From NCBI GenBank assembly GCA_029863605.1, contig JAOTVB010000007.1, positions 51,080-115,079 on the forward strand: 64,000 nt of DNA, in the 5' to 3' direction. Position numbers and translations under genes: made by a program. This stretch comes from Myxococcales bacterium. GTDB lineage: Bacteria > Myxococcota_A > Polyangia > Polyangiales > Houyiibacteriaceae. Position 1 is the stretch's first letter. Every line of letters begins with the position of its first letter. Below the pieces are notes generated by a model. It was not told the origin of the DNA and ran no database searches. It worked only from the letters and a program-made list of their open reading frames with translations. Shown piece by piece: positions 1 through 64,000 of the stretch.

Positions 1-33
1 GAAGTCGCCTGGCGAGAGGCGTACACTTTGCGC

Positions 34-1713
34 ATGCCGGCTGCTCCTGCTGACCTGGACTCGATCGGCGCCATCGTTCTCTGCCTCGGCGGCCTCGGCT
101 TTTTCCTTCTCGGAATGGTCGTTCTCACCGAGGGCTTGCGAGCCCTCGCAGGCCATGCGCTCCGCCGCGTGCTCACCCGCTTCACCCGGAGCCCGCTGAG
201 CGGCGCCGTGACCGGCGCCATGACCACTGCGGTGGTTCAGTCGTCGAGCGCGACCACCGTTGCCGCCGTGGGTTTCGTGGGTGCTGGCTTGCTGACCTTC
301 CCGCAGGCATTTGGCATCGTCCTAGGCGCGAACGTCGGCACGACGATCACAGGCTGGTTCGTCGCCTTGCTGGGCTTCAAGCTGAGCCTTGGGACTGCCG
401 CATTACCGATCGTGTTGGTCGGCGTCCTCATGCGTCTCTTCACGCGGGGCCGTGCTTCCTCGGCAGGCTTTGCGCTCGCAGGCTTTGGCCTAATCTTCGT
501 GGGCATCTCGTTCTTGCAGGAAGGCATGGGGGGGCTCGTCGGCGTCATCACCCCGGAGAGCTTTCCGCCCGACACCTGGACCGGGCGGCTTTTTCTCTTT
601 CTCTTCGGGCTCGTATTCACGGTCGTTACGCAATCCTCGAGCGCAGGCGTGGCCCTGGCCTTAGCCACCGTCAACGCTTCCGCGATGACCGTTCAGCAAG
701 CTGCTGCTGCCGTGATCGGAATGAATGTCGGCACGACCGCCACCGCTGTCCTCGCCACCATCGGTGGGTCCGTGCATGCCCGGCGTACCGGCTATGCCCA
801 CGCGATGTTCAACGTGCTGACGGGGTTCGTGGCATTCGCAATCCTCGCGCCATTCATGCACGCTTTGGAATATTTCGCGCCGCAAGTGCTTGCCTCCGAG
901 CCGGAGTTGATCCTGGTCGGCTTTCATACCTTTTTCAACGTCCTCGGCGTGATGATCGCGCTGCCCTTCGCAAGCCAATTCGCGGGTCTCATGGTCCGGT
1001 TGGTACCTATGAAGCCCTTCCCTTTTGCTAGCAGCCTCGATTATTCTCTTCTGGATTCACCCGCCGCCGCCCTCGATGCGCTAGGAACCACGCTCGCGGA
1101 CCTCTCGGCCACCGCCTTTGAGATGACCCTGAGTTTGCTTTCCACCGCGGATACGCGCGGCATGCAGGCACGCCTGGCACATGTACGCGAAGCGTTGAGC
1201 GAGACCCGCGGTTACGTAGAGAGCATTCGCACCTCGACAGATGAGGGTTGGACCTACCAGCGACATCTTGCTGCGATGCACGTGATCGATCACCTCGACC
1301 GTTTGGCCGATCGCTGCGCCGATTCGGAGCGTTGGCCTCCGCTGAAACACGACCGACAGCTTGCGGCCATCGCCAGAAAGGTCGTCCCCGCGGCGGACGT
1401 GGTGCGCGAGGCGATCGTGCACGGGGAGCAATTGGTCGCTGAAGAAGACCTCGAGGCCACATGGCGATCGGTTCAAGACGAGGGCCATGACTACCGGGAG
1501 CGCGCGCTCGAGCAGGTTGCGGTGGGAGGCTTCGATACAGGCGAGGCTGCGGTGCGTCTCGACGCGGCACGGAGCGTGAGACGGGTCGCGTACCACATGT
1601 GGCGCATCGCGCACCACCTGAACCGCTGTCGCACAGACCGAGAGCCGCCCGAAATGCCAGAAGGCTCCGTGGTCCCCCCTCACGTCGAAGCAGAACCCCC
1701 CGACCCGAGCTGA
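34..1713 (+). CDS. Na/Pi cotransporter family protein (NptA-like)
   Basis: Two repeats of the QSSS motif (VVQSSSATT, VTQSSSAGV) with GANVGTT and GMNVGTT; multiple TM helices; helical C-terminal tail. ATG at 34 preferred over TTG at 28. Confidence 0.9.
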   Translation: MPAAPADLDSIGAIVLCLGGLGFFLLGMVVLTEGLRALAGHALRRVLTRFTRSPLSGAVTGAMTTAVVQSSSATTVAAVGFVGAGLLTFPQAFGIVLGANVGTTITGWFVALLGFKLSLGTAALPIVLVGVLMRLFTRGRASSAGFALAGFGLIFVGISFLQEGMGGLVGVITPESFPPDTWTGRLFLFLFGLVFTVVTQSSSAGVALALATVNASAMTVQQAAAAVIGMNVGTTATAVLATIGGSVHARRTGYAHAMFNVLTGFVAFAILAPFMHALEYFAPQVLASEPELILVGFHTFFNVLGVMIALPFASQFAGLMVRLVPMKPFPFASSLDYSLLDSPAAALDALGTTLADLSATAFEMTLSLLSTADTRGMQARLAHVREALSETRGYVESIRTSTDEGWTYQRHLAAMHVIDHLDRLADRCADSERWPPLKHDRQLAAIARKVVPAADVVREAIVHGEQLVAEEDLEATWRSVQDEGHDYRERALEQVAVGGFDTGEAAVRLDAARSVRRVAYHMWRIAHHLNRCRTDREPPEMPEGSVVPPHVEAEPPDPS

Positions 1714-1783
1714 CAACACCAAAGAGAGAGCAATCGGCCGGCCCTGGCAACGCACATTCTGCGTTCGTGCGCGTGCGGCGCGG

Positions 1784-1993
1784 CTAGGTCTTACGGCGAG
1801 CGCGTCTGAGCGCCGAGACGAGGATCCCGAGCGCCATTCCGAGACCCACCGCGACCAAGATCACCAGACTAGCCGGCGCTTCGAAGATCTGCATACCCAC
1901 CATGCTGACGCGGACCGTGTCCCAATTGGAAAGAACGAAAAGCAGGATGAAAATGACGAGAGTCCAGATACCGATCACACGCAACTGGCGCAT
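1784..1993 (-). CDS. LapA-family small membrane protein
   Basis: 69 aa with two TM segments, LFVLSNWDTVRV motif and a basic C-terminus. Confidence 0.65.
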   Translation of the reverse strand: MRQLRVIGIWTLVIFILLFVLSNWDTVRVSMVGMQIFEAPASLVILVAVGLGMALGILVSALRRARRKT

Positions 1994-2174
1994 TGCTCAT
2001 TCTCCAGCGGGTTCCGAACTTTTGGCCCCCAAGACTTGAGCCTACTTCATCCAAGGGGCATTTTCCTTCTTGTGCCTATAACATATCCCGCCCACAATGC
2101 CCGGCCTCGCGAACGGAACTGTTTCCGCCGTGCCGAAGATACTGTACTACTTCGGGCGAAAGGATTGGCTCTAG

Positions 2175-3548
2175 GTGGACGAAGCACATGCTCAGCTCGA
2201 CGCGATCGGGATTGCCTGGCGGCTGGGCGCGACGCTGTTCTTCGTTATGCTGAACGGCTTCTTCGTCGCAACCGAATTCGCTCTGGTGAAGGTGCGCATG
2301 ACCCGCATCGATACCTTGGCCAAGGGCGGAAGCCGTCGCGCAGGGGCCGTCAAGCACATCCTCAGCCATCTCGATCGCTATCTGTCTGCCTGTCAACTAG
2401 GCATTACCTTCGCTAGCCTGATCCTCGGCGCATTGGGCGAGCCAGCCGTCTCGGTGTTGATCATTGCGGGATTGCGCGCGCTCGGGATCGAGGTCGCGCC
2501 TGAGGCGACCTGGGTGCCTATCGTATCCATCGGTTTGGCCTTCACTGTGATCACGGTGCTGCACATGACGTTGGGTGAGCAGGCACCGAAGATGTGGGCG
2601 CTTCGTCGGGCGGAAACGACGGCGCTCCACACCGCGTTAACTCTCAGAGTGTTCACCTGGATCTTCGGGCCGTTCATCGCCGGGATCAACAGCATTTCCA
2701 ACTGGATGCTGCGGCTGGTGGGCCTCTCGGTGCATCATGGCGACGAAGTCACGCACACTTCCGAGGAGATCCGATCGATGCTCGCGCTTTCATGGGCAGC
2801 GGGACACATCTCGAAGCTCGAGCACGAGGTCACGGAGAACGTCTTTCGAATCATGGAGCTCGAGGTGCGGCACATCGTGCTTCCACGGGTTGATGTCGAA
2901 TACCTATCTCTCGGCCGACCGGACGAAGAGAACATGGCGGTCATTCGGGACAGTGGGCACAGCCGCCTACCACTGTGCGACATCAGCTTGGACACGATCA
3001 TCGGATTCGTCCACACGAAGGATGTGCTGCAGCAGGTTCTCGAGGGTAAGCCGCTCGACCTCAAGGCGTTGGCCAGAGACGCGGTCTTCGTACCCGATAC
3101 GATGTCGCTTTCCGACTTTCTCATCGAGCTGCAATCGGCCAAACAGCACTGCGCGGCAGTCGTCGATGAACGCGGTACCGTGATCGGCTTGGCATTCCGC
3201 GAAGACGCGCTCGAGGAAATCGTGGGACCGCTGGGTGACGAGTTCGACGAACACGAACGAGAGTTCGAAGAGGTGGAAGAAGGCGTCTACGAGGTCATGG
3301 GGCGCATGTCGGTCCCGGAAGCTTGCGGTAGGCTGGATTTCGAGCTGGGCGGCGAAGAGTACGAAGACGAGGACACGATCGGCGGCCATGTGACGGCGCG
3401 CTTGGGACGGTTGGCCAAGCCCGGTGATCAGGTGCTGGTCGGCCCTTACTTGGCGACCGTGCTGGAGGTGGGCCGGCGTCGTGTCCGACGGGTTCGCCTC
3501 GAGCGCGCGCCAAACGATGAAGAAGTCGGTGCCATCGTTGCACCTTGA
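2175..3548 (+). CDS. Hemolysin-family CNNM/CBS/CorC protein (Mg/Co transport-related)
   Basis: LNGFFVATEFALVK, CQLGITFASL and GEQAPK (CNNM/DUF21); CBS pair (HSRLPL, VDERG); C-terminal CorC/HlyC domain (DTIGG). Confidence 0.92.
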   Translation: MDEAHAQLDAIGIAWRLGATLFFVMLNGFFVATEFALVKVRMTRIDTLAKGGSRRAGAVKHILSHLDRYLSACQLGITFASLILGALGEPAVSVLIIAGLRALGIEVAPEATWVPIVSIGLAFTVITVLHMTLGEQAPKMWALRRAETTALHTALTLRVFTWIFGPFIAGINSISNWMLRLVGLSVHHGDEVTHTSEEIRSMLALSWAAGHISKLEHEVTENVFRIMELEVRHIVLPRVDVEYLSLGRPDEENMAVIRDSGHSRLPLCDISLDTIIGFVHTKDVLQQVLEGKPLDLKALARDAVFVPDTMSLSDFLIELQSAKQHCAAVVDERGTVIGLAFREDALEEIVGPLGDEFDEHEREFEEVEEGVYEVMGRMSVPEACGRLDFELGGEEYEDEDTIGGHVTARLGRLAKPGDQVLVGPYLATVLEVGRRRVRRVRLERAPNDEEVGAIVAP

Positions 3549-3592
3549 GCAGTAGAGGCGAAGATCCCGAGCCTCACTGTCCGACACGACTA

Positions 3593-5812
3593 CTACTCGC
3601 TCATCACGCGGCCAAAGAGCGCTTTGACGGTGTCGTGGTGCTTGAGGACCATGACCGGCTTGTCTGATAGACGCGCGATCTCTTCCGGGATGCTGCCGAA
3701 CAAGATACGCTTCGAAAAGCTCTGTCGAGCGGCGCCAAGGATGACACCGTCGTAATTCTTTAGCTCCTCGACGATCCCATCGGTCACCGAGCGGTTCTGG
3801 ATGATTTTGATGTCCACTTGCTCGAATTTCGTCGCCTCGACAATCCTACCTCGGGCCGCCTGAAGGCGTTCGTTTTCCGATTGGATCAGCTCCTCTTGAG
3901 CGTCCACGGGGACGACGGTGCACAGGGTCACGGTGCCATTCTGCGAACCGGCAATATTTGCCGCATAGTTTTCGGCTTGCTGCGCATGAACGCCGCCATG
4001 AGTCGGCAGCAGCAAACGTTTTGGCAAGGCCGCGTCGGTGAGCTTGACGAGCATGATGTCGGTCCGCGCATTGAGGACGACGGCATCCGTGATCTCCCCG
4101 AGAATGTGACGCGCCGTCGATGTGTGCCCTTTCCACCCGAGTACCATCAGATCACATTCGCGTTCTCGGCTGGTCTCGAGGATGGCACGGGCCGGGTTGT
4201 GACCAATGCGCACGAGTGACGTCATCGGCACGTCGTGTTTGCGTCCTCGTCGACGCGCCGCATCCAACATAGCGCGCTCGCGCTCGACGTAGAAGCTCTC
4301 GAGGCGCGGCGGAAGCTGCTCGGGCACCACTACGACGCGGAGAGCGATGAGGTGCCCGTTGCGGGCATGAGCGATTGCGGCGGCGATGTCGATCAATGAA
4401 TCGACGTTTGCAGGATGCGCAAGGGGGACCAAGATGCGGAAGTCCGCCTCTGCTGCGTCGGTTTGCTCGAGAGCGACCCGCGATGGCCGCCCAGGCAACG
4501 CTTCGACCTCGAGCTGCGCCCCCTTCCAGCCCATGAACCCCAAGAACCCGACCACCAACGCTCCGAGCGCCAAGAGAACCGGAGCAAGCTGCGGAACCTG
4601 AGAGAGCAGGTACAGATTCGCAAGAATGCCGAGCGCAGGAAGCGCGGGGACGAAGGGCACCCGGAAAGGGCGTTTGAGGTTTGGAAACTTGCGGCGGTGC
4701 TGAATGAGAGCCGCATTCACCAAGATGAGCGCGATCAGAAGCACGCAATCCGCAAAGTGGGCGAGCGCCTCGAGCGGAAGCAACATGGCAAACGTTGCGA
4801 TCCCCGCCCCAACGAGCAGCAGAGCGACGATGGGCGTGCGCGTGCGCGGGTTGATCGACCCGAACTCTTTGGGCAGATGGCCAAGCCTGCTCATCGAAAG
4901 CGCAACACGGGAACCCGCCAAGATGGACGCGTTCGATGCGGAGACCATGGAAAACAGCGCACCGCCCACGATCACCATCCCGCCGATGGATCCCAAGAAC
5001 TGTTGGGCAGCCGTGCCCATCGCCGATTCGGTGTATTCGCTGAGGTTTGCCGCGACGACGACGAGCACGACCAAGGTGTAGAGGACAGTCACGAAGCCCA
5101 TCGAGATGAAAATCGCGCGCGGAATCGTAGTGACTGGATTCCTTACTTCGCCCGCGGACGCAGCGATCGCCGAGAACCCGAAGAAAGTGATGAACACCAT
5201 TGCGGCCGTGCTTCCGATTTTCAGAAAATCCGTACTGAAGCGCTCGACGATCACGGTTGGATCGACGTGGAGCAGACCGCCGCCGACGAACCAGAGGAGC
5301 AGCACCACTTTGCCGATCGTGACGACCACCTGAAAGTTGCCACTCTCTTTGGTGCCTTTGATGTTGAGGAGGATCAGTACCCCGACGGTCATGAGACCAG
5401 GAAGAGCCTTTACACGCGAGTGCAGGATGAACTCGTTGAAGTAACTGGAAAAGCTCGCGATGTAGAAGCCGCATGACGCCGTGTAGCCGAGGAGCAAGCA
5501 CCACCCGACCATGTAGGCAATGAGCGCGGGAAAGGTGCGGCGCGCATATAGATATCCTTCGCCGGATTGTGGGTAGAGTGCGCTGAACTCGCAGTAGGTG
5601 AGCGCGGTGAAGGTGGCGACCAACGCGGCCAGCAAGAATGACGCGATGGCGGCCGAACCGACGTAACCCACGGCCAAGCCGGAGAGCGTGAAGATGCCGG
5701 CGGCGATCATCGTGCCGATGCCGATTGCGAGCACCGAGACCAGACCGAGGTCGCGGGTGAGCTCAGTTTCGATTACATGGTCGTTGGTTCCGACGTCAGG
5801 AAGCTCGCTCAT
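3593..5812 (-). CDS. APC-family amino acid permease fused to tandem universal stress protein (USP) domains
   Basis: IGIGTMIAAGIF and FFGFSAIA..AGEVRNP with ~12 TM; C-terminal ILVPLAHP, DLMVLGW and FGSIPEEIA USP motifs. Start moved to ATG 5812 (MSELPD) to avoid overlapping the divergent gene. Confidence 0.9.
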   Translation of the reverse strand: MSELPDVGTNDHVIETELTRDLGLVSVLAIGIGTMIAAGIFTLSGLAVGYVGSAAIASFLLAALVATFTALTYCEFSALYPQSGEGYLYARRTFPALIAYMVGWCLLLGYTASCGFYIASFSSYFNEFILHSRVKALPGLMTVGVLILLNIKGTKESGNFQVVVTIGKVVLLLWFVGGGLLHVDPTVIVERFSTDFLKIGSTAAMVFITFFGFSAIAASAGEVRNPVTTIPRAIFISMGFVTVLYTLVVLVVVAANLSEYTESAMGTAAQQFLGSIGGMVIVGGALFSMVSASNASILAGSRVALSMSRLGHLPKEFGSINPRTRTPIVALLLVGAGIATFAMLLPLEALAHFADCVLLIALILVNAALIQHRRKFPNLKRPFRVPFVPALPALGILANLYLLSQVPQLAPVLLALGALVVGFLGFMGWKGAQLEVEALPGRPSRVALEQTDAAEADFRILVPLAHPANVDSLIDIAAAIAHARNGHLIALRVVVVPEQLPPRLESFYVERERAMLDAARRRGRKHDVPMTSLVRIGHNPARAILETSRERECDLMVLGWKGHTSTARHILGEITDAVVLNARTDIMLVKLTDAALPKRLLLPTHGGVHAQQAENYAANIAGSQNGTVTLCTVVPVDAQEELIQSENERLQAARGRIVEATKFEQVDIKIIQNRSVTDGIVEELKNYDGVILGAARQSFSKRILFGSIPEEIARLSDKPVMVLKHHDTVKALFGRVMSE

Positions 5813-5967
5813 GCTCGCTGGAGGTTCGCACAGCAACACCCCTTTTTGGAATAGGGACTGCAGGATGATGGCAGCGCGCTTTTCATGTGCAGCGACCGAT
5901 CTGTTTGCGAAGGCCCCCAAAATCGGGGACAACAAGAGCCTGGCCTGCAGAAGACAGGGGAGGATAT

Positions 5968-7851
5968 ATGGCAGAGAGTCTAGAACGCGTGTGGACGCAG
6001 CTACTGGGTGAGGGCCAATTCGTAGCGGTTGCATCGCATAGTGGCCATCAGCTTCGCCCTGAGGTACGTGATCTGATGAAGCTCCCCGACGAAGAGCGTC
6101 TCCGCGAGGAGGATCCGTTTACGGAGGAGTGGGCCGTGATCGCGCCGACTCGATTCGTGGCGCGGCGCTCGCGCTTCGAAGTCGACCTCAATCGGGCACG
6201 GCACGAAGCGGTTTATCTTGGGCCGGACAATGCGTGGGGCCTCGATCTTTGGAAAGAGCCTCTCAGCCAGGATATCGTTGATCGGTCCCTTGCGGAGTAC
6301 GACGCGTATTACGCAGCACTGCGTGAGGTGCTTGTCGGCCTCGAGCGAGAATACGGCGCCTTCGTGGTCTTCGACCTACACAGCTACAACCATCGCCGAG
6401 AAGGCCCGGATGGCCCCGCAGCAGATCCGCAGAAGAACCCTGAGGTCAATGTTGGCACAGGCACGATGAAGCGTGACCGCTGGGCCCGCGTCGTCGACAC
6501 CTTCATCGACACGCTCTCCAATTACGACTTTCAAGGCCGACGGCTCGACGTCCGAGAGAATGTGAAGTTCGTTGGCCGGCAGCTGCCACAGTGGGTCCAC
6601 GAGAATTTCCCGGAGAGCGGGTGTGTTCTAGCGATCGAAGTGAAGAAATTCTTCATGGATGAGTGGTCCGGCGAGGTCAACCGTGAGGCGATGGACGAGG
6701 TCAAGAGGGCCCTAGCATCTACGGTTGAGCCAGTGCTGGCGGCCCTCAAGGCAACGAAGAAGGGGAAACGAAAGGCGAAGAAGGGCACCAGTGCGCTCCA
6801 CAGGGCCATGCGGATCGGTTTCGTCGTCAACGACGTGATGACCGAGGAGGCGGGATACACGACCACTCGTCTCGCCATGCGTGCCCGACAGATGGGCCAC
6901 GAGGTATCGGTCATGAGCGTCGGCGATCTGGCCTATGATAGCGACGAAAAGGTTCGCGCCAAGGGAAGGTCGGTACCAAAGCACATCTACAAAAATGGCG
7001 CCTCCTTTCTGAAGGACCTTCAAGGAAAGGCCGCCATCGAAGAGCGCGTGACCGTGGACGACCTGGACATTCTCTTGCTTCGTAACGACCCGTCGACCGA
7101 TGCGGTCGCGCGACCCTGGGCAGCCAACATCGGCATTCAGTTTGGCCGTGTAGCCATGCGTCATGGCGTGGTCGTTCTGAATGATCCCGAGGGGCTGGCC
7201 AAGGCGACGAGCAAGATGTACTTCCAGACCTTTCCCGCAGAGGTGCGTCCGATGACGGTCATTTCTCGAGACCGAGCCGACATCAAAGCCTTTGCAAAAG
7301 AGCGCGGAACGATCGTGCTCAAGCCTCTTCAAGGTTCAGGTGGACAAGGCGTCTTTCTCGTGCGCCCGGACGACGTACCCAACTTGAATCAAATGATCGA
7401 TTCTGTCTCGCGTGACGGTTTCATGATCGCCCAGGAGTACCTGCCAGACGCTGCACATGGCGATACCAGGTTGTTCGTCATGAATGGTGAGGCCCTTCGT
7501 CATCGAGGAAAGTACGCCGCTTTCCGTCGCATTCGTCAGGGTGGCGATATGCGGTCGAACATTCACGCTGGTGGGCGCTTGGCGCGCGCCGAGATCGGTC
7601 CCGAAGCGCTCGAGCTCGTCGAGATCGTGAGGCCAAAGCTGATGCGTGACGGAATGTTCCTGGTCGGCCTCGACATCGTTGGGAACAAGCTGATGGAGAT
7701 CAATGTCTTCAGCCCGGGTGGGCTCGGCAGCGCGCAGAAGTTCGAGGGCGTCAACTTCTCCGAAGCCGTCATGCGGGCCCTCGAGCGCAAGACCCGAGCG
7801 ATGGACTACTACCGACGCCAGTTCGACAACGTCGCAATGGCGATCATTTAA
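5968..7851 (+). CDS. gshB: Fusion of N-formylglutamate amidohydrolase-like domain and glutathione synthetase (GshB)-like ATP-grasp ligase
   Basis: N-terminal HSGH, REED, SRFEVDLNR, FDLHSYN and AIEVKK; Lys-rich linker; C-terminal LRNDP, VLKPLQGSGGQGV, QEYLP, RSNIHAGG and GLDIVGNKLMEINVFSPGG. RBS GGGGAGGA precedes ATG 5968. Substrate not established. Confidence 0.85.
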   Translation: MAESLERVWTQLLGEGQFVAVASHSGHQLRPEVRDLMKLPDEERLREEDPFTEEWAVIAPTRFVARRSRFEVDLNRARHEAVYLGPDNAWGLDLWKEPLSQDIVDRSLAEYDAYYAALREVLVGLEREYGAFVVFDLHSYNHRREGPDGPAADPQKNPEVNVGTGTMKRDRWARVVDTFIDTLSNYDFQGRRLDVRENVKFVGRQLPQWVHENFPESGCVLAIEVKKFFMDEWSGEVNREAMDEVKRALASTVEPVLAALKATKKGKRKAKKGTSALHRAMRIGFVVNDVMTEEAGYTTTRLAMRARQMGHEVSVMSVGDLAYDSDEKVRAKGRSVPKHIYKNGASFLKDLQGKAAIEERVTVDDLDILLLRNDPSTDAVARPWAANIGIQFGRVAMRHGVVVLNDPEGLAKATSKMYFQTFPAEVRPMTVISRDRADIKAFAKERGTIVLKPLQGSGGQGVFLVRPDDVPNLNQMIDSVSRDGFMIAQEYLPDAAHGDTRLFVMNGEALRHRGKYAAFRRIRQGGDMRSNIHAGGRLARAEIGPEALELVEIVRPKLMRDGMFLVGLDIVGNKLMEINVFSPGGLGSAQKFEGVNFSEAVMRALERKTRAMDYYRRQFDNVAMAII

Positions 7852-7855
7852 CGGC

Positions 7856-9838
7856 ATGGACCATAACGGATCGCGAGCGGCAAGCCCCAAGGGATCCGGC
7901 ACACGATCTGATCAAAAGGGCACGAGCTTGCCGACGAACGGCCTGACAACGACGACTGAAGCGATCGCTGACGCCATCCGACAACGGGTTGCGGAAGGCG
8001 CGCCAGTGCGGCGAAGGCTCCCCGGCCGCGGAAGGCTGCACGTCGACCGACCCCTTCCTTTCATCGCCGTCTATGTGGAGCCGGACGACCGATCAGACCC
8101 CGGCACCAACCAACTGGTGACCACCGAAGCTTCCTATCTCTACACCTCTGCAGCAAAAGGTGGCCGCAAGAGGGCCGCAACGCTGGTTCGTGTGCTGGCT
8201 GAGACGGTTCGTCCGAGCTTTGGCAACCAGTTCTTGATCGTCGCAGTATATTCTCGTCCGCCGGAGCATCCCCCAATCGTCGAAAGCTCGAAAGAGCATC
8301 CAGCTCCCGCGTTTCGATTGTTCAGCTCGGCGCCAGGCTACGACATCGACTCCATCATCGAGGTCCTAGAACGGCATCTAAGAGCGGTCGAAATCGGTGG
8401 ACGCCGCGCGGCCGTCGAAGTCGTTCAGAACACGGGCGAGTTTCCTCACCGAGATCGCCCACTTTGGAAGAATGCCGTATTGCGCGAGCTCGGTGGCGGA
8501 CAGATCACGATTGAAGTCGAGCCGATCTATCAAAAGGTCGGCGGGAACGACGTGTATCCGGCCGTCCTGAAGAGTCTCCGGCGACAACTCGGCCGGGCGC
8601 TCAAGCATGCGTTCTTTCACTTTGCCGAGCGCGACACGAGCCTTCACCCCAAAGACTTTCACTCTCTGGGACGCCGTGCAGTCGTCAAGGCAGTTTGGGA
8701 CGTCGACGCTCGACTCGATGAGGTCGCATCGGGCTTTGACCTGTTGCTCGAGGTCAATCCGATCAATACCGAGGCGGTGTGGAACGGTTTTCGCCGGAGC
8801 GGCTTCGAAAAGGTGCCCCCGTTTCGGTATCGCCCTCTTTCGATCGATCCCGTCCTAGCGAAGCGCAAGCTCTATTCGATTCCGCTGGAGAAAATTGAGG
8901 ACCCCACGATTTCCTTTTTGTTCAGCCAGAAGCAAGACGAGCTCGATCGACAACTGACGATGCTGCACGATCGTGGCACCCCGCGATTCTTGCTCGGAAG
9001 CATCCAGGTGTACGGGCGGGTTTCAAAGCAACTCTTGCGCTCCGCAGAAGAAATTCTCGAACAGATTTCGAGCACGACACGGACTCCGAGTGGGGGCGGC
9101 ACGATCCCGGTCGAGGAGTTCGCTGAGCGAGCTAGAAAAGAGATCGCTTACTACCGTCGTATCTGGGACGGCGTCGATGCAACCGTCGAGGTGATACGGG
9201 GCATGAGCTCGGGCCTGATGGTATCGAAAGGCCGCCTATTGATTCCTTCGCGGTCTAGGATTCCGGTGAACCGCGTCGACGCGCTGATTCAGCACGAGAT
9301 CGGAACACATTTGGTCACCTACTTCAATGGCAAGGCGCAGCGTTTCACCCAGCTCCGGAGCGGCTTCGCGGGGTACGAAGAGCTTCAAGAGGGAATCGCC
9401 GTGCTGGCCGAGTACCTCGCAGGTGGAATGACGCCTGCGAGGCTACGTACCCTCGCCGCACGCGTGGTTGGCGTTGACGCGGCGATCAAAGGGGCGTCGT
9501 TCGTCGATGTGTTTCGCCTGTTGTGTCGATACGGGTTTGCTCGACAGCAAGCGTTCAATGTCACAATCCGCATCTACCGCGGCGGCGGCCTCGTCAAAGA
9601 CTGCATCTACCTTCGAGGGCTCCTCACCGTCCTCGAGTATCTGCGCAACGGGGGTGAATTCGAGCCGCTCTTCGTCGGAAAGATCGCAGCCAAGCACATT
9701 CCGATCGTGCGCGAGCTCCAAAGCCGCAAAGTGCTCGAGGCGCCGAAGTTCTTGCCGCGCTTCGTCGGCAGGGAAGCGTGCCAAGAGCGTCTCCAACTGG
9801 TGCGCCAGGGGCTGAATGTATACGAGCTTCTCGATTAG
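7856..9838 (+). CDS. QEGLA-motif / DUF1704 metallopeptidase (flavohemoglobin expression-modulating family, MATCAP-like)
   Basis: QHEIGTH (HExxxH), LQEGIAVLAEY and RGGGLVKDCIYLRG; N-terminal LHVDRPLPF extension. ATG lies 4 nt after the upstream stop. Confidence 0.88.
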   Translation: MDHNGSRAASPKGSGTRSDQKGTSLPTNGLTTTTEAIADAIRQRVAEGAPVRRRLPGRGRLHVDRPLPFIAVYVEPDDRSDPGTNQLVTTEASYLYTSAAKGGRKRAATLVRVLAETVRPSFGNQFLIVAVYSRPPEHPPIVESSKEHPAPAFRLFSSAPGYDIDSIIEVLERHLRAVEIGGRRAAVEVVQNTGEFPHRDRPLWKNAVLRELGGGQITIEVEPIYQKVGGNDVYPAVLKSLRRQLGRALKHAFFHFAERDTSLHPKDFHSLGRRAVVKAVWDVDARLDEVASGFDLLLEVNPINTEAVWNGFRRSGFEKVPPFRYRPLSIDPVLAKRKLYSIPLEKIEDPTISFLFSQKQDELDRQLTMLHDRGTPRFLLGSIQVYGRVSKQLLRSAEEILEQISSTTRTPSGGGTIPVEEFAERARKEIAYYRRIWDGVDATVEVIRGMSSGLMVSKGRLLIPSRSRIPVNRVDALIQHEIGTHLVTYFNGKAQRFTQLRSGFAGYEELQEGIAVLAEYLAGGMTPARLRTLAARVVGVDAAIKGASFVDVFRLLCRYGFARQQAFNVTIRIYRGGGLVKDCIYLRGLLTVLEYLRNGGEFEPLFVGKIAAKHIPIVRELQSRKVLEAPKFLPRFVGREACQERLQLVRQGLNVYELLD

Positions 9839-10614
9839 AGCTTCGGTGGCGGGTGCAATCCTGCGGTCGTCACTGGCTTCTGCGATCGGCGCTTGATCGC
9901 GGGCGTATCGAACGATGCCCCAAGCATCACGGTGTGGTTGATGAGGTTCGTGCCCGCGGGGTCTAACCATTGCATTTGATAGCCTACCGAGACCTGAGTC
10001 CAGGGTCCGAACCGTCGGCTGAAGCCGCCATACAAGCGGTTCTCGTGGTACCCCTTGTCACCAACGACGGGGACTTCGTTGAAGTTGACGAAGAACTCGT
10101 TCTTCACGATGAAATCGATTCCGGCAACCAAGGGAACTGCCATCCCCAACAGAAATCGCCCTCGAACCGACACCGAGCTCAAATCGCTGAAGAAGCGTTG
10201 CTCGAGGCGAAACCGGGAGTCCAAGCGAAAATGCTCCCATGCATGACGATGCGAGAGCTGCTCCCAGATTCGGTGCTCCGACCGTGAACGCGGCTGAAAG
10301 AAGATCAGCGCGTCGTACCCAAGGCCGACACTGAAGCCGTGCGGAATCGCTACTTCGAACCAGGGTCGCACCAGAAGAATCCGAAAGTTCGTAACGTTGT
10401 TGATGAACCTCGGCTCGGTGAGCAACCGGAAGGCATATCGATCTGCAAAGGGCACCCGAACAGCCGTCGTTATCCATACTGCGGGGCCCTGCTCAGTTGC
10501 CTCGGCCGCATTCGGAAGCGTCATTGTGCAAACGAAGGTAGCGACCAACAACGATAGCCTCGGCCGTCGCCGTCGAATGGCGTTGGAAGGCTTGCGTGCC
10601 ACGGGTACCTTCAC
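9835..10614 (-). CDS. DUF2490-family outer-membrane beta-barrel protein
   Basis: Signal peptide; EHRIWEQ, RFRLEQRF, NEFF and ENRLYGG amphipathic strands; GTGA overlap with the mscS stop. Confidence 0.8.
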   Translation of the reverse strand: MKVPVARKPSNAIRRRRPRLSLLVATFVCTMTLPNAAEATEQGPAVWITTAVRVPFADRYAFRLLTEPRFINNVTNFRILLVRPWFEVAIPHGFSVGLGYDALIFFQPRSRSEHRIWEQLSHRHAWEHFRLDSRFRLEQRFFSDLSSVSVRGRFLLGMAVPLVAGIDFIVKNEFFVNFNEVPVVGDKGYHENRLYGGFSRRFGPWTQVSVGYQMQWLDPAGTNLINHTVMLGASFDTPAIKRRSQKPVTTAGLHPPPKL

Positions 10615-11540
10615 GCCGGTAGCGGCTCTGAACCGCTGCCCGCGGCTATCGTGCGGTGAAGGATAGCTGGGGGGCCGATGTGATAGTCCTCAAACGCATG
10701 CATCACCCTGAGGTGCACGTCGGTCTCGAAAGCGTTTTCGTATTTCGTATCGAGCACGTAAGCCTTGAGTCGAAGCCGCACTGCGATGTAGTTATCCTGC
10801 ATGACTTGGCTCACCAACACGACCACGGGCTTAGGCAGATGTACATAGCGGCTGGTTAGCCCGGCTTCGGTGACGATATCGCGTGCCTTCATGACATCTT
10901 GATCGACTCCAACATAGAAGTCCATGACGACTTGCATGTCGAGGGCGCCGTAGTTTCCGCACGATGTGATGTCGGTCAGAAACCTGTTGTTGGGGATCGT
11001 CACGGTGTTGTCGCTCAACGTTTGAAGTCGCACGGAACGCAGCCCAATTGCGGTGATGTCCCCGTATTCTCCTCCGAAAGCGACCCGGTCTCCAACCTGG
11101 AAAGGTTGATCGATCATGATCATGACGCCCGCGATGAAGGAAGCGACGAGATCGCGAACGGCGAACCCGATGGCGACAGCTGCGGTGCCGCCGAGTAGAG
11201 CAAGAACTTTGTTGTCGATTCGAATGCTCAGCGCGAGGACCGCTGCAATGGTGATGATGTAAACGAAGAACTGTACGATCGTTCCGATTTTCTGAAAAAG
11301 CATCCGGCGGGTCGTAAACTGATCGCCGAGATTCTCGATGAAGTTGTTGAAGAACCGGAGCGTGATCCACACTCCGAGGATCACGAAAAGCGAGGTGACC
11401 ACGCCGCCCCAGCGAATCGATTGCTTAATATACGAAACCACTTCTTCGTCGGTCGTCGCATCCTGTGCGAGAGCCAGCGCGGGCACGAGACACTGGCCGA
11501 GTATGGCCGCGATCAGGATGAGCGTTTTTCGTGTTTTCAT
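10611..11540 (-). CDS. Small-conductance mechanosensitive channel (MscS family)
   Basis: AIGFAVRDLVASFIAG, PFQVGDRV, GLRSVRLQT and VTIPN; signal-like N-terminus. Start ATG 11540. Confidence 0.92.
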   Translation of the reverse strand: MKTRKTLILIAAILGQCLVPALALAQDATTDEEVVSYIKQSIRWGGVVTSLFVILGVWITLRFFNNFIENLGDQFTTRRMLFQKIGTIVQFFVYIITIAAVLALSIRIDNKVLALLGGTAAVAIGFAVRDLVASFIAGVMIMIDQPFQVGDRVAFGGEYGDITAIGLRSVRLQTLSDNTVTIPNNRFLTDITSCGNYGALDMQVVMDFYVGVDQDVMKARDIVTEAGLTSRYVHLPKPVVVLVSQVMQDNYIAVRLRLKAYVLDTKYENAFETDVHLRVMHAFEDYHIGPPAILHRTIAAGSGSEPLPA

Positions 11541-11550
11541 AATGGAAACC

Positions 11551-14500
11551 TCAGAGCAACAGCAGATGCTTCCTGCGGAGGATACTCGTGACCGCTCGAT
11601 ACCATTGAATGTCGATCTCGAAAAGCTGGTCTCGCTCTCGGATGTAGCCATGGACTTGGGCCGCACGCAGGGCGTCCGCTACTTCCGCCGGGCTCAGATC
11701 CGTACAGGTGACCACATCCTCTTCGACGGCGCGCTCGAGCTGAACGACCGTGCGAAGAACGAAGTAAAATGTGCTTGGAAGCTCATCGAGTTGGCCGGCC
11801 GTTGGTCCCGCAAACAGTCGCACGTGCACGGTCTCATCCGGGGGTCGGCGATACAGAGACTCTCTCCAGAAGTGGAGCGCCACCTCCGGATTGCCATTGG
11901 AGTAGTCCCAAAGAATACGGTGGAAGTCTCGCTTCGTGCGCTCTTCATCGGAAACTGGAGAAGTCTGCACTTGCCGCGGGACGACGAGCCGTTCGAAATT
12001 GGGAACGATCCCCGCAGCCGCTGTGCGCTGCTCGACGAGGGTCGCAATTTGCGTTTCTTCCCAAGGGGCGAGCTCGATCACTTGGTCGAACGCGGCGCGG
12101 TCTCCGCGGGCTCGGCGCAGGTACTGCCAGGCTGGCATGCCGATGGCGATCAACCACGAGGTCTGCGGGCTGACGAGGCGTGTGAGCTCGATGAGATGAT
12201 CGATGTCCTCCAATCCACCGATGAGCGGCCGAACGAGCCTCTGAGCATCATCTACGCAGATGACGCTCGGGGCGCGTTCGCGGAGGGTTGCGATGATCTC
12301 TTCCTCGGTCGCAGACTCGGGGAGCTCGAGCGCACGTGAAAAATCCCGCAACAGCGTCGAGAACCCTCCCGGTTGGCACTGTACGGAACAAAGGCTACCC
12401 GGCTCCAAGTCACTCGTGACGCGGTTGAGAAATGTGGTTTTTCCAAGCCCTCGTTCACCGACCACCGCGACGATCGCGTGATTGTCGGACCGAACCAGCG
12501 CACGCATCGCGTGAACCCGATCGGACATATACCCGGTCACCAGCTGGGGAGTCTCCGTTGAACGCGGGGCGAGGGCGTCATACGCTTCCGGCGGGATTGG
12601 CTCCGTGCCATATTCTGCGGGCGCTGCGGTCGTACTCTTCTCGACACCACGCCGAAACAGGTAGGCGAAAAACCGACGCAACGGCGCCAACTCGCTCATC
12701 CGGTGCACGAAAAAACCCGCTACCCCTTCGCTGAGAAGGTAGCCTCCGCCGATCGCTGCGGCGGGGTACTTCAGAAACCCTCCCTCGCGGGCGGCCACCC
12801 ACCGCAAGACTGCGGACGACTCGCGACCTTTCGCCCGTTCGAAGATCGTATCCTTCCACCAAAACACCAATACCAGAAACACTGGAATCGCCAGAAACCA
12901 GAACGTGCTGATAACCCAAGCGTAGATCGCGCCCTTGCCGACGATGGCCACGGTGAGTGACAAGATCAGCCCGACGGCGACGACGCTCACCCCGACCATC
13001 CGCAACGAGCGAAAGCGCAGCTTGGCGGAAGACTCGCTCGAGGACCCCTGACGGCTCGCGGTGGCATCGATCAACTCGACCACAAACGCACCAGCCAAGA
13101 GCCACAGAATGATTATCTCGAGATACTCGGTCGCTGCAATTCCACCTGCCCTGCCGATCAAGGCGATCAACACCGCGAAAAGCGCGAACCATTCTAGAGG
13201 CTTTCGTACTCGGCGCAGGTACCAGGCGAAAGTCGAGACTCCCCGAGTCAGTTGGGTCTGCGGCCGTTTTTGCAGCCAACTCCTTCGCATCTGTTCGAGC
13301 GTGGAGTCGGCCCTCTTTCGCCACCACTGAAAGAACACCAGTAGTAGAGCGAGCTGAAACAGGCCCGCGAAAGCCGGCCCTGGCGCCGATCGTAGCTGAT
13401 GATACTGGCGAGCCGCTTCGCGCGGTAGGGACAGCAGGTGGAAGCGAGACTCGAGGATGATTTGTTTGACCTCCCTCTTGACCTGTGCGACGCCCTCAGG
13501 CCCAAAACCCTCGACGCTGTCCCGCCGTGACTCGCTGAGCATCCTAAACAGGCGCAGGCGAGACTGGTTCATGAGGACCACGGCATCGCGAAGCCCGGCC
13601 GCGCGATCCCATCTGAGCTGAGCCTCTGCAACTTGCAGCTTGAGCCCCGCGCTCGTGAGCTCGGTTCGAAGCTCGCGGATCACGCCGTCGTCAATGTCGC
13701 CCGGAATTGGTTCCGGATCAGCCTCAGGCGGCATCGGAGCTCTGCTTGGCTCCCCCATCACGGCATCGAGGGCGAGACTCAGGTTACGTCGCGCTTCGGT
13801 GAGATCTTTGGTGAGCATTCTGTAGAGACCGTCGGCTTCATTGGCTCTCTCCGTCCTCGAAGGCAGCCCCTCTTCTAGCTCTCGCACTCGACGGTTCCAC
13901 GCGAGAGCCGATTCCATCGCGGCCTCGACCTCCGCGCGCCGACTTGCAAGCTCGGCTGCGAAACTTGCCTGAGCTTCTTTCAAGCGCAGGAGCCTCGCGC
14001 GACGGTCGGCGATGAGTCGAAGCGCTTCGGTCTGGGCGAGCTGCGAATCGACGAGCGCCTCCTCGCGTTGCTCCGCGGCTTTCTTGGCCGCGTCCTGGGC
14101 CGCCGCGATCTGCTCTACCAATGCTTGCGAAGTGGTTTCGTCACGCTCTACGTGGTCCGCAAAGAGTGAGCGACGGGCGTCCTCATCGAGCGCTAGGAAC
14201 TGACGCCACAACGAATCGCGCCGCCACCTTGCTGCGTCGAGTTGGGCGTCGAGGTCGCCTTCCCGAGCCCCGCCGCGGGCCTCTTCGACCGTATCTGGGG
14301 CCAAGAAGGACTTGCGGCGCCTCGAGCTCAACGCGAAATCTCCGAGGTCGGCGAAATCGATCTCGAGCAGTGGCCGTGGGTCTATCGACGGGTCGAGCTC
14401 TCCTTGCAGAAACGCCTCGAGCTGGTCGGCTTGCGACTGAAGCTCAATGAGCATCTCGGTCTTGACCCGTTTCGAAGCTGCCTCGACGGTCGCCTCCCGG

Positions 14501-14973
14501 CGTCGAGCAGTGTGCTTGGACAGAATCTCTTCTTGCTTTGCCGGTGGCAGCGAAAGGAACGCTGCCCTCGCCTCGATCAGCCCACGACGTGCGCGTTCGA
14601 GGGAGCTCTCGTTCTTTGGAGGGCGAGAAACGCGTTTGCGATCCGCTCGGCGGGTGGCCTGCTCGGCTCCTCGCTCCAGCTCTCGCAACAAGAGCTCGAG
14701 GTCTGGGCCCGCCTGAGAAACACTGAGGTCGACAGCGAAGAGGGTTTTCGGATCGACGGCGACATCCAGCCGTCCGTTGATCAGATCTTGGATCTGCTGG
14801 GTTTGCCGTCGTAGCTGCTCGATGGCCAGAGCCTTGGCAGTCTTGGATTCCACCGGGATCGGCGTCGTGCCCGCGTCAGCATCGCCGCCACGTGGCTGGG
14901 CGTGTGCTGGAACGGCCAAGCACCACGCCATCACGAACATCCAGATAGACTGTCGGTGTCTGGCGGCGGTCAT
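11551..14973 (-). CDS. Large membrane-anchored P-loop NTPase (signal peptide, long helical ectodomain, multi-TM, AAA/STAND-like domain)
   Basis: Signal peptide ending AHA; ~500 aa helical region; several hydrophobic helices; Walker A GERGLGKT; Walker B ICVDDAQ; SNGNP; C-terminal wHTH-like segment. Confidence 0.8.
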   Translation of the reverse strand: MTAARHRQSIWMFVMAWCLAVPAHAQPRGGDADAGTTPIPVESKTAKALAIEQLRRQTQQIQDLINGRLDVAVDPKTLFAVDLSVSQAGPDLELLLRELERGAEQATRRADRKRVSRPPKNESSLERARRGLIEARAAFLSLPPAKQEEILSKHTARRREATVEAASKRVKTEMLIELQSQADQLEAFLQGELDPSIDPRPLLEIDFADLGDFALSSRRRKSFLAPDTVEEARGGAREGDLDAQLDAARWRRDSLWRQFLALDEDARRSLFADHVERDETTSQALVEQIAAAQDAAKKAAEQREEALVDSQLAQTEALRLIADRRARLLRLKEAQASFAAELASRRAEVEAAMESALAWNRRVRELEEGLPSRTERANEADGLYRMLTKDLTEARRNLSLALDAVMGEPSRAPMPPEADPEPIPGDIDDGVIRELRTELTSAGLKLQVAEAQLRWDRAAGLRDAVVLMNQSRLRLFRMLSESRRDSVEGFGPEGVAQVKREVKQIILESRFHLLSLPREAARQYHQLRSAPGPAFAGLFQLALLLVFFQWWRKRADSTLEQMRRSWLQKRPQTQLTRGVSTFAWYLRRVRKPLEWFALFAVLIALIGRAGGIAATEYLEIIILWLLAGAFVVELIDATASRQGSSSESSAKLRFRSLRMVGVSVVAVGLILSLTVAIVGKGAIYAWVISTFWFLAIPVFLVLVFWWKDTIFERAKGRESSAVLRWVAAREGGFLKYPAAAIGGGYLLSEGVAGFFVHRMSELAPLRRFFAYLFRRGVEKSTTAAPAEYGTEPIPPEAYDALAPRSTETPQLVTGYMSDRVHAMRALVRSDNHAIVAVVGERGLGKTTFLNRVTSDLEPGSLCSVQCQPGGFSTLLRDFSRALELPESATEEEIIATLRERAPSVICVDDAQRLVRPLIGGLEDIDHLIELTRLVSPQTSWLIAIGMPAWQYLRRARGDRAAFDQVIELAPWEETQIATLVEQRTAAAGIVPNFERLVVPRQVQTSPVSDEERTKRDFHRILWDYSNGNPEVALHFWRESLYRRPPDETVHVRLFAGPTAGQLDELPSTFYFVLRTVVQLERAVEEDVVTCTDLSPAEVADALRAAQVHGYIRERDQLFEIDIQWYRAVTSILRRKHLLLL

Positions 14974-16154
14974 TCCATCCGGCGGGCAGTATACGGCCCG
15001 CTTGGCTTTCGTCGAAATAGTTCTGCGATCCGAATCCAGGTCGGACTGACGAGCAAGGTCAAGGCAATGACCGCGACCGTAGTCTGATAGGCAAAGTCCT
15101 CGATGAGCCCTGTCTGTCGGCCCACTGCGGCCAGCACAAAACTAAACTCGCCGATCTGGGCGAGCAGTGCGCCTCCGCGAAGGCTGTTGGGCCAACTCCG
15201 ACCCAAGAGTCGAAGGATGACTCCGTTGACCAGCGTGTTGGTCACCAAGACTGCAAGAAGGAGGGCAAACAGAACGGGAAAACGGTTCCAAACAAATCTC
15301 GGATCGATCATCATCCCGATGGAAACGAAAAAGACTGCCAAGAAAAAGACCTGAAACGGATACAGGGCGTCGTGGATCCACTCGGTCTCACGGGCTGCCC
15401 CGACGACGACGCCTCCTACGAACGCACCCAAAGCGACCGATAGGCCCGCAATACCCGTCAGAAACGCAAGTCCAAATGCCAACGCAAAAGCGGCCAAGAC
15501 CTGCAGCTCTCGGTCGCCGCGTAACCATTTCGCAAGCGGGATGTGAATGCTGTCCCGAGAAGCAATGAAGCCGAGCAGAACAATGACGCAGACCCCAGCA
15601 ACCAGTTGGATGCCGAGCGTCATCGGCGAGGGCGAGCTTCCTGCCAAGAACCCGATGGTCATCAGCATCGGGATGATCGCTATGTCTTGTGCAAGCAGAA
15701 TCCCAACCACATCTCGACCAACGGGCCCATTTAGCTCGCCGCGGTCGTGGAGTAGCTTGAGGACGACAGCGGTGCTGCTGAGACTAATTACGAAGCCGAG
15801 CAGAACGATGCGGCCCACCGGCCAACTCATCCACCAGCCGATGGCCGCGACGAACCCTACGCTTGCCGCGATCTGCATGAGGGTTCCAAGGACCGGGATG
15901 CGCCATTGCTTCTTGAGCTCCGGCAAGGAGAGCTCCATGCCAGCAAAAAAGAGCAAGAGCACCACGCCGACTTCGCCCAACCGCGCGATTGTGGTGGTGT
16001 CGGTGACCAGGCCGAACCCACGCGGTCCTAGCAAGACACCCGTAATGAGGTATGCCACCAAAGACGGCTGCTTGAATCGCTGCAAGAGGATGCTTGCGAT
16101 CAACACGAAGAACGCGACCCCGACGAGCTGGGGCATCAATGGGTCCATATGCAT
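14970..16154 (-). CDS. Cation:proton antiporter, CPA2 (KefB/YbaL-like), without KTN domain
   Basis: GVVLLLFFAGMEL, SLSSTAVV, LLAQD, ALGAFVGG, FFVSIG and QIGEFSFV. The stop overlaps the NTPase ATG. Confidence 0.92.
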   Translation of the reverse strand: MHMDPLMPQLVGVAFFVLIASILLQRFKQPSLVAYLITGVLLGPRGFGLVTDTTTIARLGEVGVVLLLFFAGMELSLPELKKQWRIPVLGTLMQIAASVGFVAAIGWWMSWPVGRIVLLGFVISLSSTAVVLKLLHDRGELNGPVGRDVVGILLAQDIAIIPMLMTIGFLAGSSPSPMTLGIQLVAGVCVIVLLGFIASRDSIHIPLAKWLRGDRELQVLAAFALAFGLAFLTGIAGLSVALGAFVGGVVVGAARETEWIHDALYPFQVFFLAVFFVSIGMMIDPRFVWNRFPVLFALLLAVLVTNTLVNGVILRLLGRSWPNSLRGGALLAQIGEFSFVLAAVGRQTGLIEDFAYQTTVAVIALTLLVSPTWIRIAELFRRKPSGPYTARRME

Positions 16155-16190
16155 GGAGCGGTGCGTCCTATATACTCCAGTGCCCTTCGG

Positions 16191-17306
16191 ATGAAACGAT
16201 TCACGACAAAGAAGCTGTGCAGGATCGGCTCCGCGTTGGGGGCGGCTCTCCTTTTGCGGGCAGGCGCGGCCTACTCCCAAGAGGGTGGCAAAGTAGAGGA
16301 GTTGGCTGCGGCCATCGAGAATACGGGCGATAGGATCGAAGTCGTCGAAAGCAAGCTCAACCAGCTCGGAGATCGCGCGCTGGAGCTGCTGCCATTGCTT
16401 GGAGTGGCGCTGGTCACGGTCGCCTTTTTTTGGATCCTTGCGCGCCTCCTGACCAAAGGAGATTGGCTGTTTCGTTGGATCGACAACCGGTTCCTTCGCG
16501 ACATGGTGCGCCAGCTCACCCGTGTCGTCTTGATCGGAACCGGCTTGCTGATCGCACTCGAGCTTCTCGATGCGACAGCCCTCGTAGGGGCTGCCCTAGG
16601 AGCAGCGGGCGTCGTCGGTGTCGCCGTCGGCTTCGCCTTTCGCGATATCATGGAGAACTATCTCGCAGGTCTGCTGCTCAGCATGAGACATCCCTTCGAG
16701 CCCAACGATCTCGTCTCGATCGACGGGGACGAGGGCAAGGTGATTCGATTGACGTCCCGGGCAACTCTACTTCTCACGCTTGCGGGGAACCATCTGCGCA
16801 TCCCCAACGCGAAAGTTTTCAAGGCGGTGCTTCTCAACTACACCCGAAATCCACTTCGACGGCTCGACTTCGCGGTGAGTATTGGAGTCAACGAAGACGT
16901 AGCGACCGCGCAAAAGCTTGGGGTTGACGTGCTGTCGTCCATGGAAGCGATCATCGACGACCCGCCCCCGCTCGCCCTGATCGAGCGTTTGGGAGATTCC
17001 AGCGTGCCGATTCGTTTCTTCGCCTGGGTCGATCAACGACAAACCGACTTCTTGAAGGCGCAAAGCGAAGCGATCCGATTCGTAAAAATGGCCTTTGACG
17101 AGGCCAAGATCGAAATGCCGGAGCCGATCTACCGTGTATTCATGAGGAGCGACGCGGAGAGCCCGGCACAAGACGTGATCCGTCCGTCAGCCGAGAGTCT
17201 CGAGCCGGGAGACACCAGTGCCGATGCACGTCTCGACGCACAGGTCGAGTCCGAGCGTGCGGCCGAGGGCCCGGACCTCCTCGACGAAGAAGCCCCCCAA
17301 GAGTGA
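16191..17306 (+). CDS. MscS-family mechanosensitive channel
   Basis: AVGFAFRDIMENYLAG, PFEPND, RIPN and NYTRNPLRRLDF; N-terminal signal peptide. Confidence 0.9.
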   Translation: MKRFTTKKLCRIGSALGAALLLRAGAAYSQEGGKVEELAAAIENTGDRIEVVESKLNQLGDRALELLPLLGVALVTVAFFWILARLLTKGDWLFRWIDNRFLRDMVRQLTRVVLIGTGLLIALELLDATALVGAALGAAGVVGVAVGFAFRDIMENYLAGLLLSMRHPFEPNDLVSIDGDEGKVIRLTSRATLLLTLAGNHLRIPNAKVFKAVLLNYTRNPLRRLDFAVSIGVNEDVATAQKLGVDVLSSMEAIIDDPPPLALIERLGDSSVPIRFFAWVDQRQTDFLKAQSEAIRFVKMAFDEAKIEMPEPIYRVFMRSDAESPAQDVIRPSAESLEPGDTSADARLDAQVESERAAEGPDLLDEEAPQE

Positions 17307-17396
17307 GCCTCGCCCGCTCACCTAGCCGCACGACGATCTTGACAACGCGAGCTTGGCTGCGGCAGATGGGGATGCGGCCCCAAAGGAGGCTTCCCC

Positions 17397-18509
17397 ATAG
17401 CCAAGAAGGCACAGCGAAGGCGAAAGCGCGCGGCTCTGCGAAAGCGGAGACCCCAGACGCTCGGGCTGCCTCCCGGAACCATCATCGCCGTCCCCGGTCA
17501 GCCGCCTCCGGTCATTCGTGTCATCACTTATGACGCGGATCGCGTCGATGAGCATTCGGTGGACCACGTTTCGGAGCTGGAATTACTTCGTGACGACAGT
17601 GCCAAGGTCACTTGGGTCAATATCGACGGCCACGGCGACCGAGAGACTTTTTCGCAAATGGGTGAGCTTTTCGGCCTGCATGCACTCGCGTTGGAAGACG
17701 TGATGAACCTTCACCAAAGGCCGAAATTCGAGGACTACGGCGAGACCGACTTCGTCGTGCTGCGCATGCCGTCCATGACTCCGCATCTCGACCTGGAGCA
17801 AGTAAGCATGTTCGTCGGCGAGAGCTTCCTGATCACCATCCAAGAAAGGCCGGGCGATTGCTTCGATGCATTGCGCGATCGAATAAGGAAGAACAAGGGC
17901 CAAGTTCGTCGACGTGGCAGCGCCTATCTCGCTTACTCGGTGCTCGACGCAATCGTCGAGACGTTCTACCCCGTGATCGAGCGCTACGGCGACCAGCTAG
18001 AGGAGCTCGAAACCCGAGTGCTTGCAAACGCGACCGAAAACGTCGTCCCGGAGATTCACGCGATTCGTCATGACTTGCGGATGTTGAGGCGGTCCATCGT
18101 CCCAACCCGCGAGGTCCTGAGCGCCATGGCTCGTGCAGACGCCGGGGACCCACAGGACAATACCCACATCTTCCTTCGCGACTGCCACGACCATACAGTG
18201 CAGCTGCTCGAGGCGCTCGACACGAATCGCGAGCTAGCCTCGAGTCTGATGGACCTTCACCTCTCGAACGTGAGTATGCGGATGAACGAGGTCATGAAGG
18301 TCCTGACCATCATCGCAACGATCTTCATCCCGCTTGGCTTTCTTGCTGGCCTTTACGGAATGAACTTCGACGGGCATGTTTCGGCCTGGAACATGCCGGA
18401 GCTCCGGTGGCGCTATGGATATCCGTTCGCCCTCGGCATCATGGGGCTCACGGCAATCGGGCTCGTGTTTTTCTTTCGGTCGAAAGGATGGCTTGGCAAG
18501 GGTTCTTGA
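17397..18509 (+). CDS. corA: Magnesium/cobalt transporter CorA
   Basis: WVNIDG, LHALALED, QRPK, MNEVMKVLT, YGMNF and MPELRWRYGY. The frame extends upstream of GTG 17559 through GLPPGT to an ATA preceded by AAGGAGG. Confidence 0.92.
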   Translation: MAKKAQRRRKRAALRKRRPQTLGLPPGTIIAVPGQPPPVIRVITYDADRVDEHSVDHVSELELLRDDSAKVTWVNIDGHGDRETFSQMGELFGLHALALEDVMNLHQRPKFEDYGETDFVVLRMPSMTPHLDLEQVSMFVGESFLITIQERPGDCFDALRDRIRKNKGQVRRRGSAYLAYSVLDAIVETFYPVIERYGDQLEELETRVLANATENVVPEIHAIRHDLRMLRRSIVPTREVLSAMARADAGDPQDNTHIFLRDCHDHTVQLLEALDTNRELASSLMDLHLSNVSMRMNEVMKVLTIIATIFIPLGFLAGLYGMNFDGHVSAWNMPELRWRYGYPFALGIMGLTAIGLVFFFRSKGWLGKGS

Positions 18510-18518
18510 TGGCAACCC

Positions 18519-19472
18519 CTATGGCAATCGGCTGCCAGCGTAGGGGAGACCATCGAGGTAGTCGCGGAGCTCCTGCGTTCGATGCGTCCGAGGCAACCGG
18601 ATGGTGAGCCGCACCCACGTTGCGGACGCTCGCAAGACTAGAGCCACTTTTTCGGACCACGGCACGACGACGCGGCCAACCATTGGATTGCTCTGGTGGC
18701 GGCGCCGCAGTCGACGACCGATGCCTCGGTACAACCGGCTTGCGACGAGGATTGCCCACCGGGCGCGCGACGACAAAAACCGCATCCCCTCATCGCCGCT
18801 CCGGTAGTAATGCTCCGCCATCTCGAGAAGGTCGCCTACGACCAAGCTGACCGCCTGCTGATCCGCTTTTCCTCGCACGAGATCTTCAGGGGCAACGCCG
18901 TACATGCGGAGCCGTTCGGCGGGAAGGTATACCCTCGACGCCTTGGCGTCCTCTACCACGTCGCGGGCGATGTTCGTCAATTGCATCGCGATACCGAGGT
19001 CGATCGCGTGACGCCATGCTCGGGGGTCGCGGACTCCAAGGACGCAGCACATCATCAAACCCACGGTCCCCGCGGCGCGGTAACAGTAACGCACCAAGTC
19101 TCGGTCGGACTCGAGTCGAACGACGCCCAGGTCCGACGCCATCCCCGCAAGCAGCTCTTGGACGACGCGGAAGTCGATGCCGCACTCGAGACAAAGCTCG
19201 CGAAACCAGGAAAACCTATCGGGCCAGAGCCCCCTGCCGGCCGGCTCTGCCGCGAGCGCTGCTTGAAGCTTAGAGAGGTCTTGCCGCGCGTCCGGCGTTA
19301 TCCACTCCGCATCTGCGAGGTCGTCGACCGCCCGGCAAAACGCGTACAAAGTCGCGACCCTTCGGCGTTGGGCGCGGTTCAGAAAGACCGATGCCCACCG
19401 AAACGAACGCGCTCGAACAGCCAGCACCTGCCAATGCGCAACTTGGCGTGCCTGCTCCTCCCTGGTGATCAT
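18519..19472 (-). CDS. crtB: Phytoene synthase
   Basis: LYAFCRAVDDLAD, YCYRAAGTVG, LGIAMQLTNIARDVVED and RVYLP. Confidence 0.93.
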   Translation of the reverse strand: MITREEQARQVAHWQVLAVRARSFRWASVFLNRAQRRRVATLYAFCRAVDDLADAEWITPDARQDLSKLQAALAAEPAGRGLWPDRFSWFRELCLECGIDFRVVQELLAGMASDLGVVRLESDRDLVRYCYRAAGTVGLMMCCVLGVRDPRAWRHAIDLGIAMQLTNIARDVVEDAKASRVYLPAERLRMYGVAPEDLVRGKADQQAVSLVVGDLLEMAEHYYRSGDEGMRFLSSRARWAILVASRLYRGIGRRLRRRHQSNPMVGRVVVPWSEKVALVLRASATWVRLTIRLPRTHRTQELRDYLDGLPYAGSRLP

Positions 19473-20986
19473 ACCGCCACCGCCTCGGGTACCGAGACCG
19501 GCCGACCCTCGGTCGCGGGTTGCGGGACGACCCTTTCCAACACCTTCGCGGACGAGAGCACGCCGGGAAGGCCCGCCCCTGGGTGCACCCCTGCGCCGAC
19601 GAAGTAGAGCCCTTCGATGTCTTCAGACGTGTTGTGAAAACGAAAGTAGGCCGACTGCCGCAATGTAGGCTCCAGACCAAACGCAGCCCCTTGGTACGAG
19701 CGAAGCTCGGTCTCGAAGTACGTCGGATCGACACGGAACTGCGTGACCAGGTTGTCGCGGAGGCCCGGAAGGTGATGCGCATCCAAGGCATCGAGAATTC
19801 GGTCCATGTAACGTGTGCCCTCGATCTCCCAATCGATACCGCTTTCCTGATTCGGAACTGGAGACAGCACGTAAAAGCTCTCTCCTCCCGGTGGCGCAAG
19901 GCTCGGATCGGTGCGCGTGGGGGCGTGCAGATAGAGGGAAAAGTCGTCCGCAAGCTTCTTGCGGTCGAAGATGTCGGTCAGTAGCTGGCGGTACCGCGGG
20001 CCCAACAGGATCGAGTGATGCGCGATGTCTGGATACGTCTTTTTCGTCCCAAAGTAGCCGACGAAGAGGCTCATCGAATATCGCTTGCGGGCAATCGAAA
20101 CATCAGTGTGCTTTCGGCGCGCCGAGGCATGGATCAACTTTGTGTACACCATCGCCGGGTCGGCGTTTGAAACGATGATGTCCGCTTCGAGGAACGTTTC
20201 ATCATCGAGCAGCACGCCCTTGCTCCGGCCGTTCACGACTTCGATCCGTTCCACAAGGGCGTGGAGCCGCAGATCTACACCGACCTCCCCCAGCAGACGT
20301 GTCAATCCACGCACGATGGCAGCGGTGCCCCCCATCGCGAAGTGGACGCCCCATTTCCGTTCGAGCCAGTGAATCAGTAGATAAATCGCTGGCACTCGGA
20401 ACGGGTTCCCACCTATGAGTAAGGGCTGGAAGGTGAACACCTGCCGGAGCGCGTCATCCTTGATGTACTGCGAGACCAGACTGTAGAGGCTCTTGTAGGC
20501 GCGGAGCCGCACCAAGTCGGGGACGATTCGCATCATGTCCCCGAAACGCGAGAAGTCCGCGGCGACGAGCTCCGTATATCCGACATCGAAGATCCGCTTC
20601 GAGTGCTCGACGAGCTTCCTGTAGCCATCGACGTCGGCCGGATTGAACTCGGCGATCTGAGGGAGAAGTCGCTCGTCGTCACCCACATAGTCGAAATGGC
20701 GGCCATCCGGGAACACGACGCGATAGAAGGGATCGACCGGCACCAGGTCGAAGTAGTTCCGTCGGTCTTTGCCGAAAAGCTCGAAAAGCTCATCGAATAG
20801 ATAGGGAGCCGTGATCACCGTCGGGCCAGCATCGAAGTGAAAGCCCTCGCTCTGAAAGGCCCGAGCCCGACCACCAGCCTGATCGCCCGCCTCGAGGACG
20901 GTGACGCGATACCCCATGGCGCGTAGGCGTGCGGCAGAAGCGAGGCCTCCGAAGCCGGCCCCGATGACGATGGCGTGCTTGCTCAC
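19469..20986 (-). CDS. crtI: Phytoene desaturase
   Basis: GAGFGGLA, FDAGPTVIT, LERKWGVHF and YFVGAGVHPGAGLPGV. Confidence 0.96.
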   Translation of the reverse strand: MSKHAIVIGAGFGGLASAARLRAMGYRVTVLEAGDQAGGRARAFQSEGFHFDAGPTVITAPYLFDELFELFGKDRRNYFDLVPVDPFYRVVFPDGRHFDYVGDDERLLPQIAEFNPADVDGYRKLVEHSKRIFDVGYTELVAADFSRFGDMMRIVPDLVRLRAYKSLYSLVSQYIKDDALRQVFTFQPLLIGGNPFRVPAIYLLIHWLERKWGVHFAMGGTAAIVRGLTRLLGEVGVDLRLHALVERIEVVNGRSKGVLLDDETFLEADIIVSNADPAMVYTKLIHASARRKHTDVSIARKRYSMSLFVGYFGTKKTYPDIAHHSILLGPRYRQLLTDIFDRKKLADDFSLYLHAPTRTDPSLAPPGGESFYVLSPVPNQESGIDWEIEGTRYMDRILDALDAHHLPGLRDNLVTQFRVDPTYFETELRSYQGAAFGLEPTLRQSAYFRFHNTSEDIEGLYFVGAGVHPGAGLPGVLSSAKVLERVVPQPATEGRPVSVPEAVAV

Positions 20987-22032
20987 GATAACCCCCCTTC
21001 CAATGCATCGATCGGGGTGAGCACGCGGTGCACGAGCTCACGGGCCACCGCTTGGATGTCGGACCGTACTCCCGTTCCCTTCGATGCGAGCAAGCCCGAG
21101 GCCATCAAGTGAATGCGATCGAGCAATTGTGCTGCCGCGCCTCCCTCGATGAACCGCTCGATCATTTGAGACACCTCGTGGTGCTTCGTCTCGTCGCGGG
21201 GTTTGTTGAGGATCTCGAACACCGCAACCGCGTCGCTCGGATGCAGGTCGAGATGGGTGAGCACCACCGCGCTCAGGCGTCCCTCGTAGATATCGCTGCC
21301 ACACGAACCGCGACCCTTGGATTCGAATAAATCCAAGAGGTCATCTTGAAGCTGGTAGAGAACGCCGATCGAGCTGAAGGTGAGCGCCACGTTGTTCGCC
21401 TCATCGGGCTCGAGCCCCGCAAGCTCCGCGGCACCTCGAACCGGAAGCGCGAACAGGGTGCCGGTCTTCCCGGACACAGCACTGAAGTAGTCGCCCCACC
21501 CTTTGTCGGATGAGGCTGTCAGGGCGAGCTCGTGGATCTGACCGCGCGCTGTGCCCTCTGCATACTCGGCGAGGATCTGTACCAACGCACTCTGCAGCGC
21601 GTCAGGATATCCGCCTAGGGCCCGGAAAGGCAGCATCAACAGAAGGTCCCCGGCGTTGATGGCCTGAGCGATGCCATGGCGAGCCCACAGGGCGGGCTTG
21701 TCCCGGCGTGAACGATCACCGTCTTGGATGTCATCGTGAATGAGCGAGGCGTTGTGGAGCAGCTCGACGGCTGCGGCCCAATCGACGGCGTATTCGGAGC
21801 GGCCACCTAGGGCGTGGCATGCCGCAAGCGCAAGCCGGGCGCGTAAGCGTTTGCCGCCCGTCCCCAGATGCTCGTGAAGCATCTCCGCCCCGGGGTCTAG
21901 GACGCGGTCGCCCGCAAGCTCGGTCATGCGGGACTCAACCTTCACGAGCAGATCGCCGTGGTCCAAAAGAACCGAGGCTAACGCTCGGGCGTGCTTGAGT
22001 ACGGTTGTAGCGGCGGGTGTGGCTGCTTTCAT
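20983..22032 (-). CDS. crtE: Polyprenyl (GGPP) synthase
   Basis: GGKRLR, HNASLIHDDIQD, RR and QLQDDLLD; ATGA overlap with the cyclase stop. Confidence 0.88.
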   Translation of the reverse strand: MKAATPAATTVLKHARALASVLLDHGDLLVKVESRMTELAGDRVLDPGAEMLHEHLGTGGKRLRARLALAACHALGGRSEYAVDWAAAVELLHNASLIHDDIQDGDRSRRDKPALWARHGIAQAINAGDLLLMLPFRALGGYPDALQSALVQILAEYAEGTARGQIHELALTASSDKGWGDYFSAVSGKTGTLFALPVRGAAELAGLEPDEANNVALTFSSIGVLYQLQDDLLDLFESKGRGSCGSDIYEGRLSAVVLTHLDLHPSDAVAVFEILNKPRDETKHHEVSQMIERFIEGGAAAQLLDRIHLMASGLLASKGTGVRSDIQAVARELVHRVLTPIDALEGGLS

Positions 22033-23261
22033 GTCAAACCTGGCTGAAGAACGGATCTTGCGAGAGGGGCTGCGCCGGCCGATAGCCCTGTCCGCACCAG
22101 GTGCCACCGAACCGACGCGGGCAAGGTGCCAAACAGGCGTGTCATCACCGCGGCGAGCTCGGACCTAGACAGGGTCCCGCCGAGAAAGCCCGACCACCCG
22201 TTCTGCGGGAGTCGGAAGAACGAATCGAAAAAGCAGCCGATCTCAGTCGCGGTCATCCCGACTAGGGTTTCGAGCCCGAAGGTGTAGAGCTCCCAGACGG
22301 CCCGCTCTTGGCGCGGCCACAGAGTTGCGTTCCCCGATGCAATCGCGAGCGAAGCGTCACCCGATACGAGACTCTCGACAATCGACGCGGCCACCGGGTC
22401 TGCTTTGCGAAGGACGCGGGAAACCAAGTATCCCGAGGCCGGGTGCACCATGGCTGCGGCAGCGCCAAACGGAACCAACGCCTGTTCAGGGGTCGGAAGG
22501 CCAAGGCCCATCGCAATCGAACAGTGCTCCTCATCGATCCGCTCGCAGTGTTGCAGGCCAAGAGATGCCAAACGCGCCTCGAGCCGCGCCCGGAGCACAC
22601 TGAGGCGCATCGCCGGGCGGCGCGCCAATGAGGTCTCTTCGATGAAAAGACGATCGTCACCCATCGGAAGCACATAGAGAAAAGAAGGGGGATCGGGGTC
22701 CTGGCGCGACGCCGGGCAAAAATCCATCAGGACCATCCGGTTCGGATCGAACCCATGACCGGGCGCACGCAGCATCAGTCCGAATGCGGTTTGAAAGGCG
22801 GGGGCCCGGCGATGCGTGCGCTTGATGAACGGGCTCCTTGCGCCGCTCGCATCGATGACGACACGGGCCCGCAGGATCGTGCCGTCATCGGTGCGGATCC
22901 GACTCTCGGTCCCGCGATGGTCCAAGGCAGCCGCTCGACTCGACGTGATACGCACGGAACCGGCCCGGAGCGCGCCCCAGAGGAAGCGTTGGAGCTCTTG
23001 CGTGTCGAGCTTGACGTACGGGCGCTCGAGCACTCGGCTCCCAAGAGCCGTCACGACCGAGGCTTGGGGCCAGAGACGCTCCGTCAAGTGCTCCATTCGA
23101 GGCGAGACTTCGTCTGCCCAAAGACAGTAATTCGGTTGCCAAGGTGCTTCGGGCTCAGGTGCGACGAGCGTCACCGAAGCGCCCCGCTCGGTGCAGGCCG
23201 CCGCGATGGACAAGGCGGCTGGACCGCTTCCAAGCACTGCTATGTCGTTGAGGCCGCTCAT
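22029..23261 (-). CDS. crtY: Lycopene cyclase (flavin-dependent CrtY/CrtL type)
   Basis: GSGPAAL, VIDASG, QTAFG, MVLMD, FLYVLP, IEETSL and GAAAAMVHPASGY. Confidence 0.88.
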   Translation of the reverse strand: MSGLNDIAVLGSGPAALSIAAACTERGASVTLVAPEPEAPWQPNYCLWADEVSPRMEHLTERLWPQASVVTALGSRVLERPYVKLDTQELQRFLWGALRAGSVRITSSRAAALDHRGTESRIRTDDGTILRARVVIDASGARSPFIKRTHRRAPAFQTAFGLMLRAPGHGFDPNRMVLMDFCPASRQDPDPPSFLYVLPMGDDRLFIEETSLARRPAMRLSVLRARLEARLASLGLQHCERIDEEHCSIAMGLGLPTPEQALVPFGAAAAMVHPASGYLVSRVLRKADPVAASIVESLVSGDASLAIASGNATLWPRQERAVWELYTFGLETLVGMTATEIGCFFDSFFRLPQNGWSGFLGGTLSRSELAAVMTRLFGTLPASVRWHLVRTGLSAGAAPLARSVLQPGLT

Positions 23262-23303
23262 CGCTGAGTTGACGCCCACCGGTTATGCAACCACAGACGA
23301 GAA

Positions 23304-23342
23304 CTGACAAGACCTAGACACAATCTAAACGACTCGTAGACA
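23304..23342. promoter_or_regulatory. Putative CarH operator: four direct repeats at 11-bp period between crtY and crtU
   Basis: CTGACA 23304, TAGACA 23315, TAAACG 23326, TAGACA 23337. Overlaps a candidate minus-strand promoter TTGTCA-N17-CATAAC. Confidence 0.8.
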
Positions 23343-23392
23343 ATAGGGTTGAAATTTGCCGTTCTCTTCAATAAGGAGGGCGGGGGCGTGAA

Positions 23393-25000
23393 ATGAGCAC
23401 TTGGTGGCCGATCCTGATCGTCGGCGTGGTCGTTCTGGTATGGCTCGTCGGGCGCCGCGGTCGGCTGAGGAAAGCGCTTGCTCGTCTCGTCGAGCGCAAG
23501 CTTGAAGGCTATCGACACGAGGCCAATCGAGTCGATCCCGCGCTGCCGCGGATTGCCACTAGTCAGGTAGCTCGCGTGGCCGTTCTAGGCGGCGGGCTTG
23601 CGGGGATCGGGGCAGCTGCGACCCTCGGTGAACGGGGCATCGACGTGACGTTGTTCGAGCGGAACGCGTACCTCGGCGGAAAGATCGGCGCATGGCGAGT
23701 CGCCGTAGGCGATGGGGAGCAGACCATCGAGCACGGGTTTCACGCCTTCTTCCGGCAGTACTACAACCTGAACCGCTTTCTGGACCGCTTGGGTGTGCTC
23801 GATGGCTTCCGGGAGATCGAGGATTACCTGATTCTCGACTTCGATCGCCGCCCGCTGAGCTTCGGGGACGTCGAGAAGGTACCTGCGCTGAATATCCTCG
23901 ATCTTGGGCGTCGCGGATTCTATCGGTGGCGCGACGTGACGGCCAAACGAACCCGTAACCGGCTCGACGCATTCCTGCGCTTCGACATGACGCGAACTTA
24001 CGAGACGCTCGACGACACGACATTCGAACGCTTCTGCGACGATGCGGCGCTGCCTGCCGAGCTAAGGGTGTCGTTTCGGACGTTCGCGCGGGCGTTCTTC
24101 TCCAACGAAGCGGACCTCTCCACGGCTGACGTCCTTCGCGCGTTCCATTTCTACTACCTGAGCCACGACCACGGCTTGATGTACGACTATCCGGTTGGCG
24201 ACTATGAGACGACGCTCCTAGCACCTATCCGTGCGCACTTGCATCAGAACGGTGTCGAAGTCCGGTTGAGCTCACCGGTCGAAAGCATCGAACGCGGTGA
24301 ACGCAAACGCTTTCGGGTTGCAGGCGGGGACTACGATTGGGTCGTGATCGGGGCGGACATCGCTGGAGCGCAGGCGATCGTCGAGGGGTCGGCTTGGTTG
24401 AAAGAGTTACACCCAAACTTCGTGGCGAGCATACAGGCGCTTCGCACTTCGCATGGGTATGCGGTCTGGCGAATTTGGGTGGATCGAGACGTGCGCCCGG
24501 ACTTGCCGACGTTCATCAACGTGGATCGGCAGCGGGTGTTGGACTCGGTCACCCTCTATCATCGCATTACCGATGAGGCGCGCCAGTGGGCCGAAGCTCA
24601 CGATGGCGCAGTTCTCGAGCTTCACAGCTATGCCCTGCCGAGCGACATCGTTGGCGAGGGCGAGGTGCGACGTCTTTTCCTGAAAGAGCTCGAGTACTAC
24701 TTCCCTGAGCTCGGAGACCTCACAATTTCGGCGGAAGCGTTACAGATACGAAACGATTTTCCGGCTTTCGCGCCGGGACAACACGCCCACCGACCCGAGC
24801 CCAAGCTGCCGATCGAAGGATTGTTGATGGCGGGTGATTGGGTCCGTCTACCCTACCCGATGACTCACATGGAAGCCGCGTTTACCTCCGGCCTTCTATG
24901 TGCCAACGAAGTCCTCGACGGGCTAGCGCTCCAACAGGAACCGATCTTCACCGTCGCGCCGAAGGGCCTACTGCAGCCACGTAGAGCACGGTCGCGCTAA
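23393..25000 (+). CDS. crtU: CrtU-like carotenoid phi-ring (isorenieratene) synthase, FAD-dependent, no Rieske insert seen
   Basis: GGGLAG, EHGFHAFFRQYYNL, FARAFF, FHFYYL, VLELHSYA and AGDWV..MEAAFTSG; N-terminal TM anchor; divergent from the crt operon. Confidence 0.78.
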   Translation: MSTWWPILIVGVVVLVWLVGRRGRLRKALARLVERKLEGYRHEANRVDPALPRIATSQVARVAVLGGGLAGIGAAATLGERGIDVTLFERNAYLGGKIGAWRVAVGDGEQTIEHGFHAFFRQYYNLNRFLDRLGVLDGFREIEDYLILDFDRRPLSFGDVEKVPALNILDLGRRGFYRWRDVTAKRTRNRLDAFLRFDMTRTYETLDDTTFERFCDDAALPAELRVSFRTFARAFFSNEADLSTADVLRAFHFYYLSHDHGLMYDYPVGDYETTLLAPIRAHLHQNGVEVRLSSPVESIERGERKRFRVAGGDYDWVVIGADIAGAQAIVEGSAWLKELHPNFVASIQALRTSHGYAVWRIWVDRDVRPDLPTFINVDRQRVLDSVTLYHRITDEARQWAEAHDGAVLELHSYALPSDIVGEGEVRRLFLKELEYYFPELGDLTISAEALQIRNDFPAFAPGQHAHRPEPKLPIEGLLMAGDWVRLPYPMTHMEAAFTSGLLCANEVLDGLALQQEPIFTVAPKGLLQPRRARSR

Positions 25001-25159
25001 CGCTGGCTCGTCGTCGCACGAAACATCGTCAAGATCTCGTTACGCCTGGTCTCATCGAATCGTTGATGAGCGTCCACTCGATGCATTCATCCGCGGAGCA
25101 TACAACCTAAGAACTCGTGCAACCACAGCGTAGCGGGCAGGATTTGCGACCATCCGCTC

Positions 25160-26053
25160 TCACGGCGGACGCGGGATCAAAACCGGTGTTCGTGCTTTGT
25201 ATACCTGATAACGTTCATCATCCCCCCATCGGTCATCCGCGCGCTTCTCGAGCAGCGGAATCCCGCTTACACGGGTTAGCAGAAATGTAACGAAGACCGG
25301 AGACACCAGGGTGATCCACTGCCAGCCGCGAAGCGTGGAGGATGCGATCACGGCGATGCCGGTCCACAAAACGATCTCGCCGAAATAGTTGGGATGGCGT
25401 GACCAAGCCCATAAACCGGTATCGATGTACCTTCCGGGGTTTTCCCGTCGGAACTTGCTCTTCTGCCGGTCTGCGATCACCTCGAGAGCAAAACCGAAGA
25501 CCCAAATCGACAGACCGATCCCGTCCAAGGGGCCCAAGTTCGAGGACGCCGTCGTCGTGATGGCGGCGAGAGCTGCGCAGAGCGTGAGGAAGACCCACAG
25601 CCCCTGCAGCGTCCATGCGACGAGAAAACGGGAGGCGCTCATCTTGATCTCGTCGAAACGGCCGTCCGAACCGTCTGAGCGGATGCGACGAAAAAGAAAA
25701 CTGCCGAGCCGCACCGCCCACACCCCTACGAGAATGCCCAACGCGATGGAGCGCGTGTCATCGGAGTAGGTGGACACGATCGCAAACGTGGTCACCGCCA
25801 GGTAAGTCAGGCTTCCTACTAGATCGTAAAAGCGTTCCGTGCGGCGAAGATAGGCCGGCACGAACGCGAGCCACTGGATGGAGAAGGCGAGGACCGCGCA
25901 GAGCGCCATCACCGGAACGCCGAGAATCCGCGCGCCACCCTGACTCCCCGCCCATGCGACGAGCGCAGCGACGGCCGCCGCCCCGATGATGGCGGCCCAA
26001 GCGACCGCGGTGTTGCGTGCACTCGTCAACGTCGGCTCCCTGTGCGGAAGCAT
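25160..26053 (-). CDS. DUF1295 (steroid 5-alpha-reductase-like) membrane protein
   Basis: ERFYDL, WAVRLG, DGRFD, ADRQK, GLWAWSRHPNYFGE and SGIPLLE. Confidence 0.9.
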   Translation of the reverse strand: MLPHREPTLTSARNTAVAWAAIIGAAAVAALVAWAGSQGGARILGVPVMALCAVLAFSIQWLAFVPAYLRRTERFYDLVGSLTYLAVTTFAIVSTYSDDTRSIALGILVGVWAVRLGSFLFRRIRSDGSDGRFDEIKMSASRFLVAWTLQGLWVFLTLCAALAAITTTASSNLGPLDGIGLSIWVFGFALEVIADRQKSKFRRENPGRYIDTGLWAWSRHPNYFGEIVLWTGIAVIASSTLRGWQWITLVSPVFVTFLLTRVSGIPLLEKRADDRWGDDERYQVYKARTPVLIPRPP

Positions 26054-26074
26054 GGGCGTCCGAGGCGAAGTGGT

Positions 26075-26635
26075 CTACCAGCCGCCCGTGCCCGGCTCCC
26101 CCTTGAACGGCCCGACTATTTCTTCAGTGACCCAGCCGCCATAGAAGCCGCCCGGTTGGGGAGCCACCCTGTTTCCGTCGACGTAGCATTGCACCTTGCT
26201 CGGGTAGAACCCCAGATAGCCTCGAATCATCGTGAATTCCGGATTAGGGTCTTCATAGCTCCAGGCGACGTTGGTGATCTCATTGGGATCGATGCGGAGC
26301 GACCAATACGACGCTGTGCCCTTCCATTCGCATTGAGACGCCCCCCGACCCGGCATCAGCAGCTCAGTGCGGACATCATCGGGCGGGATGTAGAAGGTCG
26401 GCGGACTTGCTGTCTCGAGCACTCGGATGGAGCGCCCCGTCTCAGCGATGACCATGTTCGTGAATACGACGCGAACCAGCCGAGAGTCTGGATCAAGCGT
26501 AGGCGGCCGCGGATAGTCCCAAACGGATTCCTGACCGGGCTTTGGCTCGATCGCCCACGTAGGCCTACCATCACCTCGATGGGTCCACTGCCCACGAGCG
26601 CGCTCTAGGTCGTCCGACCGCCGGCTTGCCGACAT
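26075..26635 (-). CDS. DUF427 domain protein
   Basis: ESVWDYPRPP, LETASPP, CEWKG, AWSY and FYGGWVT..GPFKG. Confidence 0.9.
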   Translation of the reverse strand: MSASRRSDDLERARGQWTHRGDGRPTWAIEPKPGQESVWDYPRPPTLDPDSRLVRVVFTNMVIAETGRSIRVLETASPPTFYIPPDDVRTELLMPGRGASQCEWKGTASYWSLRIDPNEITNVAWSYEDPNPEFTMIRGYLGFYPSKVQCYVDGNRVAPQPGGFYGGWVTEEIVGPFKGEPGTGGW

Positions 26636-26640
26636 GGGAC

Positions 26641-26808
26641 CTACCTCACATCCGCATTCTGATTGGAGGATGAGCGACTCGGGGAGCGAGGCGGCTCGTA
26701 GCTGTCCACCGGTGATTCGTTTGCCCGATGGCGAATCGCGACATAGGCGCCTGCAAACGTCAGCAAGGTGACCATGGCGCCTGCGACGATCAAGTCGAGG
26801 TCATTCAT
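26641..26808 (-). CDS. Small single-TM protein, 55 aa (not in the supplied ORF track)
   Basis: Hand-translated as MNDLDLIVAGAMVTLLTFAGAYVAIRHRANESPVDSYEPPRSPSRSSSNQNADVR. Its ATG overlaps the upstream ORF end, and its stop is 5 nt before the DUF427 ATG. Confidence 0.65.
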   Translation of the reverse strand: MNDLDLIVAGAMVTLLTFAGAYVAIRHRANESPVDSYEPPRSPSRSSSNQNADVR

Positions 26809-27031
26809 GACGTCCCGTCAGAAGCAGACCGCCGGCCGACAAAATGGAGGGAACCCAGAGGCCAACGAAGAGCCCGCGTTCTCGGTCCCCCGAGAACCAC
26901 AGCCAAATGGATAGACAAAATGAGATCGCGGCGGCCGCAAAAAAGAGAGCTTTCGAAAGCGCCAAGCCGGTCGGCATCATTCGCGGGCCGACGCCTGGGG
27001 CGGAGACCGTGGTCGAGGGCGTTTGATTCAA
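26801..27031 (-). CDS. Small two-TM hypothetical protein, 76 aa
   Basis: RBS GGGAGG before TTG; LSIWLWFSGDRERGLFVGLWVPSILS helical hairpin. Confidence 0.75.
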   Translation of the reverse strand: MNQTPSTTVSAPGVGPRMMPTGLALSKALFFAAAAISFCLSIWLWFSGDRERGLFVGLWVPSILSAGGLLLTGRHE

Positions 27032-27048
27032 GATCTACCTCCCAGACG

Positions 27049-27091
27049 ATGATGTGTTCCTGTCCATCTTATGTCAATGTTTTTTTAGACA
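27049..27091 (-). promoter_or_regulatory. Sigma70-like promoter overlapped by putative CarH repeats
   Basis: Minus strand TTGACA (27077-27072)-N17-CATCAT; TGGACA follows TTGACA at 11-bp period; an additional plus-strand TAGACA at 27086. Confidence 0.6.
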
Positions 27092-27099
27092 AAAACTGA

Positions 27100-28587
27100 T
27101 CAGGTGGTGACCCGCTCGATGAACTGATCGGCTAGCTCGAAAATTCTCTGCCGGCGGGAGGAATCCATGCGCTCCAGCGTCGCCAGCAGCATCTTGCTTC
27201 TGGGGTTCTTCTCGAAAAAGTCGCAGTGCTCGTCGAAAAACGACCAATAAAGCCCATCGACCACATCGCACCATGACCCTTTGGGGTAGTCGCTCATCTT
27301 GCGGAGATAGTTGGAGCCGCAGATATATGGCTTCGTCGTGAAGGCGCCACCCTCGCTGAACAGCGCCATCCCGTAGACATTGGGCGCCATGACCCAGTCC
27401 GCCGAGTCGACATACATTTCCATGAACCACTGATACGCTGCCGTCGGCTCGACGCGACACAGCAACATCAGGTTACCGACTACCATTAGCCGTTCGATGT
27501 GATGGTTATAACCGCTGGCGTTGGCGCGACCGATCGCATCATCGAGCGGCGGAATGCCGGTCGTGCCGTCATACCAGTGACTCGTGAGTTGCCGGTCGTG
27601 GTTCCAGAAGTTTTTCTCCCAGTGTGATGACGGCAAAGTAATCCACATACCCCGGATGAATTCTCGCCAACCGATGATCTGCCGGACAAATCCCTCGAGC
27701 GAGTTCAAGGGAACCTCGTTCTCCGCAGCATGTTGCAGGGTTCGATCGATGACTTGGCGCGGCGTGAGTAAGCCTATGTTGAGCAGCGGGCTGAGAACTG
27801 AATGGAATACTGTGGGATGCTCCTTGCTCAGAGCATCCTCGTAGTCACCAAAACATCGCAGCCGCTGTTCGAGAAACGACGACAGGGCCTCTTCCGCTTG
27901 GGCCTGCGTGGTCGGAAGCCAGAATTCGCGTGCATCGCCCGGATGCTCCTGAAACTGCGAGTCGACCAATTGGACCACGGCTCGCGTGTGTGAAGTCCAA
28001 TTCGGCTTCGTAAGGGAGGGCGGCGTCAAACCTCGAGGAAGCTTCTTCCGATTCTTATCGTCAAAGCTCCAACGGCCGCCCATCGGTTTCCCTTGGTCGT
28101 CGAGTAAGATATTCATCCGATTTCGTTGCCACCGGTAAAAATCGGCCATGAAAAGCCGCTTATGGCTATCACGATAGTGGTCGAACACCTCACGGCTCGT
28201 GACGAACATCGGGCTCGGCAAAAGAGTCCGTTTCACTCCGTGTTCTGAACACACGGCTTCGAGCCGATGATCCATTCGAAACGACTCAGTCTCGAAACAG
28301 GCGATCTCTCCATACGATTGCTTCCAAAGGTGTTGTGAAAGCATCGACGAGAAGGACTCGCCTCCCGCATCTTCGAGTCGTGTGTAGACGACCTCGTGTC
28401 CAGCCTCGCGAAGCATGTCGGCTTTTGAACGCATCGAGCTCAAGACAAGCACGAGCTTGTGCCGATGAGCCCTGTAATTGCGGCAGATCTTGTCCGACTC
28501 CGCCATGAAGATGACATCCGGCTTGGCATGCTCGATGAGCTGGTTCGGAAACAACTGGTTGCCGAAGAGCACGAGCAGACGACTCAT
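27100..28587 (-). CDS. Bacterial cryptochrome/(6-4) photolyase (PhrB/CryPro clade), apparently lacking the Fe-S cysteines
   Basis: LFGNQLF, HRHKL, MADFYRWQR, GGRWSFDDKNR, FGDYEDA, EGFVRQIIGWRE, HHIERLM and KPYICGSNYLRKMSDY. Start at the ATGA overlap, 28587. Confidence 0.92.
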   Translation of the reverse strand: MSRLLVLFGNQLFPNQLIEHAKPDVIFMAESDKICRNYRAHRHKLVLVLSSMRSKADMLREAGHEVVYTRLEDAGGESFSSMLSQHLWKQSYGEIACFETESFRMDHRLEAVCSEHGVKRTLLPSPMFVTSREVFDHYRDSHKRLFMADFYRWQRNRMNILLDDQGKPMGGRWSFDDKNRKKLPRGLTPPSLTKPNWTSHTRAVVQLVDSQFQEHPGDAREFWLPTTQAQAEEALSSFLEQRLRCFGDYEDALSKEHPTVFHSVLSPLLNIGLLTPRQVIDRTLQHAAENEVPLNSLEGFVRQIIGWREFIRGMWITLPSSHWEKNFWNHDRQLTSHWYDGTTGIPPLDDAIGRANASGYNHHIERLMVVGNLMLLCRVEPTAAYQWFMEMYVDSADWVMAPNVYGMALFSEGGAFTTKPYICGSNYLRKMSDYPKGSWCDVVDGLYWSFFDEHCDFFEKNPRSKMLLATLERMDSSRRQRIFELADQFIERVTT

Positions 28588-29624
28588 CGCGGCTCCCAGC
28601 GGTAGTGGGCCACGAACCACTCGGTGCCGCCACGGTAGGCGAAGAGCTCCGAGCACGCGATGAAAAAGAGGCGCCAACGGTGAAACCAGCGCACGCCTTC
28701 TCCTCCATAGCCATCGGCGAGGATACGCAAGGCCGATTCCCTGCTTCGGTCCAGTCTTTCGAGCCACGCGCTACACGTCTTCTGGTAATGCTTCCCATCG
28801 ACGCGCCACTGCTCGCGCACGAGGAGATGGTCCTGGTGGTGGTGGAACAGCGACTCGGACGGCATCATGCCGCCGGTGAAGAAGTTCCTCGCCATCCAGT
28901 CGCTCGTGTCCTCGATTTCATAGGTGTAGGCGTGCGACCGGTGGCAGAAGATGTGGGCAAACGCCGATCCGCCGGGCGCCAACCACCTGGCGATGCGTTC
29001 GAATAGCGCACGATGATTGCGCACGTGCTCCATCATCTCGATGGACACCACGCGGTCGAAGAGCTTGCTGGGGTCGAAGTCGTTGATGTCGGCCGTCTGC
29101 GCGCAAACGTTCCGGAGCCCCCGCTCGGCGGCCCGCTCTTCGATGAACTCGCGCTGAAACGGAGAATTGGAAACGGCTAGGATACTAGCGTTTGGAAACC
29201 GCTCCGCAGCCCATAGCGAAAACGATCCCCATCCGCAGCCAAGGTCGAGAACACGCATCCCGTCCTCGATGCGAGCCCGCGACGCGGTCAGTTCCAACAT
29301 CGCCTCTTCCGCCGCCGCGAGATCGCGCGTGTCGGCGTCCCAGTAACAACAGCTATATTTCAGTCGCGGCCCGAGCACGAGCTCGAAAAACGGCGCGGGC
29401 ACCTCGTAGTGCTGCTCGTTCGCCGCGTCCGGAGAGATCGCGATCGGCCCGGCGGCGAGTCGCTTGACGAGATCAGTTTCCTGTTGTGTTCGGATCTCCA
29501 AGTCGCCCCACACGCTCTCCCGTAAGCGCCGTCTCAACAGATGCCGGGTGCCCCACCTGAGCAGCCCGTCCGGAAAGACACCGGCCTCCGCCATGCGCAA
29601 CACGAGCCCCAGCGGAAGGTACAT
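28584..29624 (-). CDS. SAM-dependent methyltransferase, cyclopropane-fatty-acyl synthase/CMAS family
   Basis: ANEQHYEVP, LKYSCCYW, LDLGCGWGS, SIEMMEH and FFTGGMMPS. Confidence 0.9.
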   Translation of the reverse strand: MYLPLGLVLRMAEAGVFPDGLLRWGTRHLLRRRLRESVWGDLEIRTQQETDLVKRLAAGPIAISPDAANEQHYEVPAPFFELVLGPRLKYSCCYWDADTRDLAAAEEAMLELTASRARIEDGMRVLDLGCGWGSFSLWAAERFPNASILAVSNSPFQREFIEERAAERGLRNVCAQTADINDFDPSKLFDRVVSIEMMEHVRNHRALFERIARWLAPGGSAFAHIFCHRSHAYTYEIEDTSDWMARNFFTGGMMPSESLFHHHQDHLLVREQWRVDGKHYQKTCSAWLERLDRSRESALRILADGYGGEGVRWFHRWRLFFIACSELFAYRGGTEWFVAHYRWEPR

Positions 29625-29649
29625 CAAGGCCACCTGAGGCCGACGAAGC

Positions 29650-31209
29650 TCAATGTACAGGGGCTCCAACGCCGTCGCTCAAGGCAATCATCGGGCCGGT
29701 CGCTCCTTCTATCGTAAGCGTGATGCCGTCGCTCTTGGCATGGGTAGCAAAGTCCTGGATGACCTCGCCGACATCGTGATCGAGAATTCGGGTGCCCTTC
29801 ATGTCGATGGTGACGGTGCAGCCCGGGGGCAAGTCTCGGAGAATGCGCTTGAGCGCCGCCTTGTTGAGGAAGGTCATATGCTCGGTCAGACGAATCGAGA
29901 AGCAGCCCTTCGCGGTCTCCTCTCGGTAGAAATCGAGCTGATAGTTGTAGACCAGGATCTCGAAGAAGGCGACGACCATCCCCAGCATGACCCCCTTCAA
30001 GAGATCGGTGAAGACCAGCGCAACGATTGTGACGATGAAAGGCAGGAACTGCCACAACCCTTCCTTCCACATCGACTGGAAGAGGGGGATTCTGGCGAGC
30101 CTATAGCCAATCACCAAGAGGATCGCGGCGAGGCTGGCGAGCGGAATGTCATTCAACAAGCCCGGAATCGCCGCAACACACACCAGCAGCAAGACGCCGT
30201 GAAGGAAGGAAGCGAAGCGCGTCTTTCCTCCGGAGTCCACGTTGGCCGAGCTTCGAATGATGACCTGCGTGAGCGGGATACCGCCGCAAAGCCCGGAAAC
30301 GATGTTGCCGATCCCCTGCGCCTTCAGCTCCTTGTTAGTCGGAGTGACGCGCTTTTCAGGATCGAGGTTGTCGGTGGCCTCGACCGAGAGAAGCGTCTCG
30401 ATGCTGGCGATCAATGCAAGGGCGAGACCCGTCAGATACACCTCGGGATTCGTGATCTGTGAGAAGTCGGGCCGGATGAAGTGCGACAGAAACTCCCCGA
30501 CCGAGGAAGACACTGGAACCGCAACGAGGTGCTCCGGGGAAATGGCGAGGCCGGGCGCAAACGCGGTGAAGGCGCGGTTGAGGGCGATGCCGAGCAGAAC
30601 GACGAGAAGCGGAGCCGGCAGAGCCGTCGCGATGCCGCGCGCTTTGAGGCTCGGACTCTGCCATAGAAGCAGAATGGTCAACGAGGCCACCGTGACGATG
30701 ATGGCGCCCGGGCTCAGCGCCGAAAGGGCGTAGCCGATTTCACTGAACGTGTTGCGGCCGTCGAGCTGAAAGAACGAGAGCTCGCCCTCCCAGGATTGGT
30801 CATACCCGAGCGCGTGAGGGATCTGTTTGAGGATTAGAATAATCCCGATGCCCGCCAACATCCCTTTGATGACACTCGACGGAAAGTAGTGAGCGATGAC
30901 GCCTGCCTTCAGAAAGGCAGCGACGATCTGTACCACCCCGCAGACGATGACGGCCAAGAGATAAGCTTCGAGACCCAGGCTCTCGATTCCGGCAGCCACC
31001 ATGACGGCCAACCCGGCCGCGGGCCCGCTCACCCCGTGCCGCGAGCGACTGAACACGGTGACAACGATGCCACCCGAAATCCCCGCAATCAGCCCGCTGA
31101 AGAGGGGCGCACCCGAAGCGAGGGCGATCCCGAGACAGAGGGGTAGAGCCACCAGAAATACTACGACGCCTGCCCGCAGGTCGTCTGCCAAGTACCGTCG
31201 ATCGTACAT
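29650..31209 (-). CDS. SulP (SLC26) inorganic anion transporter
   Basis: VFLVALPLCLGIALASGAP, VSGPAAGL, ETLLS, TQVIIRSSAN and a short STAS-like tail (FLNKA). Confidence 0.93.
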   Translation of the reverse strand: MYDRRYLADDLRAGVVVFLVALPLCLGIALASGAPLFSGLIAGISGGIVVTVFSRSRHGVSGPAAGLAVMVAAGIESLGLEAYLLAVIVCGVVQIVAAFLKAGVIAHYFPSSVIKGMLAGIGIILILKQIPHALGYDQSWEGELSFFQLDGRNTFSEIGYALSALSPGAIIVTVASLTILLLWQSPSLKARGIATALPAPLLVVLLGIALNRAFTAFAPGLAISPEHLVAVPVSSSVGEFLSHFIRPDFSQITNPEVYLTGLALALIASIETLLSVEATDNLDPEKRVTPTNKELKAQGIGNIVSGLCGGIPLTQVIIRSSANVDSGGKTRFASFLHGVLLLVCVAAIPGLLNDIPLASLAAILLVIGYRLARIPLFQSMWKEGLWQFLPFIVTIVALVFTDLLKGVMLGMVVAFFEILVYNYQLDFYREETAKGCFSIRLTEHMTFLNKAALKRILRDLPPGCTVTIDMKGTRILDHDVGEVIQDFATHAKSDGITLTIEGATGPMIALSDGVGAPVH

Positions 31210-31311
31210 AGTGCGCAGGTTTATGGGGCAACGGAGGCCAACCGCCAGCCGAAATAGCAGGAATCGGCCACGCCTTCTTGCCACAGCCGGGTTGTGACGG
31301 CGGCGTCGCCG

Positions 31312-31827
31312 CTAGAGCCGAAGCTTCACTTTGATCGTCTTCGGATCGCCTGTATACGCAAACGAGGCCGCCTCGTACTTGGGGGGTCCAAACCGCTCGG
31401 GCGGGACGTTATTGGAGACGCCCCACCATTCCTTGGGGCGGCCCACCATGCTTGTCTTGAGCTCTCCATCTTTATCGGAATCGTGCATGACGGAAACCGC
31501 ATACTTCCCCGGTTTCACCCCCGTGAACACGCAGGTCGCCTTTCCCGCTTTCGATTTCACGAAGATGCTGACGTCGGCCTTGTCGGCCTTGGAGGGAAAT
31601 CCATCGTTTTTCGAGAACAAGGAACAGCCGATCTGTCCCTTGTCGTTCTGAATGTTCGAGATGTCGACGGTCAGGGTGCCTTTGTCCTTCGCCGTCTCCG
31701 CATCGGCCGCCGCGGAGGCAGCCAAACCAAACGCGGTGACCGCAAGGATATACAAGTGAAGTGGTTTGCGTTTCGGCTGGGTCGCCGAGGGATGAAATAC
31801 GCTGTCTCTCGCACCACAAGGCATCAT
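31312..31827 (-). CDS. DUF2141 family secreted protein
   Basis: Signal-like segment; GQIGCSLF, PGKYAVSVMHD, GRPKE..GVSNN and FGPP. True start may be downstream (TTG 31755). Confidence 0.85.
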   Translation of the reverse strand: MMPCGARDSVFHPSATQPKRKPLHLYILAVTAFGLAASAAADAETAKDKGTLTVDISNIQNDKGQIGCSLFSKNDGFPSKADKADVSIFVKSKAGKATCVFTGVKPGKYAVSVMHDSDKDGELKTSMVGRPKEWWGVSNNVPPERFGPPKYEAASFAYTGDPKTIKVKLRL

Positions 31828-31899
31828 TTTGCGGGGATTAGGTTAGCACAAGAGCATCTAGGGGTGCCGTTCGAATCGCTCAGCCCTAGATACCCCGCG

Positions 31900-33408
31900 A
31901 TGCGAAAACCCGACGTCGTCGTCATCGGGGCGGGCTTTGGTGGGCTCGCCGCAGCGTTGAGGCTCGCGGAGCTCGGCGCCAACGTCGTCCTTTGCGAAAC
32001 GCTTCGCTACCCGGGTGGCTGCGCGAGCACGTTCACGCGACGCGGCTATCAATTTGAGGCCGGAGCAACCTTGTTTTCGGGGCTTGGCGATGGGCAGCTG
32101 TTTTCGAAATGGAACGAGAAATGGGATCTGGGAGTTCGCTTCGATCCGCTCGACCCACTGGTCGAGCTTCGCACGAGGCAATGGTCTCTCGCTGTCCCGT
32201 CGGACCGAGACTCGTTCGTTCAACGATTCAGCGCCCTACCCGGCGCCGATCCCAAAGCAGTACTCGGCTTCTTCGGTACGCAACGACGCGTGGCGGACGC
32301 TCTCTGGACGCTTTTCGAAGATCCGAGCCTCCTTCCGCCGTTCAGCGGTAGCTCGGTCGTTCGTCATCTCGGCCGGTCGCTTTCGTACGTGCCGGTCGTG
32401 CGGTGGATGGGACGGCCTCTTTCCGATGTGGCGTCGCAACACGGTCTTGCCGGGTGGGAACCGCTCCGGGTATACCTCGATGCGGTGAGTCAGATCACCG
32501 TGCAGGTCAGCTCCGACGAAGCCGAGGCGCCTTTTGCCATGGCGGCCCTCGATTACTTCTTTCGGGGCACCGGCCATGTGCATGGAGGTATCGGGAGTCT
32601 CGCTTGGGCTATGACCAAGGCGATTGAGCAGGCCGGTGGTAAGATCCTGCTCGCCAACCGTGTTCGCGGAATCCGCCGCGAGGCTGGTCGATGGCGTGTG
32701 GATACTCGAAAAGGGGAGCTCGAGGCGCAAACTGTGGTGGCAAACGTACTGCCGCAGTCGCTGTCGAGCATGACGGAGCCCCAGATGAACGGCGAGCTCC
32801 ATGATGTCGAAGCATCGGTCGAGTCGGGCTGGGGCGCCGCGATGCTGTACATGGTGGTCGACTCCGATGCGGTACGAGGACCGGAGGCCCATCACTTGCA
32901 GCTCGTCGACGACGAAACCGCTCCATTTGTCGAGGGAAATCACGTGTTCTGCTCGATCAGCGCGGCCGACGAGCACGAACGCGCTCCCGACGGACAGCGA
33001 ACGGTGACGGTGTCGACACACGTTCCGATGAAGAAGCTACGTCAGATGAAGCCCGACAATCAGGGAGCGTACGTCGCAGCCACGCAGAGCCGAATGCGAC
33101 AGACCATCGGTCGTCGGGCGCCCGAGCTTCTCGAGCATGCGGCCTTTGAAATGACCGCGAGCCCTCGCACCTTCGCCCGATTCACAGGGCGCCATTTGGG
33201 ATACGTGGGAGGGGTGCCGAGACGCGTCGGGTGGAACCACTATCGTCCTCGGGCGCTATGGCCGCGCGAGGCCATGCGTGATCTCTATTTGGTCGGTGAC
33301 TCCGTCCTGCTCGGGCAAAGCACGCTGGCAGTAGCGCTCGGGGGCGTCCGCACTGCCGAGCAGATCGCCTCGCGCAACACCTTCTCAGCAGAGGCTCCGG
33401 GGTCGTGA
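31900..33408 (+). CDS. CrtD/CrtH-like carotenoid FAD oxidoreductase (phytoene desaturase superfamily)
   Basis: GAGFGGL, PGGCASTFTRRGYQFEAGAT, TASPRTFARFTGR..GYVGG and LVGDS. Start at ATG 31900. Confidence 0.8.
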   Translation: MRKPDVVVIGAGFGGLAAALRLAELGANVVLCETLRYPGGCASTFTRRGYQFEAGATLFSGLGDGQLFSKWNEKWDLGVRFDPLDPLVELRTRQWSLAVPSDRDSFVQRFSALPGADPKAVLGFFGTQRRVADALWTLFEDPSLLPPFSGSSVVRHLGRSLSYVPVVRWMGRPLSDVASQHGLAGWEPLRVYLDAVSQITVQVSSDEAEAPFAMAALDYFFRGTGHVHGGIGSLAWAMTKAIEQAGGKILLANRVRGIRREAGRWRVDTRKGELEAQTVVANVLPQSLSSMTEPQMNGELHDVEASVESGWGAAMLYMVVDSDAVRGPEAHHLQLVDDETAPFVEGNHVFCSISAADEHERAPDGQRTVTVSTHVPMKKLRQMKPDNQGAYVAATQSRMRQTIGRRAPELLEHAAFEMTASPRTFARFTGRHLGYVGGVPRRVGWNHYRPRALWPREAMRDLYLVGDSVLLGQSTLAVALGGVRTAEQIASRNTFSAEAPGS

Positions 33409-34895
33409 TCGCCGCGCCCGCCATCCGTGTTCGTGACCTCAGCGACCAGCCGATTCGGCCTGACGGTGCGCACGTCGTCTATTGGATGGTTGGTTTCCGC
33501 AGGCCGCGCTGGAACTTCGCCCTTCAACACGCGGCCGCACATGCATCCGAGCTCGGGAAGCCGCTCTTGATTCTGGAAGCGCTTCGCGTCGGGTATCCGT
33601 GGGCAAGCGACAGACTGCATCACTTCATCCTCGACGGGATGCGCGCTCACGCCAAGTACTTCGCGAGCAAGAATGCACTTTATTTCCCCTACCTGGAGTC
33701 GGCGGAGGGAGACGGGAGCGGGTTGCTCGCAGCGCTCGTCAAAGACGCATGTGTCGTCGTGAGCGACGACTATCCAACGTTTTTCATTCCGAAGATGCAA
33801 GACGCAGCAGCCTCTCGGATCGACGTGCGGTTCGAGGTCGTCGACAGCAATGGTCTTCTTCCGATGAGGGCAAGCGACAAGGTCTTCAGCAGAGCATTCG
33901 ACTTCCGTCGCCATCTGCAGCGCGAGCTCCCAAAGCACTTCGATGCCCGGCCGCTCGAAGATCCTCTGAAGGGCCTGTCGAAAGTCTCCAGCAAAAAAAC
34001 CGAGGCGCTCTTCGCTGCATCACGCAAGAAGTGGGGTATTGCTAAGGATGACCTGCTCTCTGGCAAGACCCTAGGGTCGCTCCCGATCGATCACTCCGTG
34101 TCGGCAGTGGACCTCGAGGGCGGCTTCGAGGCTGGCGAACGGCGCGCGCACGAGTTCTTGAGCAGCGGCATCGATCGATATGCGGAAGACCGCAACCACC
34201 CCGACGCCAACGCAGCCAGCGGTCTCTCCCCATGGCTCCATTTTGGCCACGTGTCGACGCACCAGATTTTCGACGAGCTCGCCAAGAACGAAGGTTGGGC
34301 CGAGGACAGTGTGTCGGCGAAGGTCAACGGCGCGCGCGAGGGATGGTGGGGAATGAGCGCCAACGCGGAGGCGTTCCTCGACGAGCTGGTCACGTGGAGG
34401 GAGGTGGGCTTCAACATGTGCGCCCACCGGTCGGACTACGACAAGTACGAGTCGCTGCCCAAGTGGGCACGTGAAACCCTGGAGGTGCATGAAAAGGACG
34501 AACGCCAGCATCTCTATTCGCTCGAGCGGTTCGAGTCGTCGGGAACACACGATCCGATCTGGAACGCTGCACAGACCGAGCTTCGCGAGACTGGACGGCT
34601 CCAGAACTATCTGCGGATGCTCTGGGGGAAGAAGATTCTCGAGTGGTCTGCGACGCCAAGGGAGGCGCTTGCCACGATGGTCGAGCTCAACAACAAGTAC
34701 GCGTTGGATGGTCGGGACCCGAACAGTTACTCTGGCATCTTCTGGGTTCTCGGTCGCTACGACCGCGCCTGGGGGCCCGAGAGGCCCATCTTCGGCAAGA
34801 TCCGGTACATGAGCTCGGATAATACCAAGCGAAAGCTGCGAATGGCCGGGTACCTCAATCGCTTTGGGGGCCAGCCCGATCTCTTTGATAGTTGA
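33405..34895 (+). CDS. Class II CPD photolyase
   Basis: VVYWM, NFALQHA, SGLSPWLHFG, FLDELVTWRE, THDPIWNAAQ, YLRMLWGKK, NNKYALDGRDPNSY and PERPIFGKIRYM. Confidence 0.93.
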   Translation: MIAAPAIRVRDLSDQPIRPDGAHVVYWMVGFRRPRWNFALQHAAAHASELGKPLLILEALRVGYPWASDRLHHFILDGMRAHAKYFASKNALYFPYLESAEGDGSGLLAALVKDACVVVSDDYPTFFIPKMQDAAASRIDVRFEVVDSNGLLPMRASDKVFSRAFDFRRHLQRELPKHFDARPLEDPLKGLSKVSSKKTEALFAASRKKWGIAKDDLLSGKTLGSLPIDHSVSAVDLEGGFEAGERRAHEFLSSGIDRYAEDRNHPDANAASGLSPWLHFGHVSTHQIFDELAKNEGWAEDSVSAKVNGAREGWWGMSANAEAFLDELVTWREVGFNMCAHRSDYDKYESLPKWARETLEVHEKDERQHLYSLERFESSGTHDPIWNAAQTELRETGRLQNYLRMLWGKKILEWSATPREALATMVELNNKYALDGRDPNSYSGIFWVLGRYDRAWGPERPIFGKIRYMSSDNTKRKLRMAGYLNRFGGQPDLFDS

Positions 34896-34901
34896 GCGAC
34901 G

Positions 34902-35789
34902 CTAGCAGCTGAGCGCGGCTTCCACGAGCGCGAGGTCCTGTTGAATCTGTGCTCGACTGTCGGGAGGCACCTTGGCTGCTCTCCCGCCCACGAGGATCCC
35001 CACGCGTTCGGGTAGCGCGCTTTCGATCGCGGCGATCTCTCGTTCGGACTCTTTGGGCTTCAAGTTGGTGATCGACAGCATCAGAAGCTGTGCGTCGGTG
35101 TCGGTCACCGCGTAGGCGATCTCTTTAGCCGGTAGGTTGGGACCTAGGTACAGCACACTCCAGCCGTGCATGGCTGCAAGCATCGCGACCATGAGCGCGC
35201 CAAGCTCGTGTTCTTCCTTGGCTGGCGTTGCAATCACGGCGCGGCGCCTAGCGTCGTTGGTCGGGTAGAGCCGCATCAGCGAAAAGAGTAGGCCGCGCAT
35301 CACCGTCGAGCATGCATGCTCATGGGCGATGCGAAGCTCACCCCGCTCCCATCGGTCGCCGACCTCGACGAGAATCGGAGCGACGACCCCCTTCAAAAAC
35401 TCGGTCGGCTCGTTGCTCAGGGCGGCACGCGACAAGATTTGCTCAGCCTCGTCGGTTCGAAGATGTTCGATGGCCGCAAGGACGCGCTCGCGGACTTCGG
35501 GAAGGTGTCTCGGTGCCAGCTGGCTCGACGCGATCGGGAAAGCGGCGGCCATGTGTCGGAGGTCGGCGTCGGACAGCCTTGCAATCCCGCCTATCGAATG
35601 GCCACTCTCGACCAACTTGTGCAGAAGCCGAAGCCTGTCGACGTCGGCGTCCGTATAGAGACGACCTCCCGCCTCGGTGCGTTTCGGCAGCACGGCGGCG
35701 TAGCGCTTTTCCCACATGCGGAGCGTATGCGTCGACAGTCCCGTCATCTTCGAAACCATTCCGACCCGATATTTCGCCTCATCCGCCAT
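34902..35789 (-). CDS. carH: MerR-family adenosylcobalamin-binding photoreceptor repressor (CarH/LitR)
   Basis: MerR HTH (TLRMWEKRY, GGRLY); W-x9-EH (WERGELRIAHEH); ExHxxG (EEHELG); YLGPNLP; VGG. Confidence 0.9.
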   Translation of the reverse strand: MADEAKYRVGMVSKMTGLSTHTLRMWEKRYAAVLPKRTEAGGRLYTDADVDRLRLLHKLVESGHSIGGIARLSDADLRHMAAAFPIASSQLAPRHLPEVRERVLAAIEHLRTDEAEQILSRAALSNEPTEFLKGVVAPILVEVGDRWERGELRIAHEHACSTVMRGLLFSLMRLYPTNDARRRAVIATPAKEEHELGALMVAMLAAMHGWSVLYLGPNLPAKEIAYAVTDTDAQLLMLSITNLKPKESEREIAAIESALPERVGILVGGRAAKVPPDSRAQIQQDLALVEAALSC

Positions 35790-35817
35790 CTTCGTCTTTC
35801 GAATTTCCGAGAATTCC

Positions 35818-35845
35818 GGTGTAAAAAATGTCTAAGAGTTGTCTA
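35818..35845 (-). promoter_or_regulatory. Putative CarH autoregulatory operator
   Basis: Minus strand TAGACA-actct-TAGACA-ttttt-TACACC at 11-bp period, 29-56 nt upstream of carH. Confidence 0.75.
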
Positions 35846-35900
35846 TACCTAGTGATCTTGTCGATCAAGCAGTGGGCCAAGAAAATCAGAAGCCGCCTGC

Positions 35901-35959
35901 TTGACACCCCTCCCGGTGTGCCGTAGAAACCTCGACAAGACCTAGACATAACTTAGACG
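35901..35959 (+). promoter_or_regulatory. Promoter plus putative CarH operator of the DUF4397 lipoprotein gene
   Basis: TTGACA 35901-N17-TAGAAA; repeats TCGACA 35932, TAGACA 35943, TAGACG 35954. The 15-mer GACAAGACCTAGACA is identical to one in the crt operator. Confidence 0.78.
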
Positions 35960-35973
35960 GGTCGGAGGGAGAA

Positions 35974-36804
35974 ATGATGAGCAAAGCAACATTTGGTTTA
36001 GCAATCGTGGCGGCGCTTGGAATCGGCGTGATCGGTTGTGGGGATGATGACCAGTCCGGAACCGGAGGTACGGGTGGAACCGGCGCGACCGGGGGAAGCG
36101 GTGGTGCCGGCGGCGCTGGCGGCGGCGAGATGGCGATGGTTCGCGTGGCCCATTTGGCGCCCGAGGTCCCATCGGCAGACAACACCGGCGTCGATATTCT
36201 GGTCGATGGAGCTGCCTCGGGAATCGAGAATCTGCAATTCGGGAACAGCACAGGCTATGTCAGCCTGCCTGCCGGCGACTACGTTTTTGGCGTGGCGGCC
36301 GCGGGGACCACCACTTCTCTTCTCGACGTGCCCGCGACCTTACCGGCCGGCGGCATATTCACCGTCGTCGCATATCGGGATAGCGCGGCCGCTGTTCCGG
36401 TCAACGTCCTACTCTTCGACGAAGATCCAACCGGGCTCGCGTCTGGTAGTGGTCGTGTTCTCGTAGGCCATGGCGCCGACGCAGAAGCGGTCGATCCCGT
36501 CGACATCGTGACCGACGCTAGCGCTGTCGTCGTCGACGAGCTTGCATTCGGGGCAACCGCGGGTCCGCTCGACCTTGCGGAAGGCACGGTCAACATCGGC
36601 TTTGACGTCGATACCGCAGCAGCCGGCGGAGGCACCGATGCCAATGACGATCTCGACGTGGGGCCGCTCGCAGCTCCAGTGACAGCCGACGTCGTGACGC
36701 TTCTCGTTGCCGTCGACACCGATACGAGCGCGGAGCTGGTACCTGCGATTTACGCGCTGTTGCCGACGACTGAAGGGGCAATCACAACTCTTTCGGCTCC
36801 GTAG
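35974..36804 (+). CDS. DUF4397-domain lipoprotein with Gly-rich tether
   Basis: RBS GGAGGGAG; lipobox VIGC; GGTGG repeats; VRVAHLAPEVP..VDILVDG and TGYVSLPAGDY. Confidence 0.82.
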   Translation: MMSKATFGLAIVAALGIGVIGCGDDDQSGTGGTGGTGATGGSGGAGGAGGGEMAMVRVAHLAPEVPSADNTGVDILVDGAASGIENLQFGNSTGYVSLPAGDYVFGVAAAGTTTSLLDVPATLPAGGIFTVVAYRDSAAAVPVNVLLFDEDPTGLASGSGRVLVGHGADAEAVDPVDIVTDASAVVVDELAFGATAGPLDLAEGTVNIGFDVDTAAAGGGTDANDDLDVGPLAAPVTADVVTLLVAVDTDTSAELVPAIYALLPTTEGAITTLSAP

Positions 36805-36839
36805 TCTATTCCAAACACTGCCACATTGCGTAAACGTGT

Positions 36840-36874
36840 GGGGCCGTCCATTCCAAGTGGGCGGCCTCGTTTTC
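36840..36874 (+). terminator. Probable intrinsic terminator between convergent genes
   Basis: GGGGCCGTCCATT-CCA-AGTGGGCGGCCTC stem (with G-U pairs) followed by GTTTTC. Confidence 0.6.
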
Positions 36875-37411
36875 TTATTGGAAGAAGGCAGGCCACACGA
36901 ACGCGTCGAGGAATGCGGTCTGTAGCGCAAAGAACAGAAGGGCCAACACGAGAATCACGGCAGCCCACCCGGTGGGCCGTGGGCTGAGATTGAAAAGCGA
37001 AACGATCAAACCTATCGCGCCAATGCCTACGATGAACAGGTCTGCGCGGATCAGCACCCAAAGCGCTGTCGAGGGCTGATCCAGATACGCGAACGTCAGC
37101 GGCATCCACAGAGCAGACGCGAAGACTATTGCCGCGCAGCATGCGTTCACGATGCCGAACCCGAAACGCTGCCCCACCGAGGCATCCTCGGTATCCACTC
37201 GAAAAAACACATAATACATGAACACAAGATAGCCCGCCGCTGCGAGCCACATCGTCACACCGTAGATGCCCTTGAGTGGATCGGGCATGCTGCCCCAAAG
37301 CATCTCGCGCGTGTCTGGATGCGTAATCAGCCCGTGCGTGTAGCTACCGAGCACCGCGATGCCGCCCACCACATTGATCGCGAGCCATTTCTTCTTTTGA
37401 GGATGCATCAT
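36875..37411 (-). CDS. Hypothetical five-TM membrane protein
   Basis: Hydrophobic helices; ATGA overlap with the acyltransferase stop. Confidence 0.75.
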   Translation of the reverse strand: MMHPQKKKWLAINVVGGIAVLGSYTHGLITHPDTREMLWGSMPDPLKGIYGVTMWLAAAGYLVFMYYVFFRVDTEDASVGQRFGFGIVNACCAAIVFASALWMPLTFAYLDQPSTALWVLIRADLFIVGIGAIGLIVSLFNLSPRPTGWAAVILVLALLFFALQTAFLDAFVWPAFFQ

Positions 37412-38397
37412 TCTATCTCCGTGTCTTTAACGAATGCATCGACCAGAGCCCATTGCTCATAGAGCCATTCAATGCGCTCTCGGTCGGTCGTGGGTATTTC
37501 TGAGCGTCGCACGCGCCAAATCTTTCCCCGAACGAGCGAGCCAACCACGGAACCACTGAAAATGTCCTTGATTTTTCCTAGGCCCTCGAGGCCACGGTGG
37601 GCGAAAAAGGCACAATCGACTTCCGGCAGTGCGTCGAGGAGAGTCAGCACGCCACCTGGTCGTGGTGGCAGAACGTGGGTCAGCGCCTCCGCGGCCTCGG
37701 TGAGCTCAGGGCTTTGATCTCGAACGCGCTCGCGTGCCCGGGCCAGCTTTGCCTGAGAAAACCGGGTTCCTTCCGGATAGATCAGAATGCCCTCGTCGCC
37801 CAGATCTCGCGAGAGCGCGCGGATCCCATCGAACTCGCGCTGGCGATTCCCGGTGCGATCTACGAAGTAGTTCGGGAGCGCATTGCCGACGATGTCGAGG
37901 CAGGGGTCAAAAAGCAACTCTTGCTTGAGAATATAGCGCACACGCCATCGTGTTGGCCTCTGGACATAGACACTGGTGAGGAGCGTGTCGAGGATGCTCG
38001 CGTGCCGCACGAGCAAGATAGTGGGCCCAGGCGATGCGGCATCCGCCTCTTCAATGTCGATGTCGAGCCGCAATAGCGCACTGGCAAGTCTCAGAAGCGT
38101 GGCGCTCCACCACTGCTGCAGCTCGAACAGACGAGTCTGAAGCTCTACCGGTTTCCCGCGTAGCAAAGAGAACACCACTGCGAGCCGCACCAACGCAATC
38201 ATCGCGATGCCAAAGAAGAACCATGCAAAGATCAAGAGCCGCAACGTCACGAACGAGCGACGCCGAACGGCGCCGATCACGACCCCGGCCACGAGCCACA
38301 CCGGCGCCAGGACGGTCAGCAGGACCCAGGCCGCTACGTAGAGGGAAACCGTCATCAACCGGCGCCGACCCGGCCGTTCTTTCGGAGGCTTCACCAT
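37408..38397 (-). CDS. PlsC-family acyltransferase
   Basis: HASILD (HX4D), FVDR, IYPEGTR and LPPRPGG. Confidence 0.88.
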   Translation of the reverse strand: MVKPPKERPGRRRLMTVSLYVAAWVLLTVLAPVWLVAGVVIGAVRRRSFVTLRLLIFAWFFFGIAMIALVRLAVVFSLLRGKPVELQTRLFELQQWWSATLLRLASALLRLDIDIEEADAASPGPTILLVRHASILDTLLTSVYVQRPTRWRVRYILKQELLFDPCLDIVGNALPNYFVDRTGNRQREFDGIRALSRDLGDEGILIYPEGTRFSQAKLARARERVRDQSPELTEAAEALTHVLPPRPGGVLTLLDALPEVDCAFFAHRGLEGLGKIKDIFSGSVVGSLVRGKIWRVRRSEIPTTDRERIEWLYEQWALVDAFVKDTEIE

Positions 38398-38406
38398 CGA
38401 GTCCGC

Positions 38407-39375
38407 TCATTGATGCATTGCGAGCGAGTCAAGAGTACCCGACCAGCCGCTGTAGTGGCAGAGCTGCGACCAAAGTACGCGCCGGTCCTCGGCGCTTTCG
38501 CGAGTTCCGGGAAATCGATGAATGGGGCGCGGGGTGCGGTCGTGCCAGAAGAGCCCAGTGCTTTGCGCCGCTTCGTCCGATGCACAGAGCCAGACGATGG
38601 TATCGGCTCCCTGTGCAGCGGTGCGCAGAAGCGGCTTCGTCAACTTGTAGAAGCGTGGGAGAGATTTCGAGACCCCCGGCGTGTCGGCCCAACCCGGGTG
38701 CATGGCATGCACGACGATCCCCGGTGGAGCGAGCGCCTCGGCCCACAGCTCGGTCAGGATGACCTGGCCGCGCTTCGTGCGGGCATACGCCTTCGCGCCG
38801 TCGTATGTGCCGCGTGCGTTCTGCAAGTCGTTGACCGATATTCGCTGAGTATACATTCCGCCGGAAGACACATTAACGATGCGCGCGGGCGCCGACGCGA
38901 CGAGCTTAGGCACCAGGAGGTTGGTGAGCAAGAAGTGTCCGAGCAGGTTCGTTGCAAACGTGGTCTCGATGCCCTCTGTCGTCTCGGTACGAGTAGGTAG
39001 CAGAACGCCCGCATTGTTGACGAGAATGTGAATCGGGGTTTCCAGCCGTTCGGCAAGGGCTCGAACCTCGGCCATCAAGCTGAGATCGGCGAGCTCTACC
39101 CGAACGGTGGTGTTTCCGGTCTGCTTGGCGATTTCCTTCGCCACCCCTTCGGTCTTTTCTCGGTTCCGTCCGACCAGCACAACTGTAGCGCCAAGCCGCG
39201 AAAGCTCCGTCGAGGTGCATTTGCCTAGCCCAGACGTTGCGCCAGTCACCACAACGGTCCGGCCTGTAAGGTCGACGTCGATCTTCGGATGCGAGCGCCA
39301 AACGTAGCCAAGGGACGTGTACCCGAGAAGAGACTTGTCTAAGAGTCGATCGCGCATGCGCATTACGTAGAGCAT
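38407..39375 (-). CDS. SDR oxidoreductase (retinol dehydrogenase/DHRS12-like)
   Basis: TGATSGLG, NNAG, SSGGMY, YARTK and MHPGWADTPG. Confidence 0.92.
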   Translation of the reverse strand: MLYVMRMRDRLLDKSLLGYTSLGYVWRSHPKIDVDLTGRTVVVTGATSGLGKCTSTELSRLGATVVLVGRNREKTEGVAKEIAKQTGNTTVRVELADLSLMAEVRALAERLETPIHILVNNAGVLLPTRTETTEGIETTFATNLLGHFLLTNLLVPKLVASAPARIVNVSSGGMYTQRISVNDLQNARGTYDGAKAYARTKRGQVILTELWAEALAPPGIVVHAMHPGWADTPGVSKSLPRFYKLTKPLLRTAAQGADTIVWLCASDEAAQSTGLFWHDRTPRPIHRFPGTRESAEDRRVLWSQLCHYSGWSGTLDSLAMHQ

Positions 39376-39478
39376 CAGCGGGGATCGACAATGAGACGCC
39401 CCCGATCGAAACTGGCGCCTCCGCCGCCCCCAAGTATATGGTTCGCCAACTCACGTGCAGCGTACCAGGAGGGGTAGA

Positions 39479-40429
39479 ATGACCAGAGAGTGTGTGTGGC
39501 GGACGGCCGCCAAGTTGAGCCTTGTGCTCGCCGGGGTAGTTTTGTCGACCTGGGGAGCCCGGGCAGACGCGCAAGAGGAAGCAATTCCCGACAGCGTCGC
39601 GACCGATGTCGCGGCAAGCAAGACCGAAACGGCGGGCGAAGCCACCTTCGCAGCGTCTCCAGACGTCAAAGAGACCGCTACGGCGGCCGCCGAGGCCACA
39701 CCCGAAGAGGTGAAAGCCGAGGTGGACTGGGCCCTCAGCGCGGGTGGGGCAGTCAATACCGGTAACACGAAGTCGTGGAATATCTATTCGGGCTCGGACT
39801 TCAAGCTCCTGAAAGAGAAGCACACCCTGACCATGGCCGCGCTCTTCAGCTTCGGCAGAGCGGATGTCGCTCCGACGGACCCCACGACCAGTTATTCCAC
39901 GGTCTCAAAGCAGTTCTTCTTCGACTCGCGGTACGAGTACTTTTTCACCGACATGGACGCGGTCTGGGCGTCGCTCGGTTATCGATGGGACCCGCTCGCA
40001 GGCTTTAAGGCGCAGTTACTGGTAAACGGCGGGTACCTGCACGCGTTCATCAAGAACGAGAAGCACTACTTCGCTGGGCGTGTCGGCTACAGCTACACGT
40101 TTGAACACTACGAAGTGCCGCCGTCGCTCCTCACCGAAAACTCGAACATTCACGGCTTGCTTGCAGCCCTCGACTACGAAAACAGGCTCAACGAGCACGT
40201 CGAGTTTCTCTCGAGCATCGTGACGATCTACAACCTGAACAATATCGACGTCCAGAACGCTAGCCCGTTCCAGGACATCCGCATCTATCTCACCGCGGCG
40301 CTCTTGTCGAAGGTGAACGACAAACTCGCCTTTGAGGCGCGATTCTTGATGCTCTACGATCGCATCCCCGCGGCACTCGCAAAGACAGACACCACCACGA
40401 TCTTCAGCTTGGTGTACACGATCATGTGA
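39479..40429 (+). CDS. DUF481-family outer-membrane beta-barrel protein
   Basis: Signal peptide; NTGNT; amphipathic strands; C-terminal TDTTTIFSLVY. RBS AGGAGG. Confidence 0.75.
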   Translation: MTRECVWRTAAKLSLVLAGVVLSTWGARADAQEEAIPDSVATDVAASKTETAGEATFAASPDVKETATAAAEATPEEVKAEVDWALSAGGAVNTGNTKSWNIYSGSDFKLLKEKHTLTMAALFSFGRADVAPTDPTTSYSTVSKQFFFDSRYEYFFTDMDAVWASLGYRWDPLAGFKAQLLVNGGYLHAFIKNEKHYFAGRVGYSYTFEHYEVPPSLLTENSNIHGLLAALDYENRLNEHVEFLSSIVTIYNLNNIDVQNASPFQDIRIYLTAALLSKVNDKLAFEARFLMLYDRIPAALAKTDTTTIFSLVYTIM

Positions 40430-40486
40430 TCGGCGCCGGTTCCCTCGATGTTTTCGAGGGAACCCTGCGTAGCACGCCAGCGAGCT

Positions 40487-40906
40487 TTACCGCTTCGCCA
40501 AAAGGTCGCGAATCTCTGCGAGAAGCACTTCCTCTTTCGGCGGCGGCGGTGGCGCTGCCTCTTCCGCCTTCTCTTCCTGCTTGCGGAGCTTGTTCATCCC
40601 TTTGATCATCATGAAGATGACGAATGCGATGATGATGAAGTCGAAGACCACCATGAGGAAGGATCCGTATTTGAGCACCGCCGCGCCCGCTGCTTCGGCG
40701 GCCGCAAGCGACTCATAACTACCTTCGCCTAGCAGCACGTAGCTCTGGCTCACATCGACGCCGCCGGTGAATAGCCCAATCACAGGCATGAGCACATCGG
40801 CGACCAGCGAGGCAATGATCTTTCCAAAGGCCGCACCGATGATGATGCCGACCGCCATGTCCATCATGTTGCCCTTGAGAGCAAACTCCTTAAATTCCTT
40901 CAACAT
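40487..40906 (-). CDS. mscL: Large-conductance mechanosensitive channel
   Basis: [28 protein letters not shown] and LLAEIRDLL. Confidence 0.97.
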
Positions 40907-40937
40907 CTCTTTCTCCTTCTTTTCGAGCTCCGCTTCA

Positions 40938-41711
40938 TCAGCGTCGAAGCTGCCACTCACCGGTCGCTGGCCCAAAGCCTGTCGCGAGCCGGCCAAACGA
41001 TTCTACCGCGACCCAGGCCGTGCCCTCGATCCGGTACGGGATGGCAAACTCCGGCACCCTGCCTTGCTTGACGCGATCGATGTCGCCTTTGGCGAGCTTT
41101 GCGATCAGATCGACCATCTGGGTGGGATCGACGCCCAGCCGGACGACCATGCGGGTTCGGTCGTTGGGCGGGACGGTGCGCACGCGAAGGTCACGGAAGT
41201 TGCGCTCGCCGAGCGCGACGGCAAACAAGAAGTCCTTTGCGGCGCTTGCGAAGTCTTTCGCGTCACGTATTTCGGGGTCGTCGGATGTGCAGGCATTCGC
41301 GTTCTGGGTGCAACGATCGGGATCTTCGCAGAGGCTCAAGCACACCGTGCCCAAGTTCGAGGCGCTTCTCTGCCCTGGGAATGCAGTGAAGGCAAAGAGT
41401 GACTGCACGACAGGCAGAGGCACCGGATTTGGGTTTTGAAACTCGAGCTCCACATCGAATGCAAAGTTGATGTCGGAAATCGAAGAGACCGGCCCAAAGA
41501 CGCGACAGACGAGCGGACCAAGGTACTGCGCGCAGTAGTAGCTCGCGAGCTCCTTGTTGGACGGCATCTCCGCCAAGCGAACCTCGGCGATCGAGACGTT
41601 GGGGGGCTTGATGTTGAGCGCTTTCCCTCCGGTTCCGAATCCAAGCCCTGCGCACCCGAGCACGCCGACGATCAGCGATAGGGTGAAGGCCCGGCGCAAT
41701 GCAGGTGGCAT
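40938..41711 (-). CDS. Lipoprotein with LEA_2/WHy-like fold
   Basis: Lipobox VLGC; [16 protein letters not shown]; IPYRIEG; Cys-rich inserts. Start moved to 41711. Confidence 0.6.
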
Positions 41712-41716
41712 GCTGG

Positions 41717-42565
41717 CTAGTTCCCCGACGGAACCGGTGGAGGCACGCAGTTTGGGCGCTTGCCCCTCGCGCGCGCCCCTAGATAGAGCTCCCTCGTTTG
41801 CGGGAGGTTTGCTTCGAGGTTCTCGATGCGCGTTTCGTTGGCCGGATGGGTCGACATCCACTCTGGTGGCTGCGTGCCTTGGCTGAGCTTTGCCATCTTC
41901 TTCCAGAGTGCGATCGCCTCTGCTGGGTTGAAGCCGGCCTGCGCCATGAATCGCTGCCCCACGACGTCGGCTTCGCTTTCGTGCTTTCGACTGAAGGGAA
42001 GGAGCACGCCGTATTGGGCGCCCACACCGAGACCGCCGACGACGGCGTCGCGATACTCGGGCCTGGTTTGGCTCAGGGCGACAGAGCCCGCGTCCATCGC
42101 GCTCTGAGCGACGATGGACTGAGACATCCGCTCGTTGCCATGACGCAAAAGAACGTGTCCGATTTCGTGGCCGATCACCGCCGCAAGCTGCCCCTGCGTC
42201 GTCGCCACCGCAAGCATGCCGGTGTGGACGCCGATCTTGCCCCCAGGGAGGGCGAACGCATTGGGCGTCGAATCGTCGAAGACGATGACCTCCCACCTGC
42301 CATCCTTCGGCGCCGCGCCCCCCTTCGGAATGACGGCGAGTATCGGGTCTGCCACGCAGCGGACATACGTGTTTGGGCGACGATCCTTCTCGACCTTACC
42401 TTGCTGTTTGATGTCGGTGAAGGCAGCCACCCCGAGCGCGTCCATTTTTTCGTCGTCGATCAGGGTCAGCTGTCTGCGTCCTGTCATGGTCGTCGAGCAT
42501 GCGGCGATCAGGACCGCCAGCACCACACCTGAACCGACCCGCGCCCGCGCGTGAGTGCTCATCAT
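41717..42565 (-). CDS. M48 family metallopeptidase lipoprotein
   Basis: Lipobox IAAC; PNAFALPGG, GHEIGH, FSRKHESEAD and STHP. Confidence 0.93.
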   Translation of the reverse strand: MMSTHARARVGSGVVLAVLIAACSTTMTGRRQLTLIDDEKMDALGVAAFTDIKQQGKVEKDRRPNTYVRCVADPILAVIPKGGAAPKDGRWEVIVFDDSTPNAFALPGGKIGVHTGMLAVATTQGQLAAVIGHEIGHVLLRHGNERMSQSIVAQSAMDAGSVALSQTRPEYRDAVVGGLGVGAQYGVLLPFSRKHESEADVVGQRFMAQAGFNPAEAIALWKKMAKLSQGTQPPEWMSTHPANETRIENLEANLPQTRELYLGARARGKRPNCVPPPVPSGN

Positions 42566-42589
42566 AGAAATCGTTCCTCAATCGCAGGC

Positions 42590-42619
42590 CGCGCAGAGCC
42601 ATCGCTTTGGCTCTGCGCG
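42590..42619. repeat. Perfect 12-bp inverted repeat in an intergenic region
   Basis: CGCGCAGAGCCA-tcgctt-TGGCTCTGCGCG; no U-tract on either strand. Confidence 0.7.
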
Positions 42620-42650
42620 CCTAGTCTTGCCGAGAATGAATGGAGCTAGC

Positions 42651-43190
42651 TTACTGGGCCTGTTGGGTCAGCGTGAAGGTCGCCTGCGAGTCGCAAGGAA
42701 GATCAACGAACCAGGCGCCATCGCACGCACCCGGCATCGCACTTTCGTCGCTCTCGCTCTCGTCATGGTCCCAGGTCACCTGCACCGTTGTATTTTGATC
42801 TAGACTCACACTTGGATCGCCGAGAACAACGGTAAACGTGTCCATCAGATCGACGACGCAGTCGGGGACTGCCATGGGACCGTCCGTGAAGCTATCCGTG
42901 AATTCGACGGTGCTGTCCGCTGGATCGTACGTCATGGTAACGCCTCCGAGGACTAGATCGACGGACTCCAGCGCAGCGTCGCTGCCCTCGATCGTAACGT
43001 CAAAGGCGGTCAGAGGCTCTGTCGGCGAAACCGCCTCACAGCCGTCGCTTTCCACCGTATAGCCCGAAACGTCCCACGTGAGCGGCCCGATGATCCCAGT
43101 TCCGCCCGACCCGCCGGTTCCCAAAACGTCCTCGCCACACCCGACGGCGAGACCGGCGGCTAGAATGCACATCACTAATAACTTATTCAT
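42651..43190 (-). CDS. Acidic hypothetical lipoprotein
   Basis: Lipobox AVGC; GTGGSGG; Asp-rich with several further Cys; RBS GGAGG. Confidence 0.75.
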   Translation of the reverse strand: MNKLLVMCILAAGLAVGCGEDVLGTGGSGGTGIIGPLTWDVSGYTVESDGCEAVSPTEPLTAFDVTIEGSDAALESVDLVLGGVTMTYDPADSTVEFTDSFTDGPMAVPDCVVDLMDTFTVVLGDPSVSLDQNTTVQVTWDHDESESDESAMPGACDGAWFVDLPCDSQATFTLTQQAQ

Positions 43191-43217
43191 CGCTCTATTC
43201 CTCCCACTAGTTCTCAA

Positions 43218-43808
43218 TCACTGACGCTTTTCATACCGGCTTCCGGTACCCGTCGTCGGTCGACCTTCAGCCTCTCGCTCCTTGACGATCGTAGGCGTCT
43301 TTTCGGTCGCCTTTTTCTTTCCGGTCGCTTTCTTCTTGGCTGCTTCCGCTTCAGCGGCGGCGGCGGCCTCAGCTTCGGCGGCAGCTTCGGCTGCGGCAGC
43401 TTCCTCGGCCTCTGTCTTGGCGGCGGCGAGATCCGTGGCACAGCCTTCGACCTTCGTCTTCAGCTCGGTCATCGCGACCTTTTGCTTATCGATCGTCTCG
43501 TTCAACGCCTTTTTGAGCTCCTCCAAGCCAGCGAGGTTGACCTCGCCTTCCAGGCTGGGACTTTCCACGGTCGCGTCCTTGGACGTGATCACCATCGCCT
43601 CGCCTTTGGTTTCGGCCAGGTCCTTCATGCAGGTTTGGAGCTGGTCTGCCAGATTGGTCAGCTCCTCGTTTGCTTCAGCAACCTGGTCTGAGAGCTCCGT
43701 CGTCAGATCCTGCAGAGCTTTGACCGCGGTGCTGTCTTCACATCCGATCAGGCCGGCTGACATCGCCAGCGCGATCGCACAGGATAGAAATGCTTGCTTA
43801 AACTTCAC
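43218..43808 (-). CDS. Coiled-coil hypothetical lipoprotein with Ala/Glu linker and Lys-rich tail
   Basis: Lipobox LIGC; heptad pattern; RBS GGAGGGAG before GTG 43808. Confidence 0.75.
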   Translation of the reverse strand: MKFKQAFLSCAIALAMSAGLIGCEDSTAVKALQDLTTELSDQVAEANEELTNLADQLQTCMKDLAETKGEAMVITSKDATVESPSLEGEVNLAGLEELKKALNETIDKQKVAMTELKTKVEGCATDLAAAKTEAEEAAAAEAAAEAEAAAAAEAEAAKKKATGKKKATEKTPTIVKEREAEGRPTTGTGSRYEKRQ

Positions 43809-44027
43809 TGCTCCCTCCATTCGTCAAGTGGCCGACACCCACGGTGTCGGTGTAATGATGCCCTCCGAGTCGATGCGGCCCCCGTTGGCGGGTTGCATAG
43901 CCTACTCTCCGGGCGGATGGCAAGGTCGAACCAGACATACCGTTGATTTCTTTAGGGTTTCGGCCGTGATTTGGGGTCGACGGAATGAACCGCTAGGTTG
44001 ACTTTGGATACGCCTTCGGGGGGAAGG

Positions 44028-45419
44028 ATGCCGAGACGCAATAGCAAGACCACCAACCTTCGTGCCCAGCTCGCCAAGGCACTCAAAACCGACCGCCTCG
44101 ACCAAGCGCTCTCGCTCTACGAGCGGATCGAAAAAAAGGAGCCGGACGAGCCACGTTGGTCGCACCGCAAGGGCGACCTTTTGCAACGCATGGACCGTAA
44201 GGCTGACGCAGCGCTCGCTTACGAGCGCGCAGTGGACGGCTATGCGGCCAAGGGCTTTGTCGCCCGTGCCGCCGCGATGGCGAAAGTGATCCTAGCGATC
44301 GACCCTAGCAAGGGCGAAGTGCTCGACCGGGTAGATCCAGAAGCGGCACGACGGCTCCATCGGCAGAACAGGAGCGTCATCGTCACGGCGGATGCGCCGC
44401 CCTCCCCGGACTCGAACGGGCCGACGACGGAGACGCACAGTTTAATCACAGATGCACTGCCTTTGATCACCGACCAGACTGCACCCCCTGGCGAAACTCG
44501 CTTCACGAAGCCCGAAAAGACTGCAGACGTAAAACTCGACCTCACCGATATCGAGCTAGTCGAAAGGCCAGTAGCGCGGGAATCTCTGATGAGCCTGCGT
44601 CCGAGTGCCGCGACACTCGCCCAGCTTCCCGCGATGCCGCTGTTCGCCGAAGTTCCGCGGAACATTCTGGAAGCCTTGGTCAGGGAATCCACGCTGGTCG
44701 ACGTGGAAGACGGACAGCGCCTGGTCACCGCGGGCACCACCGCGGATGCCTTGTACGTGCTCGTCGAAGGTAATGCAATCGGACAGCGGGGGACCGATCT
44801 TCAGAGCTTGCTTCTCGGAGAAGGAGACGTTGCCGGGGTTTCGTGCTTGCTCTCCAACGTGAACTATGGAGAGGACGTCATCGCGTGCGGTCGAGTTCGC
44901 GCGCTTCGAATCAGCAAGCTGCTTCTCGACCGGCTAGTCGAGCAACATCCTCCGTTGGACGACGTGATCCTCGAGATCCTGAGCCGTCGCCTCGTGGCAA
45001 CTCTCTTACGCACGAATCGGATTTTCACGGCATTCGACGAGCGCACTCGAAAGAACATCGCTGGCCTGTTTGAAGTGCGTCGGGCGCTTGCCGGTACCAA
45101 GATTCTCGAGGGCGGCAAGCGCGCGGACGCGATGTACCTGCCGCTTCATGGTCGCATCGTAGCCAAAAAGCCCGACGGGACGCGCATCGGTGACATGGAG
45201 CTTGGACATGCACTCGGCCAGGAGTCGATACTGACCCGTCAACCGTCGCCGATCACCGTCGAAGCCAAGAGCGATGTGCTCGTGCTGCGCATGTCAGCAG
45301 CCCGATTTGCCGAACTTCTACTCAGGCGCCCCGACGTCGTCCAGCACATCCAAATACTGAAACGTCGTCATTCCAGGCAAACCTATTCGCTGAGGACAGA
45401 TCAGACCGACCGTCACTGA
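44028..45419 (+). CDS. TPR-like plus tandem cyclic-nucleotide-binding domain protein
   Basis: N-terminal helical repeats; PLFAEV..LYVLVEG and IFTAF..MYLPLHG..LGQESIL CNB folds. Confidence 0.8.
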   Translation: MPRRNSKTTNLRAQLAKALKTDRLDQALSLYERIEKKEPDEPRWSHRKGDLLQRMDRKADAALAYERAVDGYAAKGFVARAAAMAKVILAIDPSKGEVLDRVDPEAARRLHRQNRSVIVTADAPPSPDSNGPTTETHSLITDALPLITDQTAPPGETRFTKPEKTADVKLDLTDIELVERPVARESLMSLRPSAATLAQLPAMPLFAEVPRNILEALVRESTLVDVEDGQRLVTAGTTADALYVLVEGNAIGQRGTDLQSLLLGEGDVAGVSCLLSNVNYGEDVIACGRVRALRISKLLLDRLVEQHPPLDDVILEILSRRLVATLLRTNRIFTAFDERTRKNIAGLFEVRRALAGTKILEGGKRADAMYLPLHGRIVAKKPDGTRIGDMELGHALGQESILTRQPSPITVEAKSDVLVLRMSAARFAELLLRRPDVVQHIQILKRRHSRQTYSLRTDQTDRH

Positions 45420-45537
45420 AGACGGCAAGCACTTTGCGTCCGTTCGACTACGCTTTGGCATGGCGCTTGCTGCACTTAGTGGTGGAGTAGCGATCCACTG
45501 TGCCAGACTGTGCCCGCGCTCCGAAAGGATGTCATCA

Positions 45538-47256
45538 ATGTCCGGAATTCGCTTTTCGCTTTACGCCATCGGGCTCGGATCTGCGCTGATTTGCGCCATC
45601 GCCCTCCACCCACAATCCGTCAGCGCCTGTGGCGGGCTTTTCTGCTCCGCCGCGGCGCCGGTCAACCAAGCGGCCGAGCGGATCATCTTTTCGAAGAACG
45701 AAGATGGGACGGTCACGGCCGTCGTTCAGATCCAATACTCCGGCCCGTCGGAGGAGTTTGCCTGGGTCCTCCCGGTGCCAGGGATCCCAGACGTCAATGT
45801 ATCCTCGGACTTGGCGTTCACCCGCCTTCAGCAGGCGAGCAATCCACAGTACATCCTGACCACCGAGGTTGAAGGCGATTGCCGTCAAGATCAGCTCGAC
45901 GGCGCATCCTCCGGTCCGCCGGGTTCGACTTCCAACGACGGCGGCGGGGGCGCAGGAGGCTCTGGGGGTGTCAACGTGCTCGCCTCGGGAACCGTCGGCC
46001 CCTATGACTACGTCGTGATCCAGCCAGAGGCCTCCTTTGAAGAGGTCGGTGACGTCGCTGTCGAGTGGCTGACCAACGAGGGCTACGACGTGGTGCCTCC
46101 AGGCGGCGATCCAAGCGACATCTCACTCCTGCTTGGCGAGTATCTTCAAGACGCCATGAATCTACTCGCATTCCGCCTCACCAAAGGCAACGACACTGGG
46201 ACCATCCGCCCGATTTGGATCACCTATGCCTCGTCGCAGCCCATGATCCCGATTCGACCCACCGCGGTGGCCGCCAACGACGACATGGGCGTGATGGTCT
46301 GGGTGCTCGGCGAAAGTAGAGCCGTGCCGGTCAACTACAGATCGCTCGAGCTCAACGAGGCACTCATCGACTGGACGACCGGAGGCAGCAACTACAATCA
46401 AGTCGTCGTCGCTGCGGCAAATGAGGCCGGCGGCCAGGGATTCGTGACCGAGCGCGCCGGGGAGAGCGCTGACTACGACAATGTGGTTCTTTCAGAGTTC
46501 GAGCGACAGGCGTGGGACTCGTTTCGCGCAAGCGGCGGAGGGCTGTCGTCCGAGGAGCTCCTGATTGGGAGCGCGCAAACGCTCGCCGGGTGGGATGGAT
46601 ATCGAAGCCTAGTCGAGCGTTTTCTTCCCGAATCGGTCGATGTCGACGACTTCCTCGGATGCCCTTCATGTGGCCATGCCTTGGAGCCGATCGACAACCA
46701 GGCGTTCATCGATGCCCTCGGCCTCGAAGTGGTCGATCCCATGATCGAGACCCAAGCGCTCATGACCTCCCGACCTTACGTCACTCGCATGTACACGACT
46801 TTGTCAGCCCCCGAAATGGACCTCGATCCCCTCTTCGACTTCAACCCCGACCTCGAAGATGCACCGAACCTCCACAACGCGCGCCAGGTCATCGAATGCA
46901 ACCCCACGATTTATCCGTGGGAGGCTCCATCACGCATCGAGCTCGAAGACGGCCGGGTCGTCCGTTTGTTGCCCAACAGCCCTTGGCCCTTCGTGCCAGG
47001 TGACGCGGACGCTCCCCCTGCAAACGCGATCGTGGCCCAACTGACGACGAGCGGTCCTGGCGAGATCGTGACCGACAACCGGGACGCGATCGGGCAGGCC
47101 TTAGACGAACACAACGCCACGGTCCCTACCCCCAACGGATGGGCGGTTGGGGGTGGCGGCGGATGCACACTTGCCGAAGGCCGTCCGGATGCCGTGTGGT
47201 GGATCGGGTTGGCTCTCCTCGGGTTGCTGATCAAGCGCCGTCAGAGCTTGCGATAG
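45538..47256 (+). CDS. DUF2330 family protein with MYXO-CTERM-like sorting tail
   Basis: ACGGLFC..VNQAAERIIF, FAWVLPVP, MIPIRPT and VTRMYT; tail GGGGC..WWIGLALLGLLIKRR. Confidence 0.88.
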   Translation: MSGIRFSLYAIGLGSALICAIALHPQSVSACGGLFCSAAAPVNQAAERIIFSKNEDGTVTAVVQIQYSGPSEEFAWVLPVPGIPDVNVSSDLAFTRLQQASNPQYILTTEVEGDCRQDQLDGASSGPPGSTSNDGGGGAGGSGGVNVLASGTVGPYDYVVIQPEASFEEVGDVAVEWLTNEGYDVVPPGGDPSDISLLLGEYLQDAMNLLAFRLTKGNDTGTIRPIWITYASSQPMIPIRPTAVAANDDMGVMVWVLGESRAVPVNYRSLELNEALIDWTTGGSNYNQVVVAAANEAGGQGFVTERAGESADYDNVVLSEFERQAWDSFRASGGGLSSEELLIGSAQTLAGWDGYRSLVERFLPESVDVDDFLGCPSCGHALEPIDNQAFIDALGLEVVDPMIETQALMTSRPYVTRMYTTLSAPEMDLDPLFDFNPDLEDAPNLHNARQVIECNPTIYPWEAPSRIELEDGRVVRLLPNSPWPFVPGDADAPPANAIVAQLTTSGPGEIVTDNRDAIGQALDEHNATVPTPNGWAVGGGGGCTLAEGRPDAVWWIGLALLGLLIKRRQSLR

Positions 47257-48029
47257 ACACGGAGCCCTGGCTTCGCTTCGACGAGGCCAGGGACATCTTC
47301 CGGCCACGATTCGTGCTTGCCTAACGCGATGAACCCGTTTGGGATTATTCGCGTGAGCAGGCGCTCCGCGATCTGGTGCTGCAATCGCGCATCGAAATAC
47401 GTGAACGTGAGATAGCGGCAAAGGATGAGATGAAACGGCCCAGTGGGCATGTCTCGTCGAATGTCCTGCCGGAGGAGCTCGACATCGGCCCGAAGCTCGT
47501 CACGAAGCACGAACTCGTCACCCTTTTGCTCAAAGGCCGACATCCGCCAGCGGGCCGGGAGCTCCTTGAGACAGCCAGCCGAATAACGCGCCTCGCGCGC
47601 TCTCACGAGCTGATGCTCGTCCGAATCGGTGGCTACGATCCGCAGCGAGATGCTCTGTTGACGAGCGGCAATCGCAAGCGTGTAGGCCTCTTCACCTGCG
47701 GCACAGCCTGCGCTCCAGATCCGTACCGGCTTCGGAGCGGTCCGCTTGTGGAGCTCCGGCAGCGCCACCTCGCACAGATAGGTAAAGGCGTCGCGCTCGC
47801 GAAAGAAGCGTGAGATCGTAATGCGCGTCAGGTCGTCCAGAACGGCCCATTCGGCGGGGTCTGCCTCCAAACGGGCCCGGTAGGCGTCCACGCCGTCCAA
47901 GCCGAGGGCTCGTATGCGACGGTCTACTCGCTTGCAGACCTGACGCCGGACCTTCCGATAACCAGGCCACCGGAGCTGAAGACGTGGCAATGCCCACTGC
48001 AAAAAGGAGATGCAATCAGGATCCTTCAC
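47241..48029 (-). CDS. cheR: CheR-family methyltransferase (no che genes nearby)
   Basis: ITISRFFR, IWSAGCAAGEEAYT, ATD, ILCR and LGKHE. Confidence 0.88.
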   Translation of the reverse strand: MKDPDCISFLQWALPRLQLRWPGYRKVRRQVCKRVDRRIRALGLDGVDAYRARLEADPAEWAVLDDLTRITISRFFRERDAFTYLCEVALPELHKRTAPKPVRIWSAGCAAGEEAYTLAIAARQQSISLRIVATDSDEHQLVRAREARYSAGCLKELPARWRMSAFEQKGDEFVLRDELRADVELLRQDIRRDMPTGPFHLILCRYLTFTYFDARLQHQIAERLLTRIIPNGFIALGKHESWPEDVPGLVEAKPGLRVYRKL

Positions 48030-48079
48030 AGCAGTGACCTACCATCCCTTCTCACTTCCTAGTCAGTCGCCAAGGCAAC

Positions 48080-48466
48080 TCACCTGCTGTGAATGGAATA
48101 CGTGCCGAGCGCCTTGGCGACGAGTCGGTCTGACTCGCGGATCTCCGACTCGAGCACCGCAACGCGTGAGCCTTTGCGGACGACGCGAGTGTCACACACC
48201 AATTCCCCTTCCCCTGCGCTCGAAAGGTAGACAATCTTGATTTCGATCGTCGCGCAGCTATCGCCCTCGTCGAGGAGCGGATAGAGCGCGCCACCCATTC
48301 CCGTATCTGCGAGTGCATAGGCCACGGCGCCGTGCACCACGCCATGCGGATTGAGGAGCTCGGCGCGGATGGGAACGCAACATCGGCTGCTGCCAGGCTC
48401 GGTCGGCTCGAAGGTCAAACCGATGAGGTCGGCAAACGGATGAGGATTCGACCCTGGAGCGCTCAT
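48080..48466 (-). CDS. PaaI-family thioesterase
   Basis: NPHGVVHGA..LAD hotdog motif. Confidence 0.9.
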   Translation of the reverse strand: MSAPGSNPHPFADLIGLTFEPTEPGSSRCCVPIRAELLNPHGVVHGAVAYALADTGMGGALYPLLDEGDSCATIEIKIVYLSSAGEGELVCDTRVVRKGSRVAVLESEIRESDRLVAKALGTYSIHSR

Positions 48467-48512
48467 GAGCCTTCACTAACACGAGTATCGCCTGCGGCCA
48501 GCACCCTATCCT

Positions 48513-49025
48513 TCAATCCTGGTTACCGAACGGCTCGGGTCGCAGCATCCTCCAGATGAGAAGGAGGGGCACGATGGTGTAAGGGATGTTCACGACGAAT
48601 ACCCCGAGAAGATCGGCGTTTGCGCGGTTCGTCTCGTCGAGAAACTCGTAGCCAAAATAAACGACCGTCGAATACACGATCGCAGCGCCGTACAATAGAG
48701 CCGGGACCCGCACCCAGTTTCGCCCCCGAACGAACGCGTAGATCAACACGAGATAGAATGGCCCAAACAGGTACGCGTCGATCGCGCACATGACCCGAAG
48801 CCATAGTGGCGTGTCGAGAAAGATTGGGTCGATGGATCGCGCGTACCAATACCAAGAGCGCCCAAAGACATCGGTCGTAGCCGACAGGTCCACGTTGAAC
48901 ACGATAAATTGCTCGTATACCAGCGACGAGACCGCAAAAAGGCAGAACCAGAACACCAAAAACGCGTCGAACGGCCGATGACGAAGCGGCATGGAGAGCA
49001 AGTCTGATTCTTTTCGGCGGGTCAC
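48513..49025 (-). CDS. EXPERA/emopamil-binding-like membrane protein
   Basis: Four TM segments; WY..DP.F..P.W; D...FGPF; C-terminal NIPY..VP. Confidence 0.7.
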   Translation of the reverse strand: MTRRKESDLLSMPLRHRPFDAFLVFWFCLFAVSSLVYEQFIVFNVDLSATTDVFGRSWYWYARSIDPIFLDTPLWLRVMCAIDAYLFGPFYLVLIYAFVRGRNWVRVPALLYGAAIVYSTVVYFGYEFLDETNRANADLLGVFVVNIPYTIVPLLLIWRMLRPEPFGNQD

Positions 49026-49630
49026 GACGTGCGGAATGCCGCGGCTTTTCTTGCCACGAAGAAACCGAAATGGCCCTCGTCATACGATTCCTCGACGTGC
49101 AACCCCGCTCCTTCGAGTGCCTCGGTGAATCGCGCGTGATCGAATCGGTCTCGCATTGGATGGTCCAGGAAGGCACGAATCAAAGGATGCACGATGAACT
49201 TCTCGTAGATCTCGTCCGCGTAGAAACGCCCCCCTGGCTTTAGGACGCGATGGACTTCTCGAAGCGCAGCTTTCCAGTCCGGAATGTGGTGAATGACCCC
49301 GAAATCGAAGACGGCGTCATAGGTTTCATCGTCTGCTCGGATGTCGGTTGCGTCGCCGGTCCACAGGCGAACCCGATCACCGAAGCGCTTCAGACGGGCT
49401 TGCGCGCGACGAACCATGTCTGCATCGAGGTCAAACGCGTCGACCTTGTCCGCACCGAATTGCTTTAGGACGATCTCCGTGCCGACCCCGCGACCGCATC
49501 CGATTTCGAGTGCCCGGCCCCCAGCCATCACGCCGCCCATGGCGCGAAGGCGTCTGGCTTCGTAGTGGCGCTGCACCGCTGCGCGGACGGGATTGTTCAT
49601 CAAGAGCTTTTCGGCCTTATTCATTAACAT
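49022..49630 (-). CDS. Class I SAM-dependent methyltransferase
   Basis: LEIGCGRG, GDA, YDAV and RVLKPGG. Confidence 0.9.
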   Translation of the reverse strand: MLMNKAEKLLMNNPVRAAVQRHYEARRLRAMGGVMAGGRALEIGCGRGVGTEIVLKQFGADKVDAFDLDADMVRRAQARLKRFGDRVRLWTGDATDIRADDETYDAVFDFGVIHHIPDWKAALREVHRVLKPGGRFYADEIYEKFIVHPLIRAFLDHPMRDRFDHARFTEALEGAGLHVEESYDEGHFGFFVARKAAAFRTS

Positions 49631-49679
49631 CGCAGCTGCAGTCTTTGGGTTGGCCGTACGTGGTAGCTATGAGCGACAC

Positions 49680-50357
49680 TCAATAGCTGAGCTTTGGGAG
49701 CCAGGTTTCGCCGCGGCCCTCCGGCGTGAGGTCGAAGAAGCTCCAGATCGGCCAGAGCGAGTCGATGTGCCGAGCGTGTCCTTCGGTGGGTGCATACAAG
49801 AGCTCGGACGCCCAGAAATGGCGCACGCCCTCATCGGTCTTAACGAAGACATGGCAGACCGGCCACTGCGACCCGTCCGGCCCTTCGTTGAAGTAGTCGG
49901 CATGGTAGCTGTTTCGGTTCGACGAGAGCAGCCGCAAGTTGTTCCAATCGCGCAAGCCCGCCCACGCCTCTGTCCGCTCGATCGGCGACTTTGCAACGAC
50001 CGCAAGATTGACTCGTTGCGAAATGTGCGGGGCGTATCCATCGAGCCCGTCGAGAAACGAATTGCACAACGGACAAGGCTTCTCCATATCTGGCCCATAC
50101 ATGAAACTGTACAAGATCAGCGAGTTCTTACCGTCTTCGAACAGCTCGGAGAGCTTTACCTGGCGGACTTCGCCGTTCACGAGCTCGTCGAACACGTAGT
50201 CCTCTGCTGAACCACCGAAGGGGAGCTTTCTTCGAAGTGCAGCCACCGCTTCGAGCTTGTCTCGAAGCTCCGCCTCGGCTTGCAGTAGCTCGTTTCGGGC
50301 GGCCCGGTAGTCGCTCGATTCGTCAGGAAAACGGATGTCATGTGTGGCTCGAGTCAT
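49680..50357 (-). CDS. DUF899 thioredoxin-like protein
   Basis: YRAARNELL, RRKLP, YSFMYGP, CPLC and DLTPEGR; RBS GAAAGGA before ATG 50357. Confidence 0.9.
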   Translation of the reverse strand: MTRATHDIRFPDESSDYRAARNELLQAEAELRDKLEAVAALRRKLPFGGSAEDYVFDELVNGEVRQVKLSELFEDGKNSLILYSFMYGPDMEKPCPLCNSFLDGLDGYAPHISQRVNLAVVAKSPIERTEAWAGLRDWNNLRLLSSNRNSYHADYFNEGPDGSQWPVCHVFVKTDEGVRHFWASELLYAPTEGHARHIDSLWPIWSFFDLTPEGRGETWLPKLSY

Positions 50358-50385
50358 TGCGTCGTCCTTTCTCTCGTTCATGCAT

Positions 50386-51816
50386 CTAGCCCTTGATGCA
50401 TACCCTAGGCTCGAGGCGCGCCACTTTGCGGGCGAGCCCAGCTCGATCGGCTGAGTCGACCACGGCCCTAACGTCTTTGTAGGCGCCCGGTGCTTCCTCG
50501 GCGACTCCGCGCATGCTGACCGATCGAACGATGATGCCGCGGTGCGCAAGATTTTTGATCAGCTTGCTGCCGCGCCATTGTTTCTTTGCACGGTGACGGC
50601 TCATTCGCCGCCCAGCCCCATGGCAGGCCGACCCGAAAGAACGAGCCATCCCCTCTTCTGTCCCGACGAGCACCCACGATTCGGTCCCCATGCTGCCCCC
50701 GATCAACACGGGTTGGCCGACTTCGCGAAGCTGCTCGGGTAGCTCTGCGTGCCCCGGCCCGAACGCGCGGGTGGCTCCCTTTCGGTGGACGAAGAGCCGC
50801 CTCGGTGCTCCATCGACGATGTGCTCTTCTTCTTTGCAGGTGTTGTGGGAGACATCGTAGAGGAGCGGAAGCTCGGCGTTTGGCAACACGTCGCTGAACA
50901 CCTCGCGAGTCAGATGCGTGATGATCTGGCGGTTTGCGAGTGCGCAGTTGACCCCGGCGCGCATGGCACCGAGATATTGACGGCCAACCTCGGAACGCAG
51001 CGGGGCACAAGCAAGCTCGCGATCGGGAAGGTCGATGCCGTGCTCGGTCGCGGCGATGGCCATCTCGCGAAGATACTCGGTGCCGATTTGATGGCCGAGC
51101 CCTCTCGAGCCGCAATGAATGCTGACGACCGCATCACCCTCGGCGAGGCATAGTTCGGCGGCAACGTCAGGAGCGAAGATCTCCGCCACGCGCTGCACTT
51201 CGAGATAGTGGTTTCCCGAGCCGAGGGTGCCCATCTCATTCCGCTGCCGGTGGCGCGCCTTTTGAGAGACGTGCTCGGGCTCGGCTCCCTGCATCGAACC
51301 GTGTTCCTCGATTCGCTCGAGGTCTTCTCGTGAGCCCCAGCCACGGTCGACGGCCCAGCGGGCGCCGCCACGCAGCATTGCCGTCATCTCGTCATCATCG
51401 AGGTGGATGCGGCCGGTGCTTCCGACGCCGGCCGGAACGTGCGCAAAGAGCGCATCGGCGAGCTGTTCTTTCACCGGCTCGATCTCCTCGGCCCGCAATC
51501 CGGTCAGCAAACAGCGGACCCCGCACGAGATATCGAAACCGACCCCTCCGGCGGATACCACACCACCTTGATCTGCATCGAAGGCGGCCACACCGCCGAT
51601 CGGAAAGCCATAACCCCAATGCCCATCGGGCATGACATAGCTTGCCTTCACGATCCCTGGAAGCGCTGCAACGTTGGTTGCCTGCTCGCGCACCTTGTCG
51701 TCCATGCCCTCGAGCAGCGCCCGGTCGGCGTAGAAGATCACCGGAGCGCGCATCTTGCCTGTGGCGGGGAGCTGCCACTGGTCTTCAGAAATCTGCTGAA
51801 GCGGAGCGATGTCCAT
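50386..51816 (-). CDS. rtcB: RNA-splicing/repair ligase RtcB
   Basis: MPDGHWGYGFPIG, GFDISCG, GSGNHYLE, HCGSRG, HN, HRKGAT, HGAGR and EEAPGAYK. Confidence 0.97.
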   Translation of the reverse strand: MDIAPLQQISEDQWQLPATGKMRAPVIFYADRALLEGMDDKVREQATNVAALPGIVKASYVMPDGHWGYGFPIGGVAAFDADQGGVVSAGGVGFDISCGVRCLLTGLRAEEIEPVKEQLADALFAHVPAGVGSTGRIHLDDDEMTAMLRGGARWAVDRGWGSREDLERIEEHGSMQGAEPEHVSQKARHRQRNEMGTLGSGNHYLEVQRVAEIFAPDVAAELCLAEGDAVVSIHCGSRGLGHQIGTEYLREMAIAATEHGIDLPDRELACAPLRSEVGRQYLGAMRAGVNCALANRQIITHLTREVFSDVLPNAELPLLYDVSHNTCKEEEHIVDGAPRRLFVHRKGATRAFGPGHAELPEQLREVGQPVLIGGSMGTESWVLVGTEEGMARSFGSACHGAGRRMSRHRAKKQWRGSKLIKNLAHRGIIVRSVSMRGVAEEAPGAYKDVRAVVDSADRAGLARKVARLEPRVCIKG

Positions 51817-51837
51817 CGTGACTCCTAGCGGTCTCGC

Positions 51838-52254
51838 TCACACGTCGACCACGCATTGCGCGACCCACTGCCCTTCGTCATTACGGCTGACCCGGAGCTC
51901 GGTGAACGTTGCACCTTTGGGTTCTACCACGGGCTCGTGGCGCTGCCGATCGACGGATTCACCCTCCGCTTCTGCGGACAGCCGGAGCCCGTCGATTTTG
52001 ACGCGGAAGCGGCCAAACAACATCGATCGCGTCGTCATCTCGTAGATGAGCGCATTGAGCCAGTCGACGAAAAGCACGTCCAAGCTCGGCGCCTCGCAGT
52101 TGATGGCAACCTGCTCGTTGGCGCGCACCAAGCTCGGGTCGGTGATCACTGCCGTCAGCCCAAGCGCTGCCTGCTCGAACGCGACCTCCGGCGAGTCCCC
52201 CTGACCACGCACTCCGATGTCCGCCTCGTGAGGGAAGTGTTCCCAGCTAGGCAT
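51838..52254 (-). CDS. Archease (RtcB activator)
   Basis: [18 protein letters not shown] and C-terminal VVDV. Confidence 0.93.
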
Positions 52255-52300
52255 GGGTGAACCTTACCTCAGTGCTGCTACGATTACCTCGGTAGCGAGC

Positions 52301-54022
52301 ATGTCCGTTCGCAACGCCGAAATCGCCGATATCTTCGATCGGATGGCCGCCCTGCTGGAGATTCAAGGGGCGAATCCATTCCGGGCGCGCGCCTATCGGA
52401 ACGCTGCTCGAACGGTAAGCGACCTGCCACGAAGCGTCAGCGACATGCTCGCAGAGGAAGAAGACCTCTCGAAGCTACCGGGCATCGGAAAGGATCTAGC
52501 GAGCAAGATCGCCGAGATAGTAGACACGGGGCATCTCACCGCACTCGAGGAAGTCGAAAAGGAGGTTCCCCCGGGGCTCGTCGACTTGATTCGGCTGCCA
52601 GGGTTGGGCCCCAAGCGCGTCAAGATCCTGCACGAGGAGCTGGGAATCCGCGACCTCACTGGGCTGGAACGAGCGGGTAGAAAGGGCCGTATCCGCGAGC
52701 TCGCAGGATTTGGGGCGAAGACGGAGCAACGAATTCTCGAGGCGCTGTCAAGACATGCTCGAGAAGAGCCACGAACCAAGCTCGCCGATGTCGAGGAAAT
52801 CGCGAGCCTATACGTTGGCCATCTACGAGCCATTCCCGGCGTGAAGGAGGTGATCGTCGCGGGAAGCTATCGTCGTCGGAAGGAGACCGTCGGAGACCTA
52901 GACATCCTGGTCACCTGCAAGAAGGGCTCGCCGGTGATGAAGGGCTTTGTCGAGTACGACGAAGTGGACGCGGTGATCTCGAGAGGCGCGACGCGGTCTA
53001 CCGTCTCGCTGCGGTCGGGCCTTCAAATCGACCTGCGAGTCGTGGCGCAAGCTTCTTACGGCGCCGCCTTGTACTATTTCACGGGCTCCAAAGCGCACAA
53101 CATCGCGGTCCGCACGATTGCGGTGAAAAAGAAGCTGAAGATCAACGAATATGGCGTTTTCAAGGGCGAACGTAGGGTTGCGGGCAGGACCGAGAAAGAG
53201 GTTTTCAAGGCAGTGGGGCTTCGCTATATCGAACCCGAGCTGCGAGAGAACCGGGGGGAGATCGAAGCGGCCAAGAAGAACCGGCTGCCGCGCCTCGTTT
53301 CGGTAAGCGACATCCGTGGGGATCTCCACGCGCACACGAACGCAACAGACGGCCACCATTCGCTTCGAGAGATGGCCGGCGCAGCCAAGAAGCTCGGCTA
53401 TGCGTATCTGGCGATCACCGACCATTCGAAGAGCCTCGTCATCGCTCATGGGATCGACGAAAAGCGTCTGCGGAAGCAGCTCGGTGCCATCGATCGCCTC
53501 AACGCGCAGCTAAACGGGGTTCAGGTGTTAAAAGGCATCGAAGTCGACATTCTGGAAGATGGGTCGCTCGACTTGAGCAACAGCGTCTTGAAGCAATTGG
53601 ACGTCACCGTCTGTGCCATCCACGGCCGTTTCGGCTTGAGCCGCACCAAACAAACCGAACGGATCATTCGTGCGATGGACAATCCATACTTCAACATCTT
53701 GGCCCATCCGACGGGGCGTCTGATCAACCAACGAGGTGCGTACGAGATCGACATGGAGCGCGTCATGGAGGCAGCCCTCGAACGAGGCTGCTATCTCGAG
53801 TTGAATGCGCACCCTGACCGGCTCGATCTGAACGACGTCCACTGCCGGATGGCGAGGGATATGGGCCTCAAGCTCGCCATTTCGACCGACGCCCACGCGA
53901 CGAGCAACTTGGAGCACATGCGCTTTGGCGTGGATCAGGGCCGCCGCGGTTGGCTCGAGCCCGAGGACGTCCTCAACACGCGACCTTGGCGTGAGCTCAA
54001 GGGACTCTTGGCGCGGCCGTAG
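52301..54022 (+). CDS. polX: DNA polymerase X with PHP domain
   Basis: FRARAY, HhH (PGIG, PGLGPK), GSYRR, GDLDIL, IDLR, YFTGSK, PELRE; PHP motifs HAH, TDH, HPTGR and TDAH. Confidence 0.96.
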   Translation: MSVRNAEIADIFDRMAALLEIQGANPFRARAYRNAARTVSDLPRSVSDMLAEEEDLSKLPGIGKDLASKIAEIVDTGHLTALEEVEKEVPPGLVDLIRLPGLGPKRVKILHEELGIRDLTGLERAGRKGRIRELAGFGAKTEQRILEALSRHAREEPRTKLADVEEIASLYVGHLRAIPGVKEVIVAGSYRRRKETVGDLDILVTCKKGSPVMKGFVEYDEVDAVISRGATRSTVSLRSGLQIDLRVVAQASYGAALYYFTGSKAHNIAVRTIAVKKKLKINEYGVFKGERRVAGRTEKEVFKAVGLRYIEPELRENRGEIEAAKKNRLPRLVSVSDIRGDLHAHTNATDGHHSLREMAGAAKKLGYAYLAITDHSKSLVIAHGIDEKRLRKQLGAIDRLNAQLNGVQVLKGIEVDILEDGSLDLSNSVLKQLDVTVCAIHGRFGLSRTKQTERIIRAMDNPYFNILAHPTGRLINQRGAYEIDMERVMEAALERGCYLELNAHPDRLDLNDVHCRMARDMGLKLAISTDAHATSNLEHMRFGVDQGRRGWLEPEDVLNTRPWRELKGLLARP

Positions 54023-54129
54023 ATCGGAGGCGCATAATATGCGGTTCAGCAAATGGCGACCACGTGTCATACTGGCGAGTTCCAAACGGCCCCCTTGGCC
54101 TGGCCGTTGCTTGAGTTCAGTTGATCGAC

Positions 54130-56112
54130 ATGGAAAGTAGCGAGCGGCGTCATCGGATGGTCGAACGTCACGTGGAGGCACGGGGTGTTCATGATGCTGC
54201 CGTGCTCGAGGCTATGCGCACCGTGCCGCGTGAGGCGTTTCTCCCGGACCACTTCGCGGAGTTCGCCTACGAAGACACGCCTCTACCCATCGAAGAGGGG
54301 CAGACGATTTCTCAGCCTTACATCGTTGCCGCCATGGTCGAAGCGCTCAAGCCAGGGCCGCATGATCGGGTGTTGGAGATCGGCACGGGTTCCGGATATG
54401 CAGCCGCGGTTCTGGGCGAAATTGTCGAGGAAGTCTACACCATCGAGCGTCATCGCGTGCTCGCTGACCAGGCGGAGCGCCGACTACGGGAGCTCGACTA
54501 TCGCAATGTGCACGTTCTATGCGGAGACGGGACGCTCGGATGGCCCGAGCATGCCCCGTTCGACGGCATCCTGGTTTCCGCAGGAGGGCCGGAGGTCCCG
54601 CGCGTCCTGATCGAGCAGCTCGCCCCGCGGGGCCGAATCGTGATCCCGGTTGGACCCGATCTGCGAGATCAACGGTTGCTTCGCATCACAAAACAGCCCG
54701 ATGGCAACACGAATACCGAAGACTTGGGTGGGGTTCGTTTCGTGCCGCTCATCGGCGCGGGCGGGTTTGCAGAAGCGGCTGAAGCCCCGACCGTAGAGCG
54801 CATCTCACGCCCCGAGCCCGCGATCGCACATTTGATTCGTGAAGCCTGCCAGCCGATTTCCGACATCGGCGAAGTCGAGCTCGGTCCATTGCTGGAGCAG
54901 ATCGGCGATGCGCGCGTCGTGCTTCTCGGCGAGGCCACCCATGGCACCTCGGAGTTCTATCGCATGAGGGCTCGGATCACGACCGAGCTCGTGATGCGGC
55001 GTGGTTTCAATATCGTTGCGATCGAGGGAGATTGGCCCGACGCGGCCCAGGTCGATCACCATGTTCGCGCACTCGAGTTCCGCGTCCGCGAAGACTCCAC
55101 TTTCGCGCGTTTCCCGACGTGGATGTGGCGCAACCGAGAGATTGGCGAGCTGATCACGTGGCTGAAGTCGCACAATGAATTGATCAAAGACCCCCAGCGG
55201 CGCGTCGGATTTCACGGTCTCGACCTCTACAGCCTGTACAAGTCACTCGATGCGGTTCTTCATTATCTGAATGATGTGGACCCGAAGGCAGCACAAATCG
55301 CCAAGGAGCGATACGCTTGTCTCTCGCCTTGGGAGCAGAACCCAGCGCTTTACGGACGCGCGGCTCTCAGTCGAGGCTATGCTGAATGCGAGCGCCCTGT
55401 CGTCGCGGTCCTCGCCGACCTGTTGAAGCGTCGGCTCGACTACGCGAGGGCCGATGGCGATCGGTTCTTCGATGCAACATCCAACGCGCATTTGGTCGCC
55501 GCTGCGGAGGAGTACTATCGCGTGATGTACTACGGCGGTCCACATTCCTGGAACCTTCGCGACCAACACATGTTCGACACCTTGGAGCGACTCCTTGCGT
55601 TTCGCGGACCTGATGCGAAGGCGGTCGTTTGGGCACACAACTCCCATGTCGGGGATGCCCGCGCGACCGAGATGGGTGCTGCGCGCGGCGAGCACAACAT
55701 CGGTCAACTATGCCGGCAGAGCTTCGGCGATGCGGCATTTTCGATCGGGTTTGGCACCCACACCGGCACAGTCGCAGCCGCGACCGATTGGGACGGTCCG
55801 ATGCAGATCAAGAAAGTGCGGCCTTCACATCCCAGCAGTTACGAGCGCCTCTGTCACGATGCCGGAGTGCCGGCGTTTCTGCTTGCGCTGCGTTATCCGG
55901 CGCGTGACGCGGTCCGTGAGGAGCTCGCATCGCCCCGCCTAGAGCGGGCCATCGGCGTCATTTACAGACCAGAAACCGAGCTTCAAAGCCACTACTTCCA
56001 AGCTGCGCTGCCCTGGCAGTTCGATGCGTATGTTTGGTTTGATGAAACCCGCGCCGTAGACGCACTAGAACCCGAGGCGGCACATGCCGAAATTCCGCAT
56101 GTCTACCGTTGA
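54130..56112 (+). CDS. pcm: Protein-L-isoaspartate O-methyltransferase fused to an erythromycin esterase-like domain
   Basis: GQTISQPY, LEIGTGSGY and FVPLIG; then LLGEATHGTSEFY, EGDWPD, WMWRN, WNLRD, WAHNSH and ERAIGVIY. Confidence 0.92.
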   Translation: MESSERRHRMVERHVEARGVHDAAVLEAMRTVPREAFLPDHFAEFAYEDTPLPIEEGQTISQPYIVAAMVEALKPGPHDRVLEIGTGSGYAAAVLGEIVEEVYTIERHRVLADQAERRLRELDYRNVHVLCGDGTLGWPEHAPFDGILVSAGGPEVPRVLIEQLAPRGRIVIPVGPDLRDQRLLRITKQPDGNTNTEDLGGVRFVPLIGAGGFAEAAEAPTVERISRPEPAIAHLIREACQPISDIGEVELGPLLEQIGDARVVLLGEATHGTSEFYRMRARITTELVMRRGFNIVAIEGDWPDAAQVDHHVRALEFRVREDSTFARFPTWMWRNREIGELITWLKSHNELIKDPQRRVGFHGLDLYSLYKSLDAVLHYLNDVDPKAAQIAKERYACLSPWEQNPALYGRAALSRGYAECERPVVAVLADLLKRRLDYARADGDRFFDATSNAHLVAAAEEYYRVMYYGGPHSWNLRDQHMFDTLERLLAFRGPDAKAVVWAHNSHVGDARATEMGAARGEHNIGQLCRQSFGDAAFSIGFGTHTGTVAAATDWDGPMQIKKVRPSHPSSYERLCHDAGVPAFLLALRYPARDAVREELASPRLERAIGVIYRPETELQSHYFQAALPWQFDAYVWFDETRAVDALEPEAAHAEIPHVYR

Positions 56113-56138
56113 GGCGTTTTGATGATAGAAGGAGTCCA

Positions 56139-56282
56139 ATGTCAAAACATGAAGAGCACGAAGAGTCGGTGCTGCATAGTGAACTGGTAGCGCTGAGGAA
56201 GCGGGTCGAAGCGCTAGAAGCTCGGGTAACCGAGCTCGAGGAAGAGCTCCGCGAGACCCAAGAGGCCGCGACGACTGACTAG
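56139..56282 (+). CDS. 47-aa coiled-coil protein (not in the supplied ORF track)
   Basis: RBS AAGGAG; MSKHEEHEESVLHSELVALRKRVEALEARVTELEEELRETQEAATTD; fills the gap exactly up to the convergent stop. Confidence 0.65.
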   Translation: MSKHEEHEESVLHSELVALRKRVEALEARVTELEEELRETQEAATTD

Positions 56283-57022
56283 CCGCGCTTACTTTGCGGG
56301 ATCGTCTCGATGGTCATGCCCTCATACGGCCGATTGCCATACGAATCGAAATGCGCGATGTCGCCGACTGGCTTGCGCGTGGTTGGGCCATAGCGCCCAC
56401 GCGGCCACCCGAGCGGAATGACGGCGACTGGCGACACCCAAAGTGGTAAGCCGAGCGCGCGACGAGCGAGGGAAACGCTCCAGAGCGGCATGACCGTGAG
56501 CGACGCGCCAAGCCCCGCAGCCCGCGCGCCGAGGAGCAAATTCTGAACCGCCGGGAAGATTGAGCCATAGAAGATGCTCGCCAGAAATGGCGGGAACGGC
56601 GGTCGTATACCGCTCACGATCGGGCCGTAGGTGCTCCATCGCAGACACGCAACGATGATCACGGGGATGTCTTCGTAGTGGTCGGCCTGCCAATCGACCG
56701 CCTTCATCGCGCGAAGGGTCTTCTCGTCGTTGCGGGCAAAGAATCTCCAGACGCGACCGTACGTGTTCCAGGCTGCGCGATTGAGCTGTGCGAGCTTGCG
56801 TTTGGTAGCGAGGTCCCGAATCACCAAGAACTCCGCGTTTTGACGGTTTCCGCCAGTGGGCGCCTTCGTCGCTAGCTCGAGCAAGTGCAGGATCACCGAG
56901 TCGTCGACCGGGTCTGGCTTGAGGCGACGAATCGAACGCTGCGTGCGAATCGCATCTTCGAGCGCCATGTTCAGAAGCTGCGTGGGCTCGAGCCCCGCTC
57001 GCGCATCACCGGTCGTCTCCAT
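56279..57022 (-). CDS. Nitroreductase family protein
   Basis: RSIRR, APTGGNRQ, SIFPAVQNLLL..GLG and IPLGWP. Confidence 0.9.
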   Translation of the reverse strand: METTGDARAGLEPTQLLNMALEDAIRTQRSIRRLKPDPVDDSVILHLLELATKAPTGGNRQNAEFLVIRDLATKRKLAQLNRAAWNTYGRVWRFFARNDEKTLRAMKAVDWQADHYEDIPVIIVACLRWSTYGPIVSGIRPPFPPFLASIFYGSIFPAVQNLLLGARAAGLGASLTVMPLWSVSLARRALGLPLWVSPVAVIPLGWPRGRYGPTTRKPVGDIAHFDSYGNRPYEGMTIETIPQSKRG

Positions 57023-57069
57023 CTACGGCAAAGGTACTCCTTCTTGCGAACGACGGAAAGGATCTCGGA

Positions 57070-57825
57070 CTACGGAGGGATTTCGGACCCGTCCCAGGCG
57101 AAGACCTTGCCGGTGTCTTGCGGTGTGAGGCCGTCGATCACCGCGAGAAGATGCTCGACGGACTGCTTGGTGGAAAAGAGCTTTTCTTTCGGGACGCTCC
57201 CTTGGAAGGGCTCTGACAACCCCGTATCAACGGTGCCCGGGTGGAGTCCGACGACGATGGTGTTGCGTGCCACGTGACCTAGCTCGATCGACAGGGTCTT
57301 GGTGAACATGTTTTGTGCCGCTTTGGACCCCCGGTACGCATACCAGCCGCCGAGTCGGTTATCGGAGATGCTGCCGACGCGTGCGGAAAGGCTCGCGAAG
57401 ATCGATCGATCGTCGTGACGGAGGAAGGAAGAGAAATGCTTTGCAACGATCAGCGGTCCAAACGCGTTGACCTCAAACACGGTCTTGAGGACCTCGGGCC
57501 GAACCTGGGACAGTCGTTTTTCGGGACCAAAGCCCTCTCCGTGAAGGACGCCTGCAACGTTCAAGATGAAGTGAAGCTTGTCGGTCACCTGTCCGACGCG
57601 CGTTGCAGCCTCCGCTATCGTAGCCTCCTCGGAAACGTCGACGGCAAGCGTCGTGAGCCTTGGCATGTGTTCAGCAGCGATCGACTGAAGCTTGGTGGCG
57701 CGGTCCGGCTCCCGGCAGGATGCGATCACGCGCGACGCCGCTCCCGTCTCCAGCAACTGCCGGACGAGCTCGAGCCCAATACCGCGGCTTGCTCCCTGGA
57801 CGAACGCGATGCGATCGGCGCCCAC
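57070..57825 (-). CDS. SDR oxidoreductase, C-factor (CsgA)-like subfamily
   Basis: GASRGIG, PEK, SARVGSISDN, GGWYAYRGSKAA and HPGTVDT. Confidence 0.9.
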   Translation of the reverse strand: MGADRIAFVQGASRGIGLELVRQLLETGAASRVIASCREPDRATKLQSIAAEHMPRLTTLAVDVSEEATIAEAATRVGQVTDKLHFILNVAGVLHGEGFGPEKRLSQVRPEVLKTVFEVNAFGPLIVAKHFSSFLRHDDRSIFASLSARVGSISDNRLGGWYAYRGSKAAQNMFTKTLSIELGHVARNTIVVGLHPGTVDTGLSEPFQGSVPKEKLFSTKQSVEHLLAVIDGLTPQDTGKVFAWDGSEIPP

Positions 57826-57828
57826 GAC

Positions 57829-58278
57829 TCAACCCCGCTCGAGACCTTGGCCCTGCAAGGCAGCGAGTAGCCAGATGACGACGAGAACGGAACGCCCGGA
57901 CCAGGCCACTGTCCTGATCCAATTTGTGTCGACCAGTCGGTCGATGACGCCGGCTGACAAGCCGTTCGATAGCTGATTGTGAAGAGGCACCTGAAGGAAG
58001 GCGGTCGACCCCCAAATGATCGCCACGAGCGCAAGGCCGATGAACGCGGTGATGCGGCGTGGATCATCGAAACACCACGCCACCGAAGTCAACAGCTCGA
58101 CCCCCATGAGCGGCGCCACGATCAGCGTGATTCGCGTCGAATGCATTGCATGGAACGAATTGAATTGGTCGGAGTCAACGCTCGCAAACCCCGGATAGTG
58201 CACGAGCTGCACGAGCCAGATCAGCCCAGTCAGAGCAAATGTGGTCACCGCTTGAGCGATTAGGAGGGCGTTGGTCAT
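57829..58278 (-). CDS. Four-TM hypothetical membrane protein
   Basis: GLIWLVQLVHYP, VAPLM, QVPLH and NWIRT; start moved to ATG 58278. Confidence 0.8.
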   Translation of the reverse strand: MTNALLIAQAVTTFALTGLIWLVQLVHYPGFASVDSDQFNSFHAMHSTRITLIVAPLMGVELLTSVAWCFDDPRRITAFIGLALVAIIWGSTAFLQVPLHNQLSNGLSAGVIDRLVDTNWIRTVAWSGRSVLVVIWLLAALQGQGLERG

Positions 58279-58285
58279 TTGATGA

Positions 58286-58711
58286 TTAGCGAATGTAGTA
58301 CCCCGAGACGCGAAAGGCGCCGTCGGGGTCGCGCATGGGGGTGACGGTCTCGATGGCATCCGCCTTGTTTTGGAACTTCGTCTGGTACTGGATGACGACG
58401 TACTCGCCATCCGGCGCACCAGGGAGCTTCGTCGCATACTCCGCGGAGGTGACTTCGCGGCTCAGCACCGGTCCGAGCGGGGCACGGACGCTCGCTATTT
58501 GTTGCTCCCATCGTTCCTTGGGCACCAAGCCCCTAAAGTATGCGCACGCCTGCTGCCAGCTGTCGCCGTAGCGCTCGGCGTCGACGATTTCGAGCCAGGC
58601 GTTGCTCGCTGCAATGCCTTCGTCGGTGGCTGCTCCACCTTGCTTATCTTTCAGATCGCAGCCCATCGCAACGATTCCGAGCAAGCCCACAGTGATGAAG
58701 ATGTTTCGCAT
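58286..58711 (-). CDS. DUF4019 lipoprotein
   Basis: Lipobox AMGC; WLEIVD, RAPLG, LPGAPDGEY and ETVT..VSGYYIR. Confidence 0.85.
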   Translation of the reverse strand: MRNIFITVGLLGIVAMGCDLKDKQGGAATDEGIAASNAWLEIVDAERYGDSWQQACAYFRGLVPKERWEQQIASVRAPLGPVLSREVTSAEYATKLPGAPDGEYVVIQYQTKFQNKADAIETVTPMRDPDGAFRVSGYYIR

Positions 58712-58781
58712 CCCGCCCTCCGCGTCCATGATGAAGGCAACCGCGAATCCAAACGAGTTTTTGGCTGAGGAGCCATGCTCG

Positions 58782-59240
58782 CTAGGAGGCAAAGATCTTT
58801 TGTAGCTGCCGGTGGCGCCACGTGAAAAGGCGCGGAACGATTAGATCAAACAAAGCGGCGGCGCCTGGAAACCGGCCTTCCCATCGCAGGCGGTCAGTGA
58901 TGCGGGTGCCGCCCGCAACGTCTTCCAAGAAGCGTTCGTGCTCCCAAACGCGTTGGCTTGCCATGCTGGATCTCTCTACAAACCGACGACCTGGATCAAT
59001 TTCAATGAAGGTCACATCGTCCCAATCGAGGGGCAGGACACCGAACAGGAGAAGCAGGCTGCGAGACAGCGGCTTGCCGAGCGTGACGCTCTCGGGGGTG
59101 AGCTTCGCGACGTCGGTGGGAAAAGTCATGCGAAACCAGGGGCTGAGCTCGCGCTGAACGCCCTGCACCGAGCTACAGTGCGCCCAAACGGTGTCGCGGT
59201 CAGCGGCTAGGACGCTGGAGATCTCGAACGAGTGCGACAA
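58782..59240 (-). CDS. SRPBCC-like protein
   Basis: ELSPWFRMT, LFGVLPLDWD, FVERS and WEHER..TRITDRL; start uncertain. Confidence 0.7.
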   Translation of the reverse strand: MSHSFEISSVLAADRDTVWAHCSSVQGVQRELSPWFRMTFPTDVAKLTPESVTLGKPLSRSLLLLFGVLPLDWDDVTFIEIDPGRRFVERSSMASQRVWEHERFLEDVAGGTRITDRLRWEGRFPGAAALFDLIVPRLFTWRHRQLQKIFAS

Positions 59241-59335
59241 GGCTCCATCGTAGCTCCGAAGCCTTTCCAGGGTCCAGTGGCACCGAGTTTGGACCCTCTC
59301 GCGTGATGCGTTAGTAATGATGTCCGGGGGGTTCC

Positions 59336-59989
59336 ATGACTCGACATCGAAACCATTTGATGCTGCTGGCGCTTTGGCTCTCGGCCGTCGCTTCGTTCGC
59401 GCACGCCGATGCACCTTTAGACAGCTATGCGCTCGCCGAAGGGAAGATCCGCTTCGTCTGTGAAGGCCCGGATGTCACCGTGCCGGCGTGGGGTCAGTTT
59501 GGCACGGTTGAGGGCGCGCTCTCAGTTGATCCGCTCGACTTGCGCAAAGCATCGGGAAACATCGATGTCTACATGGTATCGGTTCGCACCGATGACGCCG
59601 CCTGGGACACGATGTTCCGCCGCGCGGGTTTTCTGGAAATCGACGACTACCCGAAAAGTCGCTTCGTGGTTGAAGAGGTGCGCGGAGCGAAGCGCCTCAA
59701 GCGAGGAGCGTGGGTCCCCGTGACGCTCGAGGGGCGTTTCATGCTGCACGGGATCATCAGAAAAGTCAGCGTCCCGGCGACTGTAAAGTGGATGCCCGCC
59801 GATCCCGGGAGCGCAGAGGACTCCCGGATCCACGTTCGTGCAAGCTTCCACATCACCTGGGACGAGTATCAGATCGCCGTGCCAAGCGGACGCACACGCA
59901 ACTTCACCGGCGACGGTGCGCTCATTCAGGCCGATTTACAGTACAGTCCCAAGAAGGTAAAGATCGCCCGCGGCAAGCGTTCGAAATGA
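59336..59989 (+). CDS. YceI-family lipid-binding protein
   Basis: Signal peptide; GQF..VEG, SVRTD, FLE...YP and G.F.LHG. Confidence 0.78.
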   Translation: MTRHRNHLMLLALWLSAVASFAHADAPLDSYALAEGKIRFVCEGPDVTVPAWGQFGTVEGALSVDPLDLRKASGNIDVYMVSVRTDDAAWDTMFRRAGFLEIDDYPKSRFVVEEVRGAKRLKRGAWVPVTLEGRFMLHGIIRKVSVPATVKWMPADPGSAEDSRIHVRASFHITWDEYQIAVPSGRTRNFTGDGALIQADLQYSPKKVKIARGKRSK

Positions 59990-60003
59990 CCCGCTAGCGA
60001 GCC

Positions 60004-61227
60004 ATGAGCCAAGCGCCGACATCACTCGGGCCTTCTTTTCCGCTCTCGATGGTCACGTTGCTCGACCCCCTCGGCGAATGGCTGCTTCCCGTCGGTGCCA
60101 AACGGGTGATGAAGCTCGCCGAGCGCTTGACCGGGTTTCATGACTATGGCGACGGCTCGGGTGGCTTTCGAAAGCGGCTCGACGAGACGATAGAGACCGT
60201 CCTTCAAACCGACTGGAACACGCTTGGTCGCTTCGGGATTCGGTACATCCTGCATTGGCAGTTGAGCAACCGTCTCCGCATCGTCGAGTTGCTCAAGCAG
60301 CGCCCGGATATCCAAGAGATCGAGATCGAACGTCCGCTCGTCATCACGGGCTTGTTTCGCACCGGAACGACGTTTCTGCACAACGTCTTGGCAGCTGATC
60401 CGAATAGTCGCGTTGCGCGTATGTGGGAGCTTGCTCATCCGGTGGGACGCAAGCGTAACTTGCTCGGCGACGAGAAGTGGCGACGTTGGCGTGCCGGACA
60501 CGTGGTGGCCATGAATCACAGCATCATCCCCGAGCAGGCAGAAGCGCACCTCGTCACGATAGACGCTTACGAAGAGGACTTCTTTCTGCTCGAGAATGAC
60601 ATGACCATCATGAAGTTCTTCGTCGGGCTTGGCGACTTCGCATACGCGCGACGCATGCTCGAATGGGACATGGTCGAGCCCTACCAATGGCACAAGAGGC
60701 AACTGCAGATTCTATGGAAACACCGATCGGCAAAACGGTGGCTTCTCAAGTGCCCGTGGCACCTGTGGAATCTTCAGGCACTTCTTGCCGTGTACCCCGA
60801 CGCCCTTGTAGTTCAAACCCATCGAGGGCTGGTCGACGCCATTGGGTCACAGTGCAGCCTGAGCGCGCGCATCGCGGCAAAGTTTCAACGCACCTTGGAC
60901 CTGCACGAGGTTGGACGGTTCTGGCTCGACTACTCTCGTGTTGGAATGGAGCGCGGTCAGCACGCGAGAAGCGCGCTTCCTCCCTCGCAAATCTACGACG
61001 TGCGCCTCAAAGAGCTTCGCGACAAGCCGCTCGAGGTAATCGAGGACATCTACAGCCGGTTCGATCTGCCCTTCGACGGCGCCCTGGCCGACCAGCTGCG
61101 CGCCCGCATAGCGGAAGAGCCGACGGCCCAGTACGGCGAGCACGACTACGACATCGCAGACTATGGGCTCACCGAAGATCAGATCGAGGCCACGTTTACC
61201 GACTACCGACAGCGCTTCGGAGTCTAG
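60004..61227 (+). CDS. Sulfotransferase family protein
   Basis: ITGLFRTGTT (PAPS loop), WLLKCPWH, THR and H.Y...DYGL. Confidence 0.9.
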   Translation: MSQAPTSLGPSFPLSMVTLLDPLGEWLLPVGAKRVMKLAERLTGFHDYGDGSGGFRKRLDETIETVLQTDWNTLGRFGIRYILHWQLSNRLRIVELLKQRPDIQEIEIERPLVITGLFRTGTTFLHNVLAADPNSRVARMWELAHPVGRKRNLLGDEKWRRWRAGHVVAMNHSIIPEQAEAHLVTIDAYEEDFFLLENDMTIMKFFVGLGDFAYARRMLEWDMVEPYQWHKRQLQILWKHRSAKRWLLKCPWHLWNLQALLAVYPDALVVQTHRGLVDAIGSQCSLSARIAAKFQRTLDLHEVGRFWLDYSRVGMERGQHARSALPPSQIYDVRLKELRDKPLEVIEDIYSRFDLPFDGALADQLRARIAEEPTAQYGEHDYDIADYGLTEDQIEATFTDYRQRFGV

Positions 61228-61247
61228 GCGCGGATGGGGAGCCACTC

Positions 61248-61631
61248 CTAGACCAGGGAATCTCTGTCCGCCTTCGGGTTCAATACGAAAGAGTTCTTAC
61301 CGGTTGCTTGGTACGTGGTGCCAAATCCCGCGAGGAGCTCCTTCGACGCGGCGTTGGGGTTCCCCCAACAACGACACGTAACTTTGTCACAGGCTTCGAC
61401 GACCGCGCCGAGGGGGGCTTTACCCTTCTCGTTGGCTAGATGGGAAGCAAAGGCTTCGTCGGTGGCGTAGACCTCTGTCCACTGGCTGATGCGCTCAGAC
61501 GGATAGTCGGCGTGGTAACAGATTACGCCGGGATGCTTGAGCATCACCTTGCAGAGCGCTTCCTGATTTCTCTTGAAATCGGCCTCGGCGCCGTGTTTGA
61601 TATCCCACTGGATCTTGAGCATGAAAGACAT
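61248..61631 (-). CDS. Antibiotic-biosynthesis-monooxygenase-like dimeric alpha/beta barrel protein
   Basis: W.IK.G...F, PGVI.Y and WTEVY...AF..HL; RBS AGGAGG. Confidence 0.65.
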   Translation of the reverse strand: MSFMLKIQWDIKHGAEADFKRNQEALCKVMLKHPGVICYHADYPSERISQWTEVYATDEAFASHLANEKGKAPLGAVVEACDKVTCRCWGNPNAASKELLAGFGTTYQATGKNSFVLNPKADRDSLV

Positions 61632-61723
61632 GGTGGCACCTCCTCGGCCGATAGTAGCCGACACGCAAGAAATCTAGCAGCCTAGTTGTACGGCCAGCGC
61701 TCGTGTGACAGAAACCCGTTTCG

Positions 61724-62614
61724 ATGGAACAGCAAGAGCTCATCATCCACGGCAGGAGCCTGAAATATCGACTTGGAGGCAAAGGCCCACTAGTGCTTCT
61801 GATTCACGGTATGGCTGGCAGCGCAACGACTTGGAAGCAGGTCATGCCTGCGTTGAGCGAGCGCTTCACCGTGTTGGCCCCGGATCTCCTCGGGCACGGT
61901 GAGTCCGACAAAACGGAGGGGGACTACTCGCTTGGGGCGTTCGCATCGATGCTACGCGATCTAATGGTTGCGCTGGGATACAAACGGGCCACCGTGGTCG
62001 GTCAGTCTTATGGCGGCGGGATTGCGATGCAGTTTGCTTATCAGTATCCGGAGCGCTGTGAGCGGCTGGTGCTGGTCAATGCGGGTGGACTTGGGTCCGA
62101 AGTCAACCCACTCCTGCGGCTGCTCACTCTTCCCGGGTCGGAAGCGGTACTATTGTTGGCCTGCGCACCACCCGTTCGGCGCATAGTCGAATCGATCGGT
62201 CGCGTGGCACTGCGCAAGAAGCTCGAGAATGCGCCCGTCGTCGCCGAGCTCTGGCGGAGTTACTCCTCGCTCGGAGACGTCGAGACGCGCCGTGCGTTTT
62301 TGCGAACCTTGCGCGCAGTGATCGACCCACGCGGCCAAGCTGTGAGTGCAATCAACAAGCTGCACCTAGCGGCCCAGATGCCTACGCTCATCATCTGGGG
62401 CGAGGAAGATCGAATCATCCCCGTCGGGCACGCGTATGCAGCCCGTGAGGCGATCCCAGGGAGTTGGCTCGAAATCATCGAGGGGGTTGGGCATTACCCG
62501 CATTGCGAAGCTCCTGATCGCTTCGTCGCGTCGCTCACGGAGTTCATCGAATCCACCAGGCCCGCTCGGATCAAGATATCACGGAAGCAAATGCTTCGTT
62601 CCGTCTCCCGCTAA
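61724..62614 (+). CDS. Alpha/beta hydrolase
   Basis: LIHG, DLLGHG, GQSYGG, WGEED and GHYPH. Confidence 0.92.
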   Translation: MEQQELIIHGRSLKYRLGGKGPLVLLIHGMAGSATTWKQVMPALSERFTVLAPDLLGHGESDKTEGDYSLGAFASMLRDLMVALGYKRATVVGQSYGGGIAMQFAYQYPERCERLVLVNAGGLGSEVNPLLRLLTLPGSEAVLLLACAPPVRRIVESIGRVALRKKLENAPVVAELWRSYSSLGDVETRRAFLRTLRAVIDPRGQAVSAINKLHLAAQMPTLIIWGEEDRIIPVGHAYAAREAIPGSWLEIIEGVGHYPHCEAPDRFVASLTEFIESTRPARIKISRKQMLRSVSR

Positions 62615-62644
62615 GTCGTCGACTGGCGTTGGGAGGATCGTGTC

Positions 62645-63217
62645 ATGCTCGATGTAACTTTTGTCCCAACTCTCGTTGCGAACGTCTCACTCGGAGGCTG
62701 CCTCGTGGTTTCACTCGTGCGTCCGAGACTTCGAATCTGGCCGCCGCCAGGACGCAACTCCTGGCAATACCGCTTGGTCTGGACGCTGACCGGTCTCTGT
62801 GCCGTGGGAATCGCTGCGGTTGGCGTGCTCGACTGGAATACTTTTGCCTTCAGTCATTGGTCTCGCATTCCCATTGGTACGATCGTCATCGTGGGCGGGC
62901 TTGCGTTCGCAATGTGGGGCGTCCGAGTCCTGGGCGTTCACGCCACTTCCGGACTGAAACACTTGCTCGTGGAGGCCGGTCCTTATCGCTTTACGCGGAA
63001 TCCCCAGTATGTCGGGGATATCGTGCTCTTGTTGGGTTGGGGCATCCTCGCGAACTCTCTTCGTGCGTGGATCCTTTGCATTCCCGCGATGGTATGGTTC
63101 GCGCTCACGCCATTCACGGAGGAACCTTGGCTTCGCAAGCAGTACGGAGAGGCGTACGATGCGTACTGTCAACGGGTGCCCCGGTTCTTGGGTATGCGCC
63201 GCGGCGCATCACGCTAG
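62645..63217 (+). CDS. Isoprenylcysteine carboxyl methyltransferase/PEMT family membrane protein
   Basis: GPYRFTRNPQY, EEPWL and Y..YCQRVPRF. Confidence 0.88.
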   Translation: MLDVTFVPTLVANVSLGGCLVVSLVRPRLRIWPPPGRNSWQYRLVWTLTGLCAVGIAAVGVLDWNTFAFSHWSRIPIGTIVIVGGLAFAMWGVRVLGVHATSGLKHLLVEAGPYRFTRNPQYVGDIVLLLGWGILANSLRAWILCIPAMVWFALTPFTEEPWLRKQYGEAYDAYCQRVPRFLGMRRGASR

Positions 63218-63855
63218 GTGAGTGCCTCGCGGCCCTCTTTCACGAGCCAGGGCACCATGAGAAGCGCGGCGATCGGATCGGCCCACCACCAACCGGCAAT
63301 GGCGTTGGCTGTGAGCCCCAGCAGCAGCGTGAACGAGAGGTACGAGCACGCAAGGGTTTCTTTCGCTTCTGCGCGTAGAGCTGCGCTAGCGATCTCACGC
63401 GCTGCACGGAGCTTGCCCCAGGCAACGAGTGGCATGATCACCAACGAAGCCAACGCAAGTGCGATTCCGATGACGCTTTCGCGCGGAGGCTCGAGCTTCC
63501 AAAGTGTCCAGATTGCCTGAACCGTGACGTAGACAGCAAGCGCGACAAACGTGACGCCTACGAACTGATGCACTCGATGTTCAGTGCGTTCGACGGTTTC
63601 GCGGTCTGATCCGCGCGCCTCCACCGCAAGCCGCCACAACAGCAACCCGGCGGCGATGGTCTCGATGATGCTATCGAGGCCGAAGCCAACCAACGCAATG
63701 CTGTCGGACTCCGTTCCGGCCCACAGAGCGATAGCCGCCTCCATCACGTTGTAGGCCATCGTGACCACGACGAGCCACAATCCGATCCGAAACCACCGCG
63801 AGGTTCCTTTCCGGTCTGCGGTGGCGGGTGCGTGCGCCTCGTTCACTGTTTGCAC
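63214..63855 (-). CDS. Cation-efflux (CDF) transmembrane-only transporter
   Basis: YNVMEA, SIALVGFGLDS.IE, AE..ET..C.YLS and WWWADP. Confidence 0.85.
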   Translation of the reverse strand: MQTVNEAHAPATADRKGTSRWFRIGLWLVVVTMAYNVMEAAIALWAGTESDSIALVGFGLDSIIETIAAGLLLWRLAVEARGSDRETVERTEHRVHQFVGVTFVALAVYVTVQAIWTLWKLEPPRESVIGIALALASLVIMPLVAWGKLRAAREIASAALRAEAKETLACSYLSFTLLLGLTANAIAGWWWADPIAALLMVPWLVKEGREALT

Positions 63856-63923
63856 TGCCCCGGCATGGCCAAAAAGTAGCCCAGGATGATAGACTCGCCG
63901 GACTGGATCAGAAGGAATCGACC

Positions 63924-64000
63924 ATGACCGCTGGCGAGCTTTGCAACCGAACCGTCTACATCATCCGCGCAGACGAGGCCGTCCTGGAGGCGGCTCGTCT
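63924..64000 (+). CDS. Probable CBS-domain protein, truncated by the window edge
   Basis: RBS GAAGGA; MTAGELCNRTVYIIRADEAVLEAAR resembles CBS-protein N-termini. Confidence 0.6.
   Translation, partial: MTAGELCNRTVYIIRADEAVLEAAR

Follow-up and report, generated by a model that had tools for sequence, protein, structure and literature searches.

A conserved bacterial module that combines a GshB-like ATP-grasp ligase, an N-formylglutamate amidohydrolase-type enzyme and a MATCAP-type peptidase with a degenerate amidohydrolase domain

The window analysed here, a stretch of 64,000 nucleotides from a Myxococcales bacterium, includes two adjacent genes that encode an N-formylglutamate amidohydrolase (FGase)-type domain, a glutathione synthetase (GshB)-like ATP-grasp ligase and a MATCAP/QEGLA metallopeptidase preceded by a degenerate FGase-like domain. 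The features of this locus, with their supporting evidence, are as follows:

5968..7851, forward strand: gene 1, FGase-type amidohydrolase fused to a GshB-like ATP-grasp ligase, 627 aa (ORF, ribosome-binding site, Pfam, NCBIfam)
6019..6645, forward strand: FGase domain PF05013, residues 18-226 (Pfam 78.2 bits; conserved His, Asp and Glu intact)
6742..6807, forward strand: Lys-rich linker between both enzymes, residues ~259-280 (translation; lies between Pfam domain ends)
6808..7848, forward strand: GshB-like ATP-grasp ligase part, PRK12458 type, residues 281-627 (NF009110 score, 1gsa alignment)
7856..9838, forward strand: gene 2, pseudoFGase-MATCAP, 660 aa, after a 4-nt gap (ORF, Pfam, NCBIfam)
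7985..8656, forward strand: degenerate FGase-like domain, about residues 44-267 (AF2 model, fold match, hhalign)
8705..9793, forward strand: MATCAP/QEGLA metallopeptidase domain (TIGR02421, residues 284-646; PF08014, residues 312-642)
9293..9310, forward strand: HEIGTH, the HExxxH zinc/catalytic motif, residues 480-485 (invariance; human MATCAP alignment)
9386..9400, forward strand: QEGIA, with a putative third metal ligand in (Q/E)EG, residues 511-515 (invariance; human MATCAP alignment)

Gene 1 starts with an ATG at 5968, preceded by GGGAGGA, and its 627-aa frame closes with TAA at 7849-7851. The fusion of amidohydrolase and ATP-grasp ligase in one polypeptide, proposed in the initial annotation, was recovered by Pfam as FGase (cut-off 28.9 bits), GSH-S_N (residues 281-410, 37.7 bits) and GSH-S_ATP (residues 416-590, 165.8 bits). 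Fused full-length homologues form 45 clusters among the 120 best matches, with 58-94% identity. Residues H24, E47, D49, D136, H138 and E224 are invariant across 44 FGases of the module, and we take H24, D49, H138 and E224 to be metal ligands. The profile of these FGases has no sequence match in the PDB at E 0.01 or better. A role of this domain in histidine utilisation was rejected: the annotated first 23 kb of the window contain neither hut genes nor gshA, in agreement with the initial annotation, and no urocanase was found genome-wide in a genome that is 100% complete by marker genes.

The ligase part is a member of PRK12458 (NF009110, 455.3 bits, above the cut-off of 408) and belongs to a clade apart from canonical GshB. 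Among solved structures E. coli GshB comes closest (1gsa, E 2e-36); RimK also matches significantly, though less strongly (5zct, E 1.4e-9), with 33.6 bits against a RimK family cut-off of 331. Both GshB equivalog models leave the ligase below their cut-offs (TIGR01380, 197.7 against 299.05; NF003573, 209.4 against 272), and the GSH-S_N domain is weak compared with the 116 bits that it scores in the genome's own GshB. The departures from GshB motifs that had been noted at the outset are confirmed by alignment with the E. coli enzyme, where LRNDPS faces LMRKDPP and EINVFSPGG faces EINVTSPT. Comparison of the two groups gives 36 conserved positions in common, including K452, G456-G459, R501, R521, R529, N531, D569, E577 and N579, and five that are group-specific, including F581 for T, G584 for T and N288 for D. 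The changes at F581 and G584 adjoin the catalytic E577 and N579, and three short insertions further distinguish the ligase from canonical GshB. In a quick IQ-TREE phylogeny of 100 rows (74 module ligases and 25 canonical GshB), a comparison that the initial annotation had called for, the two sets fall on opposite sides of branches with SH-aLRT supports of 92 and 89 and stem lengths of 1.03 and 1.45. The genome carries a canonical gshB elsewhere, beside a gamma-glutamyltranspeptidase (GGT) gene, whose product exceeds both equivalog cut-offs (TIGR01380, about 316.6-316.7 bits; NF003573, 332.6 bits), as well as a candidate gshA of GCS2 type. The sub-cut-off scores, the separate clade and the separate canonical gene led us to reject the window ligase as the genome's ordinary glutathione synthetase, as had been anticipated.

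Gene 2 begins with an ATG at 7856, 4 nt after gene 1, and its 660-aa frame ends at 9838; this start is provisional because the database copy begins 24 codons downstream (636 aa). The 120 listed homologues are mostly ~640 aa long, with 46-100% identity. The MATCAP domain is unambiguous in Pfam (PF08014, 321.8 bits against a gathering cut-off of 27) and passes TIGR02421 marginally (339.6 against 338.65), whereas a short paralogue on C39 reaches only 172.5 bits with the latter model. Both motifs reported initially, HEIGTH and QEGIA (Ile replacing the Leu of QEGLA), are present, and 24 homologues all keep H480, E481, H485, Q511, E512 and G513. Over about 210 residues the family profile aligns with human MATCAP (7z5g, E 1.7e-9), matching HEIGTH to HEIGTH and QEGIA to EEGLA. 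The EEG motif has been proposed to supply the third ligand in MATCAP (PMC10499314).

A second FGase paralogue, degenerate and newly recognised here, occupies the N-terminal ~270 residues of gene 2. Pfam returned no match for this domain of the window protein. Its AF2 model (pLDDT 90.4) has as best fold match an N-formylglutamate amidohydrolase (2q7s_B, Z 13.6, rmsd 3.0, 178 residues aligned), and hhalign relates it to the FGases of the module with a probability of 94.5 (E 8e-8). A search for a catalytic histidine among 65 sequences gave no His column at or above 90%; Trp or Tyr stands opposite the His of the DLHS motif of active FGases, and the window protein has Ala at a column that is 97% Glu in the family. 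The domain is therefore probably non-catalytic.

The association of these activities extends far beyond this genome. In 79 related loci, spanning more than 15 phyla, drawn from the 80 best of 597 matches and related to each other, FGase, MATCAP and ligase occur together in 69, and the ligase is found in 75. The three genes follow the order FGase, pseudoFGase-MATCAP, ligase on one strand in 57 of the 79. This clustering is far beyond chance, and the module is conserved. The co-occurrence of the three domains and the functional link between ligase and peptidase, both raised in the initial annotation, thus hold across phyla, whether approached from the peptidase or from the ligase. The same annotation had pictured a write/erase pair: the linkage stands, while the two-protein make-up gives way to three activities and a pseudo-enzyme domain. 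Three architectures were observed, namely separate genes, the FGase-ligase fusion, and a ligase next to an active FGase-MATCAP fusion. The FGase-ligase fusion of the window is a lineage-specific local rearrangement of the three-gene operon. The two-gene variant with the FGase-MATCAP fusion occurs in Gammaproteobacteria. At one two-gene locus (L134) the ligase gene shares 17 nt with that of a 662-aa FGase-MATCAP protein whose FGase part is detectable by Pfam and keeps the DLHS His; these proteins score 459.8 and 396.7 bits (NCBIfam PRK12458 and TIGR02421), and the ligase is only 28% identical to that of the window.

The PRK12458 cut-off is passed in 5 of 81 Myxococcota genomes, with a bimodal distribution of scores (456-495 bits; remaining matches at most 295), and a long MATCAP gene adjoins the ligase in this genome and in four other Myxococcota genomes. 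Canonical gshB is present in 166 of 201 genomes. It reaches its cut-off in none of five module-bearing genomes from other phyla, where the module ligase could be the glutathione synthetase since it is the best GshB-like gene there. The distribution of gshA, which was also to be compared, gave a divided answer in these five: a GCS2-family gene is present in four, and no gshA of either type was found in the metagenome-assembled genome G204. The module is a widespread bacterial trio that is newly described here. Its families already carry the names PRK12458 and TIGR02421, for which a literature search yielded no described function. In NCBIfam, the name given to TIGR02421 refers to flavohemoglobin expression, wording whose source could not be traced.

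Four ion-related genes lie within 10 kb of the module in the window:

2175..3548, forward strand: CNNM/CorC-type Mg2+ transporter gene (Pfam CNNM, CBS, CorC_HlyC)
10611..11666, reverse strand: MscS-type mechanosensitive channel gene (Pfam MS_channel_2nd)
16149..17306, forward strand: second MscS-type channel gene (Pfam)
17559..18509, forward strand: CorA Mg2+ transporter gene (Pfam CorA, 229.8 bits; the sole CorA match in the genome)

Among the 79 loci from the 80 best of 597 matches, MscS-type genes neighbour the module in 19 and CNNM/CorC genes in 9; at two loci (L038 and L070) an MgtE or MscK-like gene is inserted within the module itself. MscS, MgtE, CNNM or CorA occur in 27 of the 79, compared with 9% of 16-kb stretches in this genome, an enrichment that is soft because it concerns 27 loci only, the loci are interrelated and they derive from the 80 best of 597 matches. 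Beyond the trio, no neighbour family was found in more than 19 of the 79 loci. A further indication comes from Photobacterium damselae, where, according to the published description, a 342-aa 'glutathione synthase' overlaps a 660-aa QEGLA protein by 17 nt (PMC10308900). This pair, which represents the two-gene variant and is known here from that description, is reported to rise 38.4- and 27.5-fold at 1% compared with 3% NaCl, together with RimK (52-fold) and polyamine genes (PMC10308900).

The best explanation, which we regard as evenly poised between right and wrong, is that the module may make and break a small N-acyl or gamma-glutamyl peptide tied to ion or osmotic homeostasis. By analogy with characterised relatives, the PRK12458 ligase, being glutathione-synthetase-like, would take an N-acylated amino acid or a short acidic peptide (a gamma-glutamyl-, formyl- or acetyl-type acceptor), phosphorylate its free alpha-carboxylate and then join an amino acid to it. 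Both reference substrates are of this kind: gamma-Glu-Cys, the substrate of GshB, is an N-acyl amino acid, and that of FGase is N-formyl-Glu. The MATCAP-type HExxxH zinc carboxypeptidase would remove the added C-terminal residue, the non-cleaving pseudo-FGase domain would probably bind or sense the N-acyl-amino-acid 'head' of the substrate, and the active FGase-type amidohydrolase would split the leftover N-acyl amino acid. We infer this order of reactions, and with it the small-molecule substrate and the role of the pseudo-domain, from such parallels, as also the physiological link, whereby the level of the small acidic peptide would follow the ion or osmotic balance of the cell (low salt, Mg2+ transport and release through mechanosensitive channels). 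The chemistry of this scheme is by analogy throughout. An operon that encodes both the making and the breaking of one compound would cycle futilely if left unregulated, and the search for a regulator or promoter signal of the module gave none. Moreover, the MATCAP members that have been assayed are all eukaryotic, and those characterised act on protein tails, namely of tubulin, and not on small peptides (PMC10499314).

This last point bears on a second explanation, which seems unlikely overall: the ligase would add one or more residues to an acidic protein C-terminus, the MATCAP-type peptidase would trim them and the FGase would take off a group that blocks or branches the tail. Possible targets are ribosomal proteins and the cytoplasmic tails of ion channels or transporters. 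Enzymes of the TTL/TTLL type add residues on tubulin, and RimK does so on ribosomal protein S6. MATCAP is described as removing C-terminal Tyr and Glu and shortening poly-Glu on tubulin, in opposition to ATP-grasp ligases (PMC10499314), and the TTL active site as closely resembling the one in glutathione synthase (PMC3563685). The alignment of HEIGTH and (Q/E)EG with human MATCAP, the RimK match of the ligase and the rise of P. damselae RimK at low salt all point the same way. However, no conserved candidate substrate gene accompanies the module, every neighbour family being confined to at most 19 of the 79 loci, and the ligase lies in the GshB branch with its GSH-S_N domain kept. To our knowledge, every characterised member of that branch acts on small molecules, and the FGase family has no known substrates other than small N-acyl amino acids.

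It is distinctly improbable that the module turns over glutathione or a close analogue, with the ligase as a second, or in other phyla the only, glutathione synthetase. In such a cytoplasmic turnover cycle, MATCAP would cleave Gly off glutathione or glutathione conjugates, and the FGase would split gamma-Glu-Cys. The proximity to E. coli GshB with all catalytic positions kept, the top rank of the module ligase among GshB-like genes in five genomes of other phyla (GCS2 in four) and the untraced name of TIGR02421 argue for it. Against it stand the scores below both equivalog cut-offs, the long stems of the separate clade, the group-specific changes by E577/N579, the weak N-terminal domain, the canonical gshB already in the genome, the module-bearing G204 in which no gshA was found and the patchy distribution of the module in Myxococcota, as opposed to that of canonical gshB.

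Conjugation of a carboxylate to a polyamine or other amine, reversed by the FGase-type amidase, has a precedent as an amidase-ligase fusion in bifunctional glutathionylspermidine synthetase/amidase, and polyamines substitute for Mg2+, whose transporter genes neighbour the module, but, even with the joint rise of polyamine genes at low salt, it is very improbable: it leaves the carboxypeptidase without a role and no polyamine gene was found among the recurrent neighbours.

The small-peptide reading can be set against several known systems. GshB (1gsa) has the same fold and GSH-S_N + GSH-S_ATP domain order as the window ligase, with Mg/ATP and loop residues among the 36 kept positions; the window ligase differs in its fusion to an amidohydrolase. 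HutG (PF05013; 2q7s) has its His, Asp and Glu kept in the gene 1 domain and its fold repeated in the N-terminus of gene 2, but no histidine-utilisation pathway accompanies the module in this genome and its second FGase copy is degenerate. Both window proteins exceed the PRK12458 and TIGR02421 cut-offs, in a rearranged and fused version. Gene 2 shares PF08014 with the eukaryotic tubulin carboxypeptidases/deglutamylases MATCAP/TMCP1-2 (KIAA0895L, KIAA0895) and in both cases the partner is an ATP-grasp ligase whose active site is GshB-like in design. The similarity is nevertheless distant, and gene 2 is bacterial, has no tubulin substrate, carries an N-terminal degenerate FGase domain and is operon-linked to a ligase and an amidohydrolase.

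RimK and RimB, the ligase that glutamylates S6 and the peptidase that trims it (PMC11957791), resemble the module as an ATP-grasp ligase with a peptidase acting on its product, and RimK is a detectable relative. In contrast, the peptidase of the module is of another type and no linkage to S6 was seen. Iyer, Aravind and colleagues reportedly catalogued amidoligase-peptidase systems in 2009, among them one of RLAN-RimK ATP-grasp, GCS2 and FGase. A system of that type is present on another contig of this genome (L010) and similarly joins a ligase to an FGase-type hydrolase, whereas the module has a ligase of another family, no GCS2 and an additional MATCAP with a pseudo-FGase. A parallel in logic is the mammalian N-acetylaspartylglutamate cycle, with the ligases RIMKLA/B, the carboxypeptidase GCPII and aspartoacylase, together with the bacterial osmolyte NAGGN. 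Here too, three activities form a set: an ATP-grasp ligase extends an N-acyl amino acid, a metallocarboxypeptidase undoes this step and an amidohydrolase cleaves the N-acyl amino acid. The correspondence is one of analogy only, between enzymes that are not orthologous.

Both module proteins of the window belong to already named NCBIfam families, and the reading frames and motifs reported in the initial annotation are all present: the four-base gap between the two genes, HEIGTH and QEGIA in gene 2, and LRNDPS and EINVFSPGG in gene 1. The genes and their Pfam domains are:

5968-7851, plus strand: gene 1, 627 aa, with its ATG at 5968 behind GGGAGGA and its TAA at 7849-7851
gene 1, residues 18-226: FGase (amidohydrolase) domain, 78.2 bits
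gene 1, residues 281-410: GSH-S_N domain, 37.7 bits
gene 1, residues 416-590: GSH-S_ATP domain, 165.8 bits
7856-9838, plus strand: gene 2, 660 aa, with its ATG at 7856, four bases past gene 1
gene 2, residues 312-642: MATCAP domain, 321.8 bits

By NCBIfam, the ligase half of gene 1 is a PRK12458 protein (455.3 bits against a cut-off of 408) and lies under both glutathione synthase equivalog cut-offs (197.7 against 299.05 and 209.4 against 272). Its LRNDPS aligns with LMRKDPP of E. coli and its EINVFSPGG with EINVTSPT. The FGases of the module have invariant H24, D49, H138 and E224. Since urocanase is absent from the window's own genome (G000), the gene 1 FGase is not a HutG in context. On the plus strand between 5717 and 5968, no sigma-54-like site was found at up to two mismatches; the region upstream of gene 1 showed no sigma-70-like site, and terminator-like matches were no better than shuffle level.

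Gene 2 is a marginal member of TIGR02421 ('QEGLA'; 339.6 against 338.65), and one database copy starts 24 codons downstream of the ATG in the window. In the family profile, HEIGTH and QEG align with the human MATCAP enzyme. From residue 1 to about 300 there is no Pfam match, yet homologues in many phyla, about 640 aa long, conserve this N-terminal part. A search with its profile gave 933 cluster representatives at E <=0.001, of which 746 reached E <=1e-10; almost every full-length match is a protein of 600-660 aa that carries the domain N-terminally. Residues 31-312 were modelled with AlphaFold2 from 65 sequences (mean pLDDT 90.4). When this model was searched with VIA against 48,161 PDB representatives, the top match was the N-formylglutamate amidohydrolase 2q7s_B (Z 13.6, rmsd 3.0, 178 residues, 16% identity), followed by 2odf_A (Z 12.1) and then M14 carboxypeptidases (Z 11-12). 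Foldseek against the PDB was less clear, giving PNP and peptidase folds at low TM only (0.3-0.4). Profile-profile comparison with the module FGases gave a probability of 94.5 (E 8e-8, 181 columns). BLASTP against the gene 1 FGase gave no match, and the kinship is visible only by fold and profile comparison. These fold and profile matches show that gene 2 contains a second, divergent FGase domain, which the initial annotation had missed. It has no histidine column above 78%, the histidine position of the DLHS motif holds Trp or Tyr, and the window protein has Ala at a column where 97% of the family has Glu. These lost residues suggest a non-catalytic pseudo-enzyme. A complex prediction for the FGase and pseudo-FGase domains scored 0.00 in two runs made without controls, and has no bearing on binding either way.

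A scan with one genome per species gave at least 597 confirmed relatives of gene 2, and the best 80 of these gave 79 loci, which represent the closest relatives and are therefore biased toward the long form. They span Myxococcota, Planctomycetota, Chloroflexota, Acidobacteriota, Bacteroidota, Campylobacterota, Calditrichota, Gemmatimonadota, Gammaproteobacteria and others; the operon of a MATCAP relative, a ligase and an amidohydrolase occurs in more than 15 phyla. Layouts were called by tblastn with the four window domains. The order FGase, pseudoFGase-MATCAP, ligase on a single strand predominates (57 loci); the window's order of FGase, ligase, pseudoFGase-MATCAP is found in 4 loci, an order with the FGase last in 4 and the remaining orders in 4, and 10 loci are without FGase and/or ligase. 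The linkage of the three domains expected from the single locus held across genomes: among these best 80 of at least 597 relatives, the ligase is present in 75 of the 79 loci and all three activities in 69. In three incomplete loci (L015, L037, L071) a contig end falls at the expected place of the missing gene, and in a fourth (L055) the contig ends right after the peptidase gene. Only the FGase is missing from L035, L081 and L088, and both FGase and ligase from L029, L059 and L085; the MAG that carries L059 also has a complete locus (L079), L059 being its second copy. Linkage also holds from the ligase side. PRK12458 is over cut-off in 5 of 81 Myxococcota genomes (456-495 bits, every other match reaching at most 295 bits), the long MATCAP gene adjoins the ligase in G000 and four others, and the only MATCAP of a congener that lacks the ligase is a short one of 419 aa.

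The fusion of FGase and ligase is found in two loci of the window's clade (L012, L013), and a third (L016) has the same gene order with separate genes. Among the 120 best protein-database matches, fused forms make up 45 clusters (58-94% identity) and the rest are mostly stand-alone ligases of 348 aa (70-74% identical). This distribution indicates that the fusion is a lineage-specific rearrangement of the three-gene operon. Fused forms longer than 1155 aa were looked for separately and not found, which is weak evidence. In a close relative (L014:5049-6996) the FGase-ligase gene is split into two overlapping ORFs of 514 and 229 aa, by a frameshift or an assembly error. In an Alteromonadaceae MAG, a 680-aa ORF with FGase-like and MATCAP matches (L089:10175-12217) comes after the pseudoFGase-MATCAP and ligase genes, so that the locus holds two peptidase genes; a second MATCAP match past the ligase is also seen in L062 and L075. 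On the Bythopirellula chromosome that carries L070, a tandem pair of GshB-like ligase genes lies beside the module (G356:C1:1477500-1479581).

MATCAP homologues occur in 23 of 151 sampled Gammaproteobacteria genomes, from which 20 loci were fetched. Four (L135-L138) carry the complete three-gene module. In fifteen (L119-L133), neither a ligase nor an FGase was seen within about 6 kb, and 14 of them (L119-L132) are short MATCAP forms of 422-455 aa. A stand-alone 415-aa paralogue in G000 (L009:7655-8902, contig C39), far under the TIGR02421 cut-off at 172.5 bits, adjoins a PIN-PhoH gene. L119-L133 and this paralogue, being without ligase linkage, were excluded from the module counts; the unlinked short forms are classed as a separate subfamily, because none is tied to ligase or FGase. 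The remaining locus (L134:6468-9468) is a two-gene variant in which a 342-aa ligase gene (NF009110, 459.8 bits) overlaps by 17 nt the gene of a 662-aa protein, where an FGase domain that keeps DLHS (Pfam, 44.6 bits) is fused to MATCAP (TIGR02421, 396.7 bits). Upstream is the gene of a LysR regulator; the ligase is just 28% identical to that of the window, and the same genome (G201) also carries the three-gene type. Three architectures thus combine the same three predicted activities. In an RNA-seq study of Photobacterium damselae (PMC10308900), a 1029-nt 'glutathione synthase' gene, called GshB by its authors, overlaps a 1983-nt QEGLA gene by 17 nt; the two are up 38.4- and 27.5-fold in 1% versus 3% NaCl, and the pair is directly preceded by a LysR-type gene and a DUF413 gene. 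As described there, the pair has the geometry of L134, its match to the two-gene variant resting on lengths, overlap and names.

Neighbours in the 79 loci were named by clustering of ORFs (430 in all), Pfam searches with cluster representatives and iterated local HMMs; the naming covered families in 5 or more loci. No further universal partner gene emerged in these loci. MscS-type channels are present in 19 of the 79, MgtE in 13, CNNM/CorC in 9 and CorA in 7, and at least one of these in 27. For a rough comparison, such an ion-transport or channel gene occurs in 9.0% of 16-kb stretches in G000; the surplus is to be read as an enrichment and not as a statistic, because the 79 loci are mutually related. 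In L038 an MgtE gene, and in L070 an MscK-like gene, stands between the peptidase and ligase genes. Sigma-54 activators (18 of 79 loci) were dropped as uninformative, G000 alone having 60 such genes. The surroundings in the window are:

28-1713: Na/Pi cotransporter
2175-3548: CNNM
3593-6034, minus strand, divergent from gene 1: APC amino-acid permease fused to two Usp (universal stress protein) domains
after the module: DUF2490 gene
10611-11666: MscS
11551-14973, minus strand: 1140-aa ORF; AAA_22/NACHT-like NTPase region confined to about residues 831-947
14970-16280: Na+/H+ exchanger
16149-17306: second MscS
17559-18509: CorA, the sole one in G000
18519-23279, minus strand: carotenoid cluster (phytoene synthase, phytoene desaturase-type amine oxidase, polyprenyl synthetase, lycopene cyclase)

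The true start of the permease-Usp gene is probably further in than its longest frame, which would overlap the start of gene 1. The remainder of the 1140-aa ORF has no Pfam match; at its 3' end this ORF runs into the start of the MscS gene frame.

N-acyl amino acids are substrates of both enzyme types: GshB-type ligases lengthen one at its carboxylate, gamma-Glu-Cys being an N-acyl cysteine, and FGase-type enzymes cleave one, N-formyl-Glu. The simplest scheme using every part would have an N-acyl amino acid as the common intermediate: the carboxypeptidase would restore it from the ligase product, and its head group would also be what the peptidase's pseudo-FGase domain binds. The two-gene variant has an active-looking FGase in place of the pseudo-FGase, and this FGase could take the peptidase product directly. 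By analogy, there is about an even chance that what the module makes and unmakes is a small acidic peptide with a link to osmotic or ion balance.

A system that writes and erases residues on a protein tail is an unlikely alternative. Eukaryotic MATCAP/TMCP enzymes, with HExxxH and EEG motifs, strip C-terminal Tyr and Glu and shorten poly-Glu on tubulin, opposing the TTL/TTLL ligases (PMC10499314), and the active site of TTL closely resembles that of glutathione synthase (PMC3563685). It is conceivable, if doubtful, that the cycle of tubulin tyrosination/glutamylation in eukaryotes has its prokaryotic counterpart in the module, and perhaps even evolved from it. The GshB/TTL-like ligase would then lengthen an acidic C-terminal tail of a bacterial protein and the MATCAP peptidase trim it back, in a reversible cycle that answers to low salt or Mg2+ stress, with the pseudo-FGase domain reading the tail; candidate targets would be a ribosomal protein or the cytoplasmic tail of a Mg2+ transporter or mechanosensitive channel.

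Synthesis of glutathione itself seems improbable. The initial annotation had argued against ordinary glutathione synthesis, and for G000 this is borne out by the sub-cut-off scores, a separate clade and a separate canonical gshB. G000, 100% complete by marker genes, has a gshB over cut-off (316.7 bits) adjoining a gamma-glutamyltranspeptidase gene, and a GCS2-type candidate gshA; an E. coli-type gshA was not found in it. In a quick maximum-likelihood tree of 74 module ligases and 25 canonical GshB (from 24 Myxococcota loci and G000), with a RimK-like outgroup and leaving out six loci without a ligase match longer than 250 residues, the two groups fall on either side of a branch (SH-aLRT 92 and 89; stems of 1.03 and 1.45 changes/site). 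They share 36 conserved positions, the catalytic set included, and differ consistently at N288/D, G393/L, Q420/L, F581/T and G584/T, the last two flanking the Mg-binding E577 and N579. Canonical gshB is present in 166 of 201 Myxococcota genomes; the module is patchy. Five genomes from other phyla that carry the module (two MAGs, an isolate draft and two complete genomes) have no GshB over cut-off, and the best GshB-like match in each is the module ligase, so that there it may make glutathione or an analogue; four have a GCS2-family gene and none an E. coli-type gshA. With high confidence, the genes of the window make up a single functional module, separate from the gshB of G000. Amine conjugation is a most improbable use of the same parts.

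The module offers a concrete biochemical hypothesis for three families with misleading names: 'glutathione synthase', 'N-formylglutamate amidohydrolase' and 'flavohemoglobin expression-modulating protein'. A literature search found no account of a MATCAP-ligase-FGase module in bacteria, of what it does or of its pseudo-FGase domain, nor the source of the last name, and for PF08014 matched only Plasmodium gene names. Glutathione capacity is overstated wherever annotation counts the PRK12458 ligase as gshB. Should the module make a small acidic peptide linked to osmotic or Mg2+ balance, it would add a new component to ion homeostasis in bacteria; should it act on a protein tail, it would represent a forerunner of the tubulin code in bacteria.

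Amidoligase-peptidase systems are of a known kind. G000 itself carries a second amidoligase system (L010:3744-7173, contig C48), with three consecutive genes for an RLAN and RimK-like ATP-grasp protein of 486 aa, a GCS2 carboxylate-amine ligase of 537 aa and an FGase of 312 aa, followed by a CDP-alcohol phosphatidyltransferase gene. MATCAP has been recognised only recently as a tubulin detyrosinase and deglutamylase. For the acidic-peptide reading, bacterial osmolytes include N-acyl dipeptides and gamma-glutamyl peptides, and the mammalian N-acetylaspartylglutamate cycle follows the same three-activity logic.
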